Part shown: positions 1-64,000 of the stretch, piece by piece
Layout: each line of letters begins with the position of its first letter
Numbering within the stretch: position 1 is the first letter of the stretch
Assembly (NCBI GenBank): GCA_022009835.1
Contig: CP091726.1
Location: 17,205-81,204, forward strand
DNA length: 64,000 nt
Origin: Bacilli bacterium
GTDB taxonomy: Bacteria > Bacillota_I > Bacilli_A > RF39 > UBA660
Reading direction: 5' to 3'
Translations under genes and position numbers: made by a program
The notes under the pieces: generated by a model
Seen by the model: the letters and a program-made list of their open reading frames with translations, nothing else
What the model was told of the DNA's origin: nothing
Databases searched by the model: none

Positions 1-518
1 CTTTGATGGTATTTATTTTTTTAGACTATTAGCACTTTTTAATATTATCAATATTATCATCAATAAACAATAACTCTCTGGGTGTAATATTATACCGATT
101 TAATATGTATTCGTAAAAAAACCCGCATTTGGTTTTAATCTTATTAATTTCTGCAGATATTATTATGTCATCCAAATAAGTAGCGTCAAAATTATCTATA
201 ATAAACTTTTTTTAACAAATGATAAATGATTTGTAGCTACAATTATTTTTAATATTTTTTTATACCTTCTTTTTTTATTCTTTCAAATAGATGTTTATCT
301 CTTATTTTTATATATTTTTATTAATCAAAAAGCTCTGTTATGTTAATGATATCAGATGCATCTTCTATTAAACTGTTTGCTTTTAATCAAATAATCAGAA
401 TCATTTATATTTGGACCAAACATTCTCTCCAATCGTACTTCTATATCAGATAACTCAACATCTTTTTTTCATTAACAAGAACACCAACAAAAATCAAATG
501 CAATTATTTTTTTATCAT
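1..518 (-). CDS. HAD-superfamily hydrolase (C-terminus runs off the window; frameshifted)
   Basis: Minus-strand translation gives MIKKIIAFDF/VGVLV (HAD motif I-like) and ...KPNAGFF/EYILNRYNITPRELLFIDDNIDNI (C-terminal HAD motifs). Several frame breaks. Confidence 0.45.
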
Positions 519-567
519 ATTTTTCTCCAATACTAAATTACTTTTTTTAATAATTGATATTTTCAAC

Positions 568-1132
568 TTAATCAATATTATATTCCCAACCTGGTTGCCA
601 ATCGCCAGTTTTTTTCTCCAATCATTTTTTTATTTGCTTCTTCCCAACTTATATTTTTTTAGTTATAACTTCAAACGCTAATTGTGGAGCTCTATGTGCA
701 ACGATACCGATAGTTTTTTTCCTTTATAATCTTTTTAAAAATATCATCAATTAAACTTTTTAATTCTCTTTTTCAACATCTTTAAGAGATTCTCCATTTG
801 GAAATGGTTCGTTAACATGTTTTTTTCATATACAATAAGATTTTTTTATCTTCACCATCTAAATCACCATAATTACATTCCCTTAATCTTTTTATCTTGA
901 ATTTTTTTGGTACATTTTTGGAAAGCGATATTTGCACTTTCTATTGCTCTAACTAAATCAGAAGTAAAAAAATTACATCAAACTTAATTTTTTTGAATTA
1001 ATTTTTTTCCCAGATTTGCTGCCTGTTCTCTACCTAAATCATTTAACTCTACTTGCTTCCAACCAGAGCATTTTTTTATTAGCATTATCATAAGTTGTTC
1101 CATGTACAAAATAGATAAGATTTGTTTTTCAT
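568..1132 (-). CDS. histidine phosphatase (phosphoglycerate-mutase-like) family protein, frameshifted
   Basis: Reconstructed LYFVHGTTYDN...GWKQVELNDLGREQAANLG...SDLVRAIESANIAF...RLRECNYGDLDG...IGIVAHRAPQLAFE. GGAGGTG RBS before ATG at 1132. Confidence 0.6.
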
Positions 1133-1272
1133 TATATTACACCTCCATTTTTTTACAATAATAATATTTTAATACTTTGCTTTGCTAATATTAATTATAT
1201 CATATTTTTCATTTTTTTCTTTAAATACTAACCAACATGTTAGCTCATTTTTAACCAAAAAAATATTTATTT

Positions 1273-2362
1273 TTAATTCAAAAAAATTGATTTCAACACA
1301 TTATAAATTACATCTACTACTATTGAATTTCCAGCCTGGTGATATAAATAAGTTTCTGCACATACCTTTTTTTGCTCTATTATAATCTTCATCACTAAAC
1401 CCCATAAGTCTCCAAGCCTCTTTTGGATGTTAATTTCCTAATTCTCATTTTTTTAAACCTCCTCTACTAAAATTTTTACAATTATCAGATGTATTATTTG
1501 CTGTAAGTGTTGGTGCATATCCCTTTTGAGAAAAATACTCTCGAAGATTGAGCAAACTTACAACTTTTTATCTTTACCACAAACACCACCTGTATTATAC
1601 TTTTTTTAAATCAACTTCATACTCTCTATCAGGATTATTTTTATTAAATATAATTTTTATTATTAACTATTTTGTATTTACTTGTAGTTAAATAATATTT
1701 TTTTCATCTACTTCTCTTTCTAAATAATCTAATAATGTTTTTTTGCACATCCTGTACCTTCAATAAAAGCTAAACTCCTTATTCTTATCTAATATAGCAA
1801 CAAGAAAAATATCTTTTTTTCTTGTCTGTGGTACTCCATAATCAATAGCATTTAATACTCTATCATATAATGTATAGCCTAAGCTAATTAAATCTTGTTT
1901 AAACAAGTCTAGTGTATTTTTTTAAATGCTTTACTAGTAATATTAGCAACGTTTTCAAATATTACATATTTTTGGTTTCTCTTTTACTTCTTTTAGTAAT
2001 CTTATCATTTCCCAACCTAGACTTGATCTAGTAGAACTCTTAAAATCAAATCCTTTCATTTTACCAGCACAGCTGATATCCTGGCATGGAAATCCTCCGA
2101 TCCATATATCACAATAAGGTAAATTCTCTCCTTTTTATTTCTGTAATACTACCTAAATTTAATGATTCATCTATATTATGAATAGCACAAAATGATTTGA
2201 TTGCATTTTTTTGTCTATTTCGGAAAAATTCTAATGTATAATCCTTAATTATTTTTTTCATCCTTCAATTTTTTTGAAAAGCTTTTTTTCTGGTGCTCCA
2301 ATACCACTAAAAAAAGTACCAACTTTTTATGGTACTCTCACTATAATTTTTTTATTTGTCAT
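1273..2362 (-). CDS. DNA (cytosine-5)-methyltransferase, no adjacent endonuclease, frameshifted
   Basis: Motifs FSGIGAPE (I), GGFPCQDISCAG (IV), ENVANI (VI), YGVPQTRKK (VIII), RKLTPKEAWRLMGF and QAGNSIVVDV (X). AAGGAGG RBS before ATG at 2362. Confidence 0.8.
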
Positions 2363-2399
2363 TTATAATTCCTCCTTTTTCTATTTTTAACGACAAAAA

Positions 2400-2418
2400 G
2401 ATACAGATTGTCTGTATC
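2400..2418 (-). terminator. hairpin GATACAGA-n3-TCTGTATC followed by a T-run on the minus strand
   Basis: 8-bp perfect arms between the stop of the truncated ABC gene and the methyltransferase RBS. Confidence 0.5.
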
Positions 2419-2451
2419 AAATTCACTAATATTTATAAGGAAAATAAAGGC

Positions 2452-3015
2452 TTAAAAACTATAATTATTATTTTTTGATTTAAACAACGCTCCAGTTGGC
2501 TCGTCTGCGAGTACTAAGCATGGATCTGTTATTATTGCACGAGCTGCTGCTACTCTTTGTTTTTGTCCTCCGCTCATTTGGTAAGGATATTTTTTTAGTA
2601 CTGATTCGATGTCTAGTTCTTTTACTACTTTCTTTATTCTTTTATCTATTTCTTTGGGACTTACATTTTGAATTGATAAGGCTAGTGCTATATTTTCATA
2701 GGCTGTTAAGGTATCTAATAAATTGAAGTCTTGAAAGATGAAACCTAAGTCTTCTCTTCTAAACTTGTTTAAATCATTTTCTTTTAGTTTTGTTATGTCA
2801 GTTTCTCCTACAAAAATATGTCCGGCGGTTACTTTATCAATTGTGGATATGCAGTTTAGTAATGTTGTTTTACCTGAACCTGAAGAACCCATGATAGCGA
2901 CAAACTCTCCTTTTTCTACTTCAAATGATATGTTATCTATGGCTTTAGTTAAACTTGATTTACTTCCATAGTATTTTTTTCAATATTTTTCTATTTTTTT
3001 AGTATATTTTTCCAT
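2452..3015 (-). pseudogene. 3'-truncated BceA/MacB-type ABC transporter ATP-binding protein
   Basis: Walker A GSSGSGKTT, signature SGGQKQR, Walker [12 protein letters not shown]. It then diverges into [10 protein letters not shown]-stop where the D-loop and H-loop should follow. No permease gene follows. Confidence 0.75.
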
Positions 3016-3108
3016 ATTATTTTTCCTTCCTTTCGTAATTAATAATACTAGATAATAGGTTATTTGTCGTAATTTTTAATATTACAGTATATTACTTTTT
3101 TTGTAAGG

Positions 3109-4137
3109 TTAGTCTTCTGGGTGATAAAGTTTATTTTTACCAAAGATTATTTTGACAATGGTATATTCTTTTTCCTCAGATTCTATCTCTATTTTATGAC
3201 CTAGTTTGGTACATAATTTTTTGGCTATGTATAGACCCATGCCTGTTGATTTGTTTTATCTCTGCCATTAGTACCGGTAAATGATTTTTTGAAAACATTT
3301 GGGATATCACTTTTTGGTATGCCAATACCGTTATCTTTGATAAATAAGGTTATTTGATTATTATCTTCTATAGCATTTATTTGGATATAGGAGTTTGGAA
3401 TATCTTTTTTGTATTTGATACTGTTATTGATAATTTGATTTAAAATGAATTCTAACCATTTGGTATCGGTATAGACTTCGGTATTTTTTTATATCGACGA
3501 TTAGGTCAATTTTTATTTTTCTAAGAGGTCATCTTTATTTTTTTAAGGGCTACTGATGAGATTATTTTTTTCTAGTTTTTACTTTTTTTGAAGATAAAGT
3601 CTTCACTGGTATAGTTACTTCTTACATAATAGAGGATTTGGTCGATGTAGTTATCTAGTCTTTTTTTATTTCTTCAATGTATTCTTTTGGTACTTGGTTT
3701 TTATGATTATGGGTCATAAGTATTAGACTTGATATTGGTATTTTTACTTCATGTATCCACATCTCGATATATTCTTTGAAGTCTTTGGTGTTATTTATGT
3801 AACTACTGACATTTTCAATCATTGATTTGTTGATGTCGCACATGATGTTATATATTAGTTCTTCTTCGTAAGTATTTGGTTTTGGTATGGTTTCTAGGAC
3901 TAGGTATTTTTTATCTAGATTTTCGGTATTGGTTATGAGTGTGTTATAGAAGGTTCTTTTTTGGAAATATGATATTAAGATGGATATGATTAGTGTTAAT
4001 AGTAGTAATACTATGGTTACTATTATTAGTCCCTCTGGTACTTTGAAGGCAATGTCTAATAGGGCTATTAGAATTATTGATATGATAGTAATAATGATTA
4101 TGCTTATTTTATCTTTTAGATAGTTTGTTAATTTCAT
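3109..4137 (-). CDS. sensor histidine kinase (BceS-like: two N-terminal TM helices, short loop), frameshifted
   Basis: TM-rich N-terminus, H-box MWIHEVKIPISS, C-terminal HATPase_c residues ...GIGIPKSDIPNVFKK.FTGTNGR. 4-nt overlap with the upstream response regulator. Confidence 0.8.
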
Positions 4138-4806
4138 AATAGTATATATCCTTGTCCTTTTCTTGTTTCTATGGCATTTGGATAACCAAAGTCCTCTAGT
4201 TTACTTCTTAGTCTACTTATATTTACGGTTAGAGCATTATCATTTATGTATTCTTCATTATTCCAAAGAATGGTCATTAGTTCATCTCGTGATACAATTC
4301 TATTTTGGTTATTTAATAGGTGCTGAAAGATTAGCATTTCATTTTTGGTTAGTTCTAATTCTTTGTTACTACCAGATAAGATACCACGTGATGGTGAGAC
4401 TTCTAAATCTTTATATTTCAGTACTTCAGTACTATTATCTAATCTTTTTAAAAGATATTTTTGTATTCTTAGTAATAGAATGGTTGGGCTATAAGGCTTG
4501 GTTATGTAATCGTCTGCTCCATAAGAGATGGATAATATTTCATCGGTTTCATTTGCTCTTGATGTTACCATTATTACGGGAATATTTGATTCTTTCCTTA
4601 TTTCTTTAAGTAACTGCTCACCATTTTTGATATGGTATATTTATATCTAAGAGAATTAAGTCTATATTACTTTTTTTAATATTTCTTCTTTGGCATTTGA
4701 AAAAGTCTTTTTAGTATTAATGCTTCATATCCTGCATTTACTAGTAATTCATATAATTCTTTAGATATTATAGTATCATCTTCAATTATCATTATCTTTT
4801 TTTCAT
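4134..4806 (-). CDS. OmpR-family response regulator, frameshifted
   Basis: Receiver domain MKK.IMIIEDD...DLILLDINIP...VIMVTSRANETDE. Winged-helix end ...TKNEMLIFQHLL...ALTVNISRLRSKL...IETRKGQGYILL. Confidence 0.85.
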
Positions 4807-5148
4807 ATATTATATTTCCTTCTTTCTATAGTTATATTATATCATTGTTTTTAATTGTTTTTTTATATTACAAGTTTGTAAGATAGAAGAAAAAGACTTA
4901 GTACATCTTTGTGATGTGGGTAAGTCTTTTTGATATTTCGTAAATAGCTGCTCTCTTCAGGGGGCATAACGTAATGGGTAAATCATACCTATCTGATTTT
5001 TTTACTATTCTGTCCTTTCAAAATTAGCCTTTTTAGAACATATAGTTAAAAAAAAGTATAATTTTTATATAATAAAATTCAACGCAATTTTGCACACAAA
5101 CTGTACAAATAGTATAAAACAATACTTTGTCTACATAAATATATTTTT

Positions 5149-5372
5149 TTAATCAAGATCCTTTGGCATTTCGGATAATTCAGAATTTAATATTTCATAA
5201 AATCTTTCTCCAAGTGGTGTTATGTTATCTTTTTTTACTATTTTTAATATTATTTTTTTATTATTAACTATTTGCTCTAAAATTGCAAAAAAATTCTTGT
5301 TCTTTAAAATTTTTCTAAATCACACTCTTTGTTATTAATTTGAATACTGTTTTTTTCAAATATCAATTCCAT
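5149..5372 (-). CDS. hypothetical small protein (about 74 aa after frame repair)
   Basis: ATG overlaps the end of the upstream ATPase gene. Reconstructed MELIFEKNSIQINNKECDLE...ITPLGERFYEILNSELSEMPKDLD. No recognisable domain. Confidence 0.35.
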
Positions 5373-6310
5373 TATTTTCCTCCTCTAAAAAGATATCTTT
5401 ATACCCTATCTTTTTCACTCTTATAGAAAGTGCATCTTTACCGCCATCCAAAATATGGGTTGAAATATTAAGTATAGTATCATTTAATATTTTTTTGTAT
5501 TTATAGAACTATAATTATATTTTTATTAAACTTTCCATTGAATCATTTATTATGTGATACATATTATTTTTTTAATGCAAATTAAAAATACTATCACTGT
5601 CTCCATTAATAACCAAATTGGCATTATGACTTATAATAAAAATTTGACGTCTCATTTTTATACTTCTTAATTTCAAAACAACTTTTTTTAAAAAAATTGT
5701 TTCATTATCCAAATCATCCTCAGGTTGATCTATTACAAGTATCTTATTAGAATTGGGATCCAAAATTAAATCTAATAATATATCTGCTTTTTCTCCTGGA
5801 GATAACTTGGCAATATCTTTCTTTTCTCCATTATAATCTACTGTTATTATTGGATTTATCTTTGGTGCAAATATATCATACCCATTGTATTCACCTTTTG
5901 TTATTCTTCCATCCTTATACGGATATATGTCTTTAATATACTTTTTCGCCAAAATTTTTCAAATAAATCAATATACTTTAAATTTGGGTTATAGATATTA
6001 TTATAATTTTTTTAAAAAAATATCCATTATTTCACTTATTTTTATCTTTTTAGATCTAGTGTATGTTGAATAGTTAAACTAATTGAAATATTATTTTTTT
6101 ATTTATTATAATATCTTCTTTATCTATTATTTTTCCTTTTCATTTAATCTTTTTAATATTTTTTTACTTCTATTTGAACAATTTGTCATTAAATTCATTA
6201 ATTGTTTTACTCTGACAGATAGGTTATTAAAACTATTGCTATAATATTGTCCTTCATTCGATATGTTTTTTTGATGCTTTTTTTCTTTTACTAATTATCA
6301 ATTTAGACAT
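5357..6310 (-). pseudogene. C-terminal half of an ABC/SMC-type ATPase (no Walker A half present)
   Basis: ABC signature-like LSPGEKA, Walker B ILVIDQPEDDLD, H-loop-like IISHNANLVINGDSD. The N-terminal about 150 aa are helical filler with no P-loop. GGAGGT RBS plus ATG at 6310. Confidence 0.5.
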
Positions 6311-6406
6311 ATTTTACCTCCATAAAAAAAGAGTATAATAAATATAAAACTCTTATTATAATTACATCATGAAAATTTATTTTTTTATACATTTTTTTAA
6401 ATTTTA

Positions 6407-6457
6407 ATATCTTAATACCAAAGCATTTCTTTGTAGTGGTACCCAAACTTCCCACCT
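6407..6457. repeat. 51-nt conserved intergenic element, copy 1 (copy 2 at 31317-31367)
   Basis: ATATCTTAATACCAAAGCATTTCTTTGTAGTGGTACCCAAACTTCCCACCT versus copy 2: 42/51 identical by hand alignment. Both lie about 100-150 nt upstream of a minus-strand ATPase gene start. Confidence 0.7.
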
Positions 6458-6555
6458 GGTGATGGTCATTGTGCAGTTTTTTTATTATAAATATTTATTT
6501 ATATCATTTATATATAATTTTTAAAATATCATATTGTTTTTATATATTTTTATTC

Positions 6556-7113
6556 TTATATCCTAATTCTTTTTCTAATCGCTAGAATTAAAATTTCAAT
6601 CTTAGGTGCTTCATTTGTCAAATAATATTTTGTGGATTCTTCCTTAGTTAGACCTTTTTTATTTGTCTCGCTATTCATAGCAGATATTTTAAAGTCAGAC
6701 CAAGCTTTCAATACGTTGTCAGATGCATAAATTGTCATATATTTTTGCTGTTCTCTCAATTCTTTTTGTTATATTTTTTTATTATCTGTAATTTCAGCAT
6801 AAAGAACATTTTTTTATTAACCAATCTAAAAATTCAATATATACCTTTTTCTCTTTCTTCTCTAATTTGATTTTTTTAATATTATATCTATTTTCAAAAT
6901 ATTTTCCCACTGGTACTGAAACAAACGCTAATAATCCTGTAATCAATGCTACCGAAATAGTTGGGTATTTATCAAATACATATTTAATAGCCTTTATTAA
7001 CAATTGACCTGTTTTTTTATAGAAACATAAACAGCAAATATTAGCAATGCCATTCCTAGAATGAAGTATAATATATCACGTTTAGAATTAAATATTTTTT
7101 TCTTATTATTCAT
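6556..7113 (-). CDS. hypothetical membrane protein (two predicted TM helices), frameshifted
   Basis: Three ORF pieces join into MNNKKKIFNSKRDILYFILGMALLIFAVYV...ISVALITGLLAFVSVPVGKYF...REQQKYMTIYASDNVLKAW... Confidence 0.4.
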
Positions 7114-7127
7114 AATTTTCTCCTACT

Positions 7128-7985
7128 TTATTTTGATGTTTCTAATTGTTCTTTTTCCTTATATTCATAATTTAATCTATTTTGTTTAGTAACAACAGAT
7201 TCTCCTAAATTTCTTTCTATATCTTCTCTCGCTACTTTTGCTGCATGTCCACCCATTCTAGCAACTTCTTTATTTTGTTCTAAACCTTGTGGTCTATGTT
7301 TTTCAGCAAGTCTTTTTGTAGTTTCTTCTGATAAATCAGTTAATATTATTTCAATATTATCCATATTATCTCTTAAAGACTCTTTACGAAGGCCTTTATA
7401 TTGTTTATATTCTTTAGCTATCATGCCAGACCATTCTTTATAGATTTCGTTAGTTAATATAGCATATTCTTTCCCTTCAGTTATACCATTCTCTTGCCAA
7501 ATATCAGTTAATTCTTTTCTATCTTGAATTCCTTTTAATCTTTTAGCAATCCATTTTTCATCATAACCTTTAGCTCGATATATATCTATAGCTCTTTGAG
7601 CAGCAAGTGATGGGTCAAATACTTCATCTATTCTTTCACTTCCTAATTTAGCCAACCAGCCTTTTATTGGTTCAGCATTTTTACTAGGAATAGACTCAAT
7701 TATTCTAAACATTCCTTCAATATCAACAACATCAGTATTATAATATTTATCATCTGAAGACTTTAATTTCAGTTGGTTACAATTTGTAACCGACTCATTT
7801 CCTTCTTTTTTTAATCTGTGTTTTAATACTTTCCAATAATTTCTAGGATTTTCACTTTCTGATAAAACACCTACTATATCAACAACACTAATATAATATT
7901 TTTTTCATCTTCTTTATCCCATACAGTTCTTATCGTTTCATTATTAAAAATTTTATTAATTAAATGCATTTTTATCCTGATTCAT
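7128..7985 (-). CDS. Bro-N / DinD-like DNA-binding protein (phage antirepressor-type), frameshifted
   Basis: N-terminal ...IRTVWDKEDEK.YISVVDIVGVLSESENPRNYWKVLKHRLKKEGNE...; intact C-terminal ORF IIESIPSKNAEPIKGWLAKLGSERIDEV...YRAKGYDEKWIAKRLKGIQDRKELTDIW. Confidence 0.6.
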
Positions 7986-7996
7986 TTATAACCTCC

Positions 7997-8224
7997 TACT
8001 TCACTTCAAATTCAGATAATTCTATTATATCTTCAAGATTTCCTACTCTTCTAAGATATTCTAAACCACCATCAACTGCTATATTCCTACAAACACACCA
8101 TTTAAAATCATGAACATATTTAGACTCAATAATATCTTTACATTTTTTTGCATTGTATTTTTATTTACTAATATCTTTTTTTATCAGATAAATCTTTTTG
8201 CTTTTTGGTTTTTTCGCTATTCAT
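7997..8224 (-). CDS. hypothetical small protein
   Basis: Reconstructed MNSEKTKKQKDLSDKK...KYNAKKCKDIIESKYVHDFKWCVCRNIAVDGGLEYLRRVGNLEDIIELSEFEVK. Start overlaps the AbiEi stop. Confidence 0.3.
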
Positions 8225-8845
8225 ACATCATACCTACATAATCCATTACAACATCTTTTATACCTAATTTTTCTGCATACAAAGATAGTTTAACAAGATC
8301 TTTATCCTTTCTTTTTATATATTCTTTAACACTATGTTTAATAAGTTCTAAATCCATTCTCTTTTAGATCTAATAATATCACAAATACATCTTTCAACAT
8401 CATATACTTTCACTTTATTCCCCATAGGTGTTTCTATTTCAGTTATACCAAGTCCATAAACATCATTACCAACATAAAATACATTATGCTTTCTTAAATG
8501 AATACTATTATAACTTCTTTTTACTGTTATATCATACACATCAGTTGGAGCTTTTATAGATAAACCATGAAAATATAAAGCTGTCATATGAGAATAAATT
8601 ACATTAGGCATACTTAAACCAAAAAAACATAATAATTATCTTCTATTTTTATTAGTATCAATATAAATACCAGATGCTACTTTTTCTATAATTCCTTTTT
8701 CCTGCATAATAGAAAGATACATTCTATGTATATCAAACATATCAAGTTCTTTCGAAGTAATATATCCATTATTTTTTCATAAGTTCTTCAATAATTTCAA
8801 TATTACTTTTTATCTTGAATCTCTTTTTATAGTTAAATTCTCCAT
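8217..8845 (-). CDS. AbiEi-family (type IV TA antitoxin-like) protein, frameshifted; no AbiEii partner seen
   Basis: ...GYITSKELDMFDIHRMYLSIMQEKGIIEKVASGIYID... then PNVIYSHMTALYFHGLSIKAPTDVYDITVKRSYNS...VKVYDVERCICDIIRSK. Confidence 0.7.
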
Positions 8846-9002
8846 ATTATACCTCTTTTTTTGACTTTTTCTACTGAAATTATACCATAATCAGTAATTT
8901 TGTCAAGTCAATAGAATTGTTTTTTTAACATTTATGTCAGTTTTTGATGATTATATATTTAGCAATTCATGTTATAATAGAAGACATTTAGGAGGTGATA
9001 TC

Positions 9003-9721
9003 GTGTTTAAAGATATAGAGAAAAAAATTATAAAAAAAGAATTTAAGAGAAACTAAATTTAATAAATTCTACTGGATTACATCATTTTTTTATTAATTTT
9101 TAGGTTCTTCGTTATTACAAATTTCCGATAATATTAAGCCGTATTTTTATTTATACCTTACTTTTTTTATTTTTCGTTATAGGATATTTTTATAATAAAT
9201 TATATTAAAACTATGAAAAAAATGTTAATATAAAAAAAGAAAAATTAATATTATAGAAAAAAATTAAAAAAATTTATAGTAGCGAAGTCGAAAAAAACAA
9301 AAATTTTTAATAATATCATACTATTATTGAAACAATATAACTTCAAAACTAAAAAAATGATTTGAAATTAGCTATTGATTATTATAATAGTGAAAAAAAC
9401 CAATTAAAAGTAGAATCAGATTATCTAGGATGGATTGTTTCTATTTCATTAACATTATCATCCTTTATTGAAATTGCATATAACACTGAAACACAGGCAA
9501 TAGATACAACCAAAATATCAGTTATACTTGGTTCTGCGTTAGGAATTATAATTGGATTTTTAATACCTATAATCATCTTTAAAATAATAATTAATAAATC
9601 ATTCACTTCAAAGAAAACCATTCGTTCAAACTTGAGTGATGACTTATCTTATATATATTTAAACTTTGATAAGTATAAAAAAATCAGCTATCAAAAAAAA
9701 GCAATAAGTATAACTATATAA
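9003..9721 (+). CDS. hypothetical membrane protein (only the 3' 119-aa ORF is intact)
   Basis: GGAGGTG RBS plus GTG at 9003. Fragmented N-terminal part. ORF 9362-9721 has TM segments (GWIVSISLTLSSFIEIAY, VILGSALGIIIGFLIPIIIFKIII). Confidence 0.35.
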
Positions 9722-9727
9722 TATTCA

Positions 9728-9755
9728 ACTTCTACCCATCTTGGGTAGAAGTTTT
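9728..9755 (+). terminator. rho-independent terminator
   Basis: ACTTCTACCCA-TCTT-GGGTAGAAGT followed by TTTT, directly after the stop at 9721. Confidence 0.7.
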
Positions 9756-10023
9756 AACTTGTGCCCAAGTTGAACATAAGTTATAATTTGACTTACAAAA
9801 AATTATATTACATGTTAATTTGTCATTTTTTTAACCCTGTAGCAATATGCGACAAAGTTATAACTTCCGACCAACACGGTCGTATGTTAACCTTATCTCA
9901 ATTTGGGACAAAGTTATTTATCTTTAGACTTCGGACCAATTTGGGCCGAAGTAATAATTGTGATATATACGAGTTTTAATTTTATGTATTATTATGTGCA
10001 TAATGCACAGAATTTTTTTAAAT
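9756..10023. other. GC-richer non-coding block with palindromes and three ACA(A/T)AGTTAT repeats, adjacent to the recombinase 3' end (candidate recombination/att region)
   Basis: AACTTGtgccCAAGTT (9756-9771), CGACCaacacGGTCG (9868-9882), CTTCGG...CCGAAG (9929-9951), TGTGCATaATGCACA (about 9996-10010). Repeats at 9774, 9851, 9907. Confidence 0.4.
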
Positions 10024-11628
10024 CATGAATCTATAGAAAATTTCAATATTTTTTTATCTTTATCAATTTCAATTTTATCAATTAATGTTTGTAAAAAGTT
10101 CTCTAGTAGGTTTCTTTATATCAATTAATTCTCTTATTCTTTTTCTCATATTCTTCTAATTCTTTTTGGTTTTAATACCTTCATTTTTTTAGTATTTTTT
10201 TATATTTTTTTCTAAATCTAATTGTGTCTTATTTAATAGACTTTCTGTTTCCTGTGATAATCTTTTTATAAGTAACATCTGAAATATTACCTCTAAACTT
10301 ATCTTCATATAACATATCTATTTTTTTGAGATATATTCTTTTTATCTTATTTTTCTAAATATCTTATCTTTTTCCTTATTATCATCCTTACTACTATTTT
10401 TTTATCTGCTATTTCTTTTGATAATAACTTAGAATCAATCTGCTTAATATAGTTTTTACAAGTCGTTCTAACTACTTCAAGCAATGCTTCTTCTAATTTA
10501 TCATAAGGCATAAAATGTGGTTCACACAGTCTTCTTCTTGGATCTCTTGCATATTTATTACAATTAATAGTCCAATAATTATGATTTTTTCGGTAAGTAA
10601 TTGTTAATGCATTTCCACATTCTTTACAAAATAGTAAATTTTTCAAATAATCTTTTTTTCTCTATTACTAATACCTTTATTAGTTCCTTTTGACATTACC
10701 TTGGATTCTTTCAAAAGTTAATTTATCAACTAATGGTTCATGTGTTCCAGGAACTATGTCCCAATTGCTTTTTGGAAGAGATTTTTTCTTTTTAGATTTA
10801 TAATTTACTTTGGTCTGTGTACTTTGAACCATGTCACCTGTATACATTCTATTCTTTAATATCTTTTTTTAACTGATGATGTAGTCCACTCTTCATTGTA
10901 TCTCATTTTTAGAATTAGGATTTTTTTCGTTTTTAAACTACTAGGTGTTTTTAAATTTTATTATCATTTAAATATGAAGCTATATCAGATAATCCTACAC
11001 CATTAGCAGCCATTTCAAATATTTTTTTAACTACCGGTGCATATTCAGGATCAGGTATTAAATGACCTTTTTCATTTGGATCTTTCATATATCCGTAGCT
11101 TGGATTACTTCCAATAAACTTTCCTTTCTTTCTTTTATCATTTTAAAACACTTCTAATTTTTAATAGAATTTTTGCCTACTATAATAATCATTACAAGCA
11201 ATTATAAATGTCGATGAATCATTACTTGCTTGATTAATTGCACTATCGTAGTTTTCTTGTAATGATATAAATCTTATATTGTTTTTCCGGAAAAAAAGGT
11301 TTTCAATATAATATCCTTTCATAACATGGTCTCTACCTAATCTTGATAAATCTTTGACTATAACCAAATTAGCCATTTTGTTTTTAATGTCTTCAATCAT
11401 TTTAGTAAATCCAGGTCTTTCAAAATTAGTACCAGAATATCCGTCATCAACATATTCTCCAACAAATATAAAACCTTTTTCTTTTACAAAATTCATTAAT
11501 AAATTTCTTTGATTAGTAATACTTTTACTTTCTGATTCATATGATTTTCCTTCATCTGCTTCAGATAATCTTATATATATGACAGCTCTATAAATATTAT
11601 TTGGCATTTGTATCAATCCGTTATACAT
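10024..11628 (-). CDS. large serine recombinase, frameshifted
   Basis: Resolvase domain AVIYIRLSEADEG...SITNQR...VDDGYSGTNFERPGF...LVIVKDLSRLGRD. Recombinase domain. Zinc-ribbon LFCKECGNALTITYRKNHNYWTINCNKY...C. Coiled-coil tail. Confidence 0.85.
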
Positions 11629-11658
11629 TTACTACTCCTTTCTTTTGTTGTATAACAT

Positions 11659-11851
11659 TCAAAGCCATTTAAAGTATAATACTTTATTTTTCAAACTTTC
11701 GAATGTGCTAATTTTTTTAATTAGCACACTTTTTTTATATTTATTTAACAAATCCACCAAATTAAGAGCATTATCATCCTTTTTTTAAAAAGTTTCCGTA
11801 ATTTTTAAACATAAGCCACCTCATAAAAATTTTTATGAGTGTCTTTTTCAT
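11659..11851 (-). CDS. hypothetical small protein between the HTH gene and the recombinase
   Basis: MKKTLIKIFMRWLMFKNYGNFLKK... continues after one frame repair. Position fits an accessory/directionality factor, but no motif was seen. Confidence 0.2.
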
Positions 11852-11859
11852 TTTATTTC

Positions 11860-12383
11860 TTATTCCTCCTCGTATATATCACTTAATAATTTTTTTAATT
11901 CTTCTTGTTCTTCAATAGTTGCTTCGTTTTTTTAGGTATTAATTTACCATGCCAGTATTCATTACCTTCTTTATCTTTATAATAAATACTATCTTCTTTT
12001 TTTATTTAATTTATTATTATATTTTTTTAAAGTTTTTGTTTATAGCCTGTATTAAAATTATCTTTAATACTTTTTTTAATTTTTAAATTTAAGACCTCTG
12101 ATAATTTAATTATACGCTTAGAATTATTTGTGCTTTTATTATCATATTCAGTCCTAATATAACCAAAAGGTGGCTAAATTACTTATACTTTTTTTGATAT
12201 AGTTACTGCTGTTACATTATAAATATCACAAAAAAATATCTATTAGTAGCCCAACAATAACCATTTTTTTCTTACAAAGACTTATTATATGAATTAATAA
12301 TAATCTTTCTAAAAAAGTTAATCTATTATCTCTTAATACGGATTTTTAAAAATAAATACATTTATGAATTCTTCTTTATCCAT
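11860..12383 (-). CDS. helix-turn-helix DNA-binding protein (mobile-element type), frameshifted
   Basis: Reconstructed ...LRDNRLTFLERLLLIHIISLCKKNGYCWATNRYFCDIYNVTAVTISKK...IRTEYDNKSTNNSKRIIKL. Confidence 0.4.
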
Positions 12384-12416
12384 AATTATCAATATATAAG
12401 ATATATCTTGAGATAA

Positions 12417-12432
12417 TAAAAGTGCACTTTTA
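12417..12432. promoter_or_regulatory. 16-bp perfect palindrome TAAAAGTGCACTTTTA upstream of the HTH gene (candidate operator)
   Basis: Perfect dyad about 35 nt upstream of the ATG at 12383. A second 12-bp dyad AAGATATATCTT lies at 12398-12409. Confidence 0.3.
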
Positions 12433-12664
12433 AAACTTCTTTTCCCTAGGTAACTCAATCTTATAACAAATTAAATTAAAAAGAAATTGTATGAAACATG
12501 CAAAAGGAGTACATTTCTGTACGCCCATAGATATTTTTAATTTTCTATAATTTATCAACTTATCTTTGTTTTTTTATTTACAAATTCTGTTAATGTACCT
12601 TTTTTTATATGCATCAAATATTTTTTTCTTTCATATTTTTAATTGCTCAACTCTTTGAATTTTT

Positions 12665-13799
12665 TTACATGAAAGACAAAGTTCTTTTTTTATTCTTATC
12701 TATTACTTTCTTTATATGTTCTCTATTCTTTTTTGTTGATGGTGGTTCAACATATTCTATTGTATTAAACATACCATTTAAAGAAATGAAACATTTCCAC
12801 TTCTTAATGTATTCTAATTCATCCTTAGAATCTCCCATTGAAATAAATCTATTAAATAGCTTATTCATTTTTTTGAATGCATCTTTTTTTGATGCCCTTA
12901 CACAATATCTTTTAACTGTTAATCCTGTAATTAATGGCAATATTAATTGTTCATTTGGTCCTAATTCTTTTTTTCTATATCAATTATCTTAATTTTTTTC
13001 TCGCTTATAGAATGACCATAATCATTCAAAATATTACTAACCTCAGTAATTAAATCATTAGGGTTAAAATTATTGTCTTTATAAGAAAATGATATATCGT
13101 CAACATATGTACTAAATTTACAATTATATTTTATGGACACATCATTTATTTTTATCAAACATTTCCTTATATGATAAAAAAACTGACTATAGGACTGGTT
13201 GGATACCCCTGTGGAATAATTCTTTCACCAACATTTGAAGAACCGATAGGAACTGTAACAATTTTTGCCATTCTATCCGCTACATCACTTTCATAAACGA
13301 TTATATTACCATCTTTATCTTTTTTCTCTTTTGCCATATGCAATCCTGACTCTTTGGCAAAGAAATCCTTAACACGCTTAAATTTACAATTTGGAAAAAA
13401 ACTATTTATATCTAATAATATAAATTTGGTATTACCAATATGATATAAAAGCATTTCTTTTTATAATCACTTTCTTTCTTTGAAAATAAGTATTCTGGCA
13501 TTTCTATTTGAGATAAATAAAAAAACAAATTTGTCTTAATACTTTTTTTATGCTTATCACAACTATCACTAAACTCTCTATACTTACTTGATGTATAATC
13601 AGTTGGTTTTTTTATCAAATATTTCTTTAGTTACTTTAGATTGATAGAATGTTCTTTTTTTATTTAGAAAATGATGATCAGGGTTTCTTATTTCTTTTGT
13701 ATATACTTTCAAGTCTTTATTGGATAATAACTTAGCTAATTTTTCTCTTACTATAACATGCATATAAGTCATTTTTTTATACACTGTGTTTTTTTTCAT
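12665..13799 (-). CDS. stand-alone reverse transcriptase (retron/UG-like, about 380 aa), frameshifted
   Basis: Five ORF pieces join: ...YHIGNTKFILLDINSFFPN (motif 1), IIPQGYPTSPIVS (motif 4), STYVDDISFS (motif 5, YVDD), LPLITGLTV (motif 7, VTG-like). No fused effector domain. Confidence 0.8.
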
Positions 13800-13811
13800 A
13801 TTATCACCTCT

Positions 13812-13839
13812 AAAAAAGGAAAAAGCGCCAAATGCGCTT
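13812..13839 (-). terminator. hairpin AAGCGC-n5-GCGCTT plus T-rich tract just upstream of the RT RBS (terminator/attenuator)
   Basis: Minus strand reads GAAGCGCATTTGGCGCTTTTTCCTTTTTTAGAGGTGATAATATG. Confidence 0.45.
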
Positions 13840-13921
13840 CAACGGTTAATTAAAAGACAATACTTCGCTCGTTATGAGAATGCCACCTTATTATTAAAAT
13901 TTGATTTATTCGAATGAGATC

Positions 13922-14089
13922 TTATAAACAATGTACATAATAATTGCAATACTTTGGAAAAACTCCAAAATCGTAATGACCCATAATAAGTATAAATACT
14001 ATTATGGAATCAAATGGCTTTATCATTTTTAATCTTTTTTGGAAAGAAATAATAATCTCATTTACCTTTTTGCTCATTTTATATCTCAC
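13922..14089 (-). CDS. possible small ORF (about 55 aa) between the structured locus and the RT
   Basis: Strong AGGAGGTG RBS 6 nt before GTG. VRYKMSKKVNEIIISFQKRLKMIKPFDSIIVFILIMGHYDFGVFPKYCNYYVHCL with one hydrophobic stretch. Confidence 0.3.
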   Translation of the reverse strand: MRYKMSKKVNEIIISFQKRLKMIKPFDSIIVFILIMGHYDFGVFPKYCNYYVHCL

Positions 14090-14099
14090 TTTTTTCACC

Positions 14100-14365
14100 T
14101 CCTATTTAATTATTAAAAATAAATAAAAGGTGACACGACCGATGTTTTTAGTTAACCTCTTCGCATTTAGCTTTCCAGTGGTATGATGGAATAATGTTTG
14201 TAGGTGATGAGACAGCTTGACTGGCTCAGCACCACAAACATCCAGCATAGCATTTATTTGCTTGCAAATCTCCCAACGTCCCATAAATTTGAGCACACAG
14301 TATTATTTCAACTGCTATTGATAATTGTAATTATCCAGTTATTGCCTGCTTTCAAATTACAAGAT
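14100..14365 (-). ncRNA. candidate RT-associated structured non-coding RNA (msr/msd-like or DRT-type template)
   Basis: Visibly GC-richer than the flanks. Long imperfect hairpin GTTTGTGGTGCTGAG...CTCATCACCTACAAAC (14195-14238). 8-bp stem TTGTAATT...AATTACAA (14324-14361). TTGCAA/TATAAT-like boxes at 14391/14363. Same strand as the RT. Confidence 0.45.
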
Positions 14366-14394
14366 TATATTACATCATTTTTCTATAATTTTTG

Positions 14395-15475
14395 CAAGTC
14401 GGTTAATAAACTAGAAATTTTAACATCATATTATATTTTTTTATACATTATATTTTTTTATAAATTGCTCCATATATTCATAATCTGGTTGTAACTTTGA
14501 GTTTACTGGGATCAAAAATCTTCTGACGTTTCATTCGTGATTCATTAAACTTATAACCATATTTATATTTATTTTTTTGCATCAATATTATTGTTTTTAA
14601 AAAAATAACAATACATATTCATTATCAATATATTCTTTTTAAATGAAATCTTTTTTTACATCATCCGAAAATATACATTTATATTTATGATAAAAATTTT
14701 CAACAACGCTGCCATTATAATTAACACCTAAAACATTTCTATCCAGAGTATTATTAATATTAGATACATAATTGGTTATTCCATTATTAGAATCAGATGC
14801 ACCTATAAATGGAATAGTACCTACTACCATATTGCGCTTTTCCAGTCTTTTCCCTGGAAGAATATAAAAAATATTATCAATATTGTATTCCTTCCATTTT
14901 TTATTTTTTAGTTCGTCAATATTTTTGTAAGAAACGTTTTTTAATTTTAAAGTTATGTAATCACTCATTTCTTTTTTTGCTTTTTGCTATATATTTCTTT
15001 TATAAAGTTTTCCATATATTCATAGTCTGGTTCATCATTTTTTTGATGGCAATAGTACTTTTTTTCTCTAGCAAATCTTGTTGATGAAACAGCATAACCA
15101 AAAAGAATACTTCTTATTGACACTTTTTGTAATACAAGTACTTACAAAAATACCTATTTCCTTATTCATATTAAATTTAGGCACAAGTACAATTATATGA
15201 GTGCCACTAAAATTTGTACTTTGATAAAACGCTTGCCCAAAATCAGATACTGTAATACTATTACCTTTATGACAGACAACATCGTTACTATAAAAAACAA
15301 TACCATTATTATTATTTGTAGCTGAAACATAAGGATTAATTCCAACAAGTAAATCTTTTTGATTATTTCCTTTTCCCTTTTTTTCTATATAAAATAATTG
15401 CGATATTTCATATTCTTTCCATATAGGTTTATTTTTCCATTGTCATTCTCCTCAAACAAATATCCATTTCCATGT
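14395..15475 (-). CDS. HsdS-like specificity subunit with two target-recognition domains, frameshifted
   Basis: Two TRD starts WKEYEISQLFYIEKK... and WKEYNIDNIFYILPGKRL...PFIGASDSNNGIT...VNYNGSVVENFY. Repeated conserved spacer PDYEYME(N/Q)FIK. Confidence 0.7.
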
Positions 15476-17362
15476 GATATTGTGTTTATTTCAAAAGTCA
15501 AATAATCTGCTACACTTTTTTTCAAAATCATCTAAATTAGGTTGTTCATCATTAAAATAATAAAAAAACTATGCAGCCATTCATCATCAGGAAGAATTGT
15601 TGTTTTAACACAAAAATCCGTACTTTCTTCAATCTTATTATTCCATACATCTAATAAATGTTGTTTTCTGTCTTTAGCAATCGCTGTTTCTATTAAACCT
15701 ATATGTTGATAAATTTTTATATCCATCGTCCTCAAAATTAATAAATTTACACTCTTTATTTTTATCATGCGGTATACCTGCAGTAAATATTGCAATACAA
15801 GGCATAACACCAACACCATAAAATGTATCTTTATTTAAAGTAATAACTCCTTCCAAAGTATGATGTTTTTAATATATTTTTGCTTAAACGCTTGTTCATC
15901 TTTTTGTCTTACCGGTCATAGAACTTTGTGGTACAATAACCGCACATCTTCCTCCTATTATAAGAGAATCTAATAAGTGTTCAACAAAACTTAATTCATA
16001 TAAATCCGGATTGTTCTTCGACCCCTGCGAATACGGAGGGTTCATCATTCCAACAGTAGCAGCTTTTAGCTGTAATTTATTACTAGGCAATTTTAAAAAA
16101 TCATCATTAATTAAATTACTTTTTCCGTCTCCTCGAAGTATCATATTAGATGTTGCAATAGTGAACATATATGGTTGCAATTCAATACCATGTAACTGTT
16201 CTTGACGTATATGTCTTTTCTCGCTATCATCATTTGCTTGTTTTAACATATTATGCATAGCGGATATTAAAAATCCGGCTGTTCCGCAACATGGATCTAA
16301 AATTGTATCAAGTTTATTTATATTTAACAAATCACAAAATAATTCAGTTATATGTTTTGGGGTCAAAACTATCCCAAGTGTCTGACCATCACCACCGCTA
16401 TAACTCATAAACTCTCCATAAAATCTTCCAATATAATCTTCTGCAGAATTATTAAATCTAATATTTTTTTATAAAGGTGTTTATTCAAAAAAATTCAGTA
16501 TAATATTTTTAGTGGTGTTTTTCCCTAATTTTTTTGATTTATTTCATTTTAAAAATCTGTGAATCTTTAATAATTGAAAAATTGACTTAATAATTTGTCC
16601 TTTTTTTACATCCGGCTGAACATTTGCCCTCTTCAAATTTGAACTTATAGCATTATAAATTTTTTTGTCCGTCAGTATTATATGAATCACCAATTAAAGA
16701 ATCAACATCAAAATTCCTATATTCACTTTCTTTTAAAGCAAGTAATATTCCAGCCACTACTAGGGGCTTGTCAGTATCTTTTAAATTCCCATAGTTTCTC
16801 AAATCTTCATGTAAGATTGCAGCATCTTTTAATAATTCTGCCGTTTCTTTTTCCTTATCAGTGTCCTCTTTTAAAACTTCTCTTGTATAGTATTCATCTA
16901 TATTTTTCTTCATTGATTGATATAAAAAGATTCTAAATCTGATAGTTCTCTATAATCAGTAGTATTATCTACAAACAACGGTGAAATTCTATGATGCTTT
17001 TCATCACCGGATACACCAAAAGCAAAAATCTTTTTATATGATGTGTTTTTTGCTAAATGTTGTGCGTAAAATAATGCCCCATTGACTGCATAATCCATCA
17101 CGTCTTTTGTATCCAAACTGATTACATCATTATCAATTTTAATATGTTTATCTAAAGAAGATTTATCTTCTATAACAATTAAATAATCCTTAACGTTTCC
17201 AACATATTCAGGAAATCCAACTTTTCCAGTTCCCTTTTTAGACGCGGTTTTTAAAGCTTCATCTATCTCCTTAACATCACTACCTTGATAAGATAAACTT
17301 ATATTTGCATCCCTTAATAATTCATAAACCAAAATATCAGTTAAAGCCTCATTTTTCGCCAT
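15470..17362 (-). CDS. N6-adenine DNA methyltransferase with N-terminal PD-(D/E)xK-like nuclease domain (BcgI-A-like R-M subunit), frameshifted
   Basis: N-terminal GFPEYVGNVKDYLIVIEDK (HsdR_N-like). Methylase motif I DPCCGTAGFL and motif IV GMMNPPYSQG. About 610 aa after repair. No HsdR helicase gene nearby. Confidence 0.7.
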
Positions 17363-17363
17363 A

Positions 17364-17535
17364 CTACTTACTCTCCTTCTTCATTTTTTCTTCAATAGCT
17401 TCCACTACAAATTTATTTATACTATAACCCCTATTTTTATTTTTTCTTAAATGAACTAAATCACTGACTTTTTTTATATAGTTCTGGATTCATTCTTAAA
17501 GGTATTGGTACTTTATTTTCTTCCTTTTTTTTCAT
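17364..17535 (-). CDS. ribbon-helix-helix (CopG/Arc-like) small regulator upstream of the R-M genes
   Basis: MKKKEENKVPIPLRMNPELYKKVSDLVHLRKNKNRGYSINKFVVEAIEEKMKKESK after one frame repair. Its stop lies 2 nt before the methylase ATG. Confidence 0.55.
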
Positions 17536-17609
17536 ATTTATTCCCTCTTTATTATAATATCATTATATCTTGATATAATGATATCATTTTTAATAAAAAA
17601 ATTCAAGGG

Positions 17610-17687
17610 TTTGGGAGTAATCCCACAAAAGAATTTCGTACGGGAGTACAAATTCAGTGCTTGCAGGACAAAGAATTTACTCCCAAA
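17610..17687. repeat. 55-nt repeat copy 1 (core 17621-17675) enclosed by an 11-bp stem TTTGGGAGTAA/TTACTCCCAAA
   Basis: The core shares a perfect 17-mer AGTACAAATTCAGTGCT and 10-mer AATTTCGTAC with copy 2 at 19501-19555 (about 80% identity by hand). Confidence 0.65.
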
Positions 17688-17796
17688 ATAATTAATTACA
17701 CTTAAAAAAACTCTATCAATTTGATTCGATAGAGTTCGCTTTTTTTAATAAAATTTCTTTAATATCATTGGATTATCTTTTTACTATTTTTTTAAA

Positions 17797-18051
17797 TTAT
17801 ATTTTTATTCTTAATATATTCTTTACAGATGGTATAAGTTTATCTATATCACATCTTACATTAAATACATCTATTGCTGAATTAATATGATTATAAATTG
17901 GTGCTTTTAGATAATGCTTTCTTGTAAAAAAACTATCTGCTATATAAAAGGCTACTACATCTGGTATTATAAATTCTTTTAGATAGTTATCATAATTAAT
18001 GCATACTGGCAGGTATATTCTTTCAAATTCTTCATCAGTAATATCACACAT
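17797..18051 (-). CDS. hypothetical protein (84 aa, intact ORF)
   Basis: Intact ORF. Its start overlaps the TnpV stop (ATGTGTGA). No recognisable motif. Confidence 0.4.
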   Translation of the reverse strand: MCDITDEEFERIYLPVCINYDNYLKEFIIPDVVAFYIADSFFTRKHYLKAPIYNHINSAIDVFNVRCDIDKLIPSVKNILRIKI

Positions 18052-18396
18052 AGATACACTCCTTTAAAATTATTTCTTCTGCTATATCTTTTATATTATT
18101 CATTTTGCTTACCCATAACATTTGATTACTACTTTTTAATTCTTCAGTAATATTTTCTTTTTCAGCTAGTTCTGTAATTAACTTCTGCACCTTCTCCATA
18201 ACAGTAATATCGATATTATGGAGATATTCATTTAATTTATCATTAACAAGTAAATCAAAAATATAATCCTAATTTATATTTCTTAATATAATTTAATCTT
18301 AATAATCCATATTTTTCCTATACTAAATCTTTCTTTATCTTCTAATATTAAATCTGGTAATAAATAATCACCTTTCTTAGTGTAACTAATGTTCAT
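18044..18396 (-). CDS. TnpV-like protein (Tn4451-family accessory protein), frameshifted
   Basis: Reconstructed MNISYTKKGDYLLPDLILEDKERFSIGKYGLLRLNYIKKYKLGLYFDLLVNDKLNEYLHNIDITVMEKVQKLITELAEKENITEELKSSNQMLWVSKMNNIKDIAEEIILKECIYV. Confidence 0.65.
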
Positions 18397-18437
18397 AACA
18401 GTTCTCCATTTCTTTCTAATTTATTTGGCTTTAATTG

Positions 18438-18767
18438 TTATACATATTTTGTTACACAATGACTATCGCCACCACCTGAATTAATATGGTTCGATATTAG
18501 TATAACATCAGATGAGTTACCAAACTTATTTAAAATAGTATTTACTCTATCAGTTGGAGATAGTGTGGTATCTGAGTCTCTAGTTATAGCTACTGGTATT
18601 CCTAACTCTTTAAATCTATCATACATGTATTTGGATATTAATAGATTATAGTCTTTTTCTAGTAAATTATTGCCTGTAGCACCAGAATCTGTACCACCGT
18701 GACCTGGGTCAATTATTACTTTACGAACCGCTCTATATTCATTATTATTCATAGTTATTACCTTCAA
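18438..18767 (-). pseudogene. 3'-truncated N-acetylmuramoyl-L-alanine amidase (Amidase_3/CwlD-like)
   Basis: VIIDPGHGGTDSGATGNNLLEKDYNL...GIPVAITRDSD...LISNHINSGGGDS, then HCVTKYV-stop. The C-terminal half of the domain is missing. Confidence 0.7.
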
Positions 18768-18868
18768 AGTAGTATATGTAAATAATGTTAATTTGGTTAA
18801 CTTGACTAGTATAAAAAAAGATACTATTTTTTTAGTACCTTTAATTTTTTTATTTAATGTATTATTTA

Positions 18869-19439
18869 TTATTTTTTTCTTATTTCAATAATTCTTTTTT
18901 TCCATAAAGTCTGGATTATCTTTAAACCATTTTTATGTTAAGTGGTGATGGATGTGGCAAAAACTATTGCTGGTTTATTAAATAATATATTATTTTTTTA
19001 ATATTAGGTCATTATAATCTTCATTTGGAAAAAAATGTTTTTAGCGGCTTTGGCTCCAATTATTATGTATAATTTATTATCTATATATTCTAATTCTTTC
19101 TTTATCCATTTTTCATAGCATATTTTTAGGTGGTGCTTTGTCACATCCATTTTTATCTTTTCCTGGGTAGCAATGTGCTAGTGCTGTAATAAAGAAGTTA
19201 TCTAGATTATAGAATTCTTCATCGCTTATTTGATACCATTCGTATTTTAATTTTTTACCACTTTGATCAGTAAATGGCTTTAGTGTAGTATCTACCGTTT
19301 TAGATGGTGCTTGACTTATTTGAACTATTTTTGAAGTAGCGGAGCCTATGACTACTGGATGTGGTTTGAATCCAAACTTATCTTCACAAATATTACATTT
19401 TCTTATTTCTTTTATTAAATTATTAAAGTCTTTTTCCAT
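18869..19439 (-). CDS. uracil-DNA glycosylase superfamily protein, frameshifted
   Basis: IRKCNICEDKFGFKPHPVVIGSATSKIVQISQAPS...ALAHCYPGKDKNG.DKAPPK...LYIIIGAKAAK. AGGAGGT RBS before ATG at 19439. Confidence 0.65.
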
Positions 19440-19500
19440 AATACCTCCTATTCTTAATTTTTGTAAATACAACTATTTGAAATTTAGAGTTTGATATATT

Positions 19501-19555
19501 TCCCACATACAAATTTCGTACAGTAGTACAAATTCAGTGCTGTCTAGACAACAAA
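19501..19555. repeat. 55-nt repeat copy 2
   Basis: TCCCACATACAAATTTCGTACAGTAGTACAAATTCAGTGCTGTCTAGACAACAAA; see copy 1 at 17621-17675. Confidence 0.65.
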
Positions 19556-19567
19556 CATACACCTACA

Positions 19568-20759
19568 TTAATTTTTTTCATGTATTTTTATATTTTTGAA
19601 TTTAATTACAAAAATATAGTTACTTATTAATTGGGTTATAATCTGATTTCTTTGTTTCACTATACTTCCCGGCTCATAAAAGCACATAAACAATTCATTT
19701 TTATCTACTGATTTTTTTATATAATTTTTAAAAAAACAAAATTAAGTTTTTCATGTTGAAAATCACTCATATTTTTCCATCAAGCTAATTATATTTTTGA
19801 TAAGAATTTTTGATCTAAAAAAAATCAAAAAAATTTATTTATAAAGCCAATCATAACATCAGATAATTGTAATCGAATATTTTTTTCTTAGAATCTTCAA
19901 AATTATAATTAGTAATATCACTATTCTTTAATTTGTCTTGAATTTCTGTAATCTCATCAAAGCAATGAAACGATTTATAAAATTTAACACACATATCTAG
20001 GTTCAACCCTGAATAACCTTCAATTATTACTTTTTTTCAGAATTATTTTTCTAAAAAAATTAATTGTTCCTTTTTTTGAATATTCTTTAAATAATTGTCT
20101 ACAAGTTTCTAAACCAAAAAAAACATATTAGTATCTGTTTCATTAATCCAATCACACATTTTTTTGCAAAAAAACTCAATATAATCTCCAGTAACATTAG
20201 GATAATTTGATTCTTCTAAAATATGTATGAATCTATTTATATCGGTTTTTTTATATAAAAATATAATTCATCTTTCATTATTGGAGCCAAAAAAACAATA
20301 TGTTTCTTTATATTTATCTAACAACAAAGAATCAATTATTTCTATTATTACATCATAAAGATTATCAAAAAGTAGAGCAATGCAAATATATATCATTATT
20401 ATACATAAACTCTAATATTTTATTTAAATTTTTTTCCTCTCAAACAGTTTATGAATGTATCTGTTTTTTTCCTGTATTAATTTGTCTTAAAATTTTAATT
20501 CACCTTGTATATTTAAATTTTTTTAACAATTCGTTCCAAGGAACTATATCATCTTTATTTTTTTAGCTAACGTTATTCCACCTAATCTATATTTTTGTGT
20601 AAAAAAATTATCAATATTTAATATTTTTGTTATCTTTAAACTGAAATTTAATAAAATTATTTGTTTCATCATAATAAAAAAATTATTAACCACGTTAGTA
20701 TCATAACCTTGCTCAGCATAGTATTCTTCCAGCAATGCTCTAAGACTCATAATAATCAA
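19568..20759 (-). CDS. hypothetical protein, possibly DUF3800-like, heavily frameshifted
   Basis: MSLRALLEEYYAEQGYDTNVVNNFFYYDETNN...YRLGGI... and a late ...LQLSDVMIGFINKF motif resembling the DUF3800 C-terminal Q.AD..AG box. Confidence 0.3.
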
Positions 20760-20998
20760 CTCCTCGCATATATTATAACATTTAAAACTATTTTTTTCCC
20801 ATAAGGCTTTCCAACTAAAAAAACCTATTTTTCATACATAAAATTAATTTTTGATAATCGCACTGAAAATATGCTATTTATTAATTTAATTGTCAGTATC
20901 ATTAATAAATAATTACTTCTCCATAACAAAAATAATATTAGTATATAGTTATTGCTTATATATAATAGATGGCAATAAGCATAATAAAATATATATAA

Positions 20999-21290
20999 TT
21001 ATTTATTACTAACTATCCTATCTAATTTACTTCTTATAATACTTTCTTCTCTACTACCATTAGTAGTTAATCTAATTAATGGTATATTATATTTAGATAG
21101 AATATTATTTTTTTAATATATCTCTTTCTTTTTCGTTTATTATCTTCTTTATGATATTTATATCCATCTACTTCTATCACTAATAATGGTATTTTACTTA
21201 TTTTATTATATATTAAGAAATCTATATGAGTATTATGGTGAGAAGTATATTTTCTTTATTCTTCTGCTTCTAATGTTTTATTTTTTTAAT
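20999..21290 (-). CDS. DUF2726-like (PD-(D/E)xK fold) protein fragment, frameshifted
   Basis: ...HIDFLIYNKISKIPLLVIEVDGYKYHKEDNKRKERDILKNNILSKYNIPLIRLTTNGSREESIIRSKLDRIVSNK. No clear start codon. Confidence 0.45.
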
Positions 21291-21302
21291 ATATTTAAAA
21301 TT

Positions 21303-21845
21303 TTATTTATGTTTTCGTTTATATAAGTATACCCCTCCTGATATTACCCCTATACCTAAGATTGTGTTTATTAAACTATTATTATCCTTTTCATCTTCAC
21401 TATCATTATCTTCAATATTTTTACTAGTGGATATTATGCAACTTCCATCATCAATCTCTGCCTTTGGATCATAGTTGTCTGCTGATGGATTTTTACATCC
21501 TAGTACATAATATTCACAGGTTCCATCATCTTTATTTGCTGATGAATTATAGTTCTTTGCTGTTTCATCTGTGCATCCATATGTATAATAGATACAACTT
21601 CCATCATCTCTATTGGCACTAGAATTATAATTACTTGCATTTTTATCTGTGCACCCATAAGTATAAGTAACCGTTGGTGTACATGTACAACTGGGACTTA
21701 AAGTACCATCATTACAAACCAATCTTCCAGAACTACTGCAACCGCTAACACCACCATGATGAGAACAGCATCCCTTTGTTGCACTAACTTTCAATGGTGC
21801 TAATAATATTATACATACTAAAATCAATTTTGTTTTTTCCTTCAT
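21303..21845 (-). CDS. secreted, C-terminally anchored Cys-rich repeat protein (intact, 180 aa)
   Basis: Signal peptide MKEKTKLILVCIILLAPLKVSA. GCCSHHGGVSGC module. 3.5 repeats of YGCTD..A.NYNSSAN.DDG(S/T)C.Y. Acidic linker. TM plus KRKHK tail. Confidence 0.75.
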   Translation of the reverse strand: MKEKTKLILVCIILLAPLKVSATKGCCSHHGGVSGCSSSGRLVCNDGTLSPSCTCTPTVTYTYGCTDKNASNYNSSANRDDGSCIYYTYGCTDETAKNYNSSANKDDGTCEYYVLGCKNPSADNYDPKAEIDDGSCIISTSKNIEDNDSEDEKDNNSLINTILGIGVISGGVYLYKRKHK

Positions 21846-21874
21846 TAAATATCACCCTACCACAAAAAAAGACG

Positions 21875-21910
21875 CAGCACAAAAAATCTATTAAATAGAC
21901 CTGTACTAGC
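21875..21910. repeat. 36-nt perfect repeat X, copy 1, about 30 nt upstream of the Cys-rich protein start
   Basis: CAGCACAAAAAATCTATTAAATAGACCTGTACTAGC, identical to 26050-26085. Confidence 0.85.
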
Positions 21911-21972
21911 ATCCTTATTTAATTATTTTTTTAATTCTTTGAATATTTTACCATGTTTTCGTTTACATTATC

Positions 21973-22521
21973 TTAATCTTTCTTTATTAATTTAAAATCA
22001 CAATTATTGGAGTTATATAAATGGACATCATCTGTTATAGTTAATGTTTGTTTTTCTCCATTTTGATTAAATTGTAATTTTTGCTTATTGTTATAAGCTG
22101 TTCCGTTATCTGTCGCATATCCAGTATTATAATCTAACCATAAAAAAAGCATATCGCATCTGCTGTTCGAGTTGCTTCTACTTCATATGTTCCATTAGGA
22201 AAATAATAAAAATATTCTTCTTTTCCCTCATACTCCACTAATTTTTCCATAATCACCTGATGATTTATAAATTAGTTCGTATGAAACAATCGCATCAGTA
22301 TTCCTATTTTGATTTTCCTCGGTTTTCTTTACTTCATATTTTTTATTTTCTTCTTGCTTAATTATTTCGTTTTCTTTGGTTTTAGAATCATTATTTTCGT
22401 TATTTCTTTCTGGTTTTGCTGGAAAGCATATTATCCATGCAATAAGAATAATTATTGGAAGTGCTATTCTTGCAATTTTTTTAAATACTTTTTCATCTAT
22501 TGTATTAAATTTATTCCCCAA
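21973..22521 (-). CDS. hypothetical N-terminally anchored protein, frameshifted
   Basis: TM IARIALPIIILIAWIICF, then a K/E/N-rich linker, then a beta-rich end ...GYATDNGTAYNNKQKLQFNQNGEKQTLTITDDVHLYNSNNCDFKLIKKD. Confidence 0.4.
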
Positions 22522-22553
22522 TAAGTTTATAGAAAATTTGAAACAAACTTAAA

Positions 22554-22808
22554 CTAAATAAAATTGCAAAAAAATACTTTCTCCTGGATTTTTTTAGTTA
22601 TTGAAGTTAAGTAGGCTACTATTAATAGTCCACCAAATATATATAAAATTATATTCCATATTTTTTTTACAATACTCATTGTTCCTACATTCACTTCATC
22701 AGGAACTTTTGCTCTTTTTAATATTGATGTCGTACGGTGTTCCACATTTAGGACAATAAGAATAAACATCTTTATATTGGTTTTTTTACACTTTCTACAC
22801 TCTTTCAT
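22554..22808 (-). CDS. zinc-ribbon plus single-TM small protein, frameshifted
   Basis: MKECRKCKK...YSYCPKCGTPYD (CxxC...CxxC after repair), followed by TM IWNIILYIFGGLLIVAYLTSI. Confidence 0.45.
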   Translation of the reverse strand: MKECRKCKKTNIKMFILIVLNVEHRTTSILKRAKVPDEVNVGTMSIVKKIWNIILYIFGGLLIVAYLTSITKKIQEKVFFCNFI

Positions 22809-22819
22809 TTTTTTACCTC

Positions 22820-23652
22820 CTACTGATAATACCTTTCTGGAATATCATAATTTGGTTTATCTTCTATTGTTTCTTGTAGTTCTTTAGCAGCTTTTTCTAT
22901 TTGTGGATCATATTCTAATACAGACTGTTCCTCTTCGGGCTTTAACCATTTTTGTGGCACTGGGGTTGTAGATAATGTTCTTAATGTATCTACTATTCTC
23001 TGAGCATCATTTATTGTATTACTATATTTTGAACTGGATTGATCTATTGTATTTGATAATAATACAATCTCTGTATTAAATCCTTTTATATTAACGTCAA
23101 TTCCTATATGATGACATACTGGTATTTCGTTTGAAGTCGTCACTTGATTATTTTTTCCTTTAGTTGTGGTTTTACCTAAAGTAGAGCCACCAACAACTGC
23201 TCCAACCGGCCCTAAAATTAATCCACCTGCTACTGCACCACCCAGTGAAGCATTCTTCCTAGCTTTTTGATTATATGTTCCTGTAGTATTTGTAATGGTT
23301 CTAAATCCATCATTAGTTTTAATCTCTGCACCTTTTATGTCAGAAAAAATATATAGTTGACCATTTATATTTATTTTCCCTTCTGTCATATTATAAGAAA
23401 AGTTATCTCCTATTAATTTCCATCTGCTTCTTGCTATTCTATTTATTTCATTTTTCTTTCCATCTTGGAGATTCTTTAATTTGTTTTGAGCATTTTTAAC
23501 ATTATTATCATATTGTTTATCTCTATCCTTATGAATTTTTAGTTTCAACTTTATTTATGTATTTTTCTAAATTTTTTTCTTGGTTTTATACCACAATATC
23601 CGCAAAAAATGTCACCATCATCAATAATTTTTTTACATTTAACACACTTCAT
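22820..23652 (-). CDS. zinc-ribbon / glycine-zipper protein (about 275 aa if the N-terminal 33-aa piece is joined)
   Basis: MKCVKCKKIIDDGDIFCGYCG at 23652. Main ORF has GGAVAGGLILGPVGAVVGGSTLG (glycine zipper) and an acidic C-terminus. Own promoter-like region at 23660-23830. Confidence 0.5.
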
Positions 23653-23830
23653 TCCATTCACTCCTTACTACTTTTTATTTCATTTTAATTATAACATACT
23701 TTTTTTGATTATAATATCTTTTTTTGTTGTTTATCATTCTATTTTTCTTATAATATCACACTAATATTAATTTGCTTATAATGTCCAATACTTTTTTTGT
23801 TTCCTACCAACCTTAAAATATTTTTCTTAT

Positions 23831-24172
23831 TTAGTATACTTGCTGAATTGTTTTTTTGAATATTTTTTTAAAACATATATCAAAAAGTAGTAGCAAACAG
23901 CTTATTATAACCACAAGCCAATTATTCATAATAAATGTAATTAATTTAATCAATATAGAACATGCAAACCATATAAATACAAATGCTAAAAATCTTATCG
24001 TCCAGTGAGCAATAGAGCCTGCTTCTCCTCTTAATTCTGATTTACCTACAATGCCAAATGCAAGTTTAAACGCTATGAGCCCTATGATTGTCATTGCAAT
24101 ATAATTATAAATTGGATTCTTCAAATAAAAGAAAATGACGCTGTTCTTAAATCAAATATAAATTTTTTTCAT
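23831..24172 (-). CDS. small multi-pass membrane protein
   Basis: About 3 hydrophobic helices (YIAMTIIGLIAFKLAFGIV, RFLAFVFIWFACSILIKLITFI, LVVIISCLLLLFDI). Lies immediately downstream of RT2. Confidence 0.5.
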
Positions 24173-24244
24173 ATTTCACCCCTACTTCTTCTAGTCAGTA
24201 CTAAATAAAAAAATTAATATTAAATTTCTTAACCATTTAATTAT

Positions 24245-26013
24245 TCAAAAATGTATAAATTTAACATCATTATCTAACATTATTTTTGAATAAATTTAAT
24301 TTCTTTTTTTAATATCACATCTTGCATTATATTATTTAGGTCAGTTTCAAATAAAATAGTATTTTTTTAAATCCTTGTTTAGTGTGTATTTTTCCAACTA
24401 ATGCAGTTTGTATAAAATAATAACCAATATTTGCTATAATAACTAGCTTTTTTTCCAATCGTTGCTGTATCTTTTTAATTAATTCCTTTTTTTATATTTG
24501 TTAAATATTCCTTTATTTGCCTCTTATAAACACCTAACAAATTATTTTTATTAAAATATTCAAAACTTAAAATAGCTCCTAAATCACTTTTGCTCATGAT
24601 AACAAGCATATATTTTGTACTTTCATCATTACATATGTTTAATTTAATTATTAAATACGCTAACCATATATCAGTTATTTCTTTTTATATGAGAAATTCT
24701 ACTATTTCTCTTTTTTTAATCCATTTTATAATAATTCTATCTTTATCAAGTTCCGTTAAATTAAATATTTCTACAATCAAATTAAACGCATCGGGGGATA
24801 TCATATTTTGTTTAAACATCATATTAATTAAAAAAATCTAATAATATTTCTGCAGTATCGTTATCGAAATAATCTTTTGTAATAACATTCTTTTTTTATA
24901 TTTTTGTAGTAAGAATTTTTTTAACAAGTATTTACAATTACTATATTTTTATATTTTTACAGAATTATTTATTTCGTTCATTACATCCTCAATAAATTCA
25001 AGTTTATCTTCGTATGCATTTTCTTCAATTCTTTTCATCAATAAGAAAACATTCTTATTTTTGTATAGTATTTAATGATATAAAAAGGAAATTCTTCTAA
25101 TTTCATTTTTATTCATATTTAAATCCAACTTATAATTTGACAAACTTTCACTTATTAATAATCTTGTATCATTTTTCTAAACTTTCTTTTTGAATCTGAA
25201 TAAAAAAATCATAATCATCACAAAATCGTACAAAGCTTATATCTTTTTCCTTGCATTTCTGAATTATATTTCTATCAACTTTAGATATAATTATTTCTGA
25301 CAACAGACTAGAAGTATATGGTCCAATTACTATTCCTTTAGTTTCGTTTCTATTTAATGTTCTATTCAAAACATCCAAATTATCAAAAAAATTATCTTGT
25401 TAGCATCATTTTTTTAAATTCCAAGAAATTGTATGAGTATATATACTATTAAAAAAATTATTTATATCCACTCCTAAATGATAGTATTTTCCATCACATA
25501 TTTTTTGTTTATTTAGTAAATTATACTGATAATTAGGTTGTACTACGTTAGCATAGTCAAGCATTGTTGGTACCTCATCATAATCGTATAATCTTATAAA
25601 CTGACCTTCTTCAAAAGAGAATCTTGATGATGAGTCATAATTATCTGTAGCATTAACTTGCTCCTCTAATATTTCTTCATGATATTTATTTATATAATAA
25701 TGTAAGGGAATTAAAACCAAAGGATTAACTACAGAAATAATTCTATTAGCACCATTCGGTTTAGATATATATATATATCGATTGGCTCAGTTCCCTTTTT
25801 TAAACCAAATATATTGTCATTATATCCTTCAAATTCTTTAATTTTTTTCCTGCTTCAAGTATAAAATTATCATTTAATATTTCTTCTATATTATCATATG
25901 AATTATATATATCATCTAGCTTATCATACAAGTTCAAATTAGTAAAAACAATTTGGTAAATGTTTTTGTTGGAAAAAAACAAATGATTCTTTTACAACAT
26001 TAATTTCACTCAT
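24245..26013 (-). CDS. Abi/UG-class reverse transcriptase (AbiA/AbiK/DRT-like, about 590 aa), heavily frameshifted
   Basis: ISKPNGANRIISVVNPL; VDINNFFNSIYTHTISW (Abi-type motif 1/2); ETKGIVIGPYTSSLLSEIII (motif 3/4); SFVRFCDDYDFF (motif 5). The about 300-aa C-terminal part is unreadable without repair. Confidence 0.7.
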
Positions 26014-26049
26014 CTTATCACACCTACTTCTAGTTAATACAAAAAACAC

Positions 26050-26085
26050 CAGCACAAAAAATCTATTAAATAGACCTGTACTAGC
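26050..26085. repeat. 36-nt perfect repeat X, copy 2, about 35 nt upstream of the RT2 start
   Basis: Identical to 21875-21910. Confidence 0.85.
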
Positions 26086-26229
26086 GTCTTTCTTTAACTA
26101 AGTTAAGTATATCAAATTATTTTTATTTAATCAATAAATTTAGACAAATTTCTCTATACTAAAATAATATTAGTATATATCTATAGCTTATATATAATAG
26201 ATGCAATAGGCATAATAAAATATATATAA

Positions 26230-26525
26230 TTATTTATTACTAACTATCTCATCCAATTTACTTCTTATAATACTTTCTTCTCTACTGCCATTAGTAGTTA
26301 ATCTTATTAATGGTATATTATATTTAGATAGTATATTATTCTTTAATATATCTCTTTCTTTTTTTGTTTATTATCTTCTTTATGATATTTATATCCATCT
26401 ACTTCTATCACTAATAATGGTACTTTACTTATCTTATTATATATTAAGAAATCTATATGAGTATTATGGTGAGAAGCATATTTTCTTTCTTCTTCTGTTA
26501 ATAATGTTTTATCTTTTATTAATAT
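26230..26525 (-). pseudogene. second DUF2726-like fragment
   Basis: Near-identical nucleotide sequence to 20999-21290. Confidence 0.4.
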
Positions 26526-26535
26526 ATCTGAAGTC

Positions 26536-26970
26536 TTATTTATGCTTTCTTTTATACAAGTATACTCCTCCTGATATTACTCCTATACCTAAGATTGTGT
26601 TTAATAAACTATTGTTGTCTGTTTTGTCTTCATTATCATTATCATCAATATTTTTACCAATTGATATTATACAACTTCCATCATCCATCTCTGCCTTCGG
26701 ATCATAGTTGTCTGCTGATGTTTTTTTACATCCTAGCACAAAATTAGTTCTCAAATTTAATTACTTGCATTTTTATTTGTACTTCCATATGTATAAATTA
26801 CTATTGGAGTACATATGCAACTAAGGCTTAAAATACTATCGTTACAACTCAACTTTCTAGAACTACTACCGCCACTAATACCACCATGATGAGAGTGCCA
26901 TTTCTTTGTTAAACTAACCTTTAATGTTACTAATAATATAACGCATACTAAAAATTCATTTTTTTCTCCA
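26536..26970 (-). pseudogene. decayed paralogue of the Cys-rich repeat protein
   Basis: Only the last repeat plus anchor remains open (GCKKTSADNYDPKAEMDDGSCIIS...GVISGGVYLYKRKHK). Upstream part has stops and an internal deletion relative to 21303-21845. Confidence 0.7.
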
Positions 26971-27219
26971 TATCATGCAATCCATAAAATCCTCTATGTA
27001 TATCTCTTGTTATGCAAAGCATACTATTGCCTCTTCTTTAATAAACATGTAACTAATATTTAATTTCCCAACTATCTTCATGATATTTTTTTATATTCAA
27101 ATTCATTATTACTGTTCATAGTTAACATGTATTTATATTCACGAATTTTTTATTATATTTTTTTCAACAAATCCCATCCAAACTATGTTTAAATTATTTT
27201 TCTTTTTAAAAAAATTCTA

Positions 27220-30200
27220 TTAAAAACATCTTTTTTTATTACAAATTTTTGTTTGACCTGTCTCTATTTTTTTGTCATAACAAACAATTCTACCTTTGCT
27301 ATTATACCAATACCCATCTTTAGATTGTGTTAAACCTAATTTTTCTATTAAAAATAATGACGGCTGTTCTATACTATAGTTTTTCAGGTTTAACAACCGA
27401 ATGATCATATTCACTTGAAAAAAATCATATGTATTGTTTGTTATAAAGCAATTTTGACGTTCATTGTTAAACTCAATTTTTTTATTACTCTTCCAAGGAT
27501 ATTCCATTAATAGCATTTCATAATTAGAATTAGTGCCAGCAAACATTGTCTGTAATTCATTATCATTTAAAACCAATTCTCCTTCATATATATATGCTTG
27601 AAATATAATATCTTTTGAAGCATGATAACTATATTCATTATATAATCCAGTTTCTAATGTTAATAAATCAAGTTTTTCCTTTTCGTATTTAACTGAATTA
27701 TTTAACACTATTTCATCATCAAAAAATATGAATTCTTTTGCATCCACATCCTCATTTATCCATTTTTTTCATTTAATTCATCTATTAAATATTGTTTTTT
27801 TTGTTTTGGCATTTTTAATTAAATTGGATACATCAATATTCAATTTTTTTCACATTCATCATAATATTGCTTTTTATAATGAGCTTTTTCTATATTTATT
27901 GTTTTTTTCATATCATATGTATAGTATTCAGTTGAAGAATCAAAGAGTTCATCATCATATATTCTAATATAACAATAATAATTATCTTGTAATCTTGCCA
28001 TTAACTCATGCATGGCAATCCATTGATATTTTTTTCCAATTCTCTCTGTAGCATGCTCGTGTCGATATTTACTATAATTTTGATTATAATCAAAATAACC
28101 AAATTTTTCAACATCATAACCCATATCAAATACCCTTTTTATAACAATATTGCTTAAGTCTTGTTCAGAAGAAAAGTTTTTAACCCAAGGTGATATTCTA
28201 TATCCAAAATAATATCGTCCAAAATCACCATACATTCCCAAATCACCTGCAGACTCAGTCAACATTGAATGTATGATAGTATTTTGTGAGTATAAATATA
28301 ATTTTTCTTTTGATATAGTTTCATAATCTATCACATATTTTTTTATATCATCATTAGTAGGAATATTTTTTTATACCATTTTTGAATTATATGGCGCATT
28401 TATTTTTCTCTTCGTCAAATTCAAGAGAGTTATTATTTTTCTTTAATATAAATTAATATATTTTTTTAGCATAATATCTTACTACAATATTTGAAATTAC
28501 TTCTTCTGATAAAAAAACACTTCTGAATATATATATTCAGATAATTTTTCAAAACTATCTTTATTATTACTTCTTAATATTGCACCATAGCAAGATGCAT
28601 ATATTCTTTCCATTATATACATATCATTCACAGTTTTAAAATTTTTCAAAACATCTAACATCGTGTTAATATTATTTGTCATAATATTTACTAAAGCTTT
28701 TGTTGCTAAATCTCTTATTTCTCTATTTGGGCTGACTAAAAACCATGAAAGTATAATGCCTAACATTAATCTATTAATACTATTCAAATTGTCCATATTC
28801 GAATACAAACAGTATTTTTATTATATTTATTGACTTTTTCATAATCAATATATATTGTAAATCTATAATCACGTTCTTGCAAACTCATTTTCAATAATTT
28901 TTCATTATATCTTTTTATATTAAACGGACTAGATTCTATCGCTGCACAGTAATAAAATAATTCTTCATATGCTCTCATAGAATATGGAGACGTCGATGCA
29001 ACTTGGTTAATAAATTTTTGTAAATTTGTCTTTTTGCATCAAAGTTTATTTTTTTCTCCATACTAAACTTTTTATATATGAGTACAGTATATTATCATCA
29101 TTTACAACATCATATATATCAAAAATATTCTATGCCATAATTGTTACCTATCTTTATAAAAAAATATTTTTTTCAATAATTCAATATCATAGCTATATTT
29201 ATTTAGTATTTTTAGTTTTTGTCTTATTAATTTTTTTCCATTATTTATTATTTTTTTAATCAACGTTTTTTTGCATTTAAAATACATGTATATTTTTTTC
29301 AAATGCAAAATAATAATTTGCTTCTTTTTGTATAACAACTTTCAAATAATAATCCTTCTGATTTTTAAATCATCCAATAAATTTATTGGAGAAATATGAT
29401 AATTCTGTAAAAATAATTCTAGTAACATCACAAAAATTCATTTTTTTATAAATGACAATTTAGAATTATCTATAAGAATAATACTAATAACATCAAATAT
29501 TTCATCCAATAAATTATTGGATGGATCAAATTTATACTTTGATGCTATTTTTGTCATTAATTTTTTTTATAAATTTCTCGAATATCCTCTCAAATGATTG
29601 ATAGTCTTGAAGTAAAATGTCAATGTTGTAATCTTGGATCCACTTACATGTAGATATTAAAAATAATGGATTAGAATACTCATCATTTATTATAGGAAAT
29701 AATGGTATCGGTACATTATAATAATTAAATATTTCATTCATCGCATCATATACATTTTCTTCAAAGCCACGATGACATGCTATTTTTACAATGCTTTTAT
29801 CAATATCGTCTGGTATACAAATATCATAATAATCATCTCTAATTGATAATATCAATTTAACATAATCATATTTTTTTAAATAAACCTATTATGCTGTTTT
29901 AATTGATTTTTTTCCAATTTTCTTTTAGTTTTTTTCCCTCATTTATTGCATCAATGATAAATGGAATAAATATGTTTTTTTCTTTCCCGACTGCATTTAA
30001 ATCTCTAATAAAATTTTTCAAAAAGTCTCATTTAATTCTAAAAATATCTTTAATTTGAAGCTTGTAGTTTTTTTCTTCGTTAAGATGTTGTCCAAGAATA
30101 AAAAAATTGCTTCATGCTCATTGTTTATGCAATTATTTTTCTATAAAATATGCTAACACATGTGATTTACCAGTTCCCATTTTACCAGTTATTATCATAA

Positions 30201-31167
30201 CTTTTTTCGACAATAAATCGAGAACTTCAATACATTCTTCATAATTACTAAAAAGTTCGTCTATCTTTTTGACTTTCATTATAGTTTTTCTCTTTTTCAT
30301 CTACCGTCAAAAGATATTCTTCTTTTTCTTTCATAAATACCCTTACCAATTATTTTTAGTGATTCTTTCAAACAACCAACATTAATTATTTTTATAATTA
30401 TTAATTAATTTCAAATAATTTTCTTTTTAATCTATCTAAATCTTCTTTTTTTCTATTATTTTTTTCCATTCCATCCGTTTGATTCTACTATAACTTTTCT
30501 AATTTCATTTAAAATATAATTAACATCAGTATGACAAGGTAAATAGTTGATTAAATCCTTATAAATTGGAACATCCACATTTAACTCTTTATTATATCTA
30601 AATCCCAAATCTAATATATTATTTTTCATTATTTGTTTTTAAACCATTCATAATCTCTATTATAATTTTTCAATATAAAATGCTTCTTTAATAAAATCGG
30701 AGACTTCTGATACTTTATTATTTACTTTTTATAATATCAACAAAATCTTCTATAAAATATCTGTCTTTAGTTTTTTTCAAAAAGCATAGTCATTTGGAAT
30801 TTCAAAAGATTGCTCTATATTCTTTTTTTATCAGCTAAAATAATAAATCTTAATTTATAACTGGAATCAAATTTAGATATAAATTTAGTTATTGTATTTC
30901 TTATTTTATTTGAACTATTGTCAGTTGTAACTTGGTATACTAATTTATTATCTTCATCTAGAAGATCTATTGATTCAAAAATTTTTTTCTAAAAACATTA
31001 GCATTTATTAATTTATAACCGTATATTGTATTTAATAAACCGCAAAAAAATCTTCACTTATTATACAAATATCATTTTAAATTTAATTTTGTGTTCATTT
31101 TTGTATATGTTTTTAAAATTGATAAACTTTTTGCTATAGTTTTTATATTCATTTCTTCTTTCAACAT
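27220..31167 (-). CDS. giant (about 1300 aa) SMEK-like N-terminal domain / P-loop NTPase (STAND-like) protein, heavily frameshifted
   Basis: N-terminus ...KLNLKDICIISEDFFAGLLNTIYGYKLINAN...LVYQVTTDNSSNKIRNTITKF...YKLRFIILADKK. Walker A ITGKMGTGKSHV (about 30163-30195). Walker B-like FIIDAINEG. Long helical C-terminus through ORFs 29532, 28497, 27840, 27220. Confidence 0.65.
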
Positions 31168-31316
31168 AAGCTTACTGCGCCTCCACTTTTAAAAAAAGCA
31201 ATATTAACCCTAATAACAAGATTAAATACTGCTCATCTTTTTATATGATTATATCATATATTTCTATCATTTTTTTAAATTTTTTTATCTATATTTTATA
31301 AATAAATTTTAAACTA

Positions 31317-31367
31317 ATATCTTAATACCTAATCATTTCTTTGTAATGGTATCTGAACTCTCCACCT
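31317..31367. repeat. 51-nt conserved intergenic element, copy 2
   Basis: ATATCTTAATACCTAATCATTTCTTTGTAATGGTATCTGAACTCTCCACCT; see 6407-6457. Confidence 0.7.
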
Positions 31368-31401
31368 TTAGAATTTTTAATATCGCAGTTAAATAATTTA
31401 T

Positions 31402-32195
31402 TTAATCCTTATTATCACTGTTCTTTTTTTCTTGTCTTTTTTTTGAAGCTTTATCTAGCATTAATTTATAAATGATTTTCTCGTAATTTGAATATACTTT
31501 TTTGCTTTCATAAATATCACTTCTTAACATTTTTAAAAAAATATAATCTAATAAAAAAAGCTAAATAAAGAAAATATTCCCAAAATTAATGGTAATAATA
31601 CAGCATAATTATCTTCTGGTTTTTACTCCACTTTTTATCAAAAAAATGATGTTAAAACAATCATTATTTGTGAAACAAAAAAAATAAAATAATTGGATTT
31701 TTAACAAAATTATTTAATATATTTACTTTTTCTTTCTCTTACGCTAATTTCTTTATTATCAATTAACTCATTTTTCCTTTTTCCAAAATCTTTTAAATAT
31801 TTCATATGTAAAATCTATTAATTCTTTTTTTATTAACTTCATCAATATATTTACTTTCATTTATATCCATTATTAATTTATTTCTTAAATCTATTTCGGA
31901 GAGAACAAATCTTTCCTTAATATTAGAATCCATTATTATTGCTCTTCTTATGTCAATAATAAGATTAGAAGATATCTTGATTTTTTTCTATTATGTAAGG
32001 TCTAACTGAATTGATAAATCTATCATTTACATTATTAATCTTTTTTTAGTATCTTTTTCTTAAACGAAAAAAATTTCAGAACTATTGCGGGTATTGCTAT
32101 AACTAATATTCCTGTAATAATTGGAGCAATCCAATTTACTACAATTTCGTTGATTAAAAATTGGTTTTTATCACATTTTCATAAATTTCTTTCAT
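31402..32195 (-). CDS. hypothetical membrane protein, frameshifted
   Basis: AAAGGAG RBS. MKEIYENVIKTNF.INEIVVNWIAPIITGILVIAIPAIVLKFF... Further hydrophobic stretch near the C-terminus. No domain recognised. Confidence 0.4.
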
Positions 32196-32401
32196 AATAT
32201 TTCTCCTTTGATGAGATATTATATCACTAAAAAAACTATTTTTTTCCATTTTTTTATCATAAAATTTTTCTAATTAAATTCCTATTTTTCACATAAAAAA
32301 AGTAATTTACGATATTACATTACACTTAAATATAATAATTATATTTTTTTATTTAATGTTCTTTTTGATGATAACACTGATATTTTTGGTATTTTTTTCA
32401 G

Positions 32402-32486
32402 TTTAATTGTTAATACCATTTAATTAATAATTACTTCTTTATACTAAAAATAATATTAGTATATATCTACTGCTTATATATAATAG
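32402..32486. repeat. about 85-nt boundary repeat E1, copy 3 (copies 1 and 2 are the left ends of R1 and R2)
   Basis: TTTAATTGTTAATACCATTTAATTAATAATTACTTCTTTATACTAAAAATAATATTAGTATATATCTACTGCTTATATATAATAG aligns with 20888-20975 and 26150-26212. Confidence 0.7.
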
Positions 32487-32657
32487 GTATCTTGGATACT
32501 TTTTAATTAAGATAAGTTTACTTAGCTTAATTAAACACTAATAAGACTTACATAGTAAGGCTTATAGTGGACATAATAAAGATAATATATAGGTATATTA
32601 AAACTAAGACTTGATATCTTAGTTTATTATTTAGTCAATGTTAATGTTTTTTTATTT

Positions 32658-33438
32658 TTAAAAATCTTTAGTATCATAACCCCATGGATTAGATACTAAT
32701 CTAGTATTATTTATTATTATATCTTCTTCTTTATGATCATGACCATATATCCATACTGGTGATTTATATTCTTTAACTTCTGTATAGTAACAAGAGTTAT
32801 TACCTCTACTATTATTTTTATTTCTAAATGGTGGTACATGAGTTATTATTAAATCTATATTATTTGGTAAGTTATTATACCAAGATATGCTATCGTTATG
32901 TAGTTTTTGTATTTTATCTTTCTTAGATAATTCTGATAAGATAAATCTTGAATCATTCTGTATAGGATAGTTATATAGTTTATCTACTAATGTTACTGGT
33001 TTATACCAAAGGGTATCTCCCGCTAATAAGAAGGTATTATAGGTATATAGTCCTTTAGTAATATTTGTTTTTATCTAGTATGATTATATCTTTTACTATC
33101 TTTAAATATTTCATTTAATCTATATACTTTATTCATACTATTATAGTTATATTCTTTAGCCATAGGATCAGTATAGATATATTTTTATTACTGGTATATA
33201 GTATTCATGATTACCTAGGACAAATATTACTTTTTTTATAGTATTTTGAACATGAATATAATAGTTCACTCACTCTATTTATATCTTCATCGATATCTCC
33301 CGCTACTACAAGGATATCTCCTTTTACTTGCTTGCTTATTTTATCTTGGACTAATTTATCTATTTTAGTTATGCTTTCTTTTTTACTTATGTAGTGAGTT
33401 AAGTGTAAATCAGATACGTAGTCAATGTTTAATTCCAT
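32658..33438 (-). CDS. calcineurin-like metallophosphoesterase, frameshifted
   Basis: DYVSDLHL (motif I), VVAGDI (II), VLGNHEY (III), ...ITHVPP..., IYGHDH (V). Confidence 0.7.
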
Positions 33439-33464
33439 GGTATTTTTCCTTTCTAGATGCTTAT

Positions 33465-33493
33465 ATTATATAGAAAGATGCAAATTATGTCAA
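33465..33493 (-). promoter_or_regulatory. consensus sigma-A promoter for the phosphoesterase gene
   Basis: Minus strand TTGACA-17 nt-TATAAT, about 27 nt upstream of the ATG at 33438. Confidence 0.6.
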
Positions 33494-33494
33494 A

Positions 33495-33526
33495 TAAAAA
33501 AACCATTGACACTTTTTATATGTCAA
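33495..33526 (-). terminator. rho-independent terminator after the HExxH gene
   Basis: Minus strand TTGACAtataaaaagTGTCAA followed by TGGTTTTTTT. Confidence 0.5.
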
Positions 33527-33543
33527 CAGTTTCTGCGGATAAG

Positions 33544-34302
33544 TTATTTATTATTACATTTGCTTATGAATTCTTCTTCGTGTTCTTTTAAATAGTTATA
33601 ACTTTCTTCAATAGCGGTCTCTATACTATTATTTTTATATATGCTTGTTATTTTTGTCTAATAAATTTATATTATCTATTTCTACATTATAAAAAGATAT
33701 CATAGCATTTAAACTTATGTTTATATATTTTTTGTATGTTAGTACTATTTAGTATTGGGTCTATGACTATTTCACTTAAATACCATAACAAGCTTGGACC
33801 ATCAAAATCTTCATACTTCCAATTCGGATATATTTCTTTACATTTCTCAAAGAAAAGGAAATGACATAATTCATGCATACAGGTATCTATTAAATCTTCT
33901 TTATTTTTCTTATGAATATCAAAGGCTTTTTCTTTAATGTATCTAGGACATACTGGTATTAGTCCTATTCCTACTGATATTTCTTTATATTCTTTTGGCC
34001 ACTTTATATTAAAGTAATTACTTAGTTCTAACATATATTTATCATTGTATTCATTCCAGATAGTGGTATATTCTTCTCTCAAGTTATTATTTTTCCTTTT
34101 ATAAAATTATTATATCTATCTTGAATTATGTCTTTGATATTATCTTCTTTGGTAAGTCTTTTTTTAATTCTGGATATAGGAATAATGTTCCTTCTTTTTA
34201 CTGATAATATATTATCAGTATCTTTAAGTGTCCATGATAGTATGTCAGATGTTTCTTCAAGAGTTAAATATTTAAATTTTTAAATTTTGGTATGTTATTC
34301 AT
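33544..34302 (-). CDS. hypothetical protein with HExxH motif (possible metallopeptidase), frameshifted; may be two genes
   Basis: AGGAGG RBS plus ATG at 34302. ORF 33687-34082 contains CMHELCHFLF. C-terminal extension ...NVEIDNINLLDKNNKHIYKNNSIETAIEESYNYLKEHEEEF. Confidence 0.4.
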
Positions 34303-34318
34303 ATTTCCTCCTATTTAA

Positions 34319-35936
34319 TTATATCATATTTTGTTTATTTTTCTCACGATAATCATCATAATTACCAATATATCTAGTGATGTTCTTATTTTTTATTTCT
34401 ATTATACTAGTAGCTATTTTTATTTATGAAATATCTATCATGAGATACAAATAATATAGTACCAGTAAACTCCTTTAGTGACTCTTCAAGCATTTCTCTT
34501 GTATCGATATCAATGTGATTAGTGGGTTCATCTAGGATTAAGAAGTTATATGAATTTTGGATTAGACAGAATATTTTTAATCTTACTTTTTCTCCTCCGG
34601 ATAAGTATTTTATTTTTTTATGAATGTTTTCTCCTGCAAAGAGGTATTTGAATAAAGCACTTCTTAAATATTGTTCTGGTCCAATGAAATATTTTCTAGC
34701 TTCTTCTAGTACTGATAAATTAATATCTTCAAACTCGATCTCTTGAGGAATATAACCTATCTTGATATTACTTCCTAGTTTTATACTATTATTTCCTTTT
34801 TAATATTTCTTTTGATTAGAGTTGATTTACCAACTCCATTATCTCCGACTAGACAGAGTCTATCTTGATATTTAATACTTAAGTTAAGGTTATTAAATAT
34901 TTCTTTAGTACCATAAGATAGATTTAGATTATTTATTGTTAATACATCTTTTTCCTGATCTACTAGCGGTATCAAAAGTTATATTTAGTTTTTTCTTGTC
35001 TTCTGGTTTATCTAACTTTTCTAGTTTTTCTAATCTTTTTTCGATACTAGCGGCTCTTCTAAAAAAATATTTCTCCACCACTTGGTCCACAAAGCCTGCC
35101 ATATTCTTTTTAATCTTTTGATACTATTTTTCCATAGCGGTTATTTGTTTTTGTTGGTCTTTATAGTTTTTTAATTCTAGTAATAGTCTATTTTCACTTT
35201 CTTTAATATAGTAACTATAATTGCCGTGATATACTTCTATTTCTCTTTTAGTTAATAAATATACTTTGTTTATGACATTATCCATGAAATAGCGGTCATG
35301 TGATACTAGTATTATTGTACCTTTATAGTTCTTTAATGTTTTTTCTAACCAAATCATTTTATTTATATCTAAGTGGTTAGTGGGTTCATCTAATAATAAG
35401 ACATCTGGTTCTTGTAATAATAATCTTATTAGAGATATGATGGTTTTTTTCTCCTCCAGATAGGGTATTGAAATTTCTATTTAATATTTCTTCAGTTATA
35501 TTAAATACTGGTAGTATTTTTTTGAATCTTTGTTTCATATTCATAACCTCCTAGGGAGATAAACTTCTCTTGCAGATTCATATACTTTGTTATTACTTTA
35601 TAATCTTCAGTTAAAAGTTTATCTTCATATCTTTCTAATTTTTCTTTTAGTTCTATTATTTCTTTAAAGGCACCATTTATATAGTCTTTTACTATTATAT
35701 CTTTTTCTTCAGGTATTTGACTTAAATAGCCTATACTTATATTATTTCTTATTGAAAGGGAACCGGAATCTATACTTTCTTGGCCTGCGATTATTTTTAG
35801 TATAGTACTCTTTCCACTTCCATTTGTTCCAATTAAACCTACTTTTTCTCCTTTTTGTACTGTTATATCTATATTATTTAATACTAAGTCAAAAACCAAA
35901 TGACTTACATACTTTACTTATATTTATATCTATCAT
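34319..35936 (-). CDS. ABC-F family ATPase (two NBDs, no TM domain; ARE/ribosome-protection type), frameshifted
   Basis: NBD1 Walker A GTNGSGKST, LLLDEPTNHLD, VSHDRYF. Inter-domain linker. NBD2 GDNGVGKSTL, LSGGEK, LILDEPTNHIDI. Confidence 0.85.
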
Positions 35937-35951
35937 AATATTCCTCCCATC

Positions 35952-36092
35952 AAAAAGTTATATGAATATATTGCATCCATATAACTTCTATTTATATATA
36001 TAGATGCAGGCACGACAAAAACTCACACCCACATCTCATTTTTTTTACTTTTATTTTTGATGAGATAAAGGTGTGATATTTATAGTAAACAT
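35952..36092 (-). promoter_or_regulatory. leader-peptide transcription attenuator of the ABC-F gene
   Basis: 13-codon ORF MFTINITPLSHQK (36051-36092) overlaps the 5' arm of terminator CACACC..ATCTCAT/ATGAGAT..GGTGTG plus T5 (36016-36075). Second 10-bp hairpin plus T-run at 35956-35987, just before the RBS. Confidence 0.55.
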
Positions 36093-36179
36093 GATTACAT
36101 TACCTACATATTTATACATAAATATCCCTCCATTTATAATATATTATAGTTTTTTTACTTTTTGTCAATTGTTTTTTTA

Positions 36180-36236
36180 CACTGCAAGCCATTTGTCTTG
36201 CTAGTGTTATTTGGAGCCTAGTTGGTCTCCAAATAA
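36180..36236 (-). repeat. tandem-hairpin element, copy A (inverted relative to B-D)
   Basis: Minus strand: TTATTTGGAG-ACCAACTAGG-CTCCAAATAA, then CACTAGCAAG-ACAAATGG-CTTGCAGTG. Confidence 0.55.
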
Positions 36237-36368
36237 GTATTAATTATACTTATTATATATAAGTATGAAATATATACTTAAAGTAGTTTATTATTGGTAT
36301 GTTATTTTTGAGTATAATAATAGTGCAATATACTTGACTTTTTATGATAGTTATAGTATCATTGTATT

Positions 36369-36483
36369 ACCGGAGAGAAATCTCGTCAGGTCGATAGCTC
36401 AATGTCGATTTTATTAAATTAAGTGTATGTTAAGTACACCGCTTGAGTTGGGGAGAGACTACTAGATAGTCTCTTTTCTTTTT
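36369..36483 (+). ncRNA. candidate about 115-nt small RNA with its own promoter and terminator
   Basis: TTGACT-17-TATCAT at 36334-36362. GAGA-GAAA-TCTC and GTGTA...TACAC hairpins. Terminator GAGAGACTA-ctaga-TAGTCTCT plus T-run at 36453-36483. No ORF. Confidence 0.25.
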
Positions 36484-37220
36484 ATGGGAATAATAGTTTA
36501 TGATCGATAATATCAATATCAGAATCAATATTTGATAATGCTCTTCTTCTAGTAGTGCCTGCGATTAAATCTGCTGCCTGCACTAAGTAACTCTTACCTG
36601 AATCTTGATATGTTAATCTTATTTCTAATTTTCCATATAATATATTTTTGTATATTATGTCATAATTAAAATTAGATATTCCATGTAGTAATTCTTCTGT
36701 TAGGCCATCTTTTAAATTATAATAACCATTACTTTTTGTAGATTGTTCATCTATATTTATTATTAATCTCACATTTTTATTTGGGTTTATTTTTTTATCT
36801 TTTATTAATTCTTCAATGGTACTTTTAATTAATCTTCTTATTGTGTAATCTATGTATCTTCCTTTTGAGGCTTTATTATTTATAATATGATTATATACTT
36901 TTTGTATTATTTATTACTAGGGCAATAGTATAATATTTACTTATATAGTTCATAATCCTTCTTTTTATGACCTTTCTTGATATTTGTATTTTTTTATTTC
37001 TTTACATTTTTTTAGTACATTCTCCTTTTTGTTTGGCCACAGTAAGAACATTTTTATTTCATTTATTATTTTACGATATTGAGTTATAAATTTATCTTTT
37101 TTTCTTGTTTTTGATAAAAAGACTATTCCTGCATATACTGATACCTTTTTCCTTTTTTGTTAATTTACCTGAATCATCTAAATTTATATATATTTCTTGA
37201 TATTCTTCTTTTTTATTCAT
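36482..37220 (-). CDS. DUF3800-family protein, frameshifted
   Basis: N-terminal EIYINLDDSGKL (DESG-like box). C-terminal ORF with YLVQAADLIAG (DUF3800 Q.AD..AG box). Confidence 0.55.
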
Positions 37221-37332
37221 GTAAGTGCTCCCTTCAATTGTTTTAATGTTTATTATAGCACTTACTTTTTACTCTTGTCATTAGTTTTTTTAATAATTTT
37301 GTTTATCAACAATATATGTGGATATAAGAAAA

Positions 37333-37358
37333 AAACTATAGACATTAATCTATAGTTT
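37333..37358 (-). terminator. rho-independent terminator
   Basis: AAACTATAG-n8-CTATAGTTT followed by T7 on the minus strand. Confidence 0.5.
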
Positions 37359-37373
37359 ATATAAATACTTTTT

Positions 37374-37457
37374 ATTTCAGAGACATTTGGCTCTGAAATA
37401 TTTTTTTGAAAGACCTTGGGCTCTCAAAAAAACCAGAAGCGACATTAGGCACGCTGG
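37374..37457. repeat. tandem-hairpin element, copy B
   Basis: ATTTCAGAG-ACATTTGG-CTCTGAAAT; TTTGAAAG-ACCTTGGG-CTCTCAAA; then CCAGAAGCG...CGCTGG. Confidence 0.6.
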
Positions 37458-37491
37458 ATACTACTTTTTTTGTAAAGTTTTTTTCCTTTTG

Positions 37492-37590
37492 GCTTAATTT
37501 TGGTTTTGTTCATTATTCTGAGGTGTTTGTTCGGGTAACTGACCTGTTACATATAGGTACTCTAAATAGTCTTCAAAATTAAAAATTCAT
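37492..37590 (-). CDS. possible 31-aa peptide (needs one T removed from a T5 run)
   Basis: AAAGGAG RBS. MNFNFEDYLEYLYVTGQLPEQTPQNNEQNQN after repair. Confidence 0.15.
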
Positions 37591-37696
37591 TTTTATCTCC
37601 TTTTTCTTTATATTATATTAGCATAAGTATTATTTTTTTGCAATTTTTATTATATATACTATTTATATGGTAAAATTATAATAGGTGAAGAAGAAT

Positions 37697-39471
37697 ATGT
37701 TGGGGAAGATTATTGCTATTAATGATAATATTGTTTCTGTACAATTACAGGTTAATGTTTATGATTATGATGGTTTAATTGGTAAAAATGTTATTTTTAA
37801 AGATACTTCTTTTACTAATATAGGTGAAGTTATCGCTATCGGTAATGGTATTATGCAGGTATCTTTAGTTGGTGAAATTAAAGATGGTAAGTTTTTATAT
37901 GGTGATATTTCTAAGCCATCTTTCAGAGCAGAATGTCATACTATAGATAATGATACTTTTAGATATTATATTAAATAATGATGCCTCTAATAACATTAAA
38001 CTTGGTAAATCTTTTATTTATCCTAATTATGATATTAAACTTGATGTTGGTAATTTCTTTTTCTAATCATTTTGCTATTTTTAGGTAATTCTGGTAGTGG
38101 TAAATCTTATTCTGTAGCTAAAATTCTACAAGGTATCTTCTACCAATGTAAGAGTTTGCCTTTTTTTATTCTAATATCTTTTTTTATTTGATGCTTATGG
38201 TGAGTATCAAAGGGCTTTTTCGAGAATTCATGAGGTTAATGAAAATATTAATTATAAAGTTTATACTACAGATCTTAATAGTAGTGAGTTTGAAATTATT
38301 CAAATGCCTTTTTTTGGCTTCTTGGTCTTGATGATTTATGTTTACTTATGAATGTTACCTCTAAAGAACAGATTCCTTTTTATTGAAAAAGGCTCTTAAG
38401 TTAGTTAGTTATTTTTCTAGAAATGAGGATGAAATTATTAATCAGAAAAATGATATTATTGCAAGGTGTTTGCTAGATGTTTTGTTTTCTGGTAAATCTC
38501 CTAGTATGATTAGGAATAAGTTTATTTCTATTCTTACTAAATTTAGTACTAGAAATCTTAATTTAGATGTTAGTCTTGTTAAGGGTGGTTGGACAAGAAC
38601 TATTAGGCAATGTTTATTTGTAGAGGCTGGTGGTGAATTTTCTGATGTTGAGGTTGTTATTGAATATCTAGAAAGTTTATGTCTTGATAATTTTGAACTT
38701 TCAATGCCTAACGGTGAGTTTATGTATACTATGAAAGATTTTAGTGTTGCTCTTGACTTTGCTCTTATTTCAGAAGGTGCTCTTAATAGTGATTCAGCTT
38801 TTGAACTTTCTAATGTTTTAAAAGTTAGATTTAATAGTTTAATGAATAGTAATTATGCTAGATATTTTGAATATAATGGCTATATTAATAGAGAGGGTTA
38901 TATTAATTATTTACTTACTACTTCTAATGGTAGAAAAGCACAAATTATTAATTTTAATATTAATTATGTTGATGATAGATTTGCTAAAACTTTGGTTAAA
39001 ATTTATTCTAAACTTCTTTTTTTGATTATCTTGTTTCGTTAAATCAAAGAGGTTCTATTCCTTTTCATATTGTTTTTAGAGGAAGCTCATAGATATGTTC
39101 AAAATGATGATGATGCTATAATTCTTGGATATAATATTTTTGAGAGAATTACTAAAGAAGGTAGAAAGTATGGTTTGTTTTTAGGTATCGTTTCACAGAG
39201 ACCTTCAGAGCTTTCGGAAACTACAATATCGCAATGTAGTAACTTTCTCCTATTTAAGATGTTTCACCCTAGAGATTTACAGTTTGTTAGGGATATTATT
39301 TCTAGTGCAGATATTACACTGACAAATAAGATTAAGACTTTGCATCCTGGTAGTTGTATTATGTTTGGTACAGCATTTAAGATGCCTACAATTGCTATTT
39401 TAGATAAGCCTAATCCTGAACCTCTTAGTCAGACTTGTGATATTAATCAAACTTGGTATATTCATAATTAG
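37697..39471 (+). CDS. HerA-like (DUF87) ATPase with N-terminal HAS-barrel, frameshifted
   Basis: MLGKIIAINDNIVSVQLQ... (barrel). Walker A FGNSGSGKSYS after repair. LFDAYGEY. Walker B ...VFLEEAHRYV. SQRPSELSETTISQCSNFLLFKM. Confidence 0.8.
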
Positions 39472-39483
39472 TTTATTGAAAAA

Positions 39484-39524
39484 GATAATTCTATGTTTAT
39501 TAGAACTATCTTTTTTTATTTATT
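39484..39524 (+). terminator. rho-independent terminator after herA-like gene
   Basis: GATAATTCTA-n7-TAGAACTATC followed by T7. Confidence 0.55.
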
Positions 39525-39541
39525 AATTAATATATCTAATA

Positions 39542-39622
39542 CTTTGGAGACTTTGGGCTCTAAAGTTTTATAGAAAGACTATGGGCTTTCTATAACGGCG
39601 AGCAATGAAATGTGAAGCGAAC
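39542..39622. repeat. tandem-hairpin element, copy C, plus conserved linear tail
   Basis: CTTTGGAG-ACTTTGGG-CTCTAAAG; TAGAAAG-ACTATGGG-CTTTCTA; tail AACGGCGAGCAATGAAATGTGAAGCGAAC. Confidence 0.6.
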
Positions 39623-39651
39623 AAAAATAGTCTAGATTCTTTCTAAACTAT

Positions 39652-42494
39652 TTATTTTTTTAGTACTTCTTTTAAATATTGGCCTGTATAAGATGCTGGA
39701 ATTTCCGCTAGTTCCTCTGGTGTTCCAGTTGCTACGATTGTTCCTCCACCAGTTCCTCCTTCAGGACCTAAATCTATTATGTAGTCTGCTACTTTGATAA
39801 CATCTAGATTATGTTCTATTATTACTACGGTATCACTCATTATCGACAATTCTTTCTAGAATAGCTAATAATTTTTTGATATCAGCTTGATGTAATCCTG
39901 TTGTTGGTTCATCTAGAATAAATACTGTTTTCCCAGTTGGTTTCTTTTGTAATTCTTTGGCTAATTTTACACGAGCTGCTTCTCCTCCAGATAGTGTAGG
40001 AGCACTTTGACCTAAACGAACATAACCTAGTCCTACTTCATTTTAATACTTTTTAATTTATTTAATACTTTTTGGATGGTTTTCAAAGAAGGTCATAGCC
40101 TCTTCTACTCGCATATTTAAAACATCATAGATATTTTTTTATCTTTATATTTTTATTTCTAACGTTTCACTATTATATCTTGTTCCATTACATACTTCAC
40201 ATGGGACATAAACATCTGGTAAGAAATGCATTTCTATTTTCTTTACACCATCACCCCAGCATGCTTCACATCTTCCGCCTTTAACATTAAAGCTAAATCT
40301 TCCTTTATCATAACCTCTTATTTTGGCTTCTTTAGTTTCTGCAAATATATCTCTTATGTCATCAAATACTCCAGTATATGTTGCGGGATTACTTCGTGGA
40401 GTTCTTCCTATTGGAGTCTGTGATATTTGAACAACTTTATCGACATTATCTAGTCCTTTTTATTTCTTTTATATTTTTCCTGGTTTATCTTTAGAACCAT
40501 AAATATTTTTGAGCTAAGGCTTTTATATAATATTTCATTTATTAAACTTGACTTTCCAGATCCTGATACTCCAGTTACTAGAGTCATTGTTCCTAATGGG
40601 ATTTTTACATTAATGTTCTTTAGATTGTTTTTCTTTAGCACCTTTTTATTTCAAGATATTTTTTTGTTTCCTTTTTCTTCTCTTTGTTGGCACTTCTATT
40701 TTTTTCTGTTCCTTTTTAGATATCTTCCTGTTATGCTATTTTTCATTATTCATTACTTCTTGAGGGGTGCCCGCTGCTACTACATAACCTCCATGTTCTC
40801 CGGCTCCTGGTCCAATATCAATTAAATAATCGGCCGCTAGCATTGTATCTGTATCATGTTCTACCACGATTAGGGAATTACCTAAATCACGCATTTCTAG
40901 TAGTGAGTTTATTAATTTTTGATTATCTCTTTGATGTAAGCCAATACTTGGTTCATCTAGAACATATAATACTCCTGTTAATCTTGAACCTATTTGAGTT
41001 GCTAATCTGATTCTTTGACTTTCTCCTCCTGATAATGTCCCTGCTTCTCTTGAAAGTGTTAAGTAAGATAGGCCAACGTTTTTTAGGAAGGTTAATCTTG
41101 AATCTATTTCTTTAATAATTATTTCAGATATTTCTTTTTTTGTTCTTTAGTTAGTTTTTAGATTCGTTATGAAGTCTTTTAATTTTTCAATTGACATGCA
41201 TGTTACTTCATAAATGTTTTTATTATTTATTAGGACATTTAGAACCGATGGTTTTAATCTTGAACCATGACAGGTAGGACACTCTAATTCTGTCATATAT
41301 CCTTCTATCCATTCTCTTATCCAAGTGCTTTTTGTTTCTATATATCTTCTTTCTAGATTGGTTATTATTCCTTCATAGTAACTTGTTGTTTTTCTGGTAT
41401 TACCATTTTTTGCTTTGTAATTGAAGGTTAATGCTTCTGGAGAACCGTATAAGATAATGTCTAACTCTTCCTTAGTTAAATCTTTTACTGGTTTATTTAA
41501 ATCAATGTGATAATGGTCTGCTAGAGTAGTTAATTCTGTGTACATTATACTTGCTTCTTCATCTAAATTTATTGGCTTTATAGCCCCTTCAATGATAGAA
41601 AGATTTTTATTTGGTATTACTAAGTCAACATCAATTTTATATTTAATTCCTAATCCTTTACAGTCAGGGCAAGATCCATAGGGGGCGTTGAAGGAAAATA
41701 TTCTTGGTTCTAATTCTTCTAGTGAATAATCGCAATATGGACAGGCATAGTCTTCGCTCATGGTTATTTCTTCGCCACCTACGACATCGATAACTACTTT
41801 ACCATGACTTAATTTACTAGCGGTTTCCAATGAGGAGTATAGTCTACTTCTGATTCCATCTTTTATTACTAATCTATCAATAATTACAGATATGTTGTGT
41901 TTTTTGTTTTTTTCTAGTTCTAAATCTAATGATAGATCTTTTATTTCATCGTCTATTTTTGCTCTAATATATCCTTCTTTTCGTAGTTTCTCAAGTAAGT
42001 CTTTTTGGGTTCCTTTTTCGCCTTTTACTACTGGAGACATTACCATTATCTTGGTATTTTCTTCTAGTTCTAGTAATTTATTGGTCATCTCTTCTACTGA
42101 CTGAGAAGAGATTGGAATATGGTGGTTTGGACAGTATGGTACTCCTATTCTTGCAAACAACAATCTCAAATAATCATATATTTCGGTTACTGTTCCTACA
42201 GTACTTCTAGGATTCTTATTAGTTGTTTTTTGATCTATTGATATACTAGGAGATAATCCTTCAATGACATCAACATCTGGTTTTCCCGATGATCCTAAGA
42301 ATTGTCTTGCATAAGCGGATAAACTCTCAACATATCTTCTTTGTCCTTCAGCATAAATTGTATCAAAGGCTAATGATGATTTACCTGAACCTGATACTCC
42401 GGTCATTACAACTAGTTTATTTTTTTAGGTATTTCTATATTTATATTTTTTTAGATTATTTTTCTCTTGCACCTTTTATTATTATTTTATCCAT
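39652..42494 (-). CDS. uvrA: excinuclease ABC subunit A, frameshifted into at least 4 pieces
   Basis: [17 protein letters not shown]...[37 protein letters not shown]... C-terminal [35 protein letters not shown]. Confidence 0.95.
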
Positions 42495-42584
42495 ATTTAT
42501 CACTGCTTCCTTTTTCTTTGTTATTATATCACATTTTTTCTTTTTTATAAATATGAAAAAAATGCTAATTTTAGCACTTTATTG

Positions 42585-43039
42585 TCAATTTAAATTTAAT
42601 TCTCCAGGAGCTACTGTTCTGGCTCCTGATGCTGCCCATGGATTGTTTGTTGTTCTTTCTAATACTTTTTGGTTCATTTTTTTAGGAGGATTTTTCTTCG
42701 GATAATCCAATGGTTGGGAGTAGTAGTTTTTGATATTCGAATTATCTTCTGGTACTTCTGATGAAAGTTTGGTATTTTCTCTTGGATGATTTTGCTTATC
42801 TAAATCTACTAATTCACGATATTTTTGTGAATAGATACTTGGTGTTTCAACTTGTATTGGTCTTGTTTTGCTTTCTTCTACAGGAGGTAGTTCTTCTTTA
42901 ATTGATAATGAAGGTATTTTTTTCTTGTGTTTCTGTTAAGTAATCTTGTAGCAAGGCTTTTTAATTCTTGCTTTGTTTGGGATTGTGTTATTAAATTAAT
43001 AATTTCTAATTTAGTTTCTGCTGTTAAATTATTATTCAT
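42585..43039 (-). CDS. hypothetical protein, frameshifted
   Basis: AGGAGGT RBS. MNNNLTAETKLEIINLITQSQTKQELKSLATRLL... Terminator TGCTAAaaTTAGCA plus T7 downstream. Confidence 0.35.
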
Positions 43040-43164
43040 TTCATTACCTCCTATTTTTATTATAGTATATATTATAATGGAAAAAAAGTAAATATTACTC
43101 CTATTATTTGCTTTCATTTGACATTATATTTGATATTTTTTTCTTTGATTCTTTTTTTATTATA

Positions 43165-43670
43165 TTATATACGTTTCTTTTTATTATTATCCGTTATTTC
43201 GGCAATTTCTTTAGGTTGATAGTTTTGTTCTTTTAGTTCAAATACTAATTCTTCTTTCCATGTTAGCTGATTTAATATTTTTTGTTTTAAGTTAATATAA
43301 TTTATTTTATTAATAAACTTTTTCTTCTGGATTTTTGTATTGAAGGTGCTATTCCTTTTATTTCTGCTTTATCTAATGAAATAGAATTACTTGGTATTAG
43401 TTTGTCTTCTTGTGTTGTTTTACGATAATAATTATATATCCTATTATCAAGGCACTTATTTAGATAGACTATGAATGGTGCTTTATCAATATAGTTGTCG
43501 ATAGTTTCATATACGATTAATCTGGATTCATTTAGGTAATCTTCAATGTTATTTAAATTACTATATTTGATAATTTTTTTATATATAAGGTTCTTATATT
43601 TTTGATATACAACTTCTTTTAGATTCTCATCTTCTTTGGCTAAATATATTAGTTCATAGTCATTATCCAT
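43165..43670 (-). CDS. sigma-70 family factor (SigH-like by position after rlmB), frameshifted
   Basis: Region 2-like DNDYELIYLAKEDENLKEVVYQKYKNLIYKK...ESRLIVYETIDNY. Region 4-like ...LTWKEELVFELKEQNYQPKEIAEI. mrnC-rlmB-sigma order as in Bacillus. Confidence 0.55.
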
Positions 43671-44384
43671 TTATATCCCCCTTGATTTAGTTATTTCTGC
43701 TAGAAAGATACCACTAGCAACAGAAGCATTAAGACTATTTACAGTTCCTTTCATTGGTATTTTAGCTAAATAATCGCAATTTTCACCGACTAATCTACTT
43801 ATGCCTTTACCTTCATTTCCAATTACTAAAACTGTTTTTCATTTTATAATCTATATTAGTATAATCTTCGCCTTCCATATCAGTTCCTACAACCCAATAT
43901 CCTTCTTCTTTTAGTTTTTTTATGGTATTTGTTAAGTTGGTTACAGTTATTATTTTTACTTTTTCGATTGTTCCTACTGATGTTTTTACTACTACTGATG
44001 TTATTCCTACTGATCGATCAGTTGGTATGATGATAGCATCAACGCCAAAAGCTTCACATGATCTAATGATGGCTCCAAAGTTATGAGGATCTTCGATATG
44101 ATCTAACATCACTATTAATGGATATTGGCTTTTTATTGTTGGTAATACTTCTTCTAGAGTATATGTCTTTACATCTTCTACTTCAAGAATTATTCCTTGA
44201 TGTAATCCTTTGCACATCTTATCTAGCTTTTTTATATCAAGTATTATTGGCTCAATATTTCTTTTTTTGATATTAAATTTAATATTTCCTTATCATTAAA
44301 TCTATTACTTAAATATATTTTTTTATCTTATCTTTTGTTTGTAATTTTTTTCTTTAGCTACGTTTTTTTACCATATATTTGCAT
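43671..44384 (-). CDS. rlmB: TrmH-family 23S rRNA (guanosine-2'-O)-methyltransferase, frameshifted
   Basis: [28 protein letters not shown]...; ...[11 protein letters not shown]...[20 protein letters not shown] after repair. Confidence 0.75.
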
Positions 44385-44759
44385 TATTTCACCTCTATTC
44401 TGTTTAATATTTCTTTTTAATCTTTCTTTATCATTTAGATATAGGTCTCTAGCAAGGCTTCGAATCCAGTAGATAATTTGTAGGTTATGATATCAGTATT
44501 TTTTTAGGATGATTTTCTTTTTTGTTGTTTCTACCTCTTTTTTTATGATATCTAATTCTTCTTCAGTTAGGAGATTATCTTCAATTAGTTTATTTAGTAT
44601 GGTTACCTCTCCTTTAGCTGATACATATTTTATTGACATATCTTGTAATTTATTGGCATTATTTATTCCTTGTTTTAGTAGTTCTTCTCTTATATATAAA
44701 GATAGGACTGCGTCTCCTAGTAAGGCTAATACTTGGACATTTATTGTTTTGGTATTCAT
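44384..44759 (-). CDS. mrnC: mini-ribonuclease III, frameshifted
   Basis: VQVLALLGDAVLSLYIREELL...KYVSAKGE..ILN... then ...TYKLSTGFEAL after repair. TAATG overlap with rlmB. Confidence 0.7.
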
Positions 44760-44884
44760 TTTGGCACTTCCTTTTAAAATATTTATTTTTCTTTATAAAT
44801 TAATGACACATATAGTTTATCATATATGTTTTATTTTGTCTATATTTGTTTAGATAAAAAAAGAAAAACAGCATTGGCTGCTGC

Positions 44885-45568
44885 TTAATGATTATTATTC
44901 ATTATTTGGCCAAACATTGATGGTCCTGTTTGAATATTTGGTTGTGTTCCATTTGGCATTGGTGAACCAAAAAATGGATTACTATTAAAATTTGTATTCA
45001 TATTTGGTGATACCATTTGTTCATTTGGATTAGTACTAGGTTGTGATGCTGTAAAATTGTTTGTTTTTGGTTGTGATTCAAAAATATTTCCTTGGAACTC
45101 TAATGGTGGAGTATTTTGTAATGTTGGTGTGCCTGGTAATGGTTCACTCTGACCAGCATTAGTCATATTTAATTCTCCTGGATTATGGATTTTGAATTCT
45201 GGAAAACCTGTAACCATAGTATTTTCTGTTTCTGGCAAAGGCGTTGACACTGGTTGTTCTGGCATTTTAGGTTGTTCTATCGTTGGTACTGCTACTGGCT
45301 CTTCCACTTTAGTCTCTGGTACGACATTTGGCGCTGGAATAGGATTTATTCCATTTGTTTCAGTACTTACTGGTATAGCGGTCTCTACACTTATACTAGG
45401 AATTGCTGGTTCTATTATTGGTGTTATGTCCTCTTGTTTCTTTTGTTCTTCAACTCCATCTTCAGTTCCATTATATTTTGTATTTAGTTCTTTTAATGTA
45501 TCACGACTAGGATTTTCCAATAATGAGTTTGTTATATCCTCTAACTCTTCTTTTGTAAAATAATTCAT
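44885..45568 (-). CDS. Pro/Thr/Asn-rich low-complexity protein (intact, 227 aa)
   Basis: Intact ORF with GGAGGGG RBS. Short structured N-terminus (MNYFTKEELEDITNSLLENPSRDTLKEL), then P/T/N/Q-rich sequence. Confidence 0.6.
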   Translation of the reverse strand: MNYFTKEELEDITNSLLENPSRDTLKELNTKYNGTEDGVEEQKKQEDITPIIEPAIPSISVETAIPVSTETNGINPIPAPNVVPETKVEEPVAVPTIEQPKMPEQPVSTPLPETENTMVTGFPEFKIHNPGELNMTNAGQSEPLPGTPTLQNTPPLEFQGNIFESQPKTNNFTASQPSTNPNEQMVSPNMNTNFNSNPFFGSPMPNGTQPNIQTGPSMFGQIMNNNH

Positions 45569-45652
45569 ATTATGCCCCTCCTTATTATAAATAAATTATA
45601 ATATAAAAAGTAAAAAAAGTAAATAGAAATATTACTTTTTTTATATGGTATT

Positions 45653-46883
45653 TTATTCTTCGTTTGTTAGTGTTTTAGTATGTTCTACTACCTGCCAACT
45701 AACATCTTTTTTTACTATAGCATTTATTAGGCAGATTATATAACTTAATAAGAATATCGGGTTATATAATATTAATTTTTATATTTTTGATGTTTCTAGA
45801 TTTAATTTATCATCTTCTCTTTTTTTATGATTAGATAACTTATTAATACCAAATCAATATATATTGTAAATGATATTATTAAAGCTACTTTTTAAAAAGA
45901 CCAATTAATCCCGACTGAACGGATGATATTAATAATAAAAATTACTCCTATTATAAGATAGATATATGGTTTTTACTCCTATTATAGCATTTATCTTTGA
46001 ACCATAATTTATATCTTTTTATATCAATACTTTTTTTCTTATCTTTTTTTATATATTTTTTCTTGCTTCAAAGTAACCTTTAACCCATCTTGTTCTTTGA
46101 ACTATTGATACTTTAAAACTATCTGGCTGCTCATCATAGAAGATGGCTTTTTCGTTATATGTTGTTGTTATATTATTTAATGTACTATAAAGGGTTAATT
46201 CGTAGTCTTCAGTTAAAGTGTTAAAAGGGAAACCTTCTAATTCTTCTAACAATGTTCCTTTTATGTAGTAACCTGTTCCTGATATAGTTAAATTGTTACT
46301 ATATTTATTTTTTAAGGTATTTCCTATGGTATTTATCATGGAAAAGGTAAGAGCTGATGAAGCCGCTACTAGGGTTTTACTATTTTTGGTATTACGATAA
46401 CTTATTCCAATATCATAGCCTTCATTAATACTTTTTTTGCATCTCTTTAATGTAATTTTTTTGTCTAATATATTATCAGCATCAAAAAAATAAAATATGC
46501 TGAATAATGTTTATTCTCTCTTAGTATTTCTTTGATAGCATCATCTAGGGCGTAACCTTTTTCTTTTTTTAGTTAAATCCTTTCGATAAACAATATTCAT
46601 TTTATGCTTTTTTTAACTATATCTACTGTTTTGTCTTTTGGGGTTTCTACTATTACATAAACATCTGTTGAATCTATTTTTTTGTGTTTGGTTTTTCAAT
46701 ACTTATAAGTAAATCTTCAATTACTTTTTGATTCATTTCTAGCAGGTATTAATATACAATTTTTTTCCCTTGTGATGTTGTTTTTTTGTGGATAATTATT
46801 ATTTTTTTATAGTTACTAAAAAAACTATATATTAATATTACTAGGGATATTAGTATTATTATTAAACTTATTTCTTCTATCAT
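45653..46883 (-). CDS. membrane-bound family-2 glycosyltransferase, frameshifted
   Basis: N-terminal TM. ...FFDADNILDKKITLKRCKKSINEGYDIG...; TGYYIKGTLLEELEGFPFNTLTEDYELTLY...QRTRWVKGYF. C-terminal TM segments. Confidence 0.6.
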
Positions 46884-47585
46884 TTTATCACCATATTTGT
46901 ATAACTTTTTTTCATTCTTTCATCATTATATACTCTATCTAAGAATTCTCCATATTCTGTTAATGGTTTATATCCTTCATGTCTTAATCCCATTCTTATG
47001 CATGCTGAAAACGATATAAACATATCTATTGTTACGATTACCAATAAAATATAATAAATTATATTTCCTAAATTAAATGGTATTTTTTTCTATCTTTGTA
47101 GATACAAATGGATATATTTTTAACCATTAGAATATAACATAGTAAGCCCCAAAAATAACATATACGGAAGAGTAGTTCTACCATTTATATTTAGAAAAAT
47201 ATGTTGAATAATCCCATGATGTTGTACCAGTAAAAGTTTCTTGAAGAAAGCTTATCAAATATTCAAAAAGAACCTCCTATTAAAAGAGCCTATTAGAAAA
47301 TAATCTAATTTTTTTGCCTAGGTTTTTCTTGCTAGTATATAAATCATGAGGCATGCTCCCCATCCATATATCGGGGATAATTCTAAATATAATAATCCTC
47401 TTTTTGTTGTATAATCTAATATTCCATAATTTATATAGTTTTTTTGCCATAAATAATAAATCTTCATATATACAGCCTAAAAAAACTAAAAAAATGATAA
47501 ATAATATAAACATTTTTCTTAAATGATAAGCCTTCTGCAAAGGGAGTTTTATCTTCTAGTAAATATTCTTTTTATTTTTATTCAT
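46880..47585 (-). CDS. polytopic membrane protein (DUF1113 / putative ABC-transporter type IV-like), frameshifted
   Basis: ...SPIYGWGACLMIY... and ...TSWDYS.YF.NINGRTTL... boxes after repair. Confidence 0.4.
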
Positions 47586-47599
47586 ACTGCTCAACTCCT

Positions 47600-48592
47600 T
47601 TATATTAGATTATTTCTTTCATATATGTTAATATCATATTTGGTATAAATATCTATTTTTTTCCTTTTTTTGTTAATTTAATAAAACACAGGTCCTCAAT
47701 AACAATATCTTTATCTTTTTTTCTAAATTAAATGTTATTTTTAGGGTATTCTTTTAATTTGGGATTGTTTTGAGTCATTTTAGTTATGTTTAAGTTATTT
47801 GCTAGATAAATAGTTATATTGTTTTTCTGAAAAAGTAATCTAATCTTATATAATCTTCAATTACGAGTGATCCTTTTTCCCTTTTAGTTGGTAACTTCTT
47901 GGTTTTTATTTCTTTTTTTAGGTGTTATTTTTTTATTTCTTTTTAAAGAAAGACTATTTAATATACTTCCTTCATTTAATAGTCCTGGAGTGTCTATAAT
48001 GGTAAAGTCTTCTAGTTCTATTTCTACTTTATCTAAAGTAGTAGAAGGATAAAGACTAGTTGTTACTTCTAGTTGTTTATCAGTATAGTTTTTTATTATT
48101 TTATTTATTAGTGTAGATTTACCTGAATTAGTCATTCCAACAAAATATACTTTATTATTATTTTTATTATATTTTTTTATTTTTGTTTAATAAGCTATCT
48201 AGATTGTAATTTTTTTATTGAACTTATTATTTCAATATCTAGATAGTTATTAGTTATATTAGATATATAATTTATTAATTTATAGTCCTGAACTGACTTA
48301 GGTAGTAAATCTTTTTTTGGTTAAAACTAGTATGACATTATTAAAATTATTTATATAGTTTAAGTTTATATTTAATAATGATGTTAAATAAACTACTAAT
48401 GCATCTTTTAGGAATACTATTTAAGATGTCAGTATAATCTTGATTTGTTAATGACACTTGTTTATATTCACCATAGTTTTTTAACTTGAAACATCTTGTA
48501 CATAATTCTTTATTTATGTCTTCAGTATATCCTTCTTTTTGTGGTTCTTCTTCTTGTAATATTATACCGCATCCGCTACATCTTTTAATCAT
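47600..48592 (-). CDS. yqeH: ribosome-biogenesis GTPase YqeH, frameshifted
   Basis: N-terminal zinc finger CSGCGIILQ...CTRCF. Circularly permuted GTPase with G1 ...GMTNSGKSTLIN and DTPG. Confidence 0.75.
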
Positions 48593-48601
48593 AATATTCT
48601 C

Positions 48602-49125
48602 CTATTCTAAATAGTCCTTTTTTGGCCATTTTATTTATTTTTTTCTTCTCTATGTATCTATTTATTTTGGTAAATGGCATATCTATATCTGACATAGGAT
48701 TCACAAGAACTGTTGTTATTCCTACTCTATTTCCTCCATAGATGTCTGTCACTAATTGGTCTCCTATTATAGCTACTTCAGATAAATCTAATTTATATGT
48801 TTTTTTAGTATCTTTAAAAAAATTTTTGTCTTGCTAGGTTTTTCTAGCAGATGGACAACAATCAACATTTAAGTATTTCTTAAATGGTTCTAATCTCTCT
48901 CTTGGTGAATTTGAGAATATTACTACAATAAAAGCCTTGTTCTTTTTAATTTATCAAAATGGTCTTTTAATTTTTTCGTTGGTTTTTTATCAACATAAGG
49001 AACACATGTGTTATCTAAATCAAATAGTAGACACTTTATTCCGTTTTCTTTTAAGTTGTTGTAATTTATGGTATAAATACTTTTTTTGATAAACATCTGG
49101 ATAGAAATAATTCATAGTATTCACC
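48602..49125 (-). CDS. YqeG-family HAD-IIIA phosphatase, frameshifted
   Basis: Located directly upstream of yqeH. Fragments ...CLLFDLDNTCVPYVDKKPT... and ...VTDIYGGNRVGITTVLVNPMS.... Confidence 0.55.
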
Positions 49126-49228
49126 TCTCTATAGATATTATACTATATTTTTTTTATTATTGAAAGACAGTTTGTAATCTTACTATTTTTTTATTTCGCA
49201 TAAGTTTTTATTAGGAGGATGTATTTTT

Positions 49229-49936
49229 ATGTTGTTTAACTTATTTAATCTTTTAATTGGTAATCTTACTTTTTTTACTGGTGCTTACTCTAATAATGTT
49301 TTTCCTGATCCTTTATCTAAAGAAGAGGAAGAAAAATATATTGAAAAAATGATTAATGGTGATAAAGAGGCTAGAAGTAAACTTATTGAACATAATCTTA
49401 GATTAGTGGCACATATTGTTAAGAAATTTGAATCTACTTACAATGATGTTGATGATCTTATTGGAATAGGTACTGTTGGACTTATTAAAGGTATTGATAG
49501 TTTTTCTCCTGACAAGAATGTTAGACTTACTACTTATATTGCTAAATGTGCTGAAAACGAGATACTTATGTACTTTAGATCGGATAAAAAGAATGCTAAA
49601 AATGTGAGTATTTATGATGGTATCAGTTATGATAAAGAAGGTAATGAAGTTACTATTTTAGATGTTCTTAAAACGGAAGATCCTGATTTTAATGAGGAAA
49701 TATATAAAAATGATAATATTAAATTATTGAAGAAGTATATGAATGTTCTTACTCCTAGAGAAAAAAAGATGTTCTTACTAAAAGGTATGGTCTTAATAAT
49801 AATGATGAAATTACACAAAAAAAGAAATTGCTAAAAAAATCTTGGTATATCTAGAAGTTATGTTTCCAGAATTGAGAAAAGAGCTATTACAAAAATTTTA
49901 AGAGAATTTATTAAAAATGACAGTAAGAAACAGTAA
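49229..49936 (+). CDS. sigK: sporulation sigma factor pro-sigma-K, uninterrupted apart from three A7 frameshifts
   Basis: Pro-sequence plus NNVFPDPLSKEEEEKYI. IEHNLRLVAHIVKKFE. IGIGTVGLIKGIDSF. RLTTYIAKCAENEILMYFR. After adding one A to each A7 run: ...GISRSYVSRIEKRAI. Confidence 0.85.
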
Positions 49937-50009
49937 AATTGTAAATAAATGTTGACTAAAATGCATTTTTATGGTAAAGTTAATTACGAACTGATGAGGA
50001 GGGAATACG

Positions 50010-50193
50010 ATGAAGAAAGTAACAACTAAAAAAACTAGATCTGTAAATAATAGACCTAACTGTTTAAAAAAATAACTAAAAGGTACTCAAAAAGGTTAAT
50101 TTTACTACTGTTGTTGATAAAGACGGTAACAAGATTAAGACTAGTGTTAGAGAAGCTAGAACTATGAAGAAGAATAATAAAAAAGATGCTTAA
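50010..50193 (+). CDS. small basic protein (about 60 aa after repair)
   Basis: GAGGAGGG RBS. MKKVTTKKTRSVNNRPN...VNFTTVVDKDGNKIKTSVREARTMKKNNKKDA. Confidence 0.3.
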
Positions 50194-50680
50194 TGAAATG
50201 GATTTATATCCATTTTTTTAATTTATCCACACCTAGTGTTGATAAAAAAATCAAATCAAAGGAAGAAAAAAATCAAGAAGAAATAGTTAAATATATGTTA
50301 AAAAAACAGATTATCAAAGTTGTTTTAAAAATATATTAAAGTTATTTCTGAAAAAAAGATACATTTAAATATGTAAAAAAAATAAAATAGATTATGATAA
50401 TATTTTTATACAAAAAAATGAAGCTTTTTTTAACTATATAAAAATACCATTTAAAAAAATTATGAAACAATTTTTAGATTATGCATCGCAAGGAGTTATA
50501 AATAAAAAAATGTATTAGAAAAAAATATCTTTATATAAAATTAGAATATGAAAATTTAGTATCTGGATCAATTTCATTTTTTTGATATAAAAAGACATTG
50601 CAAATCTACTTTTTGGAAGGTAAGGATAATTTAGTAAAAACAATGCAAGAAAAAATCAATAATATATTAAAATTAAAAAG

Positions 50681-50761
50681 ACGAGCAATAGCTCGTCGTA
50701 AAATACCATCTTGTCGAAATGGTAACACACACCGCTATTGGCAAAGCCAATAGCGGTGTGC
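50681..50761 (-). terminator. cluster of three hairpins; the last (minus strand) is a canonical terminator
   Basis: 15-bp perfect stem CACACCGCTATTGGC-aaa-GCCAATAGCGGTGTG. TACCAT...ATGGTA. GACGAGC-n4-GCTCGTC plus T5 on the minus strand. Confidence 0.5.
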
Positions 50762-50929
50762 AAAGGAAAATACCTTTTAAACATACTTTTAACAAGGCAT
50801 AAAGTTCAAGTAAAAAAATTATATATTTACTTATAAACAAAATGGGTCATTTTTTTATTTAATTACTAATTTTATCAAGTAAATCTGAAATTCCATTAGA
50901 GTAATCACATATTGAATTTTTGTATTGAA

Positions 50930-51167
50930 TTAATTAACACAATTATGGCCTCTGCAAAAATCATCTTCAGTATATTCTTTTTTTGGTTTTAAATCTAATA
51001 GTTCTCTATTTAATATTGGTTCATTTTTGTATATTTAATTCTTTACATAAATTATTAGAAAAATGCAGTCAATATTTGTAATTGTTCATAAATAATACTT
51101 TGTTTTTTTCTTCTTTTAATGTCTGTTCCTTAAAAAAATACCATATACTCATTTATATCTTCAATCA
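50930..51167 (-). CDS. hypothetical small protein, frameshifted
   Basis: AGGTGA RBS. MIEDINEYMVFF.KEQTLKEEKNKV...NEPILNRELLDLKPKKEYTEDDFCRGHNCVN. Confidence 0.25.
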
Positions 51168-51195
51168 TAATTTCACCTAAACATTTTTATTCAAT

Positions 51196-52261
51196 TCAAA
51201 AAGCAACCTGCTCTTGAGTTTTTTTCGTTTGTTGTATTTGCTTTAATCCATAATTTTTTAAATTTTCTTTTCTGGCCTGATAAAGTCATAATGGATTGTT
51301 TTAATTTGTTCATACCAAATAATCTTTGCTGTGCATTATATCTTGCAGCAATGGCTGGATTTGTAGATGTTTGAGTTTTACCTACAGAAGTATATTCATA
51401 TCTAGGTATTTGACTATCCCTAATTGCTTGTACTTTTTTTCTCGTTCTACTTGTGCTCTTTGGGCATAAGTTTTTAATTTGATTTTTCTAAGTTAACTAT
51501 TCTATCTTTTTAATTTATACGCCTTACTTACATCAGTATATTCTTCGTATTCAAATGATTCGGATTTATGTTGGTCTAAAACACCAGGATTCCAAGGAAC
51601 CGAGCCATGCTTTTTTTATTGTTATTTTTTTCTAACTCTTCTTTTTGCATCACTTAATTGTATTTTTTTAGATAATCTAAACTTTCCATTGTTTCACCTA
51701 CATTTTTTTATACCTTCCATTGTTTCAGAATTAAGCATACTATTAAATCCATTAATTTTTATTTAATGCTGCATTTATATCATTCATTAAACTTTGATAA
51801 ACATTTGAATCAAAATGAACTTTGGTTTGAGATTAACATTTTTTGATATTCTTGTAATTGCCATTCTATATCTCCAATATAGTCTGGGTCCCAACTTTGC
51901 ATATTATTAACTTCTGATATTAAAGATTCAATTGGACCTGATATTGTTTCAGTATTAGTGCTTGCATTGTTTTTTTGGACTGCGTTTGAGTTTTTTCATT
52001 CTTTGGTTCAATGATTTGTTGTACCCATTCTTCTAAACTGGGATTATCTACTGATACATCACTTAATATATCAACTGCCATAAACCATTCATCGCTCATA
52101 CTTTTAACATTCTCGATAATGTATTTATAAAATTGCATTACTTTTGTCCACTTGTGCAAAAAATCCTCTTTATTATTTTGAATTGCTTGTTTTGCATCTC
52201 CAACATTTGCAAAATCACGTGCATATTTTTTTAATTCTTCTAATGCTTGTTCTATCGACAT
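51196..52261 (-). CDS. hypothetical helical protein, heavily frameshifted
   Basis: Intact N-terminal 116 aa (MSIEQALEELKKYARDFANVGDAKQAIQNNKEDFLHKW...). Downstream pieces ...SWDPDYIGDIEWQLQEYQK..., ...YEYTSVGKTQTSTNPAIAARYNAQQRLFGM. Confidence 0.35.
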
Positions 52262-52771
52262 TATAACCACTTCCTATAATAATATAATATCACAAAAAAA
52301 TATGATACAATATCAAAATAATGTAAAATTTTTACATTTTTTTAGTCAATTTTGTAAATATTGTGATATAATTTGATTAGTTAGTAGTTATTACTACCTA
52401 TAAATTTACGCCTAATGGTTGTTGTACTTCCATCAAAATAGCATCAATATGAAAATAAAGCCTTATTTTAGAAGGCTTTTTATATTTTTATGTGTATTTA
52501 GGTACATATTAGGTACATATTTATAACTAATTTTATTAATTTTCCAAATGAAAGGAAAATTAATAATGAATAACTATTGTATAAACTTAAAAGAAGAAAG
52601 AATAAACCATACTGCAAATGAAGAAATACGATTTTCCTTTGTAGGGAATGTAATAATAAAGAATATAAAAAAAGTCCACTTCTGACAAAAAAAGTCCGGT
52701 TACAAGTGGACAAATGAGAAAAAATGCACAATCATTGTGCAAAATATGTAAAAAAGAATGAAACTTCGTTT

Positions 52772-53363
52772 CTATTTAAAATATTCATCAAATATACTTT
52801 CAATGTTTCCTTCAATTGCATAATAGTAGAATGAACCCTCTTGATTTTTTTATACTCAGTATTTTTTTCTCTTCATAATTATTATTATTAAATATTTTTT
52901 TAATTCTTCATTGGCAAATTCTAACACTATTGAACTGTAATATATTTGAAAAGTATAATTTTGATTATTTACTTGATATGATACAGTTAATTGGTCTCTT
53001 TGTGGTCCCCCTCTTCCTAAACTATATGTTTTTACTAATTTGTTTGTATTTACTTTATCTAGTATTTGTTTAAGTTGTTCTTTAGATAACGATACTTCTT
53101 TATCTATGTCTTGAGCATCTCCAAGATCCTTTTCTCCTAGTTCTAGATAATTTTACATTTGAGATATTGTAAGATAATAATTTATCAATCCAAGTTTCTT
53201 TAACATCATTATTGCTATTATTATTTTTCAATCACTTCATTTTTTTATTATTTACATTTATTTTTTTCAGTTAAAAAAATAATGCAATAATTATCAATAA
53301 TATAATTATAATTACTGTTAGAAATATAATTATAATATTTTTTTACTTTTTGTCTTCTTTCAT
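52772..53363 (-). CDS. hypothetical N-terminally anchored protein, frameshifted
   Basis: TM IIIIFLTVIIIILLIIIALFF, then ...DAQDIDKEVSLSKEQLKQILDKVNTNKLVKTYSLGRGGPQRDQLTVSYQVNNQNYTFQIYYSSIVLEFANEE. Confidence 0.35.
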
Positions 53364-53595
53364 GGCTTCATTCACCTTCTTACCTTCTTTTTTAATTTTA
53401 TTATATCATATTATAATTATAATTACTAGTATTCATAAAAAAATATGGCCATTTTCTAGTCATACTTTTTCTCTTTTTCTTCTGGTAATTTTTTTAATAG
53501 TTTATTATAATATTCTTTTTCCTAATCGATATTCTTCCTCTATTATTTCTTTACTTGGCTTCTTTTTTTATTTTCATTATTCATGTTAAAAACTC

Positions 53596-53620
53596 CTCTC
53601 TTTATTTATTATAAAGAGAG
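53596..53620 (-). terminator. rho-independent terminator after rpe
   Basis: CTCTCTTTAT-n5-ATAAAGAGAG with a T-run on the minus strand. Confidence 0.6.
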
Positions 53621-53645
53621 AAGTTATATTTATACTAATGTTTTT

Positions 53646-54269
53646 TTACTTTTTTTCTATCATGTTCTCACTTGTTGTTATATATGAGCCTACTACTGCT
53701 ATATCGACATCTTTTAATAGTTTTATTGTTTTATCATTGATGCCACCATCTACTTCTAGTAAAAATATATTTTTATCTTTTATTAGATTTTTTATTTCCT
53801 TTTATTCTGGTTGGACTATTTTTCTAGAAATGGTTGACCTCCTAAACCAGGCTCCACTGTCATTATTAATATTAAATCAATATCATTTAGGTATGGTATT
53901 AATTTATTTATATCAGTATTCGGCTTGATTGATATACCTCTTTTAAAGCCATAATCTTTTATTTTATTTAATGTATTTTGTATATTTTCTTCTATTTCTT
54001 GATGGATTGTTATATTTTTCAATATTTTTTTCAAATCTTTTTATTTGTTCAATATATGATAGAGGACTACTATGCATTAGATGAATATCTAATTTTTTTA
54101 TTTGATATTTTTAGATATTTCTATTGTTTCTTTTTACTGGTAAAGATATTTGAGATACAAATTTTCCGTCCATTACATCTATATGGAAGAATGATATATC
54201 AGTGTTATTTAATGTTTTTATTGCTTTTTCTTTGTCTTTTGTATTTAGTATTGATACTGATATTTTCAT
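53646..54269 (-). CDS. rpe: ribulose-phosphate 3-epimerase, frameshifted
   Basis: MKISVSILNTD...FHIDVMDGKFV...; ILIMTVEPGLGGQPF; LEVDGGIND.T...DI.VVGSYI. Confidence 0.8.
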
Positions 54270-55105
54270 TTTTGACCTCCTATAAAAGATTTATAATTAT
54301 TATATCTAGATAATAATATTTTGTTTTGTTCTACTAATCTTTTTACTTCGCAATCATCTTCTTTAATGTGCATGCAATCTTTATATTTGCAATTATGTAA
54401 ATTATCAAACATATCTTTCATATTATCTCTAATGTCTATTTTAGTCATACCATGAAAGTCAACTGATGAAAAGCCTGGTGTATCTGCAATAAGTGAATTA
54501 TCGATATCATATAAAGTAATACATCTTGTAGTATGTTTGCCACGACCTAAGGCTTTAGATATCTCATTTGTCTCAAGATTTAGATTTTTATCTAACTTAT
54601 TTAATAGCGATGATTTTCCTGCGCCTGACTGACCAGCAAAGACAACTATTTTTACCTGCAATTAGCTTTTTTTATTTCTTTTGATATTGTTATTTGTTAC
54701 TACAGTATAACCAATACTTTGGTAGTAGTTAAATATCTCTTTAATATTTTTTTCTTCCTCTTCATTTAGTAAGTCTGTCTTTGTTAAGCATATTATTGGC
54801 GTTATATTATTATAAGATATTATTGTTAGTAATTTATCTAGTAGATTGCTATCAAAATTTGGTTCTTTTACTGAAGTTACAATTAAAGCTATATCTACAT
54901 TAGCTATTTGCGGTCTGATTAGCGAGTTTTTTCTAGGTTTTATTTCTAATAAATAATTATTTATATCATCTATTACTACTTTGTCTCCTACTAAAGGAGT
55001 TATTTTGTCTAATCTAAATTTTCCTCTTGGTTTGCAAATATTTATACCTTTATTGGTTCTTACTGTATAATTGTTGCTTTCATTTTTGATTATTATACCT
55101 TCCAT
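54266..55105 (-). CDS. rsgA: ribosome small-subunit-dependent GTPase A, one frameshift
   Basis: OB-fold N-terminus (GIIIKNESNNYTVRT...VGDKVVID). VFAGQSGAGKSSLLNKL. ADTPGFSS. Zinc knuckle HNCKYKDCMHIKEDDCEV. Confidence 0.85.
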
Positions 55106-55120
55106 ATTTCTTTTCCTATT

Positions 55121-56891
55121 CTGTTTTATCATCACTTGGTAATAGAGGATCAGTTGGATTTGTTTTATCTTCTGGTTTTTTTGATATTGTTACTTTTAGA
55201 GTATAACCATTGTAAATAGGGTCTCCTGGATCTCTTCCTTGTGATAATATTATATTTTTCCTCTACATCTGTTGTTTCTTTATATGTTATATCTAAAGTT
55301 AAATTGTTTTCTTTAGCAAAATCTTGTACTTTTGATAAAGTCCATTTCTCTTTGACCATGTCTGGATATACATCTACTTCTGGAATATACAAGATTACTG
55401 TATCTTTAGCATATAACTTTGTTTCTTTTTCTTTATCAAACTTTGGTTCTTGATCTATTATTTGTTCTTCTTTATCTTTATAGTCGGATGTATTTTCTAC
55501 TTCTTTAGTTTTTCATCTCTACTTTAATACCTTTTTAATTCTAGTTTTTGCTTTTTTATTTCATAGTAATTTTTTTCCAGTATAGTCTTCTAGTAATAAG
55601 TATTCTTTGCCAGAAGATTCTACTATTGTAATAGTACTTCCTTTGGTTTTGGTTGAACCAGCTTTTGGCTCTGTTCTTATTACTACTCCTTCTTCAATAT
55701 CAGCATTTTCTTCATCTTTTGTTGTATATTTTAGGCCTCTCTTTTCTACTTCTTTTATAGCTTCCTCAAGAGTAAGGCCTGCTACATCTGGCACTTTTAC
55801 TTCTTTAACATCGTGATTACTAATTAGTAGATATACCAGTGCTAATGCTATTAATATTACTAGAAGAACTCCTGCTAAAATAATTGGTAATTTGTTTTTT
55901 TCATCTTTTTCGTTTAATATTGAATCATCATTATCCATATTTTCTTCTTTTTCTAGTGGTTTATCTACTACTGATTTTTTTGGCTCTTTTGGTATTGGAG
56001 CTATTACTTTTGTCTCTTCTAGGTCATTTTCAGGATATTCATATACTAACCTTTTTTCATTGTCTCTTTCTAAAGCCGTTTGCAAATCATTATACATTTC
56101 TCTTACAGAATCATATCTATTCTTTGGATTCTTAGCAGTAGCTTTTAAGATTATATTTTCTACTGACTGTGGTATTGTAGGATTTTGCTTTCTAACACTT
56201 GGCATTTTTTCTTTCATGTGTTTTAATGCTATTTCGACAGCAGTATCTCCTTTAAATGGTACTGATCCTGTTAATAACTCATACATTAATATTCCTAATG
56301 AATATATATCACTTTTTACTGTAGATCCTTTGCCATTAGCCTGCTCTGGTGGTAAATAGTGGACTGATCCCATTACGGAATTTGTTTGAGTTAATTGTGT
56401 TGAGTTTAAAGCCATTGCTATTCCAAAATCAGTTATTTTGATACGACCATTATCTTCAATCATTATATTTTGTGGTTTTATATCTCTATGAATTATATAA
56501 GCTTCATGAGCATGGGCTAATCCATCTGTTAACTGACTCATTATGTCTATTACTTCTGTTAGGGTTAAAGCTCCTCTTTTTTTGGAGTAATTGCTTTTAA
56601 TGTTTTTTTCCTTCGATATATTCCATTACAATATAATAGTTTCCATCTTCTTCTCCAACATCATATACTTCAACGATATTTGGATGTGATAGATTGGATA
56701 CTGATAAAGCTTCTCTTTTAAAACGACGAATGAATTTTTCATCATTTGAAAGATCTCCTCTTAAAACTTTTATGGCTACTTTTCTTTCGAGAATGGTATC
56801 TTCTGCTAAATAGACATTTGCCATTCCTCCTTCACCAATGGTTTTTATTATTTCATATCGATCATTTATCTTTTTGACCTTTAGTTAACAT
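55121..56891 (-). CDS. prkC: Ser/Thr protein kinase with PASTA repeats, frameshifted
   Basis: [13 protein letters not shown]...VAIKVL; [13 protein letters not shown]; ITDFGIA; one TM; PASTA-like [23 protein letters not shown]... repeats. Confidence 0.9.
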
Positions 56892-57633
56892 TACTTATCA
56901 CCACTTTCCTTTTTCAGATATGCTATTGAAATGTTATCTGTTCCCCCTCTTATATTACTCTTTTTTATTAATTTTTCTACTTGCTCTTCGATTGATGATT
57001 TACTATTTAATACTTTTTCTATTTGTTCATCTGTTACCATATTAGTTAATCCATCACTACATAGGAATAGGCCATTTATGGTATTATCGACATCGAAGAT
57101 ATCTATTTCAATTGGATCATTAGCTCCTAGTGCCCTTGTAAGCAAGTTCTTTCTTGGATGAAACTTGGCTTGCTCAGGAGTTAGTTCTCCTGTTGAAACT
57201 AATAAATTTACTAGGGTATGATCTTTGGTTACTTTATGTAGTTTTTCATTTTTTACTACATATCCTGATGAATCTCCTATATTTCCATAAAGGATATAGT
57301 CATCTGTTTTTACTGCTATTACTAGGGTTGTTCCCATTCCTTTACTTTCTGGATGAACAGAGGTATATTCAAATATTTTTTCATTTATTTCTTTTACTAT
57401 TTTTTTCTTAACCAATCTATTCCTTCTTCTTTCTTACCTATTGTTTCCATACTTTCAAAACTTTGAACTATATGTTCTATAGCTATATTTGAAGCTATTT
57501 CTCCAGCTTTATGTCCTCCCATTCCATCTGCTACCGCTAGAATGAATTCATTATTTTTATTGCCAACTATTATTACACTATCTTCATTATGTGTTCTTAC
57601 TTTTCCGGCATCTGTCATATAAAATGTTTGCAT
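56891..57633 (-). CDS. prpC: PP2C-family Ser/Thr phosphatase, one frameshift
   Basis: TDAGKVRTHNEDS...AVADGMGGHKAGEIAS...; GMGTTLV; LCSDGLTNMV; GGTDNISI. TAATG overlap with prkC. Confidence 0.9.
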
Positions 57634-57647
57634 TTTTTCACTTCCTC

Positions 57648-58669
57648 TTAATTATTAGCTCTTAATTGACCACATGCAGCATCAACAGAGCCTCCAAATT
57701 CTTTTCTTATTGTTACATTTATCTTATTTTTCTTTAGTATATCATAAAACTTCATAATTTTCCACTCTTTTGTTCGTTTAAATTCAATATTTTCTGTTTC
57801 ATTATATGGTATTAGGTTAACATAACAATTTATTCCTTTTAATAATAAGGCTAATTCTTTAGCATTTTCTTCACTATCATTTACATTATCAAGCATTATA
57901 TATTCAAAGGTTACTCTACGATTTGTCTTATTTATATATTCTTTTATTGTTTCCATTAATTCATTTAAAGGATATGCTTTATTGATAGGCATTATTCTAC
58001 TTCTAAGGGTGTCAGTAGGGGCATGTAAGCTTATGGCTAGGTTTACTTGTCCTTCTTCATTCATAAACTTCTTTATACCAGGAATTACTCCACATGTTGA
58101 TATGGTTATATGTCTTGAACCGATATCGATTCCTTTACCACAATTTATTATTTTTACAAATCTTAAAACATTATCATAGTTATCAAATGGCTCTCCTATT
58201 CCCATTAATACTACATGAGTTATTCTTTTATTTATATCTTCTTCTATTTGAAGGATTTGCTGTACTATTTCATAGGCTAATAAGTTTCTTACTTTTTTTA
58301 ATCTTCCACTTTCACAAAAAGCACAGGTCATGTTACAACCTACTTGAGATGATACACAGATACTTGTTCCGTAATCATGAAACATTAATACGGATTCTAT
58401 CTTGTTTCCATCTTCTAATTCAAATAGATATTTATTGACATTCTTGCCTTGTTGTTTTACTAACATTTTTTTAATTTTATAGAAAGAGAAATCTTGTTTT
58501 TAGTTTTTTTCTCTTACTTCTTTACTTATATTTGTCATATCATCAAATGATGTTACTCTTCTTTTTATATAGGGCTTCATATACTTGAACTGCTCTAAAC
58601 TTTTTTTCATTTATTGATATGAAATAGTCTTCTAATTCTTTTTATTGTTAAATCATATATATTTCTCAT
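57648..58669 (-). CDS. rlmN: 23S rRNA/tRNA (adenine-C2)-methyltransferase, radical SAM, frameshifted near the 5' end
   Basis: CVSSQVGCNMTCAFCESG (CxxxCxxC). VLMGIGEPFDNYDNV. ISTCG. LAISLHAP. VTFEYIMLDNVNDS. ACGQL. Confidence 0.9.
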
Positions 58670-58697
58670 TTTTTTCACTTCTAACTTTCCATTATTA

Positions 58698-59285
58698 TTA
58701 TACCAAAAATATGTTATTAAAAACATATTTTTGATTATTTTTTTCTTTATGTTCTTTGTGTTCATGATGTGAATGTCCTCTTATTCCATATCTTTTGGTT
58801 ATTGGATCTTTGAATAAGAAGCTTTTTATTGGTAATAATGTTAATACCATATAGGAACCGAATATTATAAATAATACTAATACTGATATGTATGCATAAA
58901 AGAAATGTAATGCTTCCATATTTATTACATAGTTAAATACTAGATTACTTATAATAATAGTTAAATAGAATATTGTGATATCTATTGGTAATATGGCTTT
59001 TTTGGTTATTAATTGATAGGCATAAAATAGTAATGGTATTAGCACTATTATTACTAATATACTTAAGGCTTTAGCTTCAAAGTAATTGGGATTAAGGCCA
59101 TATACCGCTCCATCATATAGTGTCCATATAAAGGTTGGAGTTAAGGCTATTTTGATATGTTCCCAAGTACTTTCGTTTACTGCTGCAAAAAGGGATACTA
59201 CTTTATTATGTCCTGACCATTCGTACATGAAATGTAAAAGCGTTCCTATTACCGATATAAAAATTATAGCTATTACTGTATTCAT
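58698..59285 (-). CDS. polytopic membrane protein with His-rich C-terminus (intact)
   Basis: Intact 195-aa ORF, about 5 TM helices, tail GIRGHSHHEHKEHKEK. Adjacent to a heavy-metal ATPase operon. Confidence 0.6.
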   Translation of the reverse strand: MNTVIAIIFISVIGTLLHFMYEWSGHNKVVSLFAAVNESTWEHIKIALTPTFIWTLYDGAVYGLNPNYFEAKALSILVIIVLIPLLFYAYQLITKKAILPIDITIFYLTIIISNLVFNYVINMEALHFFYAYISVLVLFIIFGSYMVLTLLPIKSFLFKDPITKRYGIRGHSHHEHKEHKEKNNQKYVFNNIFLV

Positions 59286-59425
59286 ATGTCCTCCTATTTA
59301 CAATATAATTATATATTATTTTTTATTTATTACAACTAGTTATTTTTAATAAAATCACAACAATTAAAAAAACGAGTAATTCCTTATGATATATGGTTTT
59401 TACTCATTTTTTTGCTGTCAAATAG

Positions 59426-61492
59426 TTATTTATTATTATTTAATAATCTTAGAGTATTTAGAATGCATAATACTGTTACACCGACATCAGCAAAGACAGC
59501 CTCTAGCATTGTTGATACTCCTAGTAGAGTTAATATTAGTACTAATAATTTTATACCTATAGCAAAGATTAGATTTTGATTTATTATCTTTCCTGTTTTC
59601 TTAGATATGTTTATAGCAGTTATTATTTTATCTAAGTTATCATTCATTATTACGACATCTGATGCTTCGATAGCGGAGTCTGTTCCTAGAGAGCCCATAG
59701 AAATACCTAGATCTGCTAGTTTTAGAACTGGAGCATCATTGATACCATCTCCAACAAAGGCTACGATTGTTCCTTCTTTTTTGTTTTTGATTATTTTTTC
59801 TAAATAGTTATATTTATCATTTGGTAACATACCATAATTTACATCTTCGATATTTAGTTCTTTAGATATTTCTTCGGCTTTTTCTTTGGTATCTCCAGTA
59901 AACATATGAACTGTTATATTCATATCTTTTTAATTTTTTTATTGTTTCTTTAGCAGTACTTTTTTTATTTCGTCTTTTTATTTCGATATCTGCGACTAGA
60001 CTATCATTTATTGTTAGATAGATATTACTACTTTCTTCTTTGATACCACAATATTTAGGAGTTCCTATTTTTATTTTATCTTTTTTATAAGTAAATTCTA
60101 TTCCTTTTCCTGATACTTCTTTAAAGTCTTTGATATCTTTATGAGATACTTCTTTATTATATTTTTTTAATATTGATTTAGCAATAGGATGATTTGAAAG
60201 AGATTCTCCTTTAGCAAAGATTTCCATTACATTATCTTCAGTATAGTCTTTATTGTGGATATTTATTTTTGATATATAGAACTCTCCTGTTGTGATAGTT
60301 CCTGTTTTATCAAAGGCTATTTCTTTGATATTTTTGATACTATCTAGATAGTTACTTCCTTTTACTAGTATTCCTTCTCTAGATGATGCTCCAATACCTG
60401 AAAAGTATGATAGTGGTATTGATATGGCTATAGCACATGGACAAGATATTACTAGTATTGTTAAGCCTTTATAGATACTTTCACTATATGTTAGATTTGT
60501 AAATAGTGGTAATACGACTGCTGTTAGAATGGCGATTATGATTACTCCTAATGTATATTTAGATGAGTATTTTTGATACTACTTTTTTTCGGTTTTGGGT
60601 TTTTTTCTTTCGGTAGCAGTTTCTACTAATTCTAGTATTTTATTTACTGTTGAATCTTTATAGATTGATGTTACTTTTTACTTCTAGTAAACCTCCTTTA
60701 TTTATACTTCCTGATAAGATGTTATCTCCAATATTTACTGATATTGGAAGTGATTCTCCAGTTAAGGCACTTGTATCTAACATGGAAGAACCTTTTACTA
60801 TGCTTCCATCTAGTGGTACTCTTTCTCCTTCTTTAATTACGATTATATCTCCGACTTTTATTTCGGTTGTTGGAACTACTATTATTTTATTATTTTTCCT
60901 TTTAAATTTGATGTTTCTTCTTTGATATCCATAAGTTCGGCTACTGAGTTACGACTTTTATTTACAGCCATGCTTTCTAATACTTTTCCTAAATCATATA
61001 AGAATAGGACCATTAATCCTTCATGGGAATCTCCTAGTGCAAAAAGCACCGAGAGCAGATATTGTTACTAGGAAGTTTTTCATTTATTACTTTCTTTCTT
61101 AATTGTTTAATAGCGGTTAATAGTGTTTTTATATATTAGGATTATATAGGCTACTACTATTAAGATAGTACTTAAATAGTTTGATAATTTTAGTACTATT
61201 CCAAGTAATCCTATTAAACCTCCTAGTACTATTCTATAGATATCTATATTTTTTTAATTTTCTTTTTAATTTTATCTTCACTTAAAAATAGCACCTGGTT
61301 CTATTTCACTTACTATTTTTTTATATAAGTAAAAAGCATCTTTTTAGGTTTGTTTCCACAGTTACTGTTGATGAATTAAAATTAACGATGGCTTTTTTTG
61401 ATATTTTTTTATCTTCATTTAATTTATTTTTCAATGGTTTTTAGCACAATTAGCACAGTCTAGATTTTTTTGATATTATATTTATATTTCAT
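59426..61492 (-). CDS. heavy-metal (Cd/Zn/Co-type) P1B-type ATPase, frameshifted
   Basis: N-terminal HMA LDCANCA. TM6 SCPCAIAISIP. FDKTGTIT. MFTGDTKE. VGDGINDAPVL. Confidence 0.85.
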
Positions 61493-61808
61493 TTATATGT
61501 TCCTTTCCAATATTAAATAGTTTTTTCACATGGTCATCACTTAGTTCGTAGTAGACTGTTTTTCCTATCTTGGTATATTTTACTAATTTTGCTGATTTTA
61601 GTATTCTTAGTTGATGTGAAATAGCGGATTGTGTTCCTCCAACTAGTGTTGCTATATCGCTAACACATAATTTATTTTCTAATAAGACATTTATTATTTT
61701 TACTCTTGTTGAATCTGCAAATACTTTGAATAGTTCTGCTATATCAATAATTGTATCTTCTTCAAGTAATTCTTTTTGGACTTTCTTTATATCTACATTA
61801 TCTATCAT
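61482..61808 (-). CDS. ArsR/SmtB-family metalloregulator (CadC-like), intact
   Basis: ELFKVFADSTRVKIINVLLENKLCVSDIATLVGGTQSAISHQLRILKSAKLVKYTKIGKTVYYEL. Overlaps the start of the ATPase gene. Confidence 0.85.
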   Translation of the reverse strand: MIDNVDIKKVQKELLEEDTIIDIAELFKVFADSTRVKIINVLLENKLCVSDIATLVGGTQSAISHQLRILKSAKLVKYTKIGKTVYYELSDDHVKKLFNIGKEHINEI

Positions 61809-61824
61809 ATTATTTCTCCTTATT

Positions 61825-61848
61825 ATATATGAATATATATTCATATAT
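61825..61848. promoter_or_regulatory. 24-bp perfect palindrome, candidate ArsR/CadC operator
   Basis: ATATATGAATAT|ATATTCATATAT, 17 nt upstream of the regulator ATG. Confidence 0.45.
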
Positions 61849-61971
61849 TTAAATAATACCACTATTACTAAAAGATGTCAATATGTTTATATTATTTTTT
61901 TATCAAACATATTTATTATATATAAATTAATTATTATGTACTGTGATTATTCTAAGAAGAAATAATTTTAG

Positions 61972-62050
61972 TTTTGAGATTACAAGCTCAAAACTTTTTT
62001 CTAATGACCTTAGGCATTAGAAAACGGCGAACAACAAAGTGTGAGACGAT
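61972..62050. repeat. tandem-hairpin element, copy D, plus conserved linear tail
   Basis: TTTTGAG-ATTACAAG-CTCAAAA; TCTAATG-ACCTTAGG-CATTAGA; tail AACGGCGAACAACAAAGTGTGAGACGAT (compare copy C). Confidence 0.6.
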
Positions 62051-62055
62051 ACTGA

Positions 62056-62080
62056 AAAAGAATCTATTTAATAGACTCTT
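62056..62080 (-). terminator. rho-independent terminator after the VanY-like gene
   Basis: Minus strand AGAGTCTATT-aa-ATAGATTCT followed by T5. The stop codon lies inside the stem. Confidence 0.6.
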
Positions 62081-62626
62081 TATCTTTATATTCTTCTAGT
62101 GTTAGGTTATTGTTATAGATATTACTAGCTATATTTCCTACATATCTTAAATGCCATGGTTCATAACTATATTTGGTTATATCTTCTTTTCCTTCGGGAT
62201 ATCTTATGATAAAACCATATCTATGACTATTTTGATGTATCCATTTAGTTTCTATTTTATCTTCAACATCATGTTCTATATAACATTTTCCATCTTTATA
62301 TATACAAAAATCTAAGGCTAATCCTGTTTGATGTTCACTCTTACCAGGAGATGCTATTCTTGTTATGGCATAGGTAAATCCTTTTTCTTCTAGTAATTTA
62401 TTGTATATTTTTTCTTGATAATCATAATCTCGATAACCACTTACTATATCGATATGATATCCATATCTTAAGGCTTCTCTTTTTTTAGTTCTTGAAATGC
62501 TTCTAGGGCTTTATTATCTAGTAATATGTTTTTCTTTATATTCACTATGAACATTTTTCTAATGTATTTGGTATATATGCTCTTGGCAGGGGATTATCTT
62601 TATTTACTAAAAATACTATAATCCAT
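62064..62626 (-). CDS. M15-family D-Ala-D-Ala carboxypeptidase (VanY-like), frameshifted
   Basis: SGYRDYDYQEKIY...SPGKSEHQTGLALDF...WIHQNSHRYGFIIRYPEGKEDITKYSYEPWHLRYVG. Confidence 0.75.
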
Positions 62627-62812
62627 AGATACCTCCTACTGTATTATATGTTATAAAAAAAGAAATAGATACTATTTTTAATTTATCTATATCTTTCTTT
62701 ACTTTATTTATTTTTGGTATTTAGAGTAGTTATTTTTATCTTATAAGTCTTGTTTTTTTGTGTTTTTCGAGATTTTTGATTATTTTTCTTTGATTATTTC
62801 ATAATTTTTCCT

Positions 62813-63001
62813 TTAATATTTTTTTAGATTTTCTATCTCTTCAGTTAATTCTTGATGTTCTTTTAGGTAGTTATTTAATTCTTTATTTTTGTTGCTTAGG
62901 GTTACCTTTTGATATAGGGTATATACTAGAAGGCTAAATACTATTAGGGTTATGATGATTATTATTGTAGTTAATATTTTGTTTATTTTTTTATTTCTCA
63001 T
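62813..63001 (-). CDS. small TM plus coiled-coil protein (intact)
   Basis: Intact 62-aa ORF. TM ILTTIIIIITLIVFSLLVYTL. Start overlaps the stop of the upstream gene. Confidence 0.5.
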   Translation of the reverse strand: MRNKKINKILTTIIIIITLIVFSLLVYTLYQKVTLSNKNKELNNYLKEHQELTEEIENLKKY

Positions 63002-63954
63002 TAGTAATATAACGCCTTCTTTCCATAATAGTTATATCTTTCTTTGAAGATACTCTTTGACTGGTATTTGGCTTTACCATCTATTGGGTCTGATATTATA
63101 ACTTTATCTTCGGTATAGCCTATTATTACTACAGCATGTTCGTTGGCCTTCCAGTAAATTGTTTCTCCTGTTGGTTCATATATCCAAGACCTTGATATAT
63201 AAGGGACTGCTAGTGACATGGAAGTCCATACCATAACTGGTTTTCCTGTTTTTACTACTTCTAGTATTTTTTCAAAACTGGTTCCTGTTGCTATTTTGAT
63301 ACCACTTTTATATTGGTTAGCAACATTAGCAATTGGTTTTTCATATACTCCGTAAGCATTTAAACTATAGGGATTACCTATAAACTCTACTTCAGGATTG
63401 CCTCCATATAGTTTGCCATTTTTTGTTACGGGAACACTTCCTTTTGGTAATTTATTTATGATATCGTCAGGAGTTACTGCTACTCCATAGTAATTTAGAA
63501 GAATGGTTAAGGCTACTGATTCACAACCGGTTGGATAGTTGGGATACTGATTGATAAATGGCACATTTGAAATATAGAAACTATTTTTTTCAGCATTCTC
63601 TTTGACTAGTTTATAGTACTCTTTTTGAAGACTTGATAGTTTGTCTTCGAGGTCTACGATGGTATTTTCTAGTGATGTTATATCTTCTTCAAGGTCCTTA
63701 GAGATTGTTTTTTCACTAGTCATTATTTCCTCTATATCTTCATCATTAAAGGCTGAGACCGCGAGTAAATCTGATACTGAGGTATTTAAAGTTTCTTTTT
63801 CTTCTTTTAAAGTACTTATATCTTTCTTATCTTTTAGGTCTTCTTCTAGTTTGGTATTAGATGCTTTTAGGGCTACTATATCGTTATTTAGTATTAGTAT
63901 TTCTGATATCATTAATAGTAATACTATGGTAAAACCTAGTAGTGTTTTTTTCAT
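63001..63954 (-). CDS. C39-like cysteine peptidase (YvpB-like) with N-terminal anchor and coiled coil (intact)
   Basis: Intact 317-aa ORF. FINQYPNYPTGCESVALTILLNYYG (catalytic Cys context) ... NEHAVVIIGY...ISDP (His/Asp context). Confidence 0.8.
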   Translation of the reverse strand: MKKTLLGFTIVLLLMISEILILNNDIVALKASNTKLEEDLKDKKDISTLKEEKETLNTSVSDLLAVSAFNDEDIEEIMTSEKTISKDLEEDITSLENTIVDLEDKLSSLQKEYYKLVKENAEKNSFYISNVPFINQYPNYPTGCESVALTILLNYYGVAVTPDDIINKLPKGSVPVTKNGKLYGGNPEVEFIGNPYSLNAYGVYEKPIANVANQYKSGIKIATGTSFEKILEVVKTGKPVMVWTSMSLAVPYISRSWIYEPTGETIYWKANEHAVVIIGYTEDKVIISDPIDGKAKYQSKSIFKERYNYYGKKALYY

Positions 63955-64000
63955 AACTACTCCTCTTTTCTTTTTTATAATTTGGTTATGTTTGGATGGC

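Follow-up and report, generated by a model that had tools for sequence, protein, structure and literature searches.

A type VI-like retron candidate combining a structured hybrid RNA, a small hydrophobic protein and a reverse transcriptase, without an HTH partner gene, in a Bacilli bacterium

The window analyzed here is a stretch of 64,000 nucleotides of contig CP091726.1 from a Bacilli bacterium (GTDB lineage Bacillota_I, Bacilli_A, RF39, UBA660; assembly GCA_022009835.1), and all positions refer to it. Its minus strand carries, over positions 14397-12537, a promoter followed by a conserved structured RNA, a small open reading frame (ORF) and a gene for a retron-type reverse transcriptase (RT). 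The features of the locus are listed in Table 1 in the direction of transcription.

Table 1. Genes, signals and RNA elements of the retron-like locus, given by window position
Feature	Position	Strand	Details
Promoter	14364..14397	-	TTGCAA 14397-14392; overlapping -10-like TAATAT/TATAAT 14372-14364
P1 stem enclosing P1b hairpin	14325..14363	-	P1: CTTGTAATT (14363-14355) with AATTACAA (14332-14325); single-sequence folds and covariation
Predicted hybrid RNA, about 545 nt (5' domain, SP cistron, 3' tail)	13812..14357	-	ends inferred
P2 hairpin	14297..14315	-	GCAGT-TGAAATAATA-CTGT; folds and covariation
P3 hairpin	14256..14270	-	GATTTGC-AA-GCAAAT; compensatory ATTCGC/GCGAAT in L002 and L047
P4/P5 long stem-loop, predicted msd	14193..14242	-	outer ATGTTTGTGG/CCTACAAACAT; inner hairpin loop nCAAG
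Helix B, 5' strand	14146..14171	-	B1 GCTAAATGCG 14171-14162; B2 GGTTAACTAAAA 14157-14146; pairs with 13854-13827
RBS-locking hairpin	14095..14133	-	anti-SD TCACCTTTTATTT 14133-14121 with AAATAGGAGGTGA 14107-14095
SP gene, 71 aa	13872..14089	-	GTG 14089; frame disrupted in the window by single-base insertions at 13962 and 13916
TATTGTC, 3' partner of P1b loop	13856..13862	-	pseudoknot-type pairing; 96.2% paired
Helix B, 3' strand	13827..13854	-	B2 TTTAATTAACC 13854-13844; B1 CGCATTTGGC 13836-13827
Terminator-like hairpin and T-tract	13812..13840	-	GAAGCGC-ATTTG-GCGCTTT
RT RBS and retron-type RT gene	12537..13811	-	RBS AGAGGTGA; ATG 13799, stop ends 12537; 411 aa after removal of insertions

The genes of the window are interrupted by +1 and +2 insertions, mostly within A/T homopolymers. 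In a comparison over 6.8 kb with the closest intact contig (L042), 98 of 99 indels are insertions, 84 of them in A/T homopolymers of at least 4 bases. Repair of the frames, a check proposed by the initial annotation, leaves the RT, the small ORF and their neighbors open: after removal of the insertions seven genes have no internal stop and share 97-100% protein identity with L042. The repaired RT, of which 409 of the 411 residues match L042, and the 71-aa small ORF are intact and near-identical to those of short-read metagenome contigs. Because the window carries these insertions, the gene boundaries were initially distorted. The RT, given as about 380 aa ending at 12665, is 411 aa long and ends at 12537; for the small ORF the AGGAGG-led start at GTG 14089 holds, whereas the 55 codons ending at 13922 are replaced by 71 codons ending at 13872. 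As written, the RT is spread over five or more frames and the SP, restriction-modification (R-M) and recombinase genes are broken as well, which could indicate a decayed pseudogene cluster without function in its organism. We regard this as highly improbable, since the insertions hit all genes alike and the concentration in longer homopolymers is the signature of systematic homopolymer over-calling and not of decay. Moreover, intact copies are plentiful: the closest homologue, P0001, shares 88% identity with the stitched window RT, and its 90%-identity cluster has 345 members.

All motifs by which the RT was first recognized (LLDINSFFPN, QGYPTSP, YVDD and ITGLTV) were confirmed on the minus strand, ITGLTV and YVDD being readable directly in the uncorrected window. 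Retron RTs are distinguished by the signatures NAxxH in region X, between RT2 and RT3, and VTG in region Y of RT7 (Mestre et al. 2020, PMC7736814). Region X reads NALYH in the window RT, where it is split by a frameshift and restored after correction, and the region Y triplet is ITG. Among 25 homologues N113, A114 and H117 of region X, the catalytic Y228, V229, D230 and D231, and T287 and G288 of region Y are invariant. The best PADLOC profile for the intact homologue P0001 is RT_VI (2.2e-45, 153 bits; 80 bits for the next family), a score below the 226-277 bits of typical members, and the hand-stitched window RT matches the same profile at 5.4e-36. NCBIfam retron models also match the RT, but under their cut-offs, and the Pfam search returns RVT_1 alone. 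All 14 matches of a PDB sequence search, as well as ranks 1-18 of the Foldseek structure search, are retron RTs. Outside the family, the closest relatives among 1.84 billion representatives are RTs with a length of about 300-340 aa, and all ten of them that were tested score best on RT_VI. On profile scores, the RT may be a member of clade 3 of Mestre et al., the type VI lineage.

The probability that the RT is of another class, either a DRT/UG or Abi RT with a template non-coding RNA (ncRNA) or a group II intron maturase, appears negligible. Structured upstream RNAs likewise accompany DRT2, DRT3 and DRT9, and DRT2, group II intron and Abi RTs are listed by Foldseek at lower rank; however, DRT2, Abi and UG15 structures rank there below all retron RTs, the top 25 PADLOC matches are all retron RT models with no DRT, UG or Abi model among them, and the retron-specific NAxxH and VTG signatures are invariant. 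No Rfam group II intron match was found in the window, nor at E<=10 in 13700-14600. The initial annotation had left the choice between a retron msr-msd and a DRT-type template RNA; profile, PDB, fold and motif evidence favors the former and speaks against the latter. The type IV retron profile RT_IV is missing from the 25 best PADLOC matches for P0001. A motif scan of the window identified no second RT, the YLDD at position 178 belonging to a HAD-like fragment.

The RT exceeds canonical type VI RTs by ~90-100 aa and has a family-specific C-terminal extension and internal insertions. The extension (~65 aa) is helical, confidently modeled and conserved throughout the family; no homologue of it is known. 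An A-x3-G pattern within it suggested an HTH domain fused to the RT, a possibility that found no support. Its alignment with type VI HTH proteins by hhalign has a probability of 0.1%, it has no Pfam match, and a separate AF2 model of the extension (pLDDT 80) has no Foldseek match in the PDB.

Upstream of the coding part, both promoter boxes of the initial annotation, TTGCAA and the TATAAT-like box, are present, and an extended -10 element (TGnTAnAAT) is kept at the same alignment position in related loci. A consensus scan missed this promoter because inserted A bases at 14389 and 14382 inflate its spacing. The GC-rich block described downstream of it was likewise confirmed: its GC content at 14100-14299 is 37.5%, compared with 18-25% in the directly adjoining sequence; a methylase gene about 2 kb away reaches 33-35% GC. 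An ORF of 61-64 codons over this block (14102-14296) was rejected as a gene, being broken in L012, replaced by a different longest frame in L013, L023, L024 and L068, and reduced to ~30 codons in most other lineages.

The predicted hybrid RNA is kept from the -10 box to the RT RBS in 25 loci of <97% mutual identity. It begins with P1, previously noticed as an 8-bp stem, and P1b; the P1b loop, GGCAATA (14346-14340), provides the 5' side of a pairing with the RNA tail. In single-sequence folds the P1/P1b arrangement is alike in the lineages tested despite their differing sequences. P2 takes the forms CGG-UGAAAGU-CCG, CAAC-GAAA-GUUG and GCAAA-GAAA-UUUGC in other lineages. For P3, which has longer variants elsewhere, covariation is given without figures because its register is poor in the MAFFT alignment. 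The long imperfect hairpin placed at 14195-14238 by the initial annotation corresponds to P4/P5 (14242-14193), the predicted msd and hence the putative cDNA template, by analogy with Retron-Vpa2, the msDNA of which maps to a long stem-loop (bioRxiv 10.1101/2025.10.22.683967). A 21-bp long-range helix, here called helix B, is formed around the small ORF. The Shine-Dalgarno (SD) sequence of this ORF is paired in the minimum free energy fold of all 14 lineages tested, and the flanks of the SD hairpin covary (UCACCU/AGGUGA, CCAUUCC/GGAAUGG, CAUCCCUC/GAGGGAUG). The loop-to-tail pairing occurs in the variants GGCAAUA/UAUUGUC, GAUAAUA/UAUUAUC, GGUAAUA/UAUUACC and GGCAAUA/UAUUGCC. A canonical a1/a2 duplex and a branching G were sought in the locus sequence and none could be assigned; the G at 13826, directly after the 3' strand of helix B and near-invariant (25 of 26 sequences), is a speculative candidate for the latter.

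The hairpin with a T-tract that precedes the RT is also present, and it is the sole terminator-like site in 12300-14800 (shuffled mean 0.3). It overlaps the 3' strand of B1, and the two structures are therefore mutually exclusive. As read from the alignment, the canonical terminator is confined to the window's own sub-lineage, and other lineages have a weaker stem with G-U pairs. The earlier description of a non-coding promoter-to-terminator unit thus needs revision, since a covarying helix spans a coding ORF and shares one strand with the presumed terminator.

Analysis of the alignment of 25 diverged loci provides the statistical basis for these structures. Five helices together have 95.7% of cells paired and compensatory changes in 27 of 45 pairs, a level that was reached by none of 500 shuffles, while slid controls gave 33-49%. 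The best-supported helix is helix B, with compensatory changes in 13 of 21 pairs (B1: 99.6% paired, 7/10; B2: 97.9% paired, 6/11); P4 is 95.5% paired with such changes in 7 of 11 pairs, and P5 has them in 5 of 6. For P1, P1b and P2, a model-fitted alignment with 16 distinct sequences gives 97.8% pairing and compensatory changes in 10 of 14 pairs (slid controls, 33-47%). Covariance models of this region (R1 and R2) recovered 17 loci and did not recover group A, L013 and L014; L051 was retrieved only at E=2.1. For the window's own sub-lineage and the other unrecovered lineages, P1-P2 are based on single-sequence folds. RNAalifold predicts 54 pairs for the 25 loci, 34 of them with compensatory changes. 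Its outermost helix (columns 33-38 with 609-614) was discarded: columns 33-38 are the 5' arm of the local P1b hairpin, the helix is incompatible with helix B and the loop-to-tail pairing, and its variation is mostly from A-U to G-U. The folding energy of the single sequence is not significant alone (z = -1.58); conservation and covariation over the 25 diverged loci are decisive against chance. No RNA family of Rfam matches the locus, even at E<=10.

The small ORF enclosed by helix B encodes a protein with a lysine-rich N-terminus, two hydrophobic segments and a C-terminal (S)NFN motif. Differences between homologues follow the codon-position order 3>1>2, and 42% of the codons with a single difference are synonymous, which is a coding pattern. 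All loci of the family, to as low as 37% RT identity, encode the protein in an equivalent position, with sizes of 58-74 aa. It has no Pfam or PADLOC match, and no detectable sequence relation was found. Type VI retrons embed a small-protein (SP) toxin in their RNA (bioRxiv 10.1101/2025.10.22.683967; 10.64898/2026.04.27.721009). The protein agrees with this type VI component in position, size, hydrophobicity and coding signal, and by analogy it is likely a membrane toxin. The RT had been described as stand-alone, with no obvious effector neighbor; the small ORF, kept upstream of it in every relative, is the likely effector. The locus is atypical not through this ORF or a missing effector, as had been proposed, but through the absence of a Cro/C1-type HTH gene and the length of its RT.

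The gene order of ncRNA, small hydrophobic ORF and RT was found in 25 of 25 related genome loci, as well as in further metagenome loci whose small ORF was extracted. In type VI retrons a Cro/C1-type HTH protein (cluster 2_1, 91-110 aa) is encoded upstream of the RT or overlapping it, and according to published figures about 22% of type VI entries are without it. Among about 50 loci related to the window no HTH gene occurs between the small ORF and the RT; the gap of 50-77 nt between them contains no ORF, whereas canonical type VI loci from the same scans do carry the HTH gene. A downstream HTH_36 protein is confined to the transposon sub-lineage. The elements of the window locus recur in the same order in the fold of L026, a canonical SP-HTH-RT locus from Clostridia, namely a GC hairpin, IR1, the anti-SD/SD pair, SP, IR2 and a hairpin with a U-tract.

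Family members, annotated merely as "hypothetical" or "RT domain protein", occur in gut Bacillota including Erysipelotrichaceae-like bacteria, uncultured Clostridia and Breznakia. They are located on mobile elements in the company of defense genes (type I R-M, GmrSD and TIR genes, serine recombinases), and in several lineages the module occupies the end of a serine-recombinase element. No relative is encoded on viral contigs, and phage and plasmid collections contain relatives of <=35% identity only. Other HTH-less loci, found on the E. faecalis plasmid pKUB3007-4 (L118) and in Bacillaceae (L028, L029, L032) and Campylobacterota (L030, L033), resemble the window in having a small hydrophobic ORF directly upstream of an RT_VI-like RT or overlapping it. 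They differ from it in RT length (302-338 aa) and sequence (25-35% identity) and in their ORFs of 58-112 aa, which are unrelated in sequence. The module is likewise present on a mobilizable Enterococcus plasmid, adjoining a MazF toxin gene.

The RT family, the gene order, the conserved covarying RNA architecture, the sequestration of the SD and the coding capacity and hydrophobicity of SP were established in this analysis. We interpret the locus as a type VI-like retron in which a hybrid RNA is combined with an SP effector, at a probability of about 0.8. It matches type VI retrons but lacks an HTH partner, has a longer RT and occurs in gut Bacillota. Type VI retrons are known to place the msr-msd and an SP toxin under translational repression on a single hybrid RNA with a 3' end that pairs back; in Retron-Vpa2, the msDNA derepresses SP (Zhang et al., bioRxiv 10.1101/2025.10.22.683967). 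SP is flanked by a long-range pairing between IR1 and IR2, with its RBS sequestered (Garcia-Rodriguez et al., bioRxiv 10.64898/2026.04.27.721009), and in both type VI systems studied the HTH protein is needed for viability or control.

The window locus shares with Retron-Vpa2 of Vibrio parahaemolyticus a structured RNA and toxin cistron on one RNA, an SP RBS held in a stem, a 3' end that pairs to the 5' domain, an SP that is small and hydrophobic, a long msd-like stem-loop and, downstream, a retron RT with RT_VI as its best profile. In contrast to Retron-Vpa2, it is found in a Gram-positive gut bacterium, lacks the HTH gene, has an RT of 411 aa compared with about 300-320 aa, and encodes an SP with two hydrophobic segments and no detectable sequence relation. 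The conserved 7-nt direct repeat proposed to act in Vpa2 derepression, located between the msd and the riboregulator, was not found in the window family, where a search detected no conserved repeat of at least 6 nt. With Retron-Sen3/cl2075 the locus has in common two stem-loops, one conserved and near the 5' end, the other long and internal, as well as sequestration of the SP RBS and an inverted repeat flanking SP, with IR1 just 3' of the long stem and IR2 past the SP stop. The IR1-IR2 stem of cl2075 is without significant covariation, unlike helix B, and Retron-Sen3 depends on an HTH antitoxin that the window family does not have. Retron types IV, V and VI are monophyletic. Type IV retrons (such as Retron-Eco6/Ec48) similarly join a retron RT with a membrane-spanning effector; this effector is a separate, larger two-transmembrane protein that is not embedded in the ncRNA, whereas the membrane peptide of the window is embedded in the RNA, and the RT_IV profile is outside the top matches.

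By likeness to Retron-Vpa2, the two-gene module would have a role in anti-phage defense, and cDNA synthesis, its template, the trigger, derepression and toxicity are modeled on the same system. A constitutive promoter would produce a hybrid RNA of about 550 nt, with msr-like stem-loops (P1/P1b, P2, P3) and the long msd-like hairpin (P4/P5) in its 5' half and the mRNA of the 71-aa membrane peptide in its 3' half. SP is proposed to be transcribed yet untranslated because its RBS is locked in the hairpin and its cistron is enclosed by helix B and the loop-to-tail pairing. The RT would be made by read-through of the leaky hairpin just upstream, bind the hybrid RNA and copy the long hairpin into single-stranded DNA (ssDNA) at a low basal rate. 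Upon phage infection cDNA would build up, for example if an AddAB/RecBCD-type nuclease is inhibited or ssDNA-binding recombinases are supplied; the RNA would then be remodeled, the RBS freed and SP produced, and membrane damage by SP would stop growth of the infected cell (abortive infection). For such a Vpa2-like derepression route at this locus we see roughly even odds. As there is no HTH partner, control must rest on the RNA and perhaps also on the extra segments of the RT. A more tentative extension, which we consider possible though doubtful, is that one RNA serves as template, toxin mRNA and antitoxin, its fold alone silencing the toxin. The 3' strand would choose between helix B and the terminator and so link RT expression to the state of the RNA, the C-terminal domain of the RT would replace the restraint exerted by HTH, and reverse transcription would be the single switch.

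Alternatively, SP may be constitutively produced and neutralized at the protein level by the RT through its C-terminal extension or internal insertions, with phage interference with AddAB/RecBCD freeing SP at an unchanged cDNA level. Retron-Sen3 acts in this post-translational manner, with constitutive ssDNA and an HTH protein that binds the RT, and the additional ~90-100 aa of the window RT with their conserved C-terminal extension would be in line with it. On the other hand, the covarying SD hairpin and helix B argue for translational silencing, and the extension is without similarity to type VI HTH proteins, Pfam families or solved folds, so that we consider Sen3-like control unlikely.

The RNA features also recall hok-type systems, in which a small hydrophobic toxin is encoded by an mRNA kept inert by SD sequestration and long-range 5'-3' pairing. 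The window locus and hok/sok have in common a small hydrophobic membrane protein and an mRNA locked by these two means. They differ in that no antisense RNA is evident at the window locus, where activation would presumably occur through reverse transcription by a dedicated RT and not through 3' processing or antisense decay. These hallmarks, together with the location of the module on serine-recombinase elements and on the Enterococcus plasmid beside MazF, could point to a type I toxin-antitoxin-like system acting mainly in addiction (post-segregational killing) for its carrier serine-recombinase transposon, with the RT serving maintenance. This reading is very unlikely in our view: no antisense RNA gene is evident, a catalytically intact RT with invariant YVDD is strictly co-conserved with the RNA, the neighbors are typically defense genes, and the characterized relatives defend against phages.

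Type VI retrons were explained only in 2025-26, and the two systems studied disagree on how the toxin is controlled. The lineage described here keeps the hybrid-RNA architecture under strong structural selection without the HTH protein, which it has either lost or never had. As a simpler system, the HTH-less locus raises the question of whether toxin translation can be gated by nothing more than RNA structure and reverse transcription, for which the covarying helices offer a ready map for mutagenesis. Since Rfam has nothing matching it, the window RNA could seed a covariance model. Finally, these findings extend the type VI retrons to gut Bacillota, where they are carried on serine-recombinase transposons.

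As written in the window, the reverse transcriptase (RT) gene is split across at least five frames, and the neighbouring serine recombinase and type I R-M genes are disrupted in the same manner. The closest intact relative, the short-read metagenome contig L042 (OLHG01000277.1), is 96.4% identical over 6.8 kb and differs from the window by 99 indels, 98 of which are insertions in the window; 84 window insertions lie within A/T-rich homopolymers of at least four bases (A4 to A5, A5 to A7, etc.). Removal of the insertions, a frame repair proposed in the initial annotation, reopens seven ORFs with no internal stops and yields an RT of 411 residues that ends at 12537 instead of 12665. The corrected RT is identical to that of L042 at 409 of 411 residues, and the corrected small ORF upstream of it matches at 73 of 74 codons, counting from an upstream in-frame GTG at 14098. 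Because deletion of the homopolymer insertions restores seven ORFs near-identical to those of L042, we take the frame breaks to be sequence-quality artefacts in a biologically intact locus; the pseudogene reading is essentially excluded. Insertions of +1 or +2 in A/T homopolymers of at least four bases are systematic across window positions 10000-18500, where every gene is broken. The same insertions probably occur across the whole window, and ORF-based readings of it will therefore miss genes.

The order promoter, leader, small ORF, tail and RBS/RT spans 14397 to 12537 on the minus strand. All elements named in the initial annotation were found in the minus-strand sequence, with corrected boundaries.

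Elements and predicted helices of the putative retron locus (window coordinates)
Feature	Position	Strand	Remarks
Promoter	TTGCAA 14397-14392; TAATAT/TATAAT 14372-14364	minus	
Structured leader	~270 nt	minus	relatively GC-rich
Small ORF	GTG 14089 (likely start) to 13872	minus	AGGAGG-led; 71 aa
Conserved tail	~60 nt	minus	closing with hairpin and T-tract (13840-13812)
RBS and RT gene	ATG 13799 to 12537	minus	411 aa once insertions are deleted
P4 long stem	14242-14232 with 14204-14193	minus	one of five counted helices
P5		minus	inner hairpin of P4; one of five counted helices
B1	14171-14162 with 13836-13827	minus	99.6% paired, 7/10 pairs compensatory
B2	14157-14146 with 13854-13844	minus	second part of long-range helix B
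Loop-to-tail pairing	GGCAATA 14346-14340 with TATTGTC 13862-13856	minus	5' hairpin loop with segment directly past ORF stop

Among PADLOC models, the best match to the RT is RT_VI, both for the hand-stitched window protein (5.4e-36) and for the intact homologue P0001 (2.2e-45, 153 bits), with the runner-up family at 80 bits. The best 25 PADLOC matches are retron RT models throughout, and no DRT, UG or Abi model occurs within them. Across 25 aligned homologues (40-88% identity) there is no variation in the NAxxH retron signature (N113, A114, H117), in T and G of the VTG triplet (I286, T287, G288) or in YVDD; the two retron signatures are defined as in Mestre et al. 2020 (PMC7736814). Profile search of PDB sequences matched solely retron RTs (Kva2, Ec67, Eco8, Ec78, Ec86, Ec83), and retron RTs occupy Foldseek ranks 1-18 for the AlphaFold2 model (pLDDT 80), with DRT2, group II intron and Abi RTs lower. 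The interpretation in the initial annotation was partly right, in that it proposed a retron-type RT with a structured upstream RNA; its DRT alternative is essentially excluded, as is the intron reading. Just about ten 50%-identity clusters among 1.84 billion representatives match the RT at E<1e-50, and the next relatives are RTs of ~300-340 aa, with RT_VI the best model for 10/10 tested (141-277 bits). From these HMM, motif, PDB, fold and cluster-search results, the RT family is placed at the margin of type VI or close to it, as a small offshoot with long RTs; this assignment is at the level of HMMs rather than of a rooted tree.

A small ORF of 58-74 codons is present in all 25 related genome loci, down to 37% RT identity, and ends 50-77 nt ahead of the RT start; the same arrangement was observed in additional metagenome loci whose small ORF was extracted. 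The deduced small proteins (SP) share an N-terminus rich in lysine or arginine, two hydrophobic segments (maximum 19-residue Kyte-Doolittle mean 1.5-3.0) and a C-terminal (S)NFN motif, and have no match in Pfam or PADLOC searches. Substitutions among relatives are most frequent at codon position 3, then 1, then 2, and synonymous changes account for 42% of the codons with a single difference. By these sequence criteria the small ORF qualifies as a conserved gene, predicted to encode a membrane peptide. A separate ORF of 61-64 codons across the GC-rich block was rejected as a gene; conserved in neither frame nor length, it is an accident of base composition.

Leader, small ORF and tail together form one conserved predicted RNA structure. 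In an alignment from the -10 box to the RT RBS of the window and 25 loci less than 97% identical to one another, several lineages of which share just 40-50%, RNAalifold predicted 54 pairs, 34 with compensatory changes. Five helices cleanly aligned by MAFFT, 45 pairs in all, are paired in 95.7% of cells, with both sides changed in 27 pairs; none of 500 shuffles reached any of the five measures for this set, and controls slid by 1-3 columns were 33-49% paired with 4-9 pairs changed on both sides. The whole small ORF is enclosed by the long-range helix B (B1 and B2). The 5' stem-loops P1, P1b and P2 reappear in independent single-sequence folds despite different sequences; in an alignment of 16 distinct sequences fitted to a covariance model, the window's own sub-lineage being left out, their pairing reaches 97.8% and compensatory changes occur in 10 of 14 pairs. 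The 14 lineages folded all have the Shine-Dalgarno sequence (SD) of the small ORF sequestered through pairing with an anti-SD upstream of it, and the flanks of this pairing covary. The hairpin and T-tract called a terminator both in the initial annotation and by the terminator scan overlap the B1 3' strand, so that the two structures are mutually exclusive. B1 occurs in every lineage, the canonical terminator in that of the window alone. The RNA of this locus has no match in Rfam. The G at 13826 (minus strand; column 609 of alignment A2), next to the B1 3' strand, is kept in 25 of 26 sequences; it is pure speculation that, were B1 a permuted a1/a2 priming duplex, this G would sit where the branching G belongs.

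Two recent preprints describe type VI retrons of the same logic. Retron-Vpa2 has one "hybrid RNA" that carries both its msr-msd and the cistron of a small, toxic SP (bioRxiv 10.1101/2025.10.22.683967). The Retron-Sen3 RNA has a stem-loop in its 5' part and a long internal one, together with a sequestered RBS and SP-flanking IR1-IR2 pairing; its SP is produced constitutively and neutralised by an HTH protein (bioRxiv 10.64898/2026.04.27.721009). The scan for related loci also recovered a canonical SP-HTH-RT locus in Clostridia (L026; RT 32% identical), whose fold has the same order of elements as the window: GC hairpin, IR1, anti-SD/SD, SP, IR2, hairpin and U-tract. Since the layout fits the Vpa2 and Sen3 descriptions and the L026 fold, the window locus is best read as a type VI-like retron, and the small ORF, regarded as atypical in the initial annotation, as its putative effector.

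The Cro/C1 HTH gene, a type VI hallmark found in ~78% of catalogued entries, is absent in every member of the window RT's family. Downstream of the RT (12427-11952) the window encodes an HTH_36 protein, a component of the transposon backbone that is missing from other lineages. The RT has a conserved, helical, family-specific C-terminal extension of ~65 aa with no similarity in Pfam or to any solved fold; a fused HTH was rejected (hhalign probability 0.1% against type VI HTH proteins). Because the HTH is absent, translational control as in Vpa2 is more plausible than a protein antitoxin as in Sen3; a Sen3-like scheme in which the RT itself would neutralise SP is a rival. The sequence analysis establishes the family of the RT, the order of the genes, the architecture of the RNA, the sequestered SD and the character of SP, and the steps of the route are inferred from there. 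In the Vpa2-like route, the hybrid RNA would be transcribed constitutively, its fold keeping SP untranslated, and the RT, made by read-through, would copy the P4/P5 hairpin at a low rate into cDNA that host nucleases clear. Accumulation of cDNA would follow from phage functions that either inhibit AddAB/RecBCD-type nucleases or bind to ssDNA; the hybrid RNA would then be remodelled, and SP would be translated and harm the membrane, aborting the infection.

The unit common to the window, L042 and the related locus L001 consists of an amidase, TnpV, type I R-M M and S subunits, the retron, HTH_36 and a large serine recombinase; in another lineage the module lies after GmrSD and methyltransferase genes and ahead of a TIR protein gene. 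Given these neighbours, the retron module is cargo of mobile defence islands in gut Bacillota. That the module serves its carrier transposon as an addiction system is a minor rival reading. Relatives were found on contigs labelled Bacilli, Erysipelotrichaceae, "Tenericutes", Clostridia and Breznakia, and none among the viral contigs searched. The transposon-like unit around the retron occupies 10017-12427 and 14403-18767 (minus strand), with a 524-aa serine recombinase and a TnpV-like protein. Elsewhere in the window, an Rfam DUF3800-I RNA (36362-36486, plus strand) scores 65.6 bits, against a gathering score of 44.2, and adjoins the 3' end of an opposite-strand ORF fragment that resembles DUF3800 (..LVQAADLIAG..; 36482-36772, minus), with no RT motif found nearby; the pair might be part of another defence locus. 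Near this fragment, adjacent ORF pieces of 219 and 133 aa (38383-39471, plus strand; ..GIVSQRPSEL..) resemble what we take to be a frameshift-split HerA/FtsK-type ATPase.

Bacillaceae, Campylobacterota and a mobilizable E. faecalis plasmid also carry pairs in which a small hydrophobic ORF accompanies an RT and no HTH is present; all are annotated as hypothetical. On the plasmid (pKUB3007-4, NZ_AP018547.1, 2200-3427), an intergenic stretch of ~500 nt leads to a 93-aa hydrophobic "hypothetical protein" whose gene overlaps the 5' end of that for a 321-aa "reverse transcriptase family protein", the latter being 35% identical to the window RT across residues 30-258; MazF toxin and relaxase genes adjoin, and the locus, without HTH, is probably another unannotated type VI-like retron. 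In the remaining pairs the small ORF also overlaps the RT start and encodes 91-112 aa in Bacillaceae (L028, L029, L032) and ~38-83 aa in Campylobacterota MAGs (L030, L033) and in four metagenome contigs with near-identical small ORFs (L074-L077). These pairs suggest that architectures lacking an HTH occur commonly beyond Proteobacteria.

Published type VI lineages are chiefly proteobacterial or Bacteroidetes, together with one heterogeneous "Large" group that may already include the window family. The type VI kind is itself already known, and has been understood very recently; new in the window locus are the lack of an HTH gene, the long RT and the peptide with two hydrophobic segments. Its principle is not new; the locus offers a minimal, clean system from nature, in which RNA covariation is unusually well resolved.

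Follow-up and report, generated by a model that had tools for sequence, protein, structure and literature searches.

A Class 1 UG/Abi-type reverse transcriptase as a probable stand-alone defence gene in an exchangeable cassette of a gut Bacilli bacterium

Introduction

The defence reverse transcriptases (RTs) DRT4, DRT6 and AbiK carry out protein-primed, template-independent synthesis (PMC12783706). UG31 and UG30 are predicted, untested defence groups (Mestre et al. 2022, PMC9226505), and some Class 1 RTs have accessory transmembrane (TM) proteins (PMC9226505).

We have analysed an RT locus in a 64-kb stretch of DNA from a Bacilli bacterium (the window). A first-pass annotation had read it as an RT followed on the same strand by four small membrane or zinc-ribbon proteins, plausible effectors of a new five-gene system. 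We find that the RT is a new member of the known AbiK/DRT4-type defence RTs, in a gut bacterium. The features of the locus, in the order in which they are read, are the following.

26106..26134, minus strand: promoter-like site that precedes the RT leader (TTGATT, a 17-nt spacer and TATACT, the −10 being preceded by TG; 9 of 12 matches)
26041..26100, minus strand: conserved 5′ leader, a hairpin made of CGCUAGUACAGG, a variable inner stem and UUUUUGUGCUGGUG, then a U tract, ~30 nt ahead of the start codon of the RT
24241..26013, minus strand: Class 1 UG/Abi RT, true length 577 aa, from frame repair, profiles and fold
23813..24172, minus strand: TM117, 117 aa, containing three hydrophobic segments; island backbone gene, not specific to the RT
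22820..23652, minus strand: ZnRGly, 275 aa; zinc ribbon at the N-terminus, long helix, and PH-like beta domain that has a glycine-zipper insertion (Pfam PF27000, PH_gly_zipper)
21973..22808, minus strand: P273, 273 aa, the ZnRGly partner; it combines a zinc ribbon and three TM segments with a low-complexity linker and a beta-rich domain at the C-terminus
21866..21925, minus strand: second copy of the leader hairpin, between the P273 stop and the next gene (repeat, motif match)
21845-21303, minus strand: 180-aa Cys-rich secreted protein, the next gene after P273

Results

Frame repair of the RT gene

In the window the RT and its neighbouring genes are fragmented, the RT into at least six ORF pieces with stop codons in all frames. 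The RT appears broken because the assembly inserts extra bases in A/T runs. Alignment of the RT with a contig of 93–97% identity shows 28 indel events, of which 26 are additional bases beside A/T runs of at least 4 and the remaining two fall within an (AT)n repeat. An equal miscall pattern (4 to 5, 5 to 7 and 6 to 7) is seen in conserved flanking genes, and throughout the window A/T 6-mers are depleted with respect to 5- and 7-mers. Just 21 ORFs of at least 150 aa are present in the 64 kb. An alternative genetic code, with TGA, TAG or TAA as sense, was considered and rejected, as ORF lengths stay abnormal under every reassignment and it is frameshifts that interrupt the reading. The miscalls are stochastic, occurring in ~25% (4 to 5), ~36% (5 to 7) and ~50% (6 to 7) of runs, which makes homopolymer collapse impossible as a deterministic repair. 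Frames were repaired by projection onto two other contigs, L001 and L051.

The reframed RT is 577 aa long with no internal stops, has 4 substitutions relative to the intact metagenomic protein P0005 and is 99.3% identical to it. It would be hard to credit that the RT is instead a decaying pseudogene whose frameshifts and in-frame stops are genuine. The six or more pieces and the stops in each frame would fit such decay, but 28 indel events are set against only 4 amino acid substitutions relative to the intact orthologue, almost all of the indels are insertions within A/T runs, and the miscalls of the flanking genes, the 6-mer depletion, the scarcity of long ORFs and the failure of every alternative code to rescue the frames all point to the assembly. 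True pseudogenisation was rejected on the indel pattern. Judged from these alignments, the RT gene is intact and its fragmentation is an assembly artefact, a case that illustrates gene splitting by homopolymer errors in this assembly. The start at 26013 was correctly placed from the outset. The three RT peptides quoted in the first-pass annotation can be read from the minus strand, within ORF fragments 25406-25720 and 25169-25378, with one correction: the motif given as FCDDYDFF reads FCDDYDFYSDSK, its second F being a frameshift artefact.

Family and fold of the RT

Assignment of the RT to the Abi/UG class of defence RTs is borne out by PADLOC, by a PDB profile search and by Foldseek. In PADLOC the RT family matches the UG31, UG30, Drt6, Drt4, Drt3b, AbiK and AbiP2 models at 1e-50 to 1e-23 (RT_UG31 5e-50, UG30 2e-47, Drt6 2e-45, Drt4 7e-43, AbiK 2e-25) and retron/group II type models at 1e-15 or worse. 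UG31 is the top match, at 165–180 bits for three divergent family members, with Drt4 models at 94–146 bits against 169 for UG31. These scores are modest (~170 bits) and therefore establish no specific UG group for the RT. The PDB profile search finds UG15/DRT4 at 2e-29, and also Drt3b, Abi-P2 and AbiK, and a hand-stitched RT sequence matches Pfam RVT_1. In the AF2 model (pLDDT 87, pTM 0.87) residues 310–570 are all-helical with pLDDT >90, so that the C-terminus, on which profile and structure searches had been suggested, is predicted to be an alpha-helical repeat domain. The full-length model is matched by Foldseek to UG15/DRT4 (TM-score 0.62–0.72), DRT6 (0.65/0.74) and AbiK (0.64). Three catalytic motifs, D180, ETKG..GPY and FCDD (D262/D263), show no variation among 29 homologues, and the reframed RT has them all. 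By its profiles and predicted structure the protein is thus a Class 1 UG/Abi RT, consisting of an RT domain and a fused C-terminal helical-repeat domain, with UG31, UG30, DRT6, DRT4 and AbiK as its nearest relatives.

An exhaustive search returned 13 representatives of the RT family at E ≤ 1e-30 and then nothing above ~121 bits; 12 are near full length or long fragments (246–743 bits) and one is a 115-aa fragment. The family appears to be small and discrete, with about a dozen clusters at 50% identity. Its nearest named genome records are uncultured Bacilli/Firmicutes gut MAGs (40–47% identity), and a scan of IMG/VR gave one distant match.

Gene neighbourhoods

The locus does lie in a defence island, as its neighbours make clear. 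Avs2, a retron-type RT and restriction–modification (RM) genes are found in the window, AlwI RM, a KAP NTPase and Gabija on sister contigs, and the neighbours of the RT family further include type I RM, a McrB-like AAA_5 protein, Abi_2 and integrases.

Two of the ORFs first described downstream of the RT, a zinc-ribbon/TM protein (22554–22808) and an anchored beta-rich protein (21973–22521), are one 273-aa gene (22808–21973, P273), and therefore the small genes number three (TM117, ZnRGly and P273), not four. The zinc-ribbon/glycine-zipper gene has the coordinates originally given (22820–23652). For the 3-TM protein (23831–24172) the start at 24172 was right and the end was not, the true end being 23813.

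Co-occurrence across genomes does not support the proposal that these small proteins act as RT effectors or make up a new system together with the RT. RT homologues of 37–85% identity in seven other contexts never have them: the RT is found without adjoining TM117, ZnRGly or P273 in L005/6, L007-9, L010-12, L013, L014 with L186-9, and L016. Full-length ZnRGly or P273 is present in none of the eight RT contexts compared, and TM117 lies downstream of the RT in only one of the eight, that of the window's own species. Nor are the small genes tied to the RT, since all three also occur without it. TM117 is found behind four other, unrelated kinds of upstream cassette in other contigs, and ZnRGly and P273 form their own mobile pair in the absence of any RT. 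L051 has this leader and this TM117–ZnRGly–P273 block too, but around an 800-aa AAA_21 protein and an 89-aa gene in place of the RT; the N-terminus of this 800-aa protein is PHP-like by eye, with no Pfam PHP match.

Comparison of these gene orders shows the RT gene, at the level of sequence, as one exchangeable cassette between the promoter/hairpin leader and the backbone gene TM117 in a variable defence island. The five-gene RT system is not supported. We put at roughly 80% the explanation as a whole, in which the RT alone would be a self-sufficient single-gene anti-phage system of Class 1 UG/Abi type and TM117 and ZnRGly/P273 would be neighbours with their own distribution rather than components of an RT system.

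The HTH_36/serine-recombinase backbone, which is the neighbour of TM117 elsewhere, is also present in the window. In the window's species TM117 always lies 68 nt after the RT with no recognisable terminator between them, and the two may be co-transcribed and to some extent functionally coupled there. A stronger form of this, in which the RT and the downstream membrane proteins of this lineage cooperate and TM117, with or without ZnRGly/P273, is an accessory pore-type effector, we consider quite improbable. It would resemble the SLATT proteins beside AbiA, UG23 or DRT3 and the accessory TM proteins of some Class 1 RTs (PMC9226505). The genes are on the same strand, the 68-nt gap is without a called terminator, all four genes are flanked by two copies of the leader/terminator-like hairpin, and the RT and TM117 are kept together in all near-identical contigs (L001-L004). 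The seven other RT contexts, however, are without TM117, and elsewhere TM117 follows Dcm RM and a 529-aa gene, AAA_21 and an 89- or 102-aa gene, or AIPR and a SLFN-like helicase, adjoining the backbone that is found in the window too. Searched with TM117 at E ≤ 0.1 or 0.01, Pfam and PADLOC gave no match, to SLATT or otherwise, except a below-threshold one to TMEM43 (E 0.087), and PHROGs gave none. Moreover L001 has an intact RT, yet its ZnRGly is a frameshifted stub and its P273 is gone.

It had also been suggested that a second transcription unit begins before ZnRGly. This is plausible, given a promoter-like site at 23737–23708 and, in other contexts, an upstream region that belongs to the pair itself together with a divergent HTH gene. 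A possibility that we regard as rather unlikely is that ZnRGly and P273 are a two-gene membrane module in their own right, carried by mobile elements and parked by chance beside the RT; surface/superinfection exclusion, or an abortive-infection-type envelope module, would be a guess at its function. The pair is kept in L054-57 (74%/46% identity) and in L059-60, where the C-terminal domain of the partner is different. Each time it is accompanied by a divergent 84-aa HTH_3 gene on an element with a serine recombinase or Mob_Pre, and once by an nSTAND3 protein. The zinc-ribbon/3-TM part of the partner is conserved (58%) and its outer domain variable, and weak links to prophage ‘SHOCT’-type proteins come from structure and from PHROGs. 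On the other hand, the module has no functional annotation and no PADLOC match, and a more distant homologue stands alone among housekeeping genes. For the ZnRGly fold no solved structural analogue came to light: PDB gave no significant match, and BFVD only weak ones to uncharacterised ‘SHOCT’ proteins of prophages. The patterns used to scan IMG/VR for relatives retrieved none, and a literature search on the zinc-ribbon/glycine-zipper module gave nothing relevant.

The leader element

The leader is direct repeat D7 of the window, with an exact motif match at 26085-26054 (chance expectation 0.00). Its folding energy is −13 to −20 kcal/mol, and its inner stem shows compensatory changes across 78 variants. 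The promoter-like stretch is conserved in every long leader copy in the alignment, and 57 of 79 metagenomic copies have an extended −10 ~19–23 nt upstream of their hairpin. In gut metagenomes the leader is found ahead of 48 unrelated gene families, for the most part of defence type. A search of Rfam with the leader and the locus matched no family, and the literature searched on the leader held nothing relevant. The only conserved structure at the locus is this terminator-like hairpin, common to unrelated genes. An ncRNA or retron element was considered for the leader and rejected, on the lack of an Rfam match and on the occurrence of the same element before unrelated genes.

We tentatively suggest, at odds that fall short of even, that the RT is one of dozens of interchangeable defence cassettes behind a shared, undescribed cis-element, an integron-like platform in gut Bacillota. 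The element is defined here as an extended −10 promoter and a promoter-proximal hairpin, whose 5′ arm (CGCUAGUACAGG) hardly varies and whose inner stem co-varies, with a U tract; it lies 20–45 nt before the start codon. It might silence toxic genes by conditional termination, relieved by an antiterminator or by infection, or be a homology handle for cassette exchange, or both.

Proposed mode of action

By homology with DRT4, DRT6, AbiK and Abi-P2, the RT would probably be hexameric, prime DNA synthesis on its own tyrosine and synthesise random ssDNA without a template. A phage factor, for example an ssDNA-binding protein that shields the DNA made by the RT, would render the product toxic, and infection would be aborted. 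Candidates for the priming residue are Y142 and Y159, in a disordered loop (142–171). Y159, at the position aligned to the priming Tyr125 of DRT4, is kept in 20 of the 29 homologues and replaced by F in 8 and by M in the remaining one; it is not strictly conserved and the priming site is therefore uncertain. Y142, which is Y in 27 of the 29, appears the better candidate.

Discussion

The RT adds a small, well-delimited lineage to the AbiK/DRT4/DRT6 class, with template-independent polymerase activity expected by analogy. The lineage comes from uncultured low-GC gut bacteria, and an intact reference sequence is available (P0001/P0005). The supposed five-gene RT system is removed as a false lead, and the leader is the more useful by-product of the analysis. 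Were it a regulatory or recombination signal common to many defence genes, it would be a sequence tag by which new defence cassettes could be sought in gut Bacillota, and it would offer a handle on the restraint of toxic defence genes.

Comparison with known systems

The AbiA, UG23 and DRT3 loci with a SLATT membrane protein likewise have a Class 1 RT followed on the same strand by a small protein with two to three TM segments. They differ in that TM117 matches neither SLATT nor any other profile and is not conserved with the RT, accompanying unrelated upstream cassettes. A structured ncRNA template, the feature of retrons and of ncRNA-templated DRTs (DRT2, DRT9), was not found at the locus (0 Rfam matches). 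AbiK and Abi-P2 (PDB 7R06, 7R07, 7R08) share the overall fold of the RT (TM-score 0.5–0.64), and their protein-primed, template-independent chemistry is expected of it by homology. Their priming tyrosines are in the N-terminal fingers loop. They differ in sequence (17–18% identity) and in their hosts and carriers, the latter a lactococcal plasmid and the P2 prophage.

UG31 and UG30 are the best PADLOC profiles for three divergent family members, at 165–180 bits with most of the profile covered, but these are the scores of a remote relative rather than of a clear member, and the RT family forms an isolated set. The RT resembles in architecture DRT4 (UG15) and DRT6 (UG12), likewise single polypeptides of ~500–580 aa with an RT domain and a C-terminal alpha-repeat domain, and also single-gene defence RTs that stand alone in defence islands. 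They are the best solved-structure matches of the RT, both in sequence (2e-29) and in fold (TM-score up to 0.74). Identity to the RT, however, is ~20%, and the PADLOC Drt4 and Drt6 models score under UG31. The priming Tyr125 is absolutely conserved in DRT4, whereas the equivalent position in the RT family is not strictly so. The hosts differ as well: that of the RT is a low-GC gut member of the Bacillota, whereas the source of DRT6 is Sphingopyxis and the hosts named for DRT4 are Neisseria, Campylobacter and Helicobacter.

Frame repair and gene content

The window has a G+C content of ~25% and holds, in 64 kb, just 21 ORFs of at least 150 aa; on the minus strand from 26100 to 21900, every gene-like stretch contains frame jumps. 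Stop-codon reassignment was rejected as the cause, as none mends the frames. A metagenomic contig of the same species (L001) matches the window in three blocks at 93–97% nucleotide identity, and nearly all gaps in the RT block are surplus window bases within A/T runs. Over the three blocks, 17 of 69 runs of 4 are misread as 5, 10 of 28 runs of 5 as 7 and 8 of 16 runs of 6 as 7. Because these gaps and misreads are insertions in A/T homopolymers, the fragmentation of genes in the window is an assembly artefact. The errors are systematic window-wide, with almost every gene split, and A/T runs of 6 are strongly under-represented against runs of 5 and 7; an ORF-based reading thus requires frame repair guided by homologues. 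The repair called for in the first-pass annotation was carried out by projection, with L001 and a further contig, L051, supplying the reading frames, and recovered the frames of the RT and the three genes that follow it.

Genes of the RT locus after frame repair
26013–24241, minus: reverse transcriptase (RT), 577 aa, no internal stops, 4 substitutions relative to the intact metagenomic protein P0005
24172–23813, minus: TM117, 3-TM protein, 117 aa after projection
23652–22820, minus: ZnRGly, zinc-ribbon/glycine-zipper protein, 275 aa after projection
22808–21973, minus: P273, zinc-ribbon/3-TM protein, a single protein of 273 aa after projection
21845–21303, minus: X180, Cys-rich secreted protein, 180 aa, intact without repair

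Small proteins do follow the RT, as first annotated, but they number three rather than four: the ORFs described as zinc-ribbon/TM and anchored beta-rich proteins are both parts of P273 (22808–21973). The defence island around the RT further contains RM genes and the following features.

Other features of the island
36362–36486, plus: DUF3800-I RNA (Rfam, 65.6 bits)
~30300–27223, minus: Avs2 (AVAST type 2), large P-loop protein, PADLOC 378 bits, immediately upstream of the RT cassette
~13838–12668, minus: second RT (RT1), best PADLOC match retron-type RT_VI (4e-25)
12351–12036: HTH_36 gene, adjoining RT1
11628–10020: large serine recombinase, likewise adjoining RT1

The DUF3800-I RNA overlaps the 3' end of an opposite-strand DUF3800-like ORF (36910–36485), a seemingly odd strand relationship. 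A direct repeat of ~1 kb (20926–21823 and 26158–26953, 78–94% identity) lies on either side of the RT-to-P273 block and contains the Cys-rich secreted 180-aa gene and a DUF2726-like fragment; the upstream copy (26972–26539) is diverged, with several cysteines lost and ~100 nt missing.

Genomic contexts of the RT and of the small genes

Eight contexts of the RT family were compared, of which one (L015) is too short to judge.

Contexts of the RT family (RT identity by BLASTP / over the tblastn alignment where two values are given)
Window and L001–4: RT then TM117; in L001–4 a zinc-ribbon stub with a frameshift is next, then an AlwI RM system and a KAP NTPase
L005/6: 68% / 85%; then an opposite-strand integrase
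L007–9: 56% / 69%; then a type I RM system
L010–12: 44% / 53%; then a McrB-like AAA_5 gene
L013: 47%; recG on one side, integrase on the other
L014 and L186–9: ~42%; then an Abi_2 gene
L016: 40%; envelope genes around

A tblastn search of all these RT loci with the repaired small proteins located TM117 in the first context only and full-length ZnRGly or P273 in none.

TM117 has 90 homologues and is found behind varied cassettes: a Dcm RM system and a 529-aa gene (L046–49), an 800-aa AAA_21 protein and an 89-aa gene (L050–53), AAA_21 and a 102-aa gene (L061), or AIPR and an SLFN-like helicase (L062–64). The N-terminus of the 800-aa protein is PHP-like by eye, with no PHP match in Pfam. In L061–64, from other species, TM117 is immediately followed by HTH_36 and a large serine recombinase. 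These varied cassettes and this neighbourhood mark TM117 as a backbone gene of this island or element family. In the window, TM117 lies ~12 kb from the homologous pair, and the zinc-ribbon pair, X180, RM genes and RT1 lie between as inserted defence cargo. Contigs L050–53, which share both species and chromosomal site with the window, carry an identical TM117–ZnRGly–P273–X180–DUF2726 block with the 800-aa protein in the place of the RT; homology with the window restarts 12 nt ahead of the TM117 start codon.

ZnRGly (Pfam PF27000, PH_gly_zipper; 124 homologues) recurs in six loci (L054–L057, L059–L060) with a partner that has the zinc-ribbon/3-TM half of P273 and a variable outer domain. These pairs are accompanied by a divergent 84-aa HTH_3 gene, in elements with a serine recombinase or Mob_Pre, and neither RT nor TM117 is found beside them. 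A more distant member is solitary among housekeeping genes. The ZnRGly model (pLDDT 83) has a zinc ribbon, a helix of 50 residues and a beta domain into which a disordered glycine zipper is inserted; no solved structural analogue of it was found, and matches to prophage proteins are weak only.

The five-gene RT system of the first-pass annotation was to stand or fall with co-occurrence across genomes. The small genes occur elsewhere without the RT and the RT occurs without them in the other contexts judged, and the proposal is therefore, on its own terms, not supported. As judged from gene neighbourhoods, the locus is best described as independent modules side by side.

A proposed shared leader of defence cassettes

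A 60-nt direct repeat (26100–26041 and 21925–21866) exactly flanks the RT-to-P273 block and belongs to a leader element, whose flanking copies explain the boundaries of the block.

26134–26041, minus: leader, long form; promoter-like site (26134–26106), hairpin and U tract, then ribosome-binding site and ATG
21925–21866, minus: leader, second copy (direct repeat)

The layout is CGCUAGUACAGG, a variable stem, UUUUUGUAUUGGCG and a U run. Within the window's species the leader is found in front of the RT, an Upx-like gene of 1202 aa, the 800-aa AAA_21 gene, X180 and GajA. In another lineage it stands before the 68% RT homologue, with compensatory changes in the inner stem, and a diverged form lies upstream of the 42% homologue. 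The core pattern has two matches in the window (0.00 expected by chance) and at least 120 in metagenomes (L065–L184); of 127 matches listed, ~16 look like chance. All 78 unique bona fide variants among the matches listed have a hairpin of at least 13 bp and a U tract (−13 to −20 kcal/mol), with 16 different complementary pairs in the inner stem; conservation of the 5' arm is in part imposed by the search pattern. Most listed copies have an extended −10 promoter ~19–23 nt upstream of the hairpin. In gut metagenomes the hairpin lies 20–45 nt ahead of at least 91 distinct ORFs from at least 48 unrelated, largely defence-type families, including AriA-, PtuA- and GajA-type ATPases, AbiLi, KAP and YobI NTPases, Mrr, RelA_SpoT, OLD-TOPRIM and DUF2726. 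No Rfam family matches the leader and a literature search found no description of it. We read it as a common promoter/leader of defence cassettes; its possible roles are conditional termination, 5' stabilisation and service as a handle for recombination, singly or together. In other lineages (L076, L083, L090, L099, L113) tandem GTGTCAT repeats occupy the −35 region of its promoter and may be the operator of a shared transcription factor.

The RT family and its relation to known systems

The Abi/UG class first assigned to the RT is borne out by profiles and structure alike. PADLOC ranks RT_UG31 highest (165–180 bits), ahead of UG30, Drt6, Drt4, Drt3b, AbiK and AbiP2, with the same top groups for the intact RT and two divergent homologues; the scores of retron-type and group II-type models lie far below those of these Class 1 groups. 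In Pfam, RVT_1 was the sole match to a hand-stitched RT sequence, and the intact protein P0001 had none. A profile of 29 homologues matched, in order, the solved structures of UG15/DRT4 (2e-29), Drt3b, Abi-P2 and AbiK. The confident AlphaFold model (pLDDT 87, pTM 0.87) consists of an RT core, a disordered loop (142–171) and, answering the earlier question about the C-terminus, an all-helical domain (310–570). Full-length Foldseek alignments gave TM scores of 0.62–0.72 for UG15/DRT4, 0.65/0.74 for DRT6, 0.64 for AbiK and 0.5–0.58 for Abi-P2, with AbiA, DRT9, retron and group II RTs much lower. The features found are those defining Class 1 UG/Abi RTs (Mestre et al. 2022, PMC9226505).

A phmmer search run exhaustively against 1.84 billion representatives returned 13 proteins at E ≤ 1e-30, 12 of them near full length or long fragments (246–743 bits) and one a 115-aa fragment, and none beyond these above ~121 bits. 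The family is therefore small and discrete and does not clearly fall within a large named group; UG31, at 165–180 bits, is its nearest label, with membership putative.

DRT4 forms hexamers and produces random ssDNA constitutively, with its own Tyr125 as primer; the phage DNA-binding protein ORF55 shields this ssDNA against host exonucleases, with cell death as the outcome (PMC12783706). DRT6 acts similarly, and AbiK, Abi-P2 and AbiA share the chemistry with different priming tyrosines (PMC12783706). The catalytic residues are invariant among the 29 homologues of the RT; Y159, which aligns with Tyr125, is tyrosine in only 20, and Y142, also within the disordered loop, in 27. The invariant residues and loop tyrosines lead us to propose that the RT may work by a DRT4-type mechanism, with Y142 or Y159 as candidate primer. 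The RT represents a small new lineage within a known type, the single-gene Class 1 UG/Abi defence RT.

What the first reader, a model, noticed from the sequence alone, without database searches (positions are those of the whole stretch)
27220..31167. About 1300-aa SMEK-like / P-loop NTPase giant protein (STAND-type candidate defence sensor)
At least nine ORF fragments join on the minus strand into one protein. The N-terminal about 170 aa (...KLNLKDICIISEDFFAGLLNTIYGYKLINAN...VYQVTTDNSSNKIRNTITKF...LRFIILADKK) resembles the SMEK domain described in ABC-three-component conflict systems. Next come Walker A ITGKMGTGKSHV and Walker B-like FIIDAINEG, then about 900 aa of helical sequence. SMEK fused to a STAND-like NTPase in a single-gene layout is not a system I can name.
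Basis: partly seen in the sequence, partly recalled or inferred. Interest (0 to 1): 0.7.

Follow-up and report, generated by a model that had tools for sequence, protein, structure and literature searches.

The report
Avs2 phage sensor with SMEK nuclease
This is a single gene of about 1,346 codons for an Avs2-type bacterial antiviral sensor with a SMEK (Mrr-like nuclease) head; it looks shattered here only because of homopolymer-length errors in the sequence, so it belongs to a known defence family and is not a new system.

Summary
The minus-strand fragments between 27053 and 31167 form one gene. Five independent short-read assemblies carry the same gene as one intact 1346-codon ORF. The window copy differs from it by 68 A/T homopolymer-length changes (4->5, 5->7, 6->7, 8->7), one substitution and one in-frame codon insertion. 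The same homopolymer distortion affects the whole window, so the frameshifts are almost certainly technical.

The protein can be named: it is an Avs2 (AVAST type 2) antiviral STAND NTPase. PADLOC Avs2 scores 648 bits in one stretch over residues 139-1318. The solved EcAvs2 structure 9O4E matches at E=1e-81. Walker A/B and the bridging-ATP triad of the terminase pocket are conserved.

The N-terminal 148 aa pass the curated SMEK_N cutoffs and are homologous (E=7.5e-18) to the solved 'Mrr domain' of the Kordia short-pAgo partner. All ten near-invariant polar residues of the SMEK family are present.

The likely mechanism is phage large-terminase binding, ATP-dependent tetramerisation, activation of the nuclease head and abortive infection.

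The SMEK head is an uncommon swap for the classic Mrr head of most Avs2 proteins, but SMEK also heads other STANDs, Lamassu and pAgo partners. Verdict: a new member of a known kind, of low interest.

The parts
27053..31167 (-). Whole SMEK-Avs2 gene. It is 1346 codons in the intact orthologue P0001/L001 and would be 1347 here after homopolymer correction. In the window it is broken by 68 homopolymer-length errors.
   Evidence: The start and stop were matched exactly to the L001 gene. After homopolymer compression the two copies differ by 1 substitution and 1 in-frame insertion. PADLOC Avs2 PDLC02162 scores 647.8 bits on P0001.
31168..31190 (-). Ribosome-binding site (GGAGG) about 12 nt upstream of the ATG.
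   Evidence: Read directly from the upstream sequence, which is identical in the window and L001. No promoter could be assigned: the scan found 58 sites against 52.6 expected.
30717..31167 (-). N-terminal SMEK_N domain (aa 1-148), an Mrr-like restriction-endonuclease-type effector head. Signature residues are D32, E38, N46, N55, N57, D67, D70, Q78, T80 and K87.
   Evidence: Pfam PF21941 E=2.5e-27. NCBIfam SMEK_N 96.4 bits. PDB 26bh 'Mrr domain from Kordia jejudonensis Mrr-APAZ pAgo' E=4.7e-8 for the single sequence and 7.5e-18 for the profile. The signature residues are 95-99% conserved in 146 diverse SMEK cluster representatives. The AF2 model has alpha-beta-beta-beta-alpha-beta topology, pLDDT 83.
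30217..30716 (-). Helical extension between effector and NTPase (aa ~149-310), including the Avs2-conserved motif W172...LGxRY(N). Boundaries are approximate.
   Evidence: It aligns to EcAvs2 residues 168-340. This element is described for EcAvs2 and KpAvs2 in PMC13601566 and PMC11564622.
29453..30216 (-). STAND NTPase module (aa ~311-560). Boundaries are approximate.
   Evidence: It aligns to the EcAvs2 ATPase. Pfam hits to NACHT, NPHP3_N and AAA are weak.
30163..30186 (-). Walker A motif GKMGTGKS (K327).
   Evidence: Exact match in the window. The lysine is invariant in 19 aligned Avs2 proteins and corresponds to EcAvs2 K348.
29938..29964 (-). Walker B region FIIDAINEG (D397, E401).
   Evidence: Exact match in the window. 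D and E are invariant in 19 aligned Avs2 proteins and correspond to EcAvs2 D417/E421.
27712..29452 (-). TPR-like alpha-helical sensor region (aa ~561-1130). It includes GDFGRY (D961) and the R1015 loop, which correspond to the bridging-ATP contacts D981 and R1132 of EcAvs2. Boundaries are approximate.
   Evidence: Alignments to EcAvs2. The contact residues come from PMC13601566.
27056..27711 (-). C-terminal sensor domain (aa ~1131-1346). It includes the SEYD motif (E1230 = EcAvs2 E1364), E1310 and E1319.
   Evidence: It aligns to EcAvs2 1334-1473. The finding's coordinates stop 167 nt short of its end.

Best explanation
The region encodes one protein, a divergent member of the Avs2 (AVAST type 2) family of antiviral STAND NTPases. 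Its N-terminal effector is a SMEK-type, Mrr-like restriction-endonuclease-fold domain.

Proposed mechanism:
1. In uninfected cells the protein is a latent monomer.
2. During infection, the pocket formed by the TPR-like region and the C-terminal sensor binds the ATPase domain of the phage large terminase subunit, helped by a bridging ATP.
3. The ATP-bound NTPase modules then assemble into a tetramer.
4. This brings the four SMEK heads together and switches on non-specific DNA cleavage, which kills or arrests the cell before phage progeny are released (abortive infection).

Shown here:
- It is a single gene.
- Homology and collinearity with Avs2.
- Conservation of the Walker motifs and of the bridging-ATP triad.
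- SMEK_N membership and homology to a solved Mrr domain.
- A defence-island setting.

Inferred from characterised relatives (EcAvs2, KpAvs2, SeAvs3, KjAgo/SMEK-APAZ):
- The terminase trigger.
- Tetramerisation.
- DNase activity.
- The abortive outcome.

The many frameshifts in the window are sequencing or assembly homopolymer errors, not pseudogenisation.
For: Avs2 identity:
- PADLOC Avs2 PDLC02162 scores E=2e-143 on my stitched protein and 1.2e-194 (647.8 bits) on the intact orthologue, in one stretch covering residues 139-1318 against profile positions 139-1348 of 1379.
- NCBIfam Avs2 is the top hit.
- PDB 9o4e, 'AVAST type 2 anti-phage system protein Avs2', matches at E=1.4e-81.
- BLASTP against EcAvs2 is collinear: 27% over 861 aa plus 25% over 364 aa.

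Functional residues (roles from PMC13601566):
- Walker A K327 and Walker B D397/E401 are invariant.
- The EcAvs2 bridging-ATP triad R1132/D981/E1364 is conserved as R1015/D961/E1230.
- E1444 and E1462 are conserved as E1310 and E1319. W1266 corresponds to Y1154.

Effector head:
- The SMEK_N curated cutoffs are passed.
- The profile match to the solved Kordia Mrr domain 26bh is E=7.5e-18 over 141 of 145 positions.
- All family-wide near-invariant polar residues are present.
- The AF2 core model has REase-like alpha-beta-beta-beta-alpha-beta topology.
- The top Foldseek neighbours are nearly all PD-(D/E)xK nucleases.
- The literature calls SMEK Mrr-like, and KjAgo with SMEK-APAZ cleaves DNA in vitro.
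- Most Avs2 homologs use Mrr-like dsDNA nucleases. The KpAvs2 Mrr head degrades DNA, and its K71A mutant loses defence.

Intactness:
- The identical 1346-aa protein occurs on 5-6 contigs from different samples, with 0-2 nt differences.
- All frame breaks in the window are homopolymer-length changes.
- The distortion is window-wide.

Context:
- A DRT reverse transcriptase lies immediately downstream and DUF3800 upstream.
- Relatives sit next to Gabija-like genes or a type II R-M system.
Against: - NCBIfam's Avs2 equivalog score is 563 bits, below its curated cutoff of 1000. A classic Mrr-type Avs2, P0017, also fails at 940 bits.
- Identity to the only structurally characterised Avs2 is just 25-27%.
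- Two EcAvs2 contact residues are not conserved: T1128 corresponds to Y and E1362 to S.
- The SMEK head lacks the canonical (D/E)xK lysine. It has Q78-V-T80, with K87 on the next helix.
- No Foldseek match reaches E<=0.001. The best values were 0.06 and 0.15, with TM up to 0.49.
- The only biochemistry on a SMEK head (KjAgo) is described as weak nuclease activity.
- KpAvs2 can be triggered by non-terminase proteins and needs an accessory protein, so the trigger cannot be read from sequence alone.
- I have no reads for the window, so real frameshifts in this particular strain cannot be formally excluded.
Confidence: 0.85

Rival explanations
1. The gene is a true, heavily decayed pseudogene in this strain: the frameshifts are real mutations.
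For: The window sequence as given has about 40 frame switches. I have no read data with which to verify the base calls.
Against: - Every frame break is an A/T homopolymer-length change in a stereotyped direction (4->5, 5->7, 6->7, 8->7), with no stop-creating substitution. Otherwise there are only 2 benign differences in 4 kb.
- The same distortion hits intergenic DNA and housekeeping genes such as uvrA and the PASTA kinase.
- The window has no homopolymer longer than 8 at 24% GC, and its length spectrum is non-monotonic.
- Real decay would include substitutions and non-homopolymer indels.
Confidence: 0.03
2. It is an Avs2-type sensor, but the SMEK head is not a non-specific DNase. It could be an RNase, a nickase, a DNA-binding or adaptor module that recruits another effector, or an inactive fold.
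For: - The canonical catalytic lysine of (D/E)xK is replaced: the motif is QxT.
- Foldseek similarity to PD-(D/E)xK nucleases is not significant.
- KjAgo/SMEK-APAZ nuclease activity is reported as weak.
- EcAvs2 shows that Avs2 can carry a non-enzymatic head.
Against: - Ten polar residues (D32, E38, N46, N55, N57, D67, D70, Q78, T80, K87) are 95-99% conserved across 146 diverse SMEK clusters, which is typical of an active site.
- A depositor named the solved homologue an Mrr domain.
- SMEK always occupies the effector slot in Lamassu, short-pAgo partners and STANDs.
- Relocation of the catalytic lysine to a neighbouring helix is known in the PD-(D/E)xK superfamily (my own knowledge).
Confidence: 0.12
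3. It is an Avs2-fold sensor, but its natural trigger is not the large terminase. It could be a small Ksap-like phage protein or another ATPase.
For: - KpAvs2 is activated in vivo by Ksap1 and Ksap2 as well as by terminases, and EcAvs2 is activated by vs.8.
- The sensor is only ~25% identical to EcAvs2, and T1128 and E1362 differ.
Against: - The bridging-ATP triad that contacts the terminase-bound ATP is conserved, as are E1310 and E1319.
- The reported alternative activators bind the same pocket and add to terminase recognition; they do not replace it.
Confidence: 0.15
4. It is part of an ABC-three-component (Lamassu-type) or short-pAgo system, as the SMEK annotation might suggest, and not a stand-alone STAND.
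For: - SMEK_N was named in ABC-3C/Lamassu systems and is found in SMEK-APAZ pAgo partners.
- The PADLOC Aga_REase profile hits the N-terminus.
- An ABC ATPase gene lies about 3 kb upstream.
Against: - The PADLOC Aga hit covers only profile positions 7-151 of 463, which is the head alone.
- There is no APAZ, pAgo, LmuB/SMC or middle-component gene nearby.
- The upstream ABC protein has the ABC-F layout (two ABC_tran domains plus ABC_tran_Xtn) and is separated from Avs2 by three other genes.
- Neighbours are not conserved among relatives.
Confidence: 0.01

Closest known systems
EcAvs2 (Escherichia coli Avs2; PDB 9O4E; PMC13601566)
   Same: The two proteins are collinear from the helical extension through the STAND ATPase and TPR-like region to the C-terminal sensor. 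Walker A/B, the bridging-ATP triad (R/D/E) and two acidic terminase contacts are conserved. Both are single polypeptides.
   Different: Identity is only 25-27%. EcAvs2 has an uncharacterised, apparently non-enzymatic head; this protein has a SMEK/Mrr-like head. It is ~140 aa shorter. T1128 and E1362 are not conserved.
KpAvs2 and the classic Mrr-headed Avs2 majority (PMC11564622; e.g. P0017, P0025, P0060)
   Same: The architecture is the same: a PD-(D/E)xK-type nuclease head, a helical bundle, a STAND module and an Avs2 sensor. The KpAvs2 head degrades DNA and is essential for defence.
   Different: The classic head has the FE..C..L...PDAGVE...QAKYF motif with a canonical QxK. It is not detectably similar in sequence to the SMEK head. 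KpAvs2 works with the accessory genes Avap1/2, and no conserved accessory is seen here.
SMEK/Mrr-APAZ partner of Kordia jejudonensis short pAgo (PDB 26BH; KjAgo)
   Same: The N-terminal head is homologous: E=7.5e-18 over the whole domain, with shared motifs SEDFF/AEHFL, IDLxD, Q(V/I)T and K...T..KF.
   Different: There the head is fused to APAZ and activated by guide-directed target binding of a pAgo. Here it is fused to a STAND NTPase protein sensor.
SMEK effector of short Lamassu / ABC-3C systems
   Same: The same Pfam/NCBIfam SMEK_N domain sits in the N-terminal effector position.
   Different: Lamassu needs LmuB (SMC-like) and often LmuC. Neither is present here.
SeAvs3 / EcAvs4 (Gao et al. 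2022, as summarised in PMC13601566)
   Same: They follow the same logic: a phage-protein sensor, STAND tetramerisation, then activation of an N-terminal nuclease.
   Different: They have a different sensor fold and a different (Cap4-like) nuclease. Their tetramers are elongated, whereas the Avs2 tetramer is flat.

Membership tests
Avs2 (AVAST type 2) | Collinear homology of the NTPase plus the Avs2-specific sensor to Avs2 family profiles | tested here: met
   PADLOC PDLC02162 scores 647.8 bits, E=1.2e-194, in one stretch covering residues 139-1318 against profile 139-1348 of 1379. All six PADLOC Avs2 models hit. PDB 9o4e matches at E=1.4e-81 in 3 collinear stretches.
Avs2 (AVAST type 2) | Score above NCBIfam NF041813 (Avs2 equivalog) curated cutoff of 1000 bits | tested here: not met
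   P0001 scores 563.1 bits and the stitched window protein 394.8 bits. EcAvs2 scores 1690.8 bits. A classic Mrr-type Avs2 (P0017) also fails at 940.1 bits, so the cutoff defines a narrow equivalog and not the whole family.
Avs2 (AVAST type 2) | Intact STAND Walker A lysine and Walker B acidic residues | tested here: met
   K327, D397 and E401 are invariant in 19 aligned Avs2 proteins. Both motifs are read exactly in the window.
Avs2 (AVAST type 2) | Terminase/bridging-ATP pocket residues of EcAvs2 (R1132, D981, E1364; also R1130, T1128, W1266, E1362, E1444, E1462) | tested here: met
   The triad is conserved as R1015/D961/E1230. E1310 and E1319 are conserved. R1130 corresponds to K and W1266 to Y. 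T1128 (Y here) and E1362 (S here) are not conserved (residue roles).
Avs2 (AVAST type 2) | Tripartite layout with an N-terminal cell-killing effector | tested here: met
   The order is SMEK_N (aa 1-148), helical extension, NTPase, sensor.
Avs2 (AVAST type 2) | Activation by phage large terminase, tetramerisation, anti-phage protection | not testable with these tools
   This needs co-expression toxicity, plaque and oligomerisation assays.
Avs2 (AVAST type 2) | Genomic association with other defence genes | tested here: met
   In the window a DRT RT lies directly downstream and DUF3800 upstream. P0039 sits beside OLD-TOPRIM ATPase plus UvrD (Gabija-like) genes. P0010 sits beside a type II R-M system. 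P0012 has no obvious defence neighbour. Only 4 contexts were examined, so this is not a statistical enrichment test.
SMEK_N (PF21941 / NF033859) | Score above curated domain cutoffs | tested here: met
   Pfam 95.9 bits against a cutoff of 27. NCBIfam 96.4 bits against a cutoff of 30.
SMEK_N (PF21941 / NF033859) | Family-wide conserved polar signature (D32, E38, N46, N55, N57, D67, D70, Q78, T80, K87) | tested here: met
   All are present in the window protein and in P0001. Each is 95-99% conserved in 146 cluster representatives with diverse architectures.
Mrr-like / PD-(D/E)xK nuclease superfamily | Homology to a solved Mrr-type domain | tested here: met
   26bh_D, 'the Mrr domain from Kordia jejudonensis Mrr-APAZ pAgo', matches at E=4.7e-8 (sequence) and 7.5e-18 (profile).
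Mrr-like / PD-(D/E)xK nuclease superfamily | REase core fold (alpha-beta-beta-beta-alpha-beta) confirmed by structure comparison | tested here: inconclusive
   The AF2 models (pLDDT 76 and 83) show the expected order of elements. The top Foldseek hits are PD-(D/E)xK nucleases (Can2, PspGI, CdiA-CT, T7 endo I, Hjc), but the best E-values are 0.06 and 0.15 and TM is at most 0.49. 26bh did not appear in either Foldseek result list; the library covers releases up to April 2026.
Mrr-like / PD-(D/E)xK nuclease superfamily | Canonical D...(D/E/Q)xK catalytic motif | tested here: not met
   D67 is present, but the beta3 motif is Q78-V-T80. The only invariant lysine nearby is K87, on the following helix. 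This is a variant active site shared by the whole SMEK family and by the Kordia domain (QIT).
Mrr-like / PD-(D/E)xK nuclease superfamily | Metal-dependent nuclease activity | not testable with these tools
   There is only literature on a relative: KjAgo with SMEK-APAZ has weak collateral nuclease activity.
ABC-3C / Lamassu | SMC-like ABC ATPase (LmuB) and middle component encoded with the SMEK protein | tested here: not met
   The neighbours are an unknown 256-aa protein, a Metallophos protein, a 249-aa protein and an ABC-F-type ATPase (2x ABC_tran plus ABC_tran_Xtn) three genes away. Neighbours are not conserved in relatives.
Short pAgo effector (SMEK-APAZ, SPARDA-like) | APAZ domain and adjacent short pAgo | tested here: not met
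   The PADLOC Aga_REase-PNTD1-PNTD2 hit is limited to profile positions 7-151 of 463, the head only. No PIWI or APAZ gene lies in the locus.

The most novel reading that the evidence does not exclude
SMEK-headed Avs2 proteins form a small, so far unnamed sub-clade. I found about 15 clusters at 90% identity, all from metagenomes, and none among 64 Avs2 loci from GTDB species genomes. Their non-canonical Q-x-T...K head might do something different from the classic Mrr DNase (for example RNA or structure-specific cleavage, or nicking). Alternatively, their divergent sensor might recognise a trigger other than the terminase in phages of uncultured low-GC Bacilli.
Probability: 0.12. Interest if true: 0.45.

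Novelty: new member of a known kind. Interest (0 to 1): 0.2.

Why it matters
The main value is for annotation.
- A gene that looks like nine or more junk fragments, and whose intact copies carry no source name in the protein collection, can be confidently labelled a single-gene Avs2 antiphage sensor.
- The case shows that NCBIfam's Avs2 equivalog cutoff misses divergent Avs2 proteins from low-GC Firmicutes.
- It adds Avs2 to the list of sensors that use the plug-in SMEK/Mrr-like head, alongside Lamassu, short pAgo, NACHT/nSTAND3 STANDs and TPR-PIN proteins. This supports the view that defence effectors are freely exchangeable modules.
- It flags the window as carrying systematic homopolymer errors. 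Any other 'pseudogene' call from this window should be read in that light.

It does not open a new mechanistic question.

Tried and rejected
- Alternative genetic code (TGA recoding) as the cause of the fragmentation. Rejected: the coding signal changes frame, and it does not read through a single type of stop codon.
- tRNA and Rfam scans of the window gave nothing relevant to the gene.
- Pfam alone gave only weak NACHT/AAA hits for the body. The defence-specific libraries were needed to name it.
- The word-indexed search with the SMEK domain alone found only 3 fragments. The exhaustive profile search replaced it.
- Two Foldseek searches of AF2 models of the head gave no significant match.
- The GTDB genome scan found no close relative (best 31% identity) and no SMEK-headed Avs2. 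That scan is biased toward patterns taken from P0001.
- The Gao et al. 2022 paper could not be read under the PMC id I guessed. What that paper says is therefore cited second-hand from PMC13601566.
- No paper in the library holds both 'Avs2' and 'SMEK', and no supplement text was held for the 2026 Nature STAND survey. I cannot say whether SMEK-Avs2 is listed in published supplementary tables.
- The promoter/terminator scan was uninformative in this AT-rich DNA.
- Membership of an ABC-3C/Lamassu or pAgo system was considered and rejected (see the membership tests).


Full report
1. THE OBSERVATION

The window is about 24% G+C, and ORFs are short everywhere. Between 27.1 and 31.2 kb on the minus strand the coding signal jumps among all three frames. 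Stops of every type interrupt it, so frameshifts are the cause and not a recoded stop codon. A dynamic-programming stitch that allows +1/-1 shifts produced a continuous protein of about 1,320-1,366 aa with about 40 frame switches. Nearly all switches fall at or beside A/T runs of 5 or 7.

The quoted strings are all present:
- the SMEK-like N-terminus;
- Walker A GKMGTGKS at 30163-30186;
- Walker B FIIDAINEG at 29938-29964.

2. WHY THE GENE LOOKS BROKEN

The window's homopolymer spectrum is not biological. T runs number 466 (length 4), 502 (5), 81 (6), 338 (7) and 8 (8), with none longer. A runs behave the same way.

A protein search with the stitched sequence found an intact 1346-aa protein, P0001. 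It is present on 5-6 contigs from different samples, including a 74-kb SPAdes contig (L001), and its DNA differs by 0-2 nt among them. L001 aligns to window 20926-37366 at 97% identity with 279 gap positions.

Inside the gene, the differences are these:
- Homopolymer runs: 68 differ in length. A4->A5 accounts for 27 of the 46 A4 runs, A5->A7 for 12, A6->A7 for 5, T4->T5 for 9, T5->T7 for 5 and 8->7 for 3.
- Other differences, seen after collapsing homopolymers: one substitution (I134R) and one in-frame 3-nt insertion (DEKENY->DEKEKNY).

The true gene spans 27053-31167. It starts at an ATG preceded by GGAGG and ends at TAG, so the finding's lower bound of 27220 loses the last ~55 codons. I conclude that the frameshifts are technical. 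I cannot prove this for this strain without reads.

3. WHAT THE PROTEIN IS

The body is Avs2. Scores for the PADLOC Avs2 model PDLC02162:

| Query | E-value | Bits | Coverage |
|---|---|---|---|
| Stitched window protein | 2e-143 | 478 | residues 138-1316, profile 160-1327 of 1379 |
| Intact orthologue P0001 | 1.2e-194 | 647.8 | residues 139-1318, profile 139-1348 of 1379, one stretch |

All six PADLOC Avs2 models hit. The sequence search of the PDB finds 9o4e, 'AVAST type 2 anti-phage system protein Avs2' (E=1.4e-81), in three collinear stretches. P0035 from my search contains the same sequence as that chain. BLASTP of P0001 against it gives 27% identity over 861 aa and 25% over 364 aa, running from the helical extension to the C-terminal sensor.

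NCBIfam scores against the Avs2 equivalog model (cutoff 1000 bits):

| Protein | Bits |
|---|---|
| P0001 | 563 |
| P0017 (classic Mrr-headed Avs2) | 940 |
| EcAvs2 (P0035) | 1691 |

The model ranks first for P0001, but both P0001 and P0017 fall below the cutoff. That cutoff therefore defines a narrow equivalog. This probably explains why none of the sources holding these proteins gives them a name.

4. FUNCTIONAL RESIDUES

The 2026 EcAvs2-terminase cryo-EM paper (PMC13601566) describes:
- a flat C4 tetramer;
- recognition of the terminase ATPase domain;
- a 'bridging ATP' held by T1128, R1132, E1364 and D981, with R1130 on the terminase ATP;
- further contacts at E1362, E1444/E1462 and W1266.

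In a 19-sequence alignment plus a local realignment, the correspondence is:

| EcAvs2 residue | P0001 residue | Status |
|---|---|---|
| Walker A K348 | K327 | invariant |
| Walker B D417 / E421 | D397 / E401 | invariant |
| R1132 | R1015 | conserved |
| D981 | D961 (GDFGRY vs GDFSRY) | conserved |
| E1364 | E1230 (SEYD vs EEFD) | conserved |
| E1444 | E1310 | conserved |
| E1462 | E1319 | conserved |
| R1130 | K1013 | conservative change |
| W1266 | Y1154 | aromatic retained |
| T1128 | Y1011 | not conserved |
| E1362 | S1228 | not conserved |

The triad whose triple mutation disrupted EcAvs2 defence is therefore intact. This is the best available sequence evidence that this protein also senses a terminase-type ATPase.

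5. THE N-TERMINAL HEAD

Residues 1-148 pass the curated SMEK_N thresholds of Pfam (95.9 bits against 27) and NCBIfam (96.4 bits against 30).

What SMEK is:
[quoted passage not shown] Kordia jejudonensis pAgo with its SMEK-APAZ partner shows nuclease activity.
- It is also one of the interchangeable LmuA heads in short Lamassu, the ABC-3C system.
- The PDB holds 'the Mrr domain from Kordia jejudonensis Mrr-APAZ pAgo' (26bh). It matches this head at E=4.7e-8 with one sequence and 7.5e-18 with a 14-sequence profile, over 141 of 145 positions.

Structure prediction:
- AF2 models of residues 1-200 and 28-145 (pLDDT 76 and 83) give helix (E38), strand, strand (following D67), strand (Q78-x-T80), helix (K87), strand. 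That is the order of a restriction-endonuclease core.
- Foldseek against the PDB lists mostly PD-(D/E)xK nucleases at the top: Can2, PspGI, BsaWI, CdiA-CT DNases, T7 endonuclease I, Hjc and cap-snatching endonucleases. No hit is significant; the best E-values are 0.06 and 0.15, with TM at most 0.49. I score the fold test as inconclusive.

Active-site motif:
- The canonical (D/E)xK lysine is absent. The motif is QxT, with an invariant lysine seven residues later.
- This variant is a family trait. In 146 diverse SMEK cluster representatives, D32, E38, N46, N55, N57, D67, D70, Q78, T80 and K87 are each 95-99% conserved. All are present here.

6. HOW UNUSUAL IS SMEK ON AVS2?

Among the 66 Avs2-like hits, 14 clusters (38-89% identical to the query, all from metagenome assemblies) carry SMEK. 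The rest carry one of the following:
- a classic Mrr-like head (FE..C..L...PDAGVE...QAKYF);
- a transmembrane head;
- a trypsin-like head;
- the EcAvs2-type head.

A scan of 185,579 GTDB species genomes returned 64 Avs2 loci from many bacterial phyla and from Methanobacteria. The best identity was 31%, and none had a SMEK head.

[quoted passage not shown] KpAvs2's Mrr head degrades DNA and is essential for defence.

Conversely, an exhaustive profile search shows that SMEK_N is a large family: 3,718 clusters at 50% identity with E<=1e-3. It sits at the N-terminus of proteins of many sizes. Among the top 150:
- only about six have an Avs2 body;
- others are SMEK+NACHT/nSTAND3 STANDs or SMEK+TPR+PIN proteins;
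- there is an unannotated ~900-aa P-loop class;
- the majority are ~320 aa.

SMEK on a STAND is therefore recurrent. SMEK on Avs2 is one, relatively rare, instance of a known modular swap. No paper in the searchable library mentions Avs2 and SMEK together, but I could not inspect the supplementary tables of the large surveys.

7. CONTEXT

Host: the window is chromosomal DNA of an uncultured low-GC bacterium. It carries UvrA, a PASTA Ser/Thr kinase, a sigma-70, a radical-SAM enzyme and a P-type ATPase. The nearest named UvrA relatives are 'Bacilli bacterium' MAGs at 68-74% identity.

Genes around the Avs2 gene, all on the minus strand:

| Position relative to Avs2 | Gene |
|---|---|
| Upstream | DUF3800 |
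| Upstream | ABC-F-type ATPase |
| Upstream | 249-aa unknown |
| Upstream | metallophosphoesterase |
| Upstream | 256-aa unknown |
| Downstream | 67-aa ORF |
| Downstream | DRT-class defence reverse transcriptase (PADLOC RT_UG31 E=5.6e-50; also UG30, Drt6, Drt4) |
| Further downstream, in L001 beyond the window-aligned stretch | N6 methyltransferase |

Other SMEK-Avs2 genes sit in different settings:
- next to an OLD-TOPRIM ATPase plus a UvrD helicase pair (Gabija-like);
- next to a type II R-M system;
- between NUDIX and ribosomal protein genes in a spore-former.

No neighbour is shared, so the system is a single gene. Three of the four settings examined are defence neighbourhoods.

8. MECHANISM (inferred from characterised relatives)

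The proposed steps are:
1. The protein is a latent monomer.
2. The TPR-like region and C-terminal sensor pocket bind the phage large-terminase ATPase domain, with a bridging ATP.
3. ATP-bound STAND modules tetramerise.
4. The four SMEK heads are brought together and activated as a metal-dependent nuclease.
5. Non-specific DNA degradation aborts the infection.

My confidence by claim:

| Claim | Confidence |
|---|---|
| Avs2-family antiphage sensor | ~0.9 |
| Terminase is a trigger | ~0.7 |
| The head is a DNase | ~0.7 |

9. VERDICT

This is a new, divergent member of a known kind: Avs2 with a SMEK/Mrr-like head. Its broken appearance comes from homopolymer errors. Interest is low (0.2).

The most novel reading still open is that the SMEK head or the divergent sensor does something different from classic Avs2. 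I put that at about 0.12.

Noticed in passing
window 1-64000: The window carries a systematic homopolymer-length artefact: A/T runs of 4 become 5, runs of 5 become 7, runs of 6 become 7 and runs of 8 become 7, with no run longer than 8. About one indel per 80 bp fragments every gene in the window, including uvrA and the PASTA kinase gene. Any 'pseudogene' seen here should be rechecked.
   Followed up: yes
window 24241-26013 (-): A 577-aa defence-associated reverse transcriptase lies immediately downstream of Avs2 (PADLOC RT_UG31 E=5.6e-50; also UG30, Drt6, Drt4, AbiK). It has no Pfam hit. It is followed by a 117-aa ORF, two zinc-ribbon proteins (275 aa with PH_gly_zipper; 273 aa) and a 180-aa ORF, which may be its partners.
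   Followed up: partly
window 26216-26962 and 20985-21831: Direct repeats of about 750-850 bp (78-94% identical, spaced ~5.15 kb apart in L001) flank the DRT cassette. This suggests a duplicated insertion site or a recombination-mediated cassette exchange in this island.
   Followed up: partly
window 36362-36486 (+) and 36482-37220 (-): A DUF3800-I RNA motif (Rfam RF02969, 65.6 bits) lies at the 3' end of a DUF3800 gene but on the opposite strand, overlapping it by 5 nt. The same arrangement is present in the clean L001 sequence (67.1 bits).
   Followed up: partly
L001 723-3887 (+); corresponding gap in the window at ~37366-37680: The short-read relative carries a 1054-aa SWIM/SNF2-family helicase gene between the DUF87 and DUF3800 genes. 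The window lacks it, so the content of this island varies between strains.
   Followed up: no
window 7131-7904 (-): An ORF with a BRO-N domain (Pfam E=1.2e-5) may mark a prophage or mobile-element remnant about 20 kb from the Avs2 gene.
   Followed up: no
proteins P0190-P0335: SMEK_N is a large family (3,718 clusters at 50% identity) that heads many architectures. These include NACHT/nSTAND3 STANDs (P0197, P0284, P0212), a TPR plus PIN-TPR-GreABC protein (P0324) and an unannotated ~900-aa P-loop class (13 of the top 150, e.g. P0198) for which Pfam and PADLOC recognise only the head.
   Followed up: partly
NCBIfam NF041813: The curated Avs2 equivalog cutoff of 1000 bits excludes clear Avs2 proteins from Firmicutes: the classic Mrr-headed P0017 (940 bits) and the SMEK-headed P0001 (563 bits). 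This probably explains why they remain 'hypothetical' in databases.
   Followed up: partly
window 31402-32195 (-) and 33544-34302 (-): Two ORFs upstream of Avs2 (256 aa and 249 aa in L001) have no significant Pfam or PADLOC hit; the 249-aa one has only a sub-threshold YbeY match (E=0.005). The 256-aa gene is directly adjacent to Avs2 in all five assemblies of this lineage but is absent next to more distant SMEK-Avs2 genes.
   Followed up: partly
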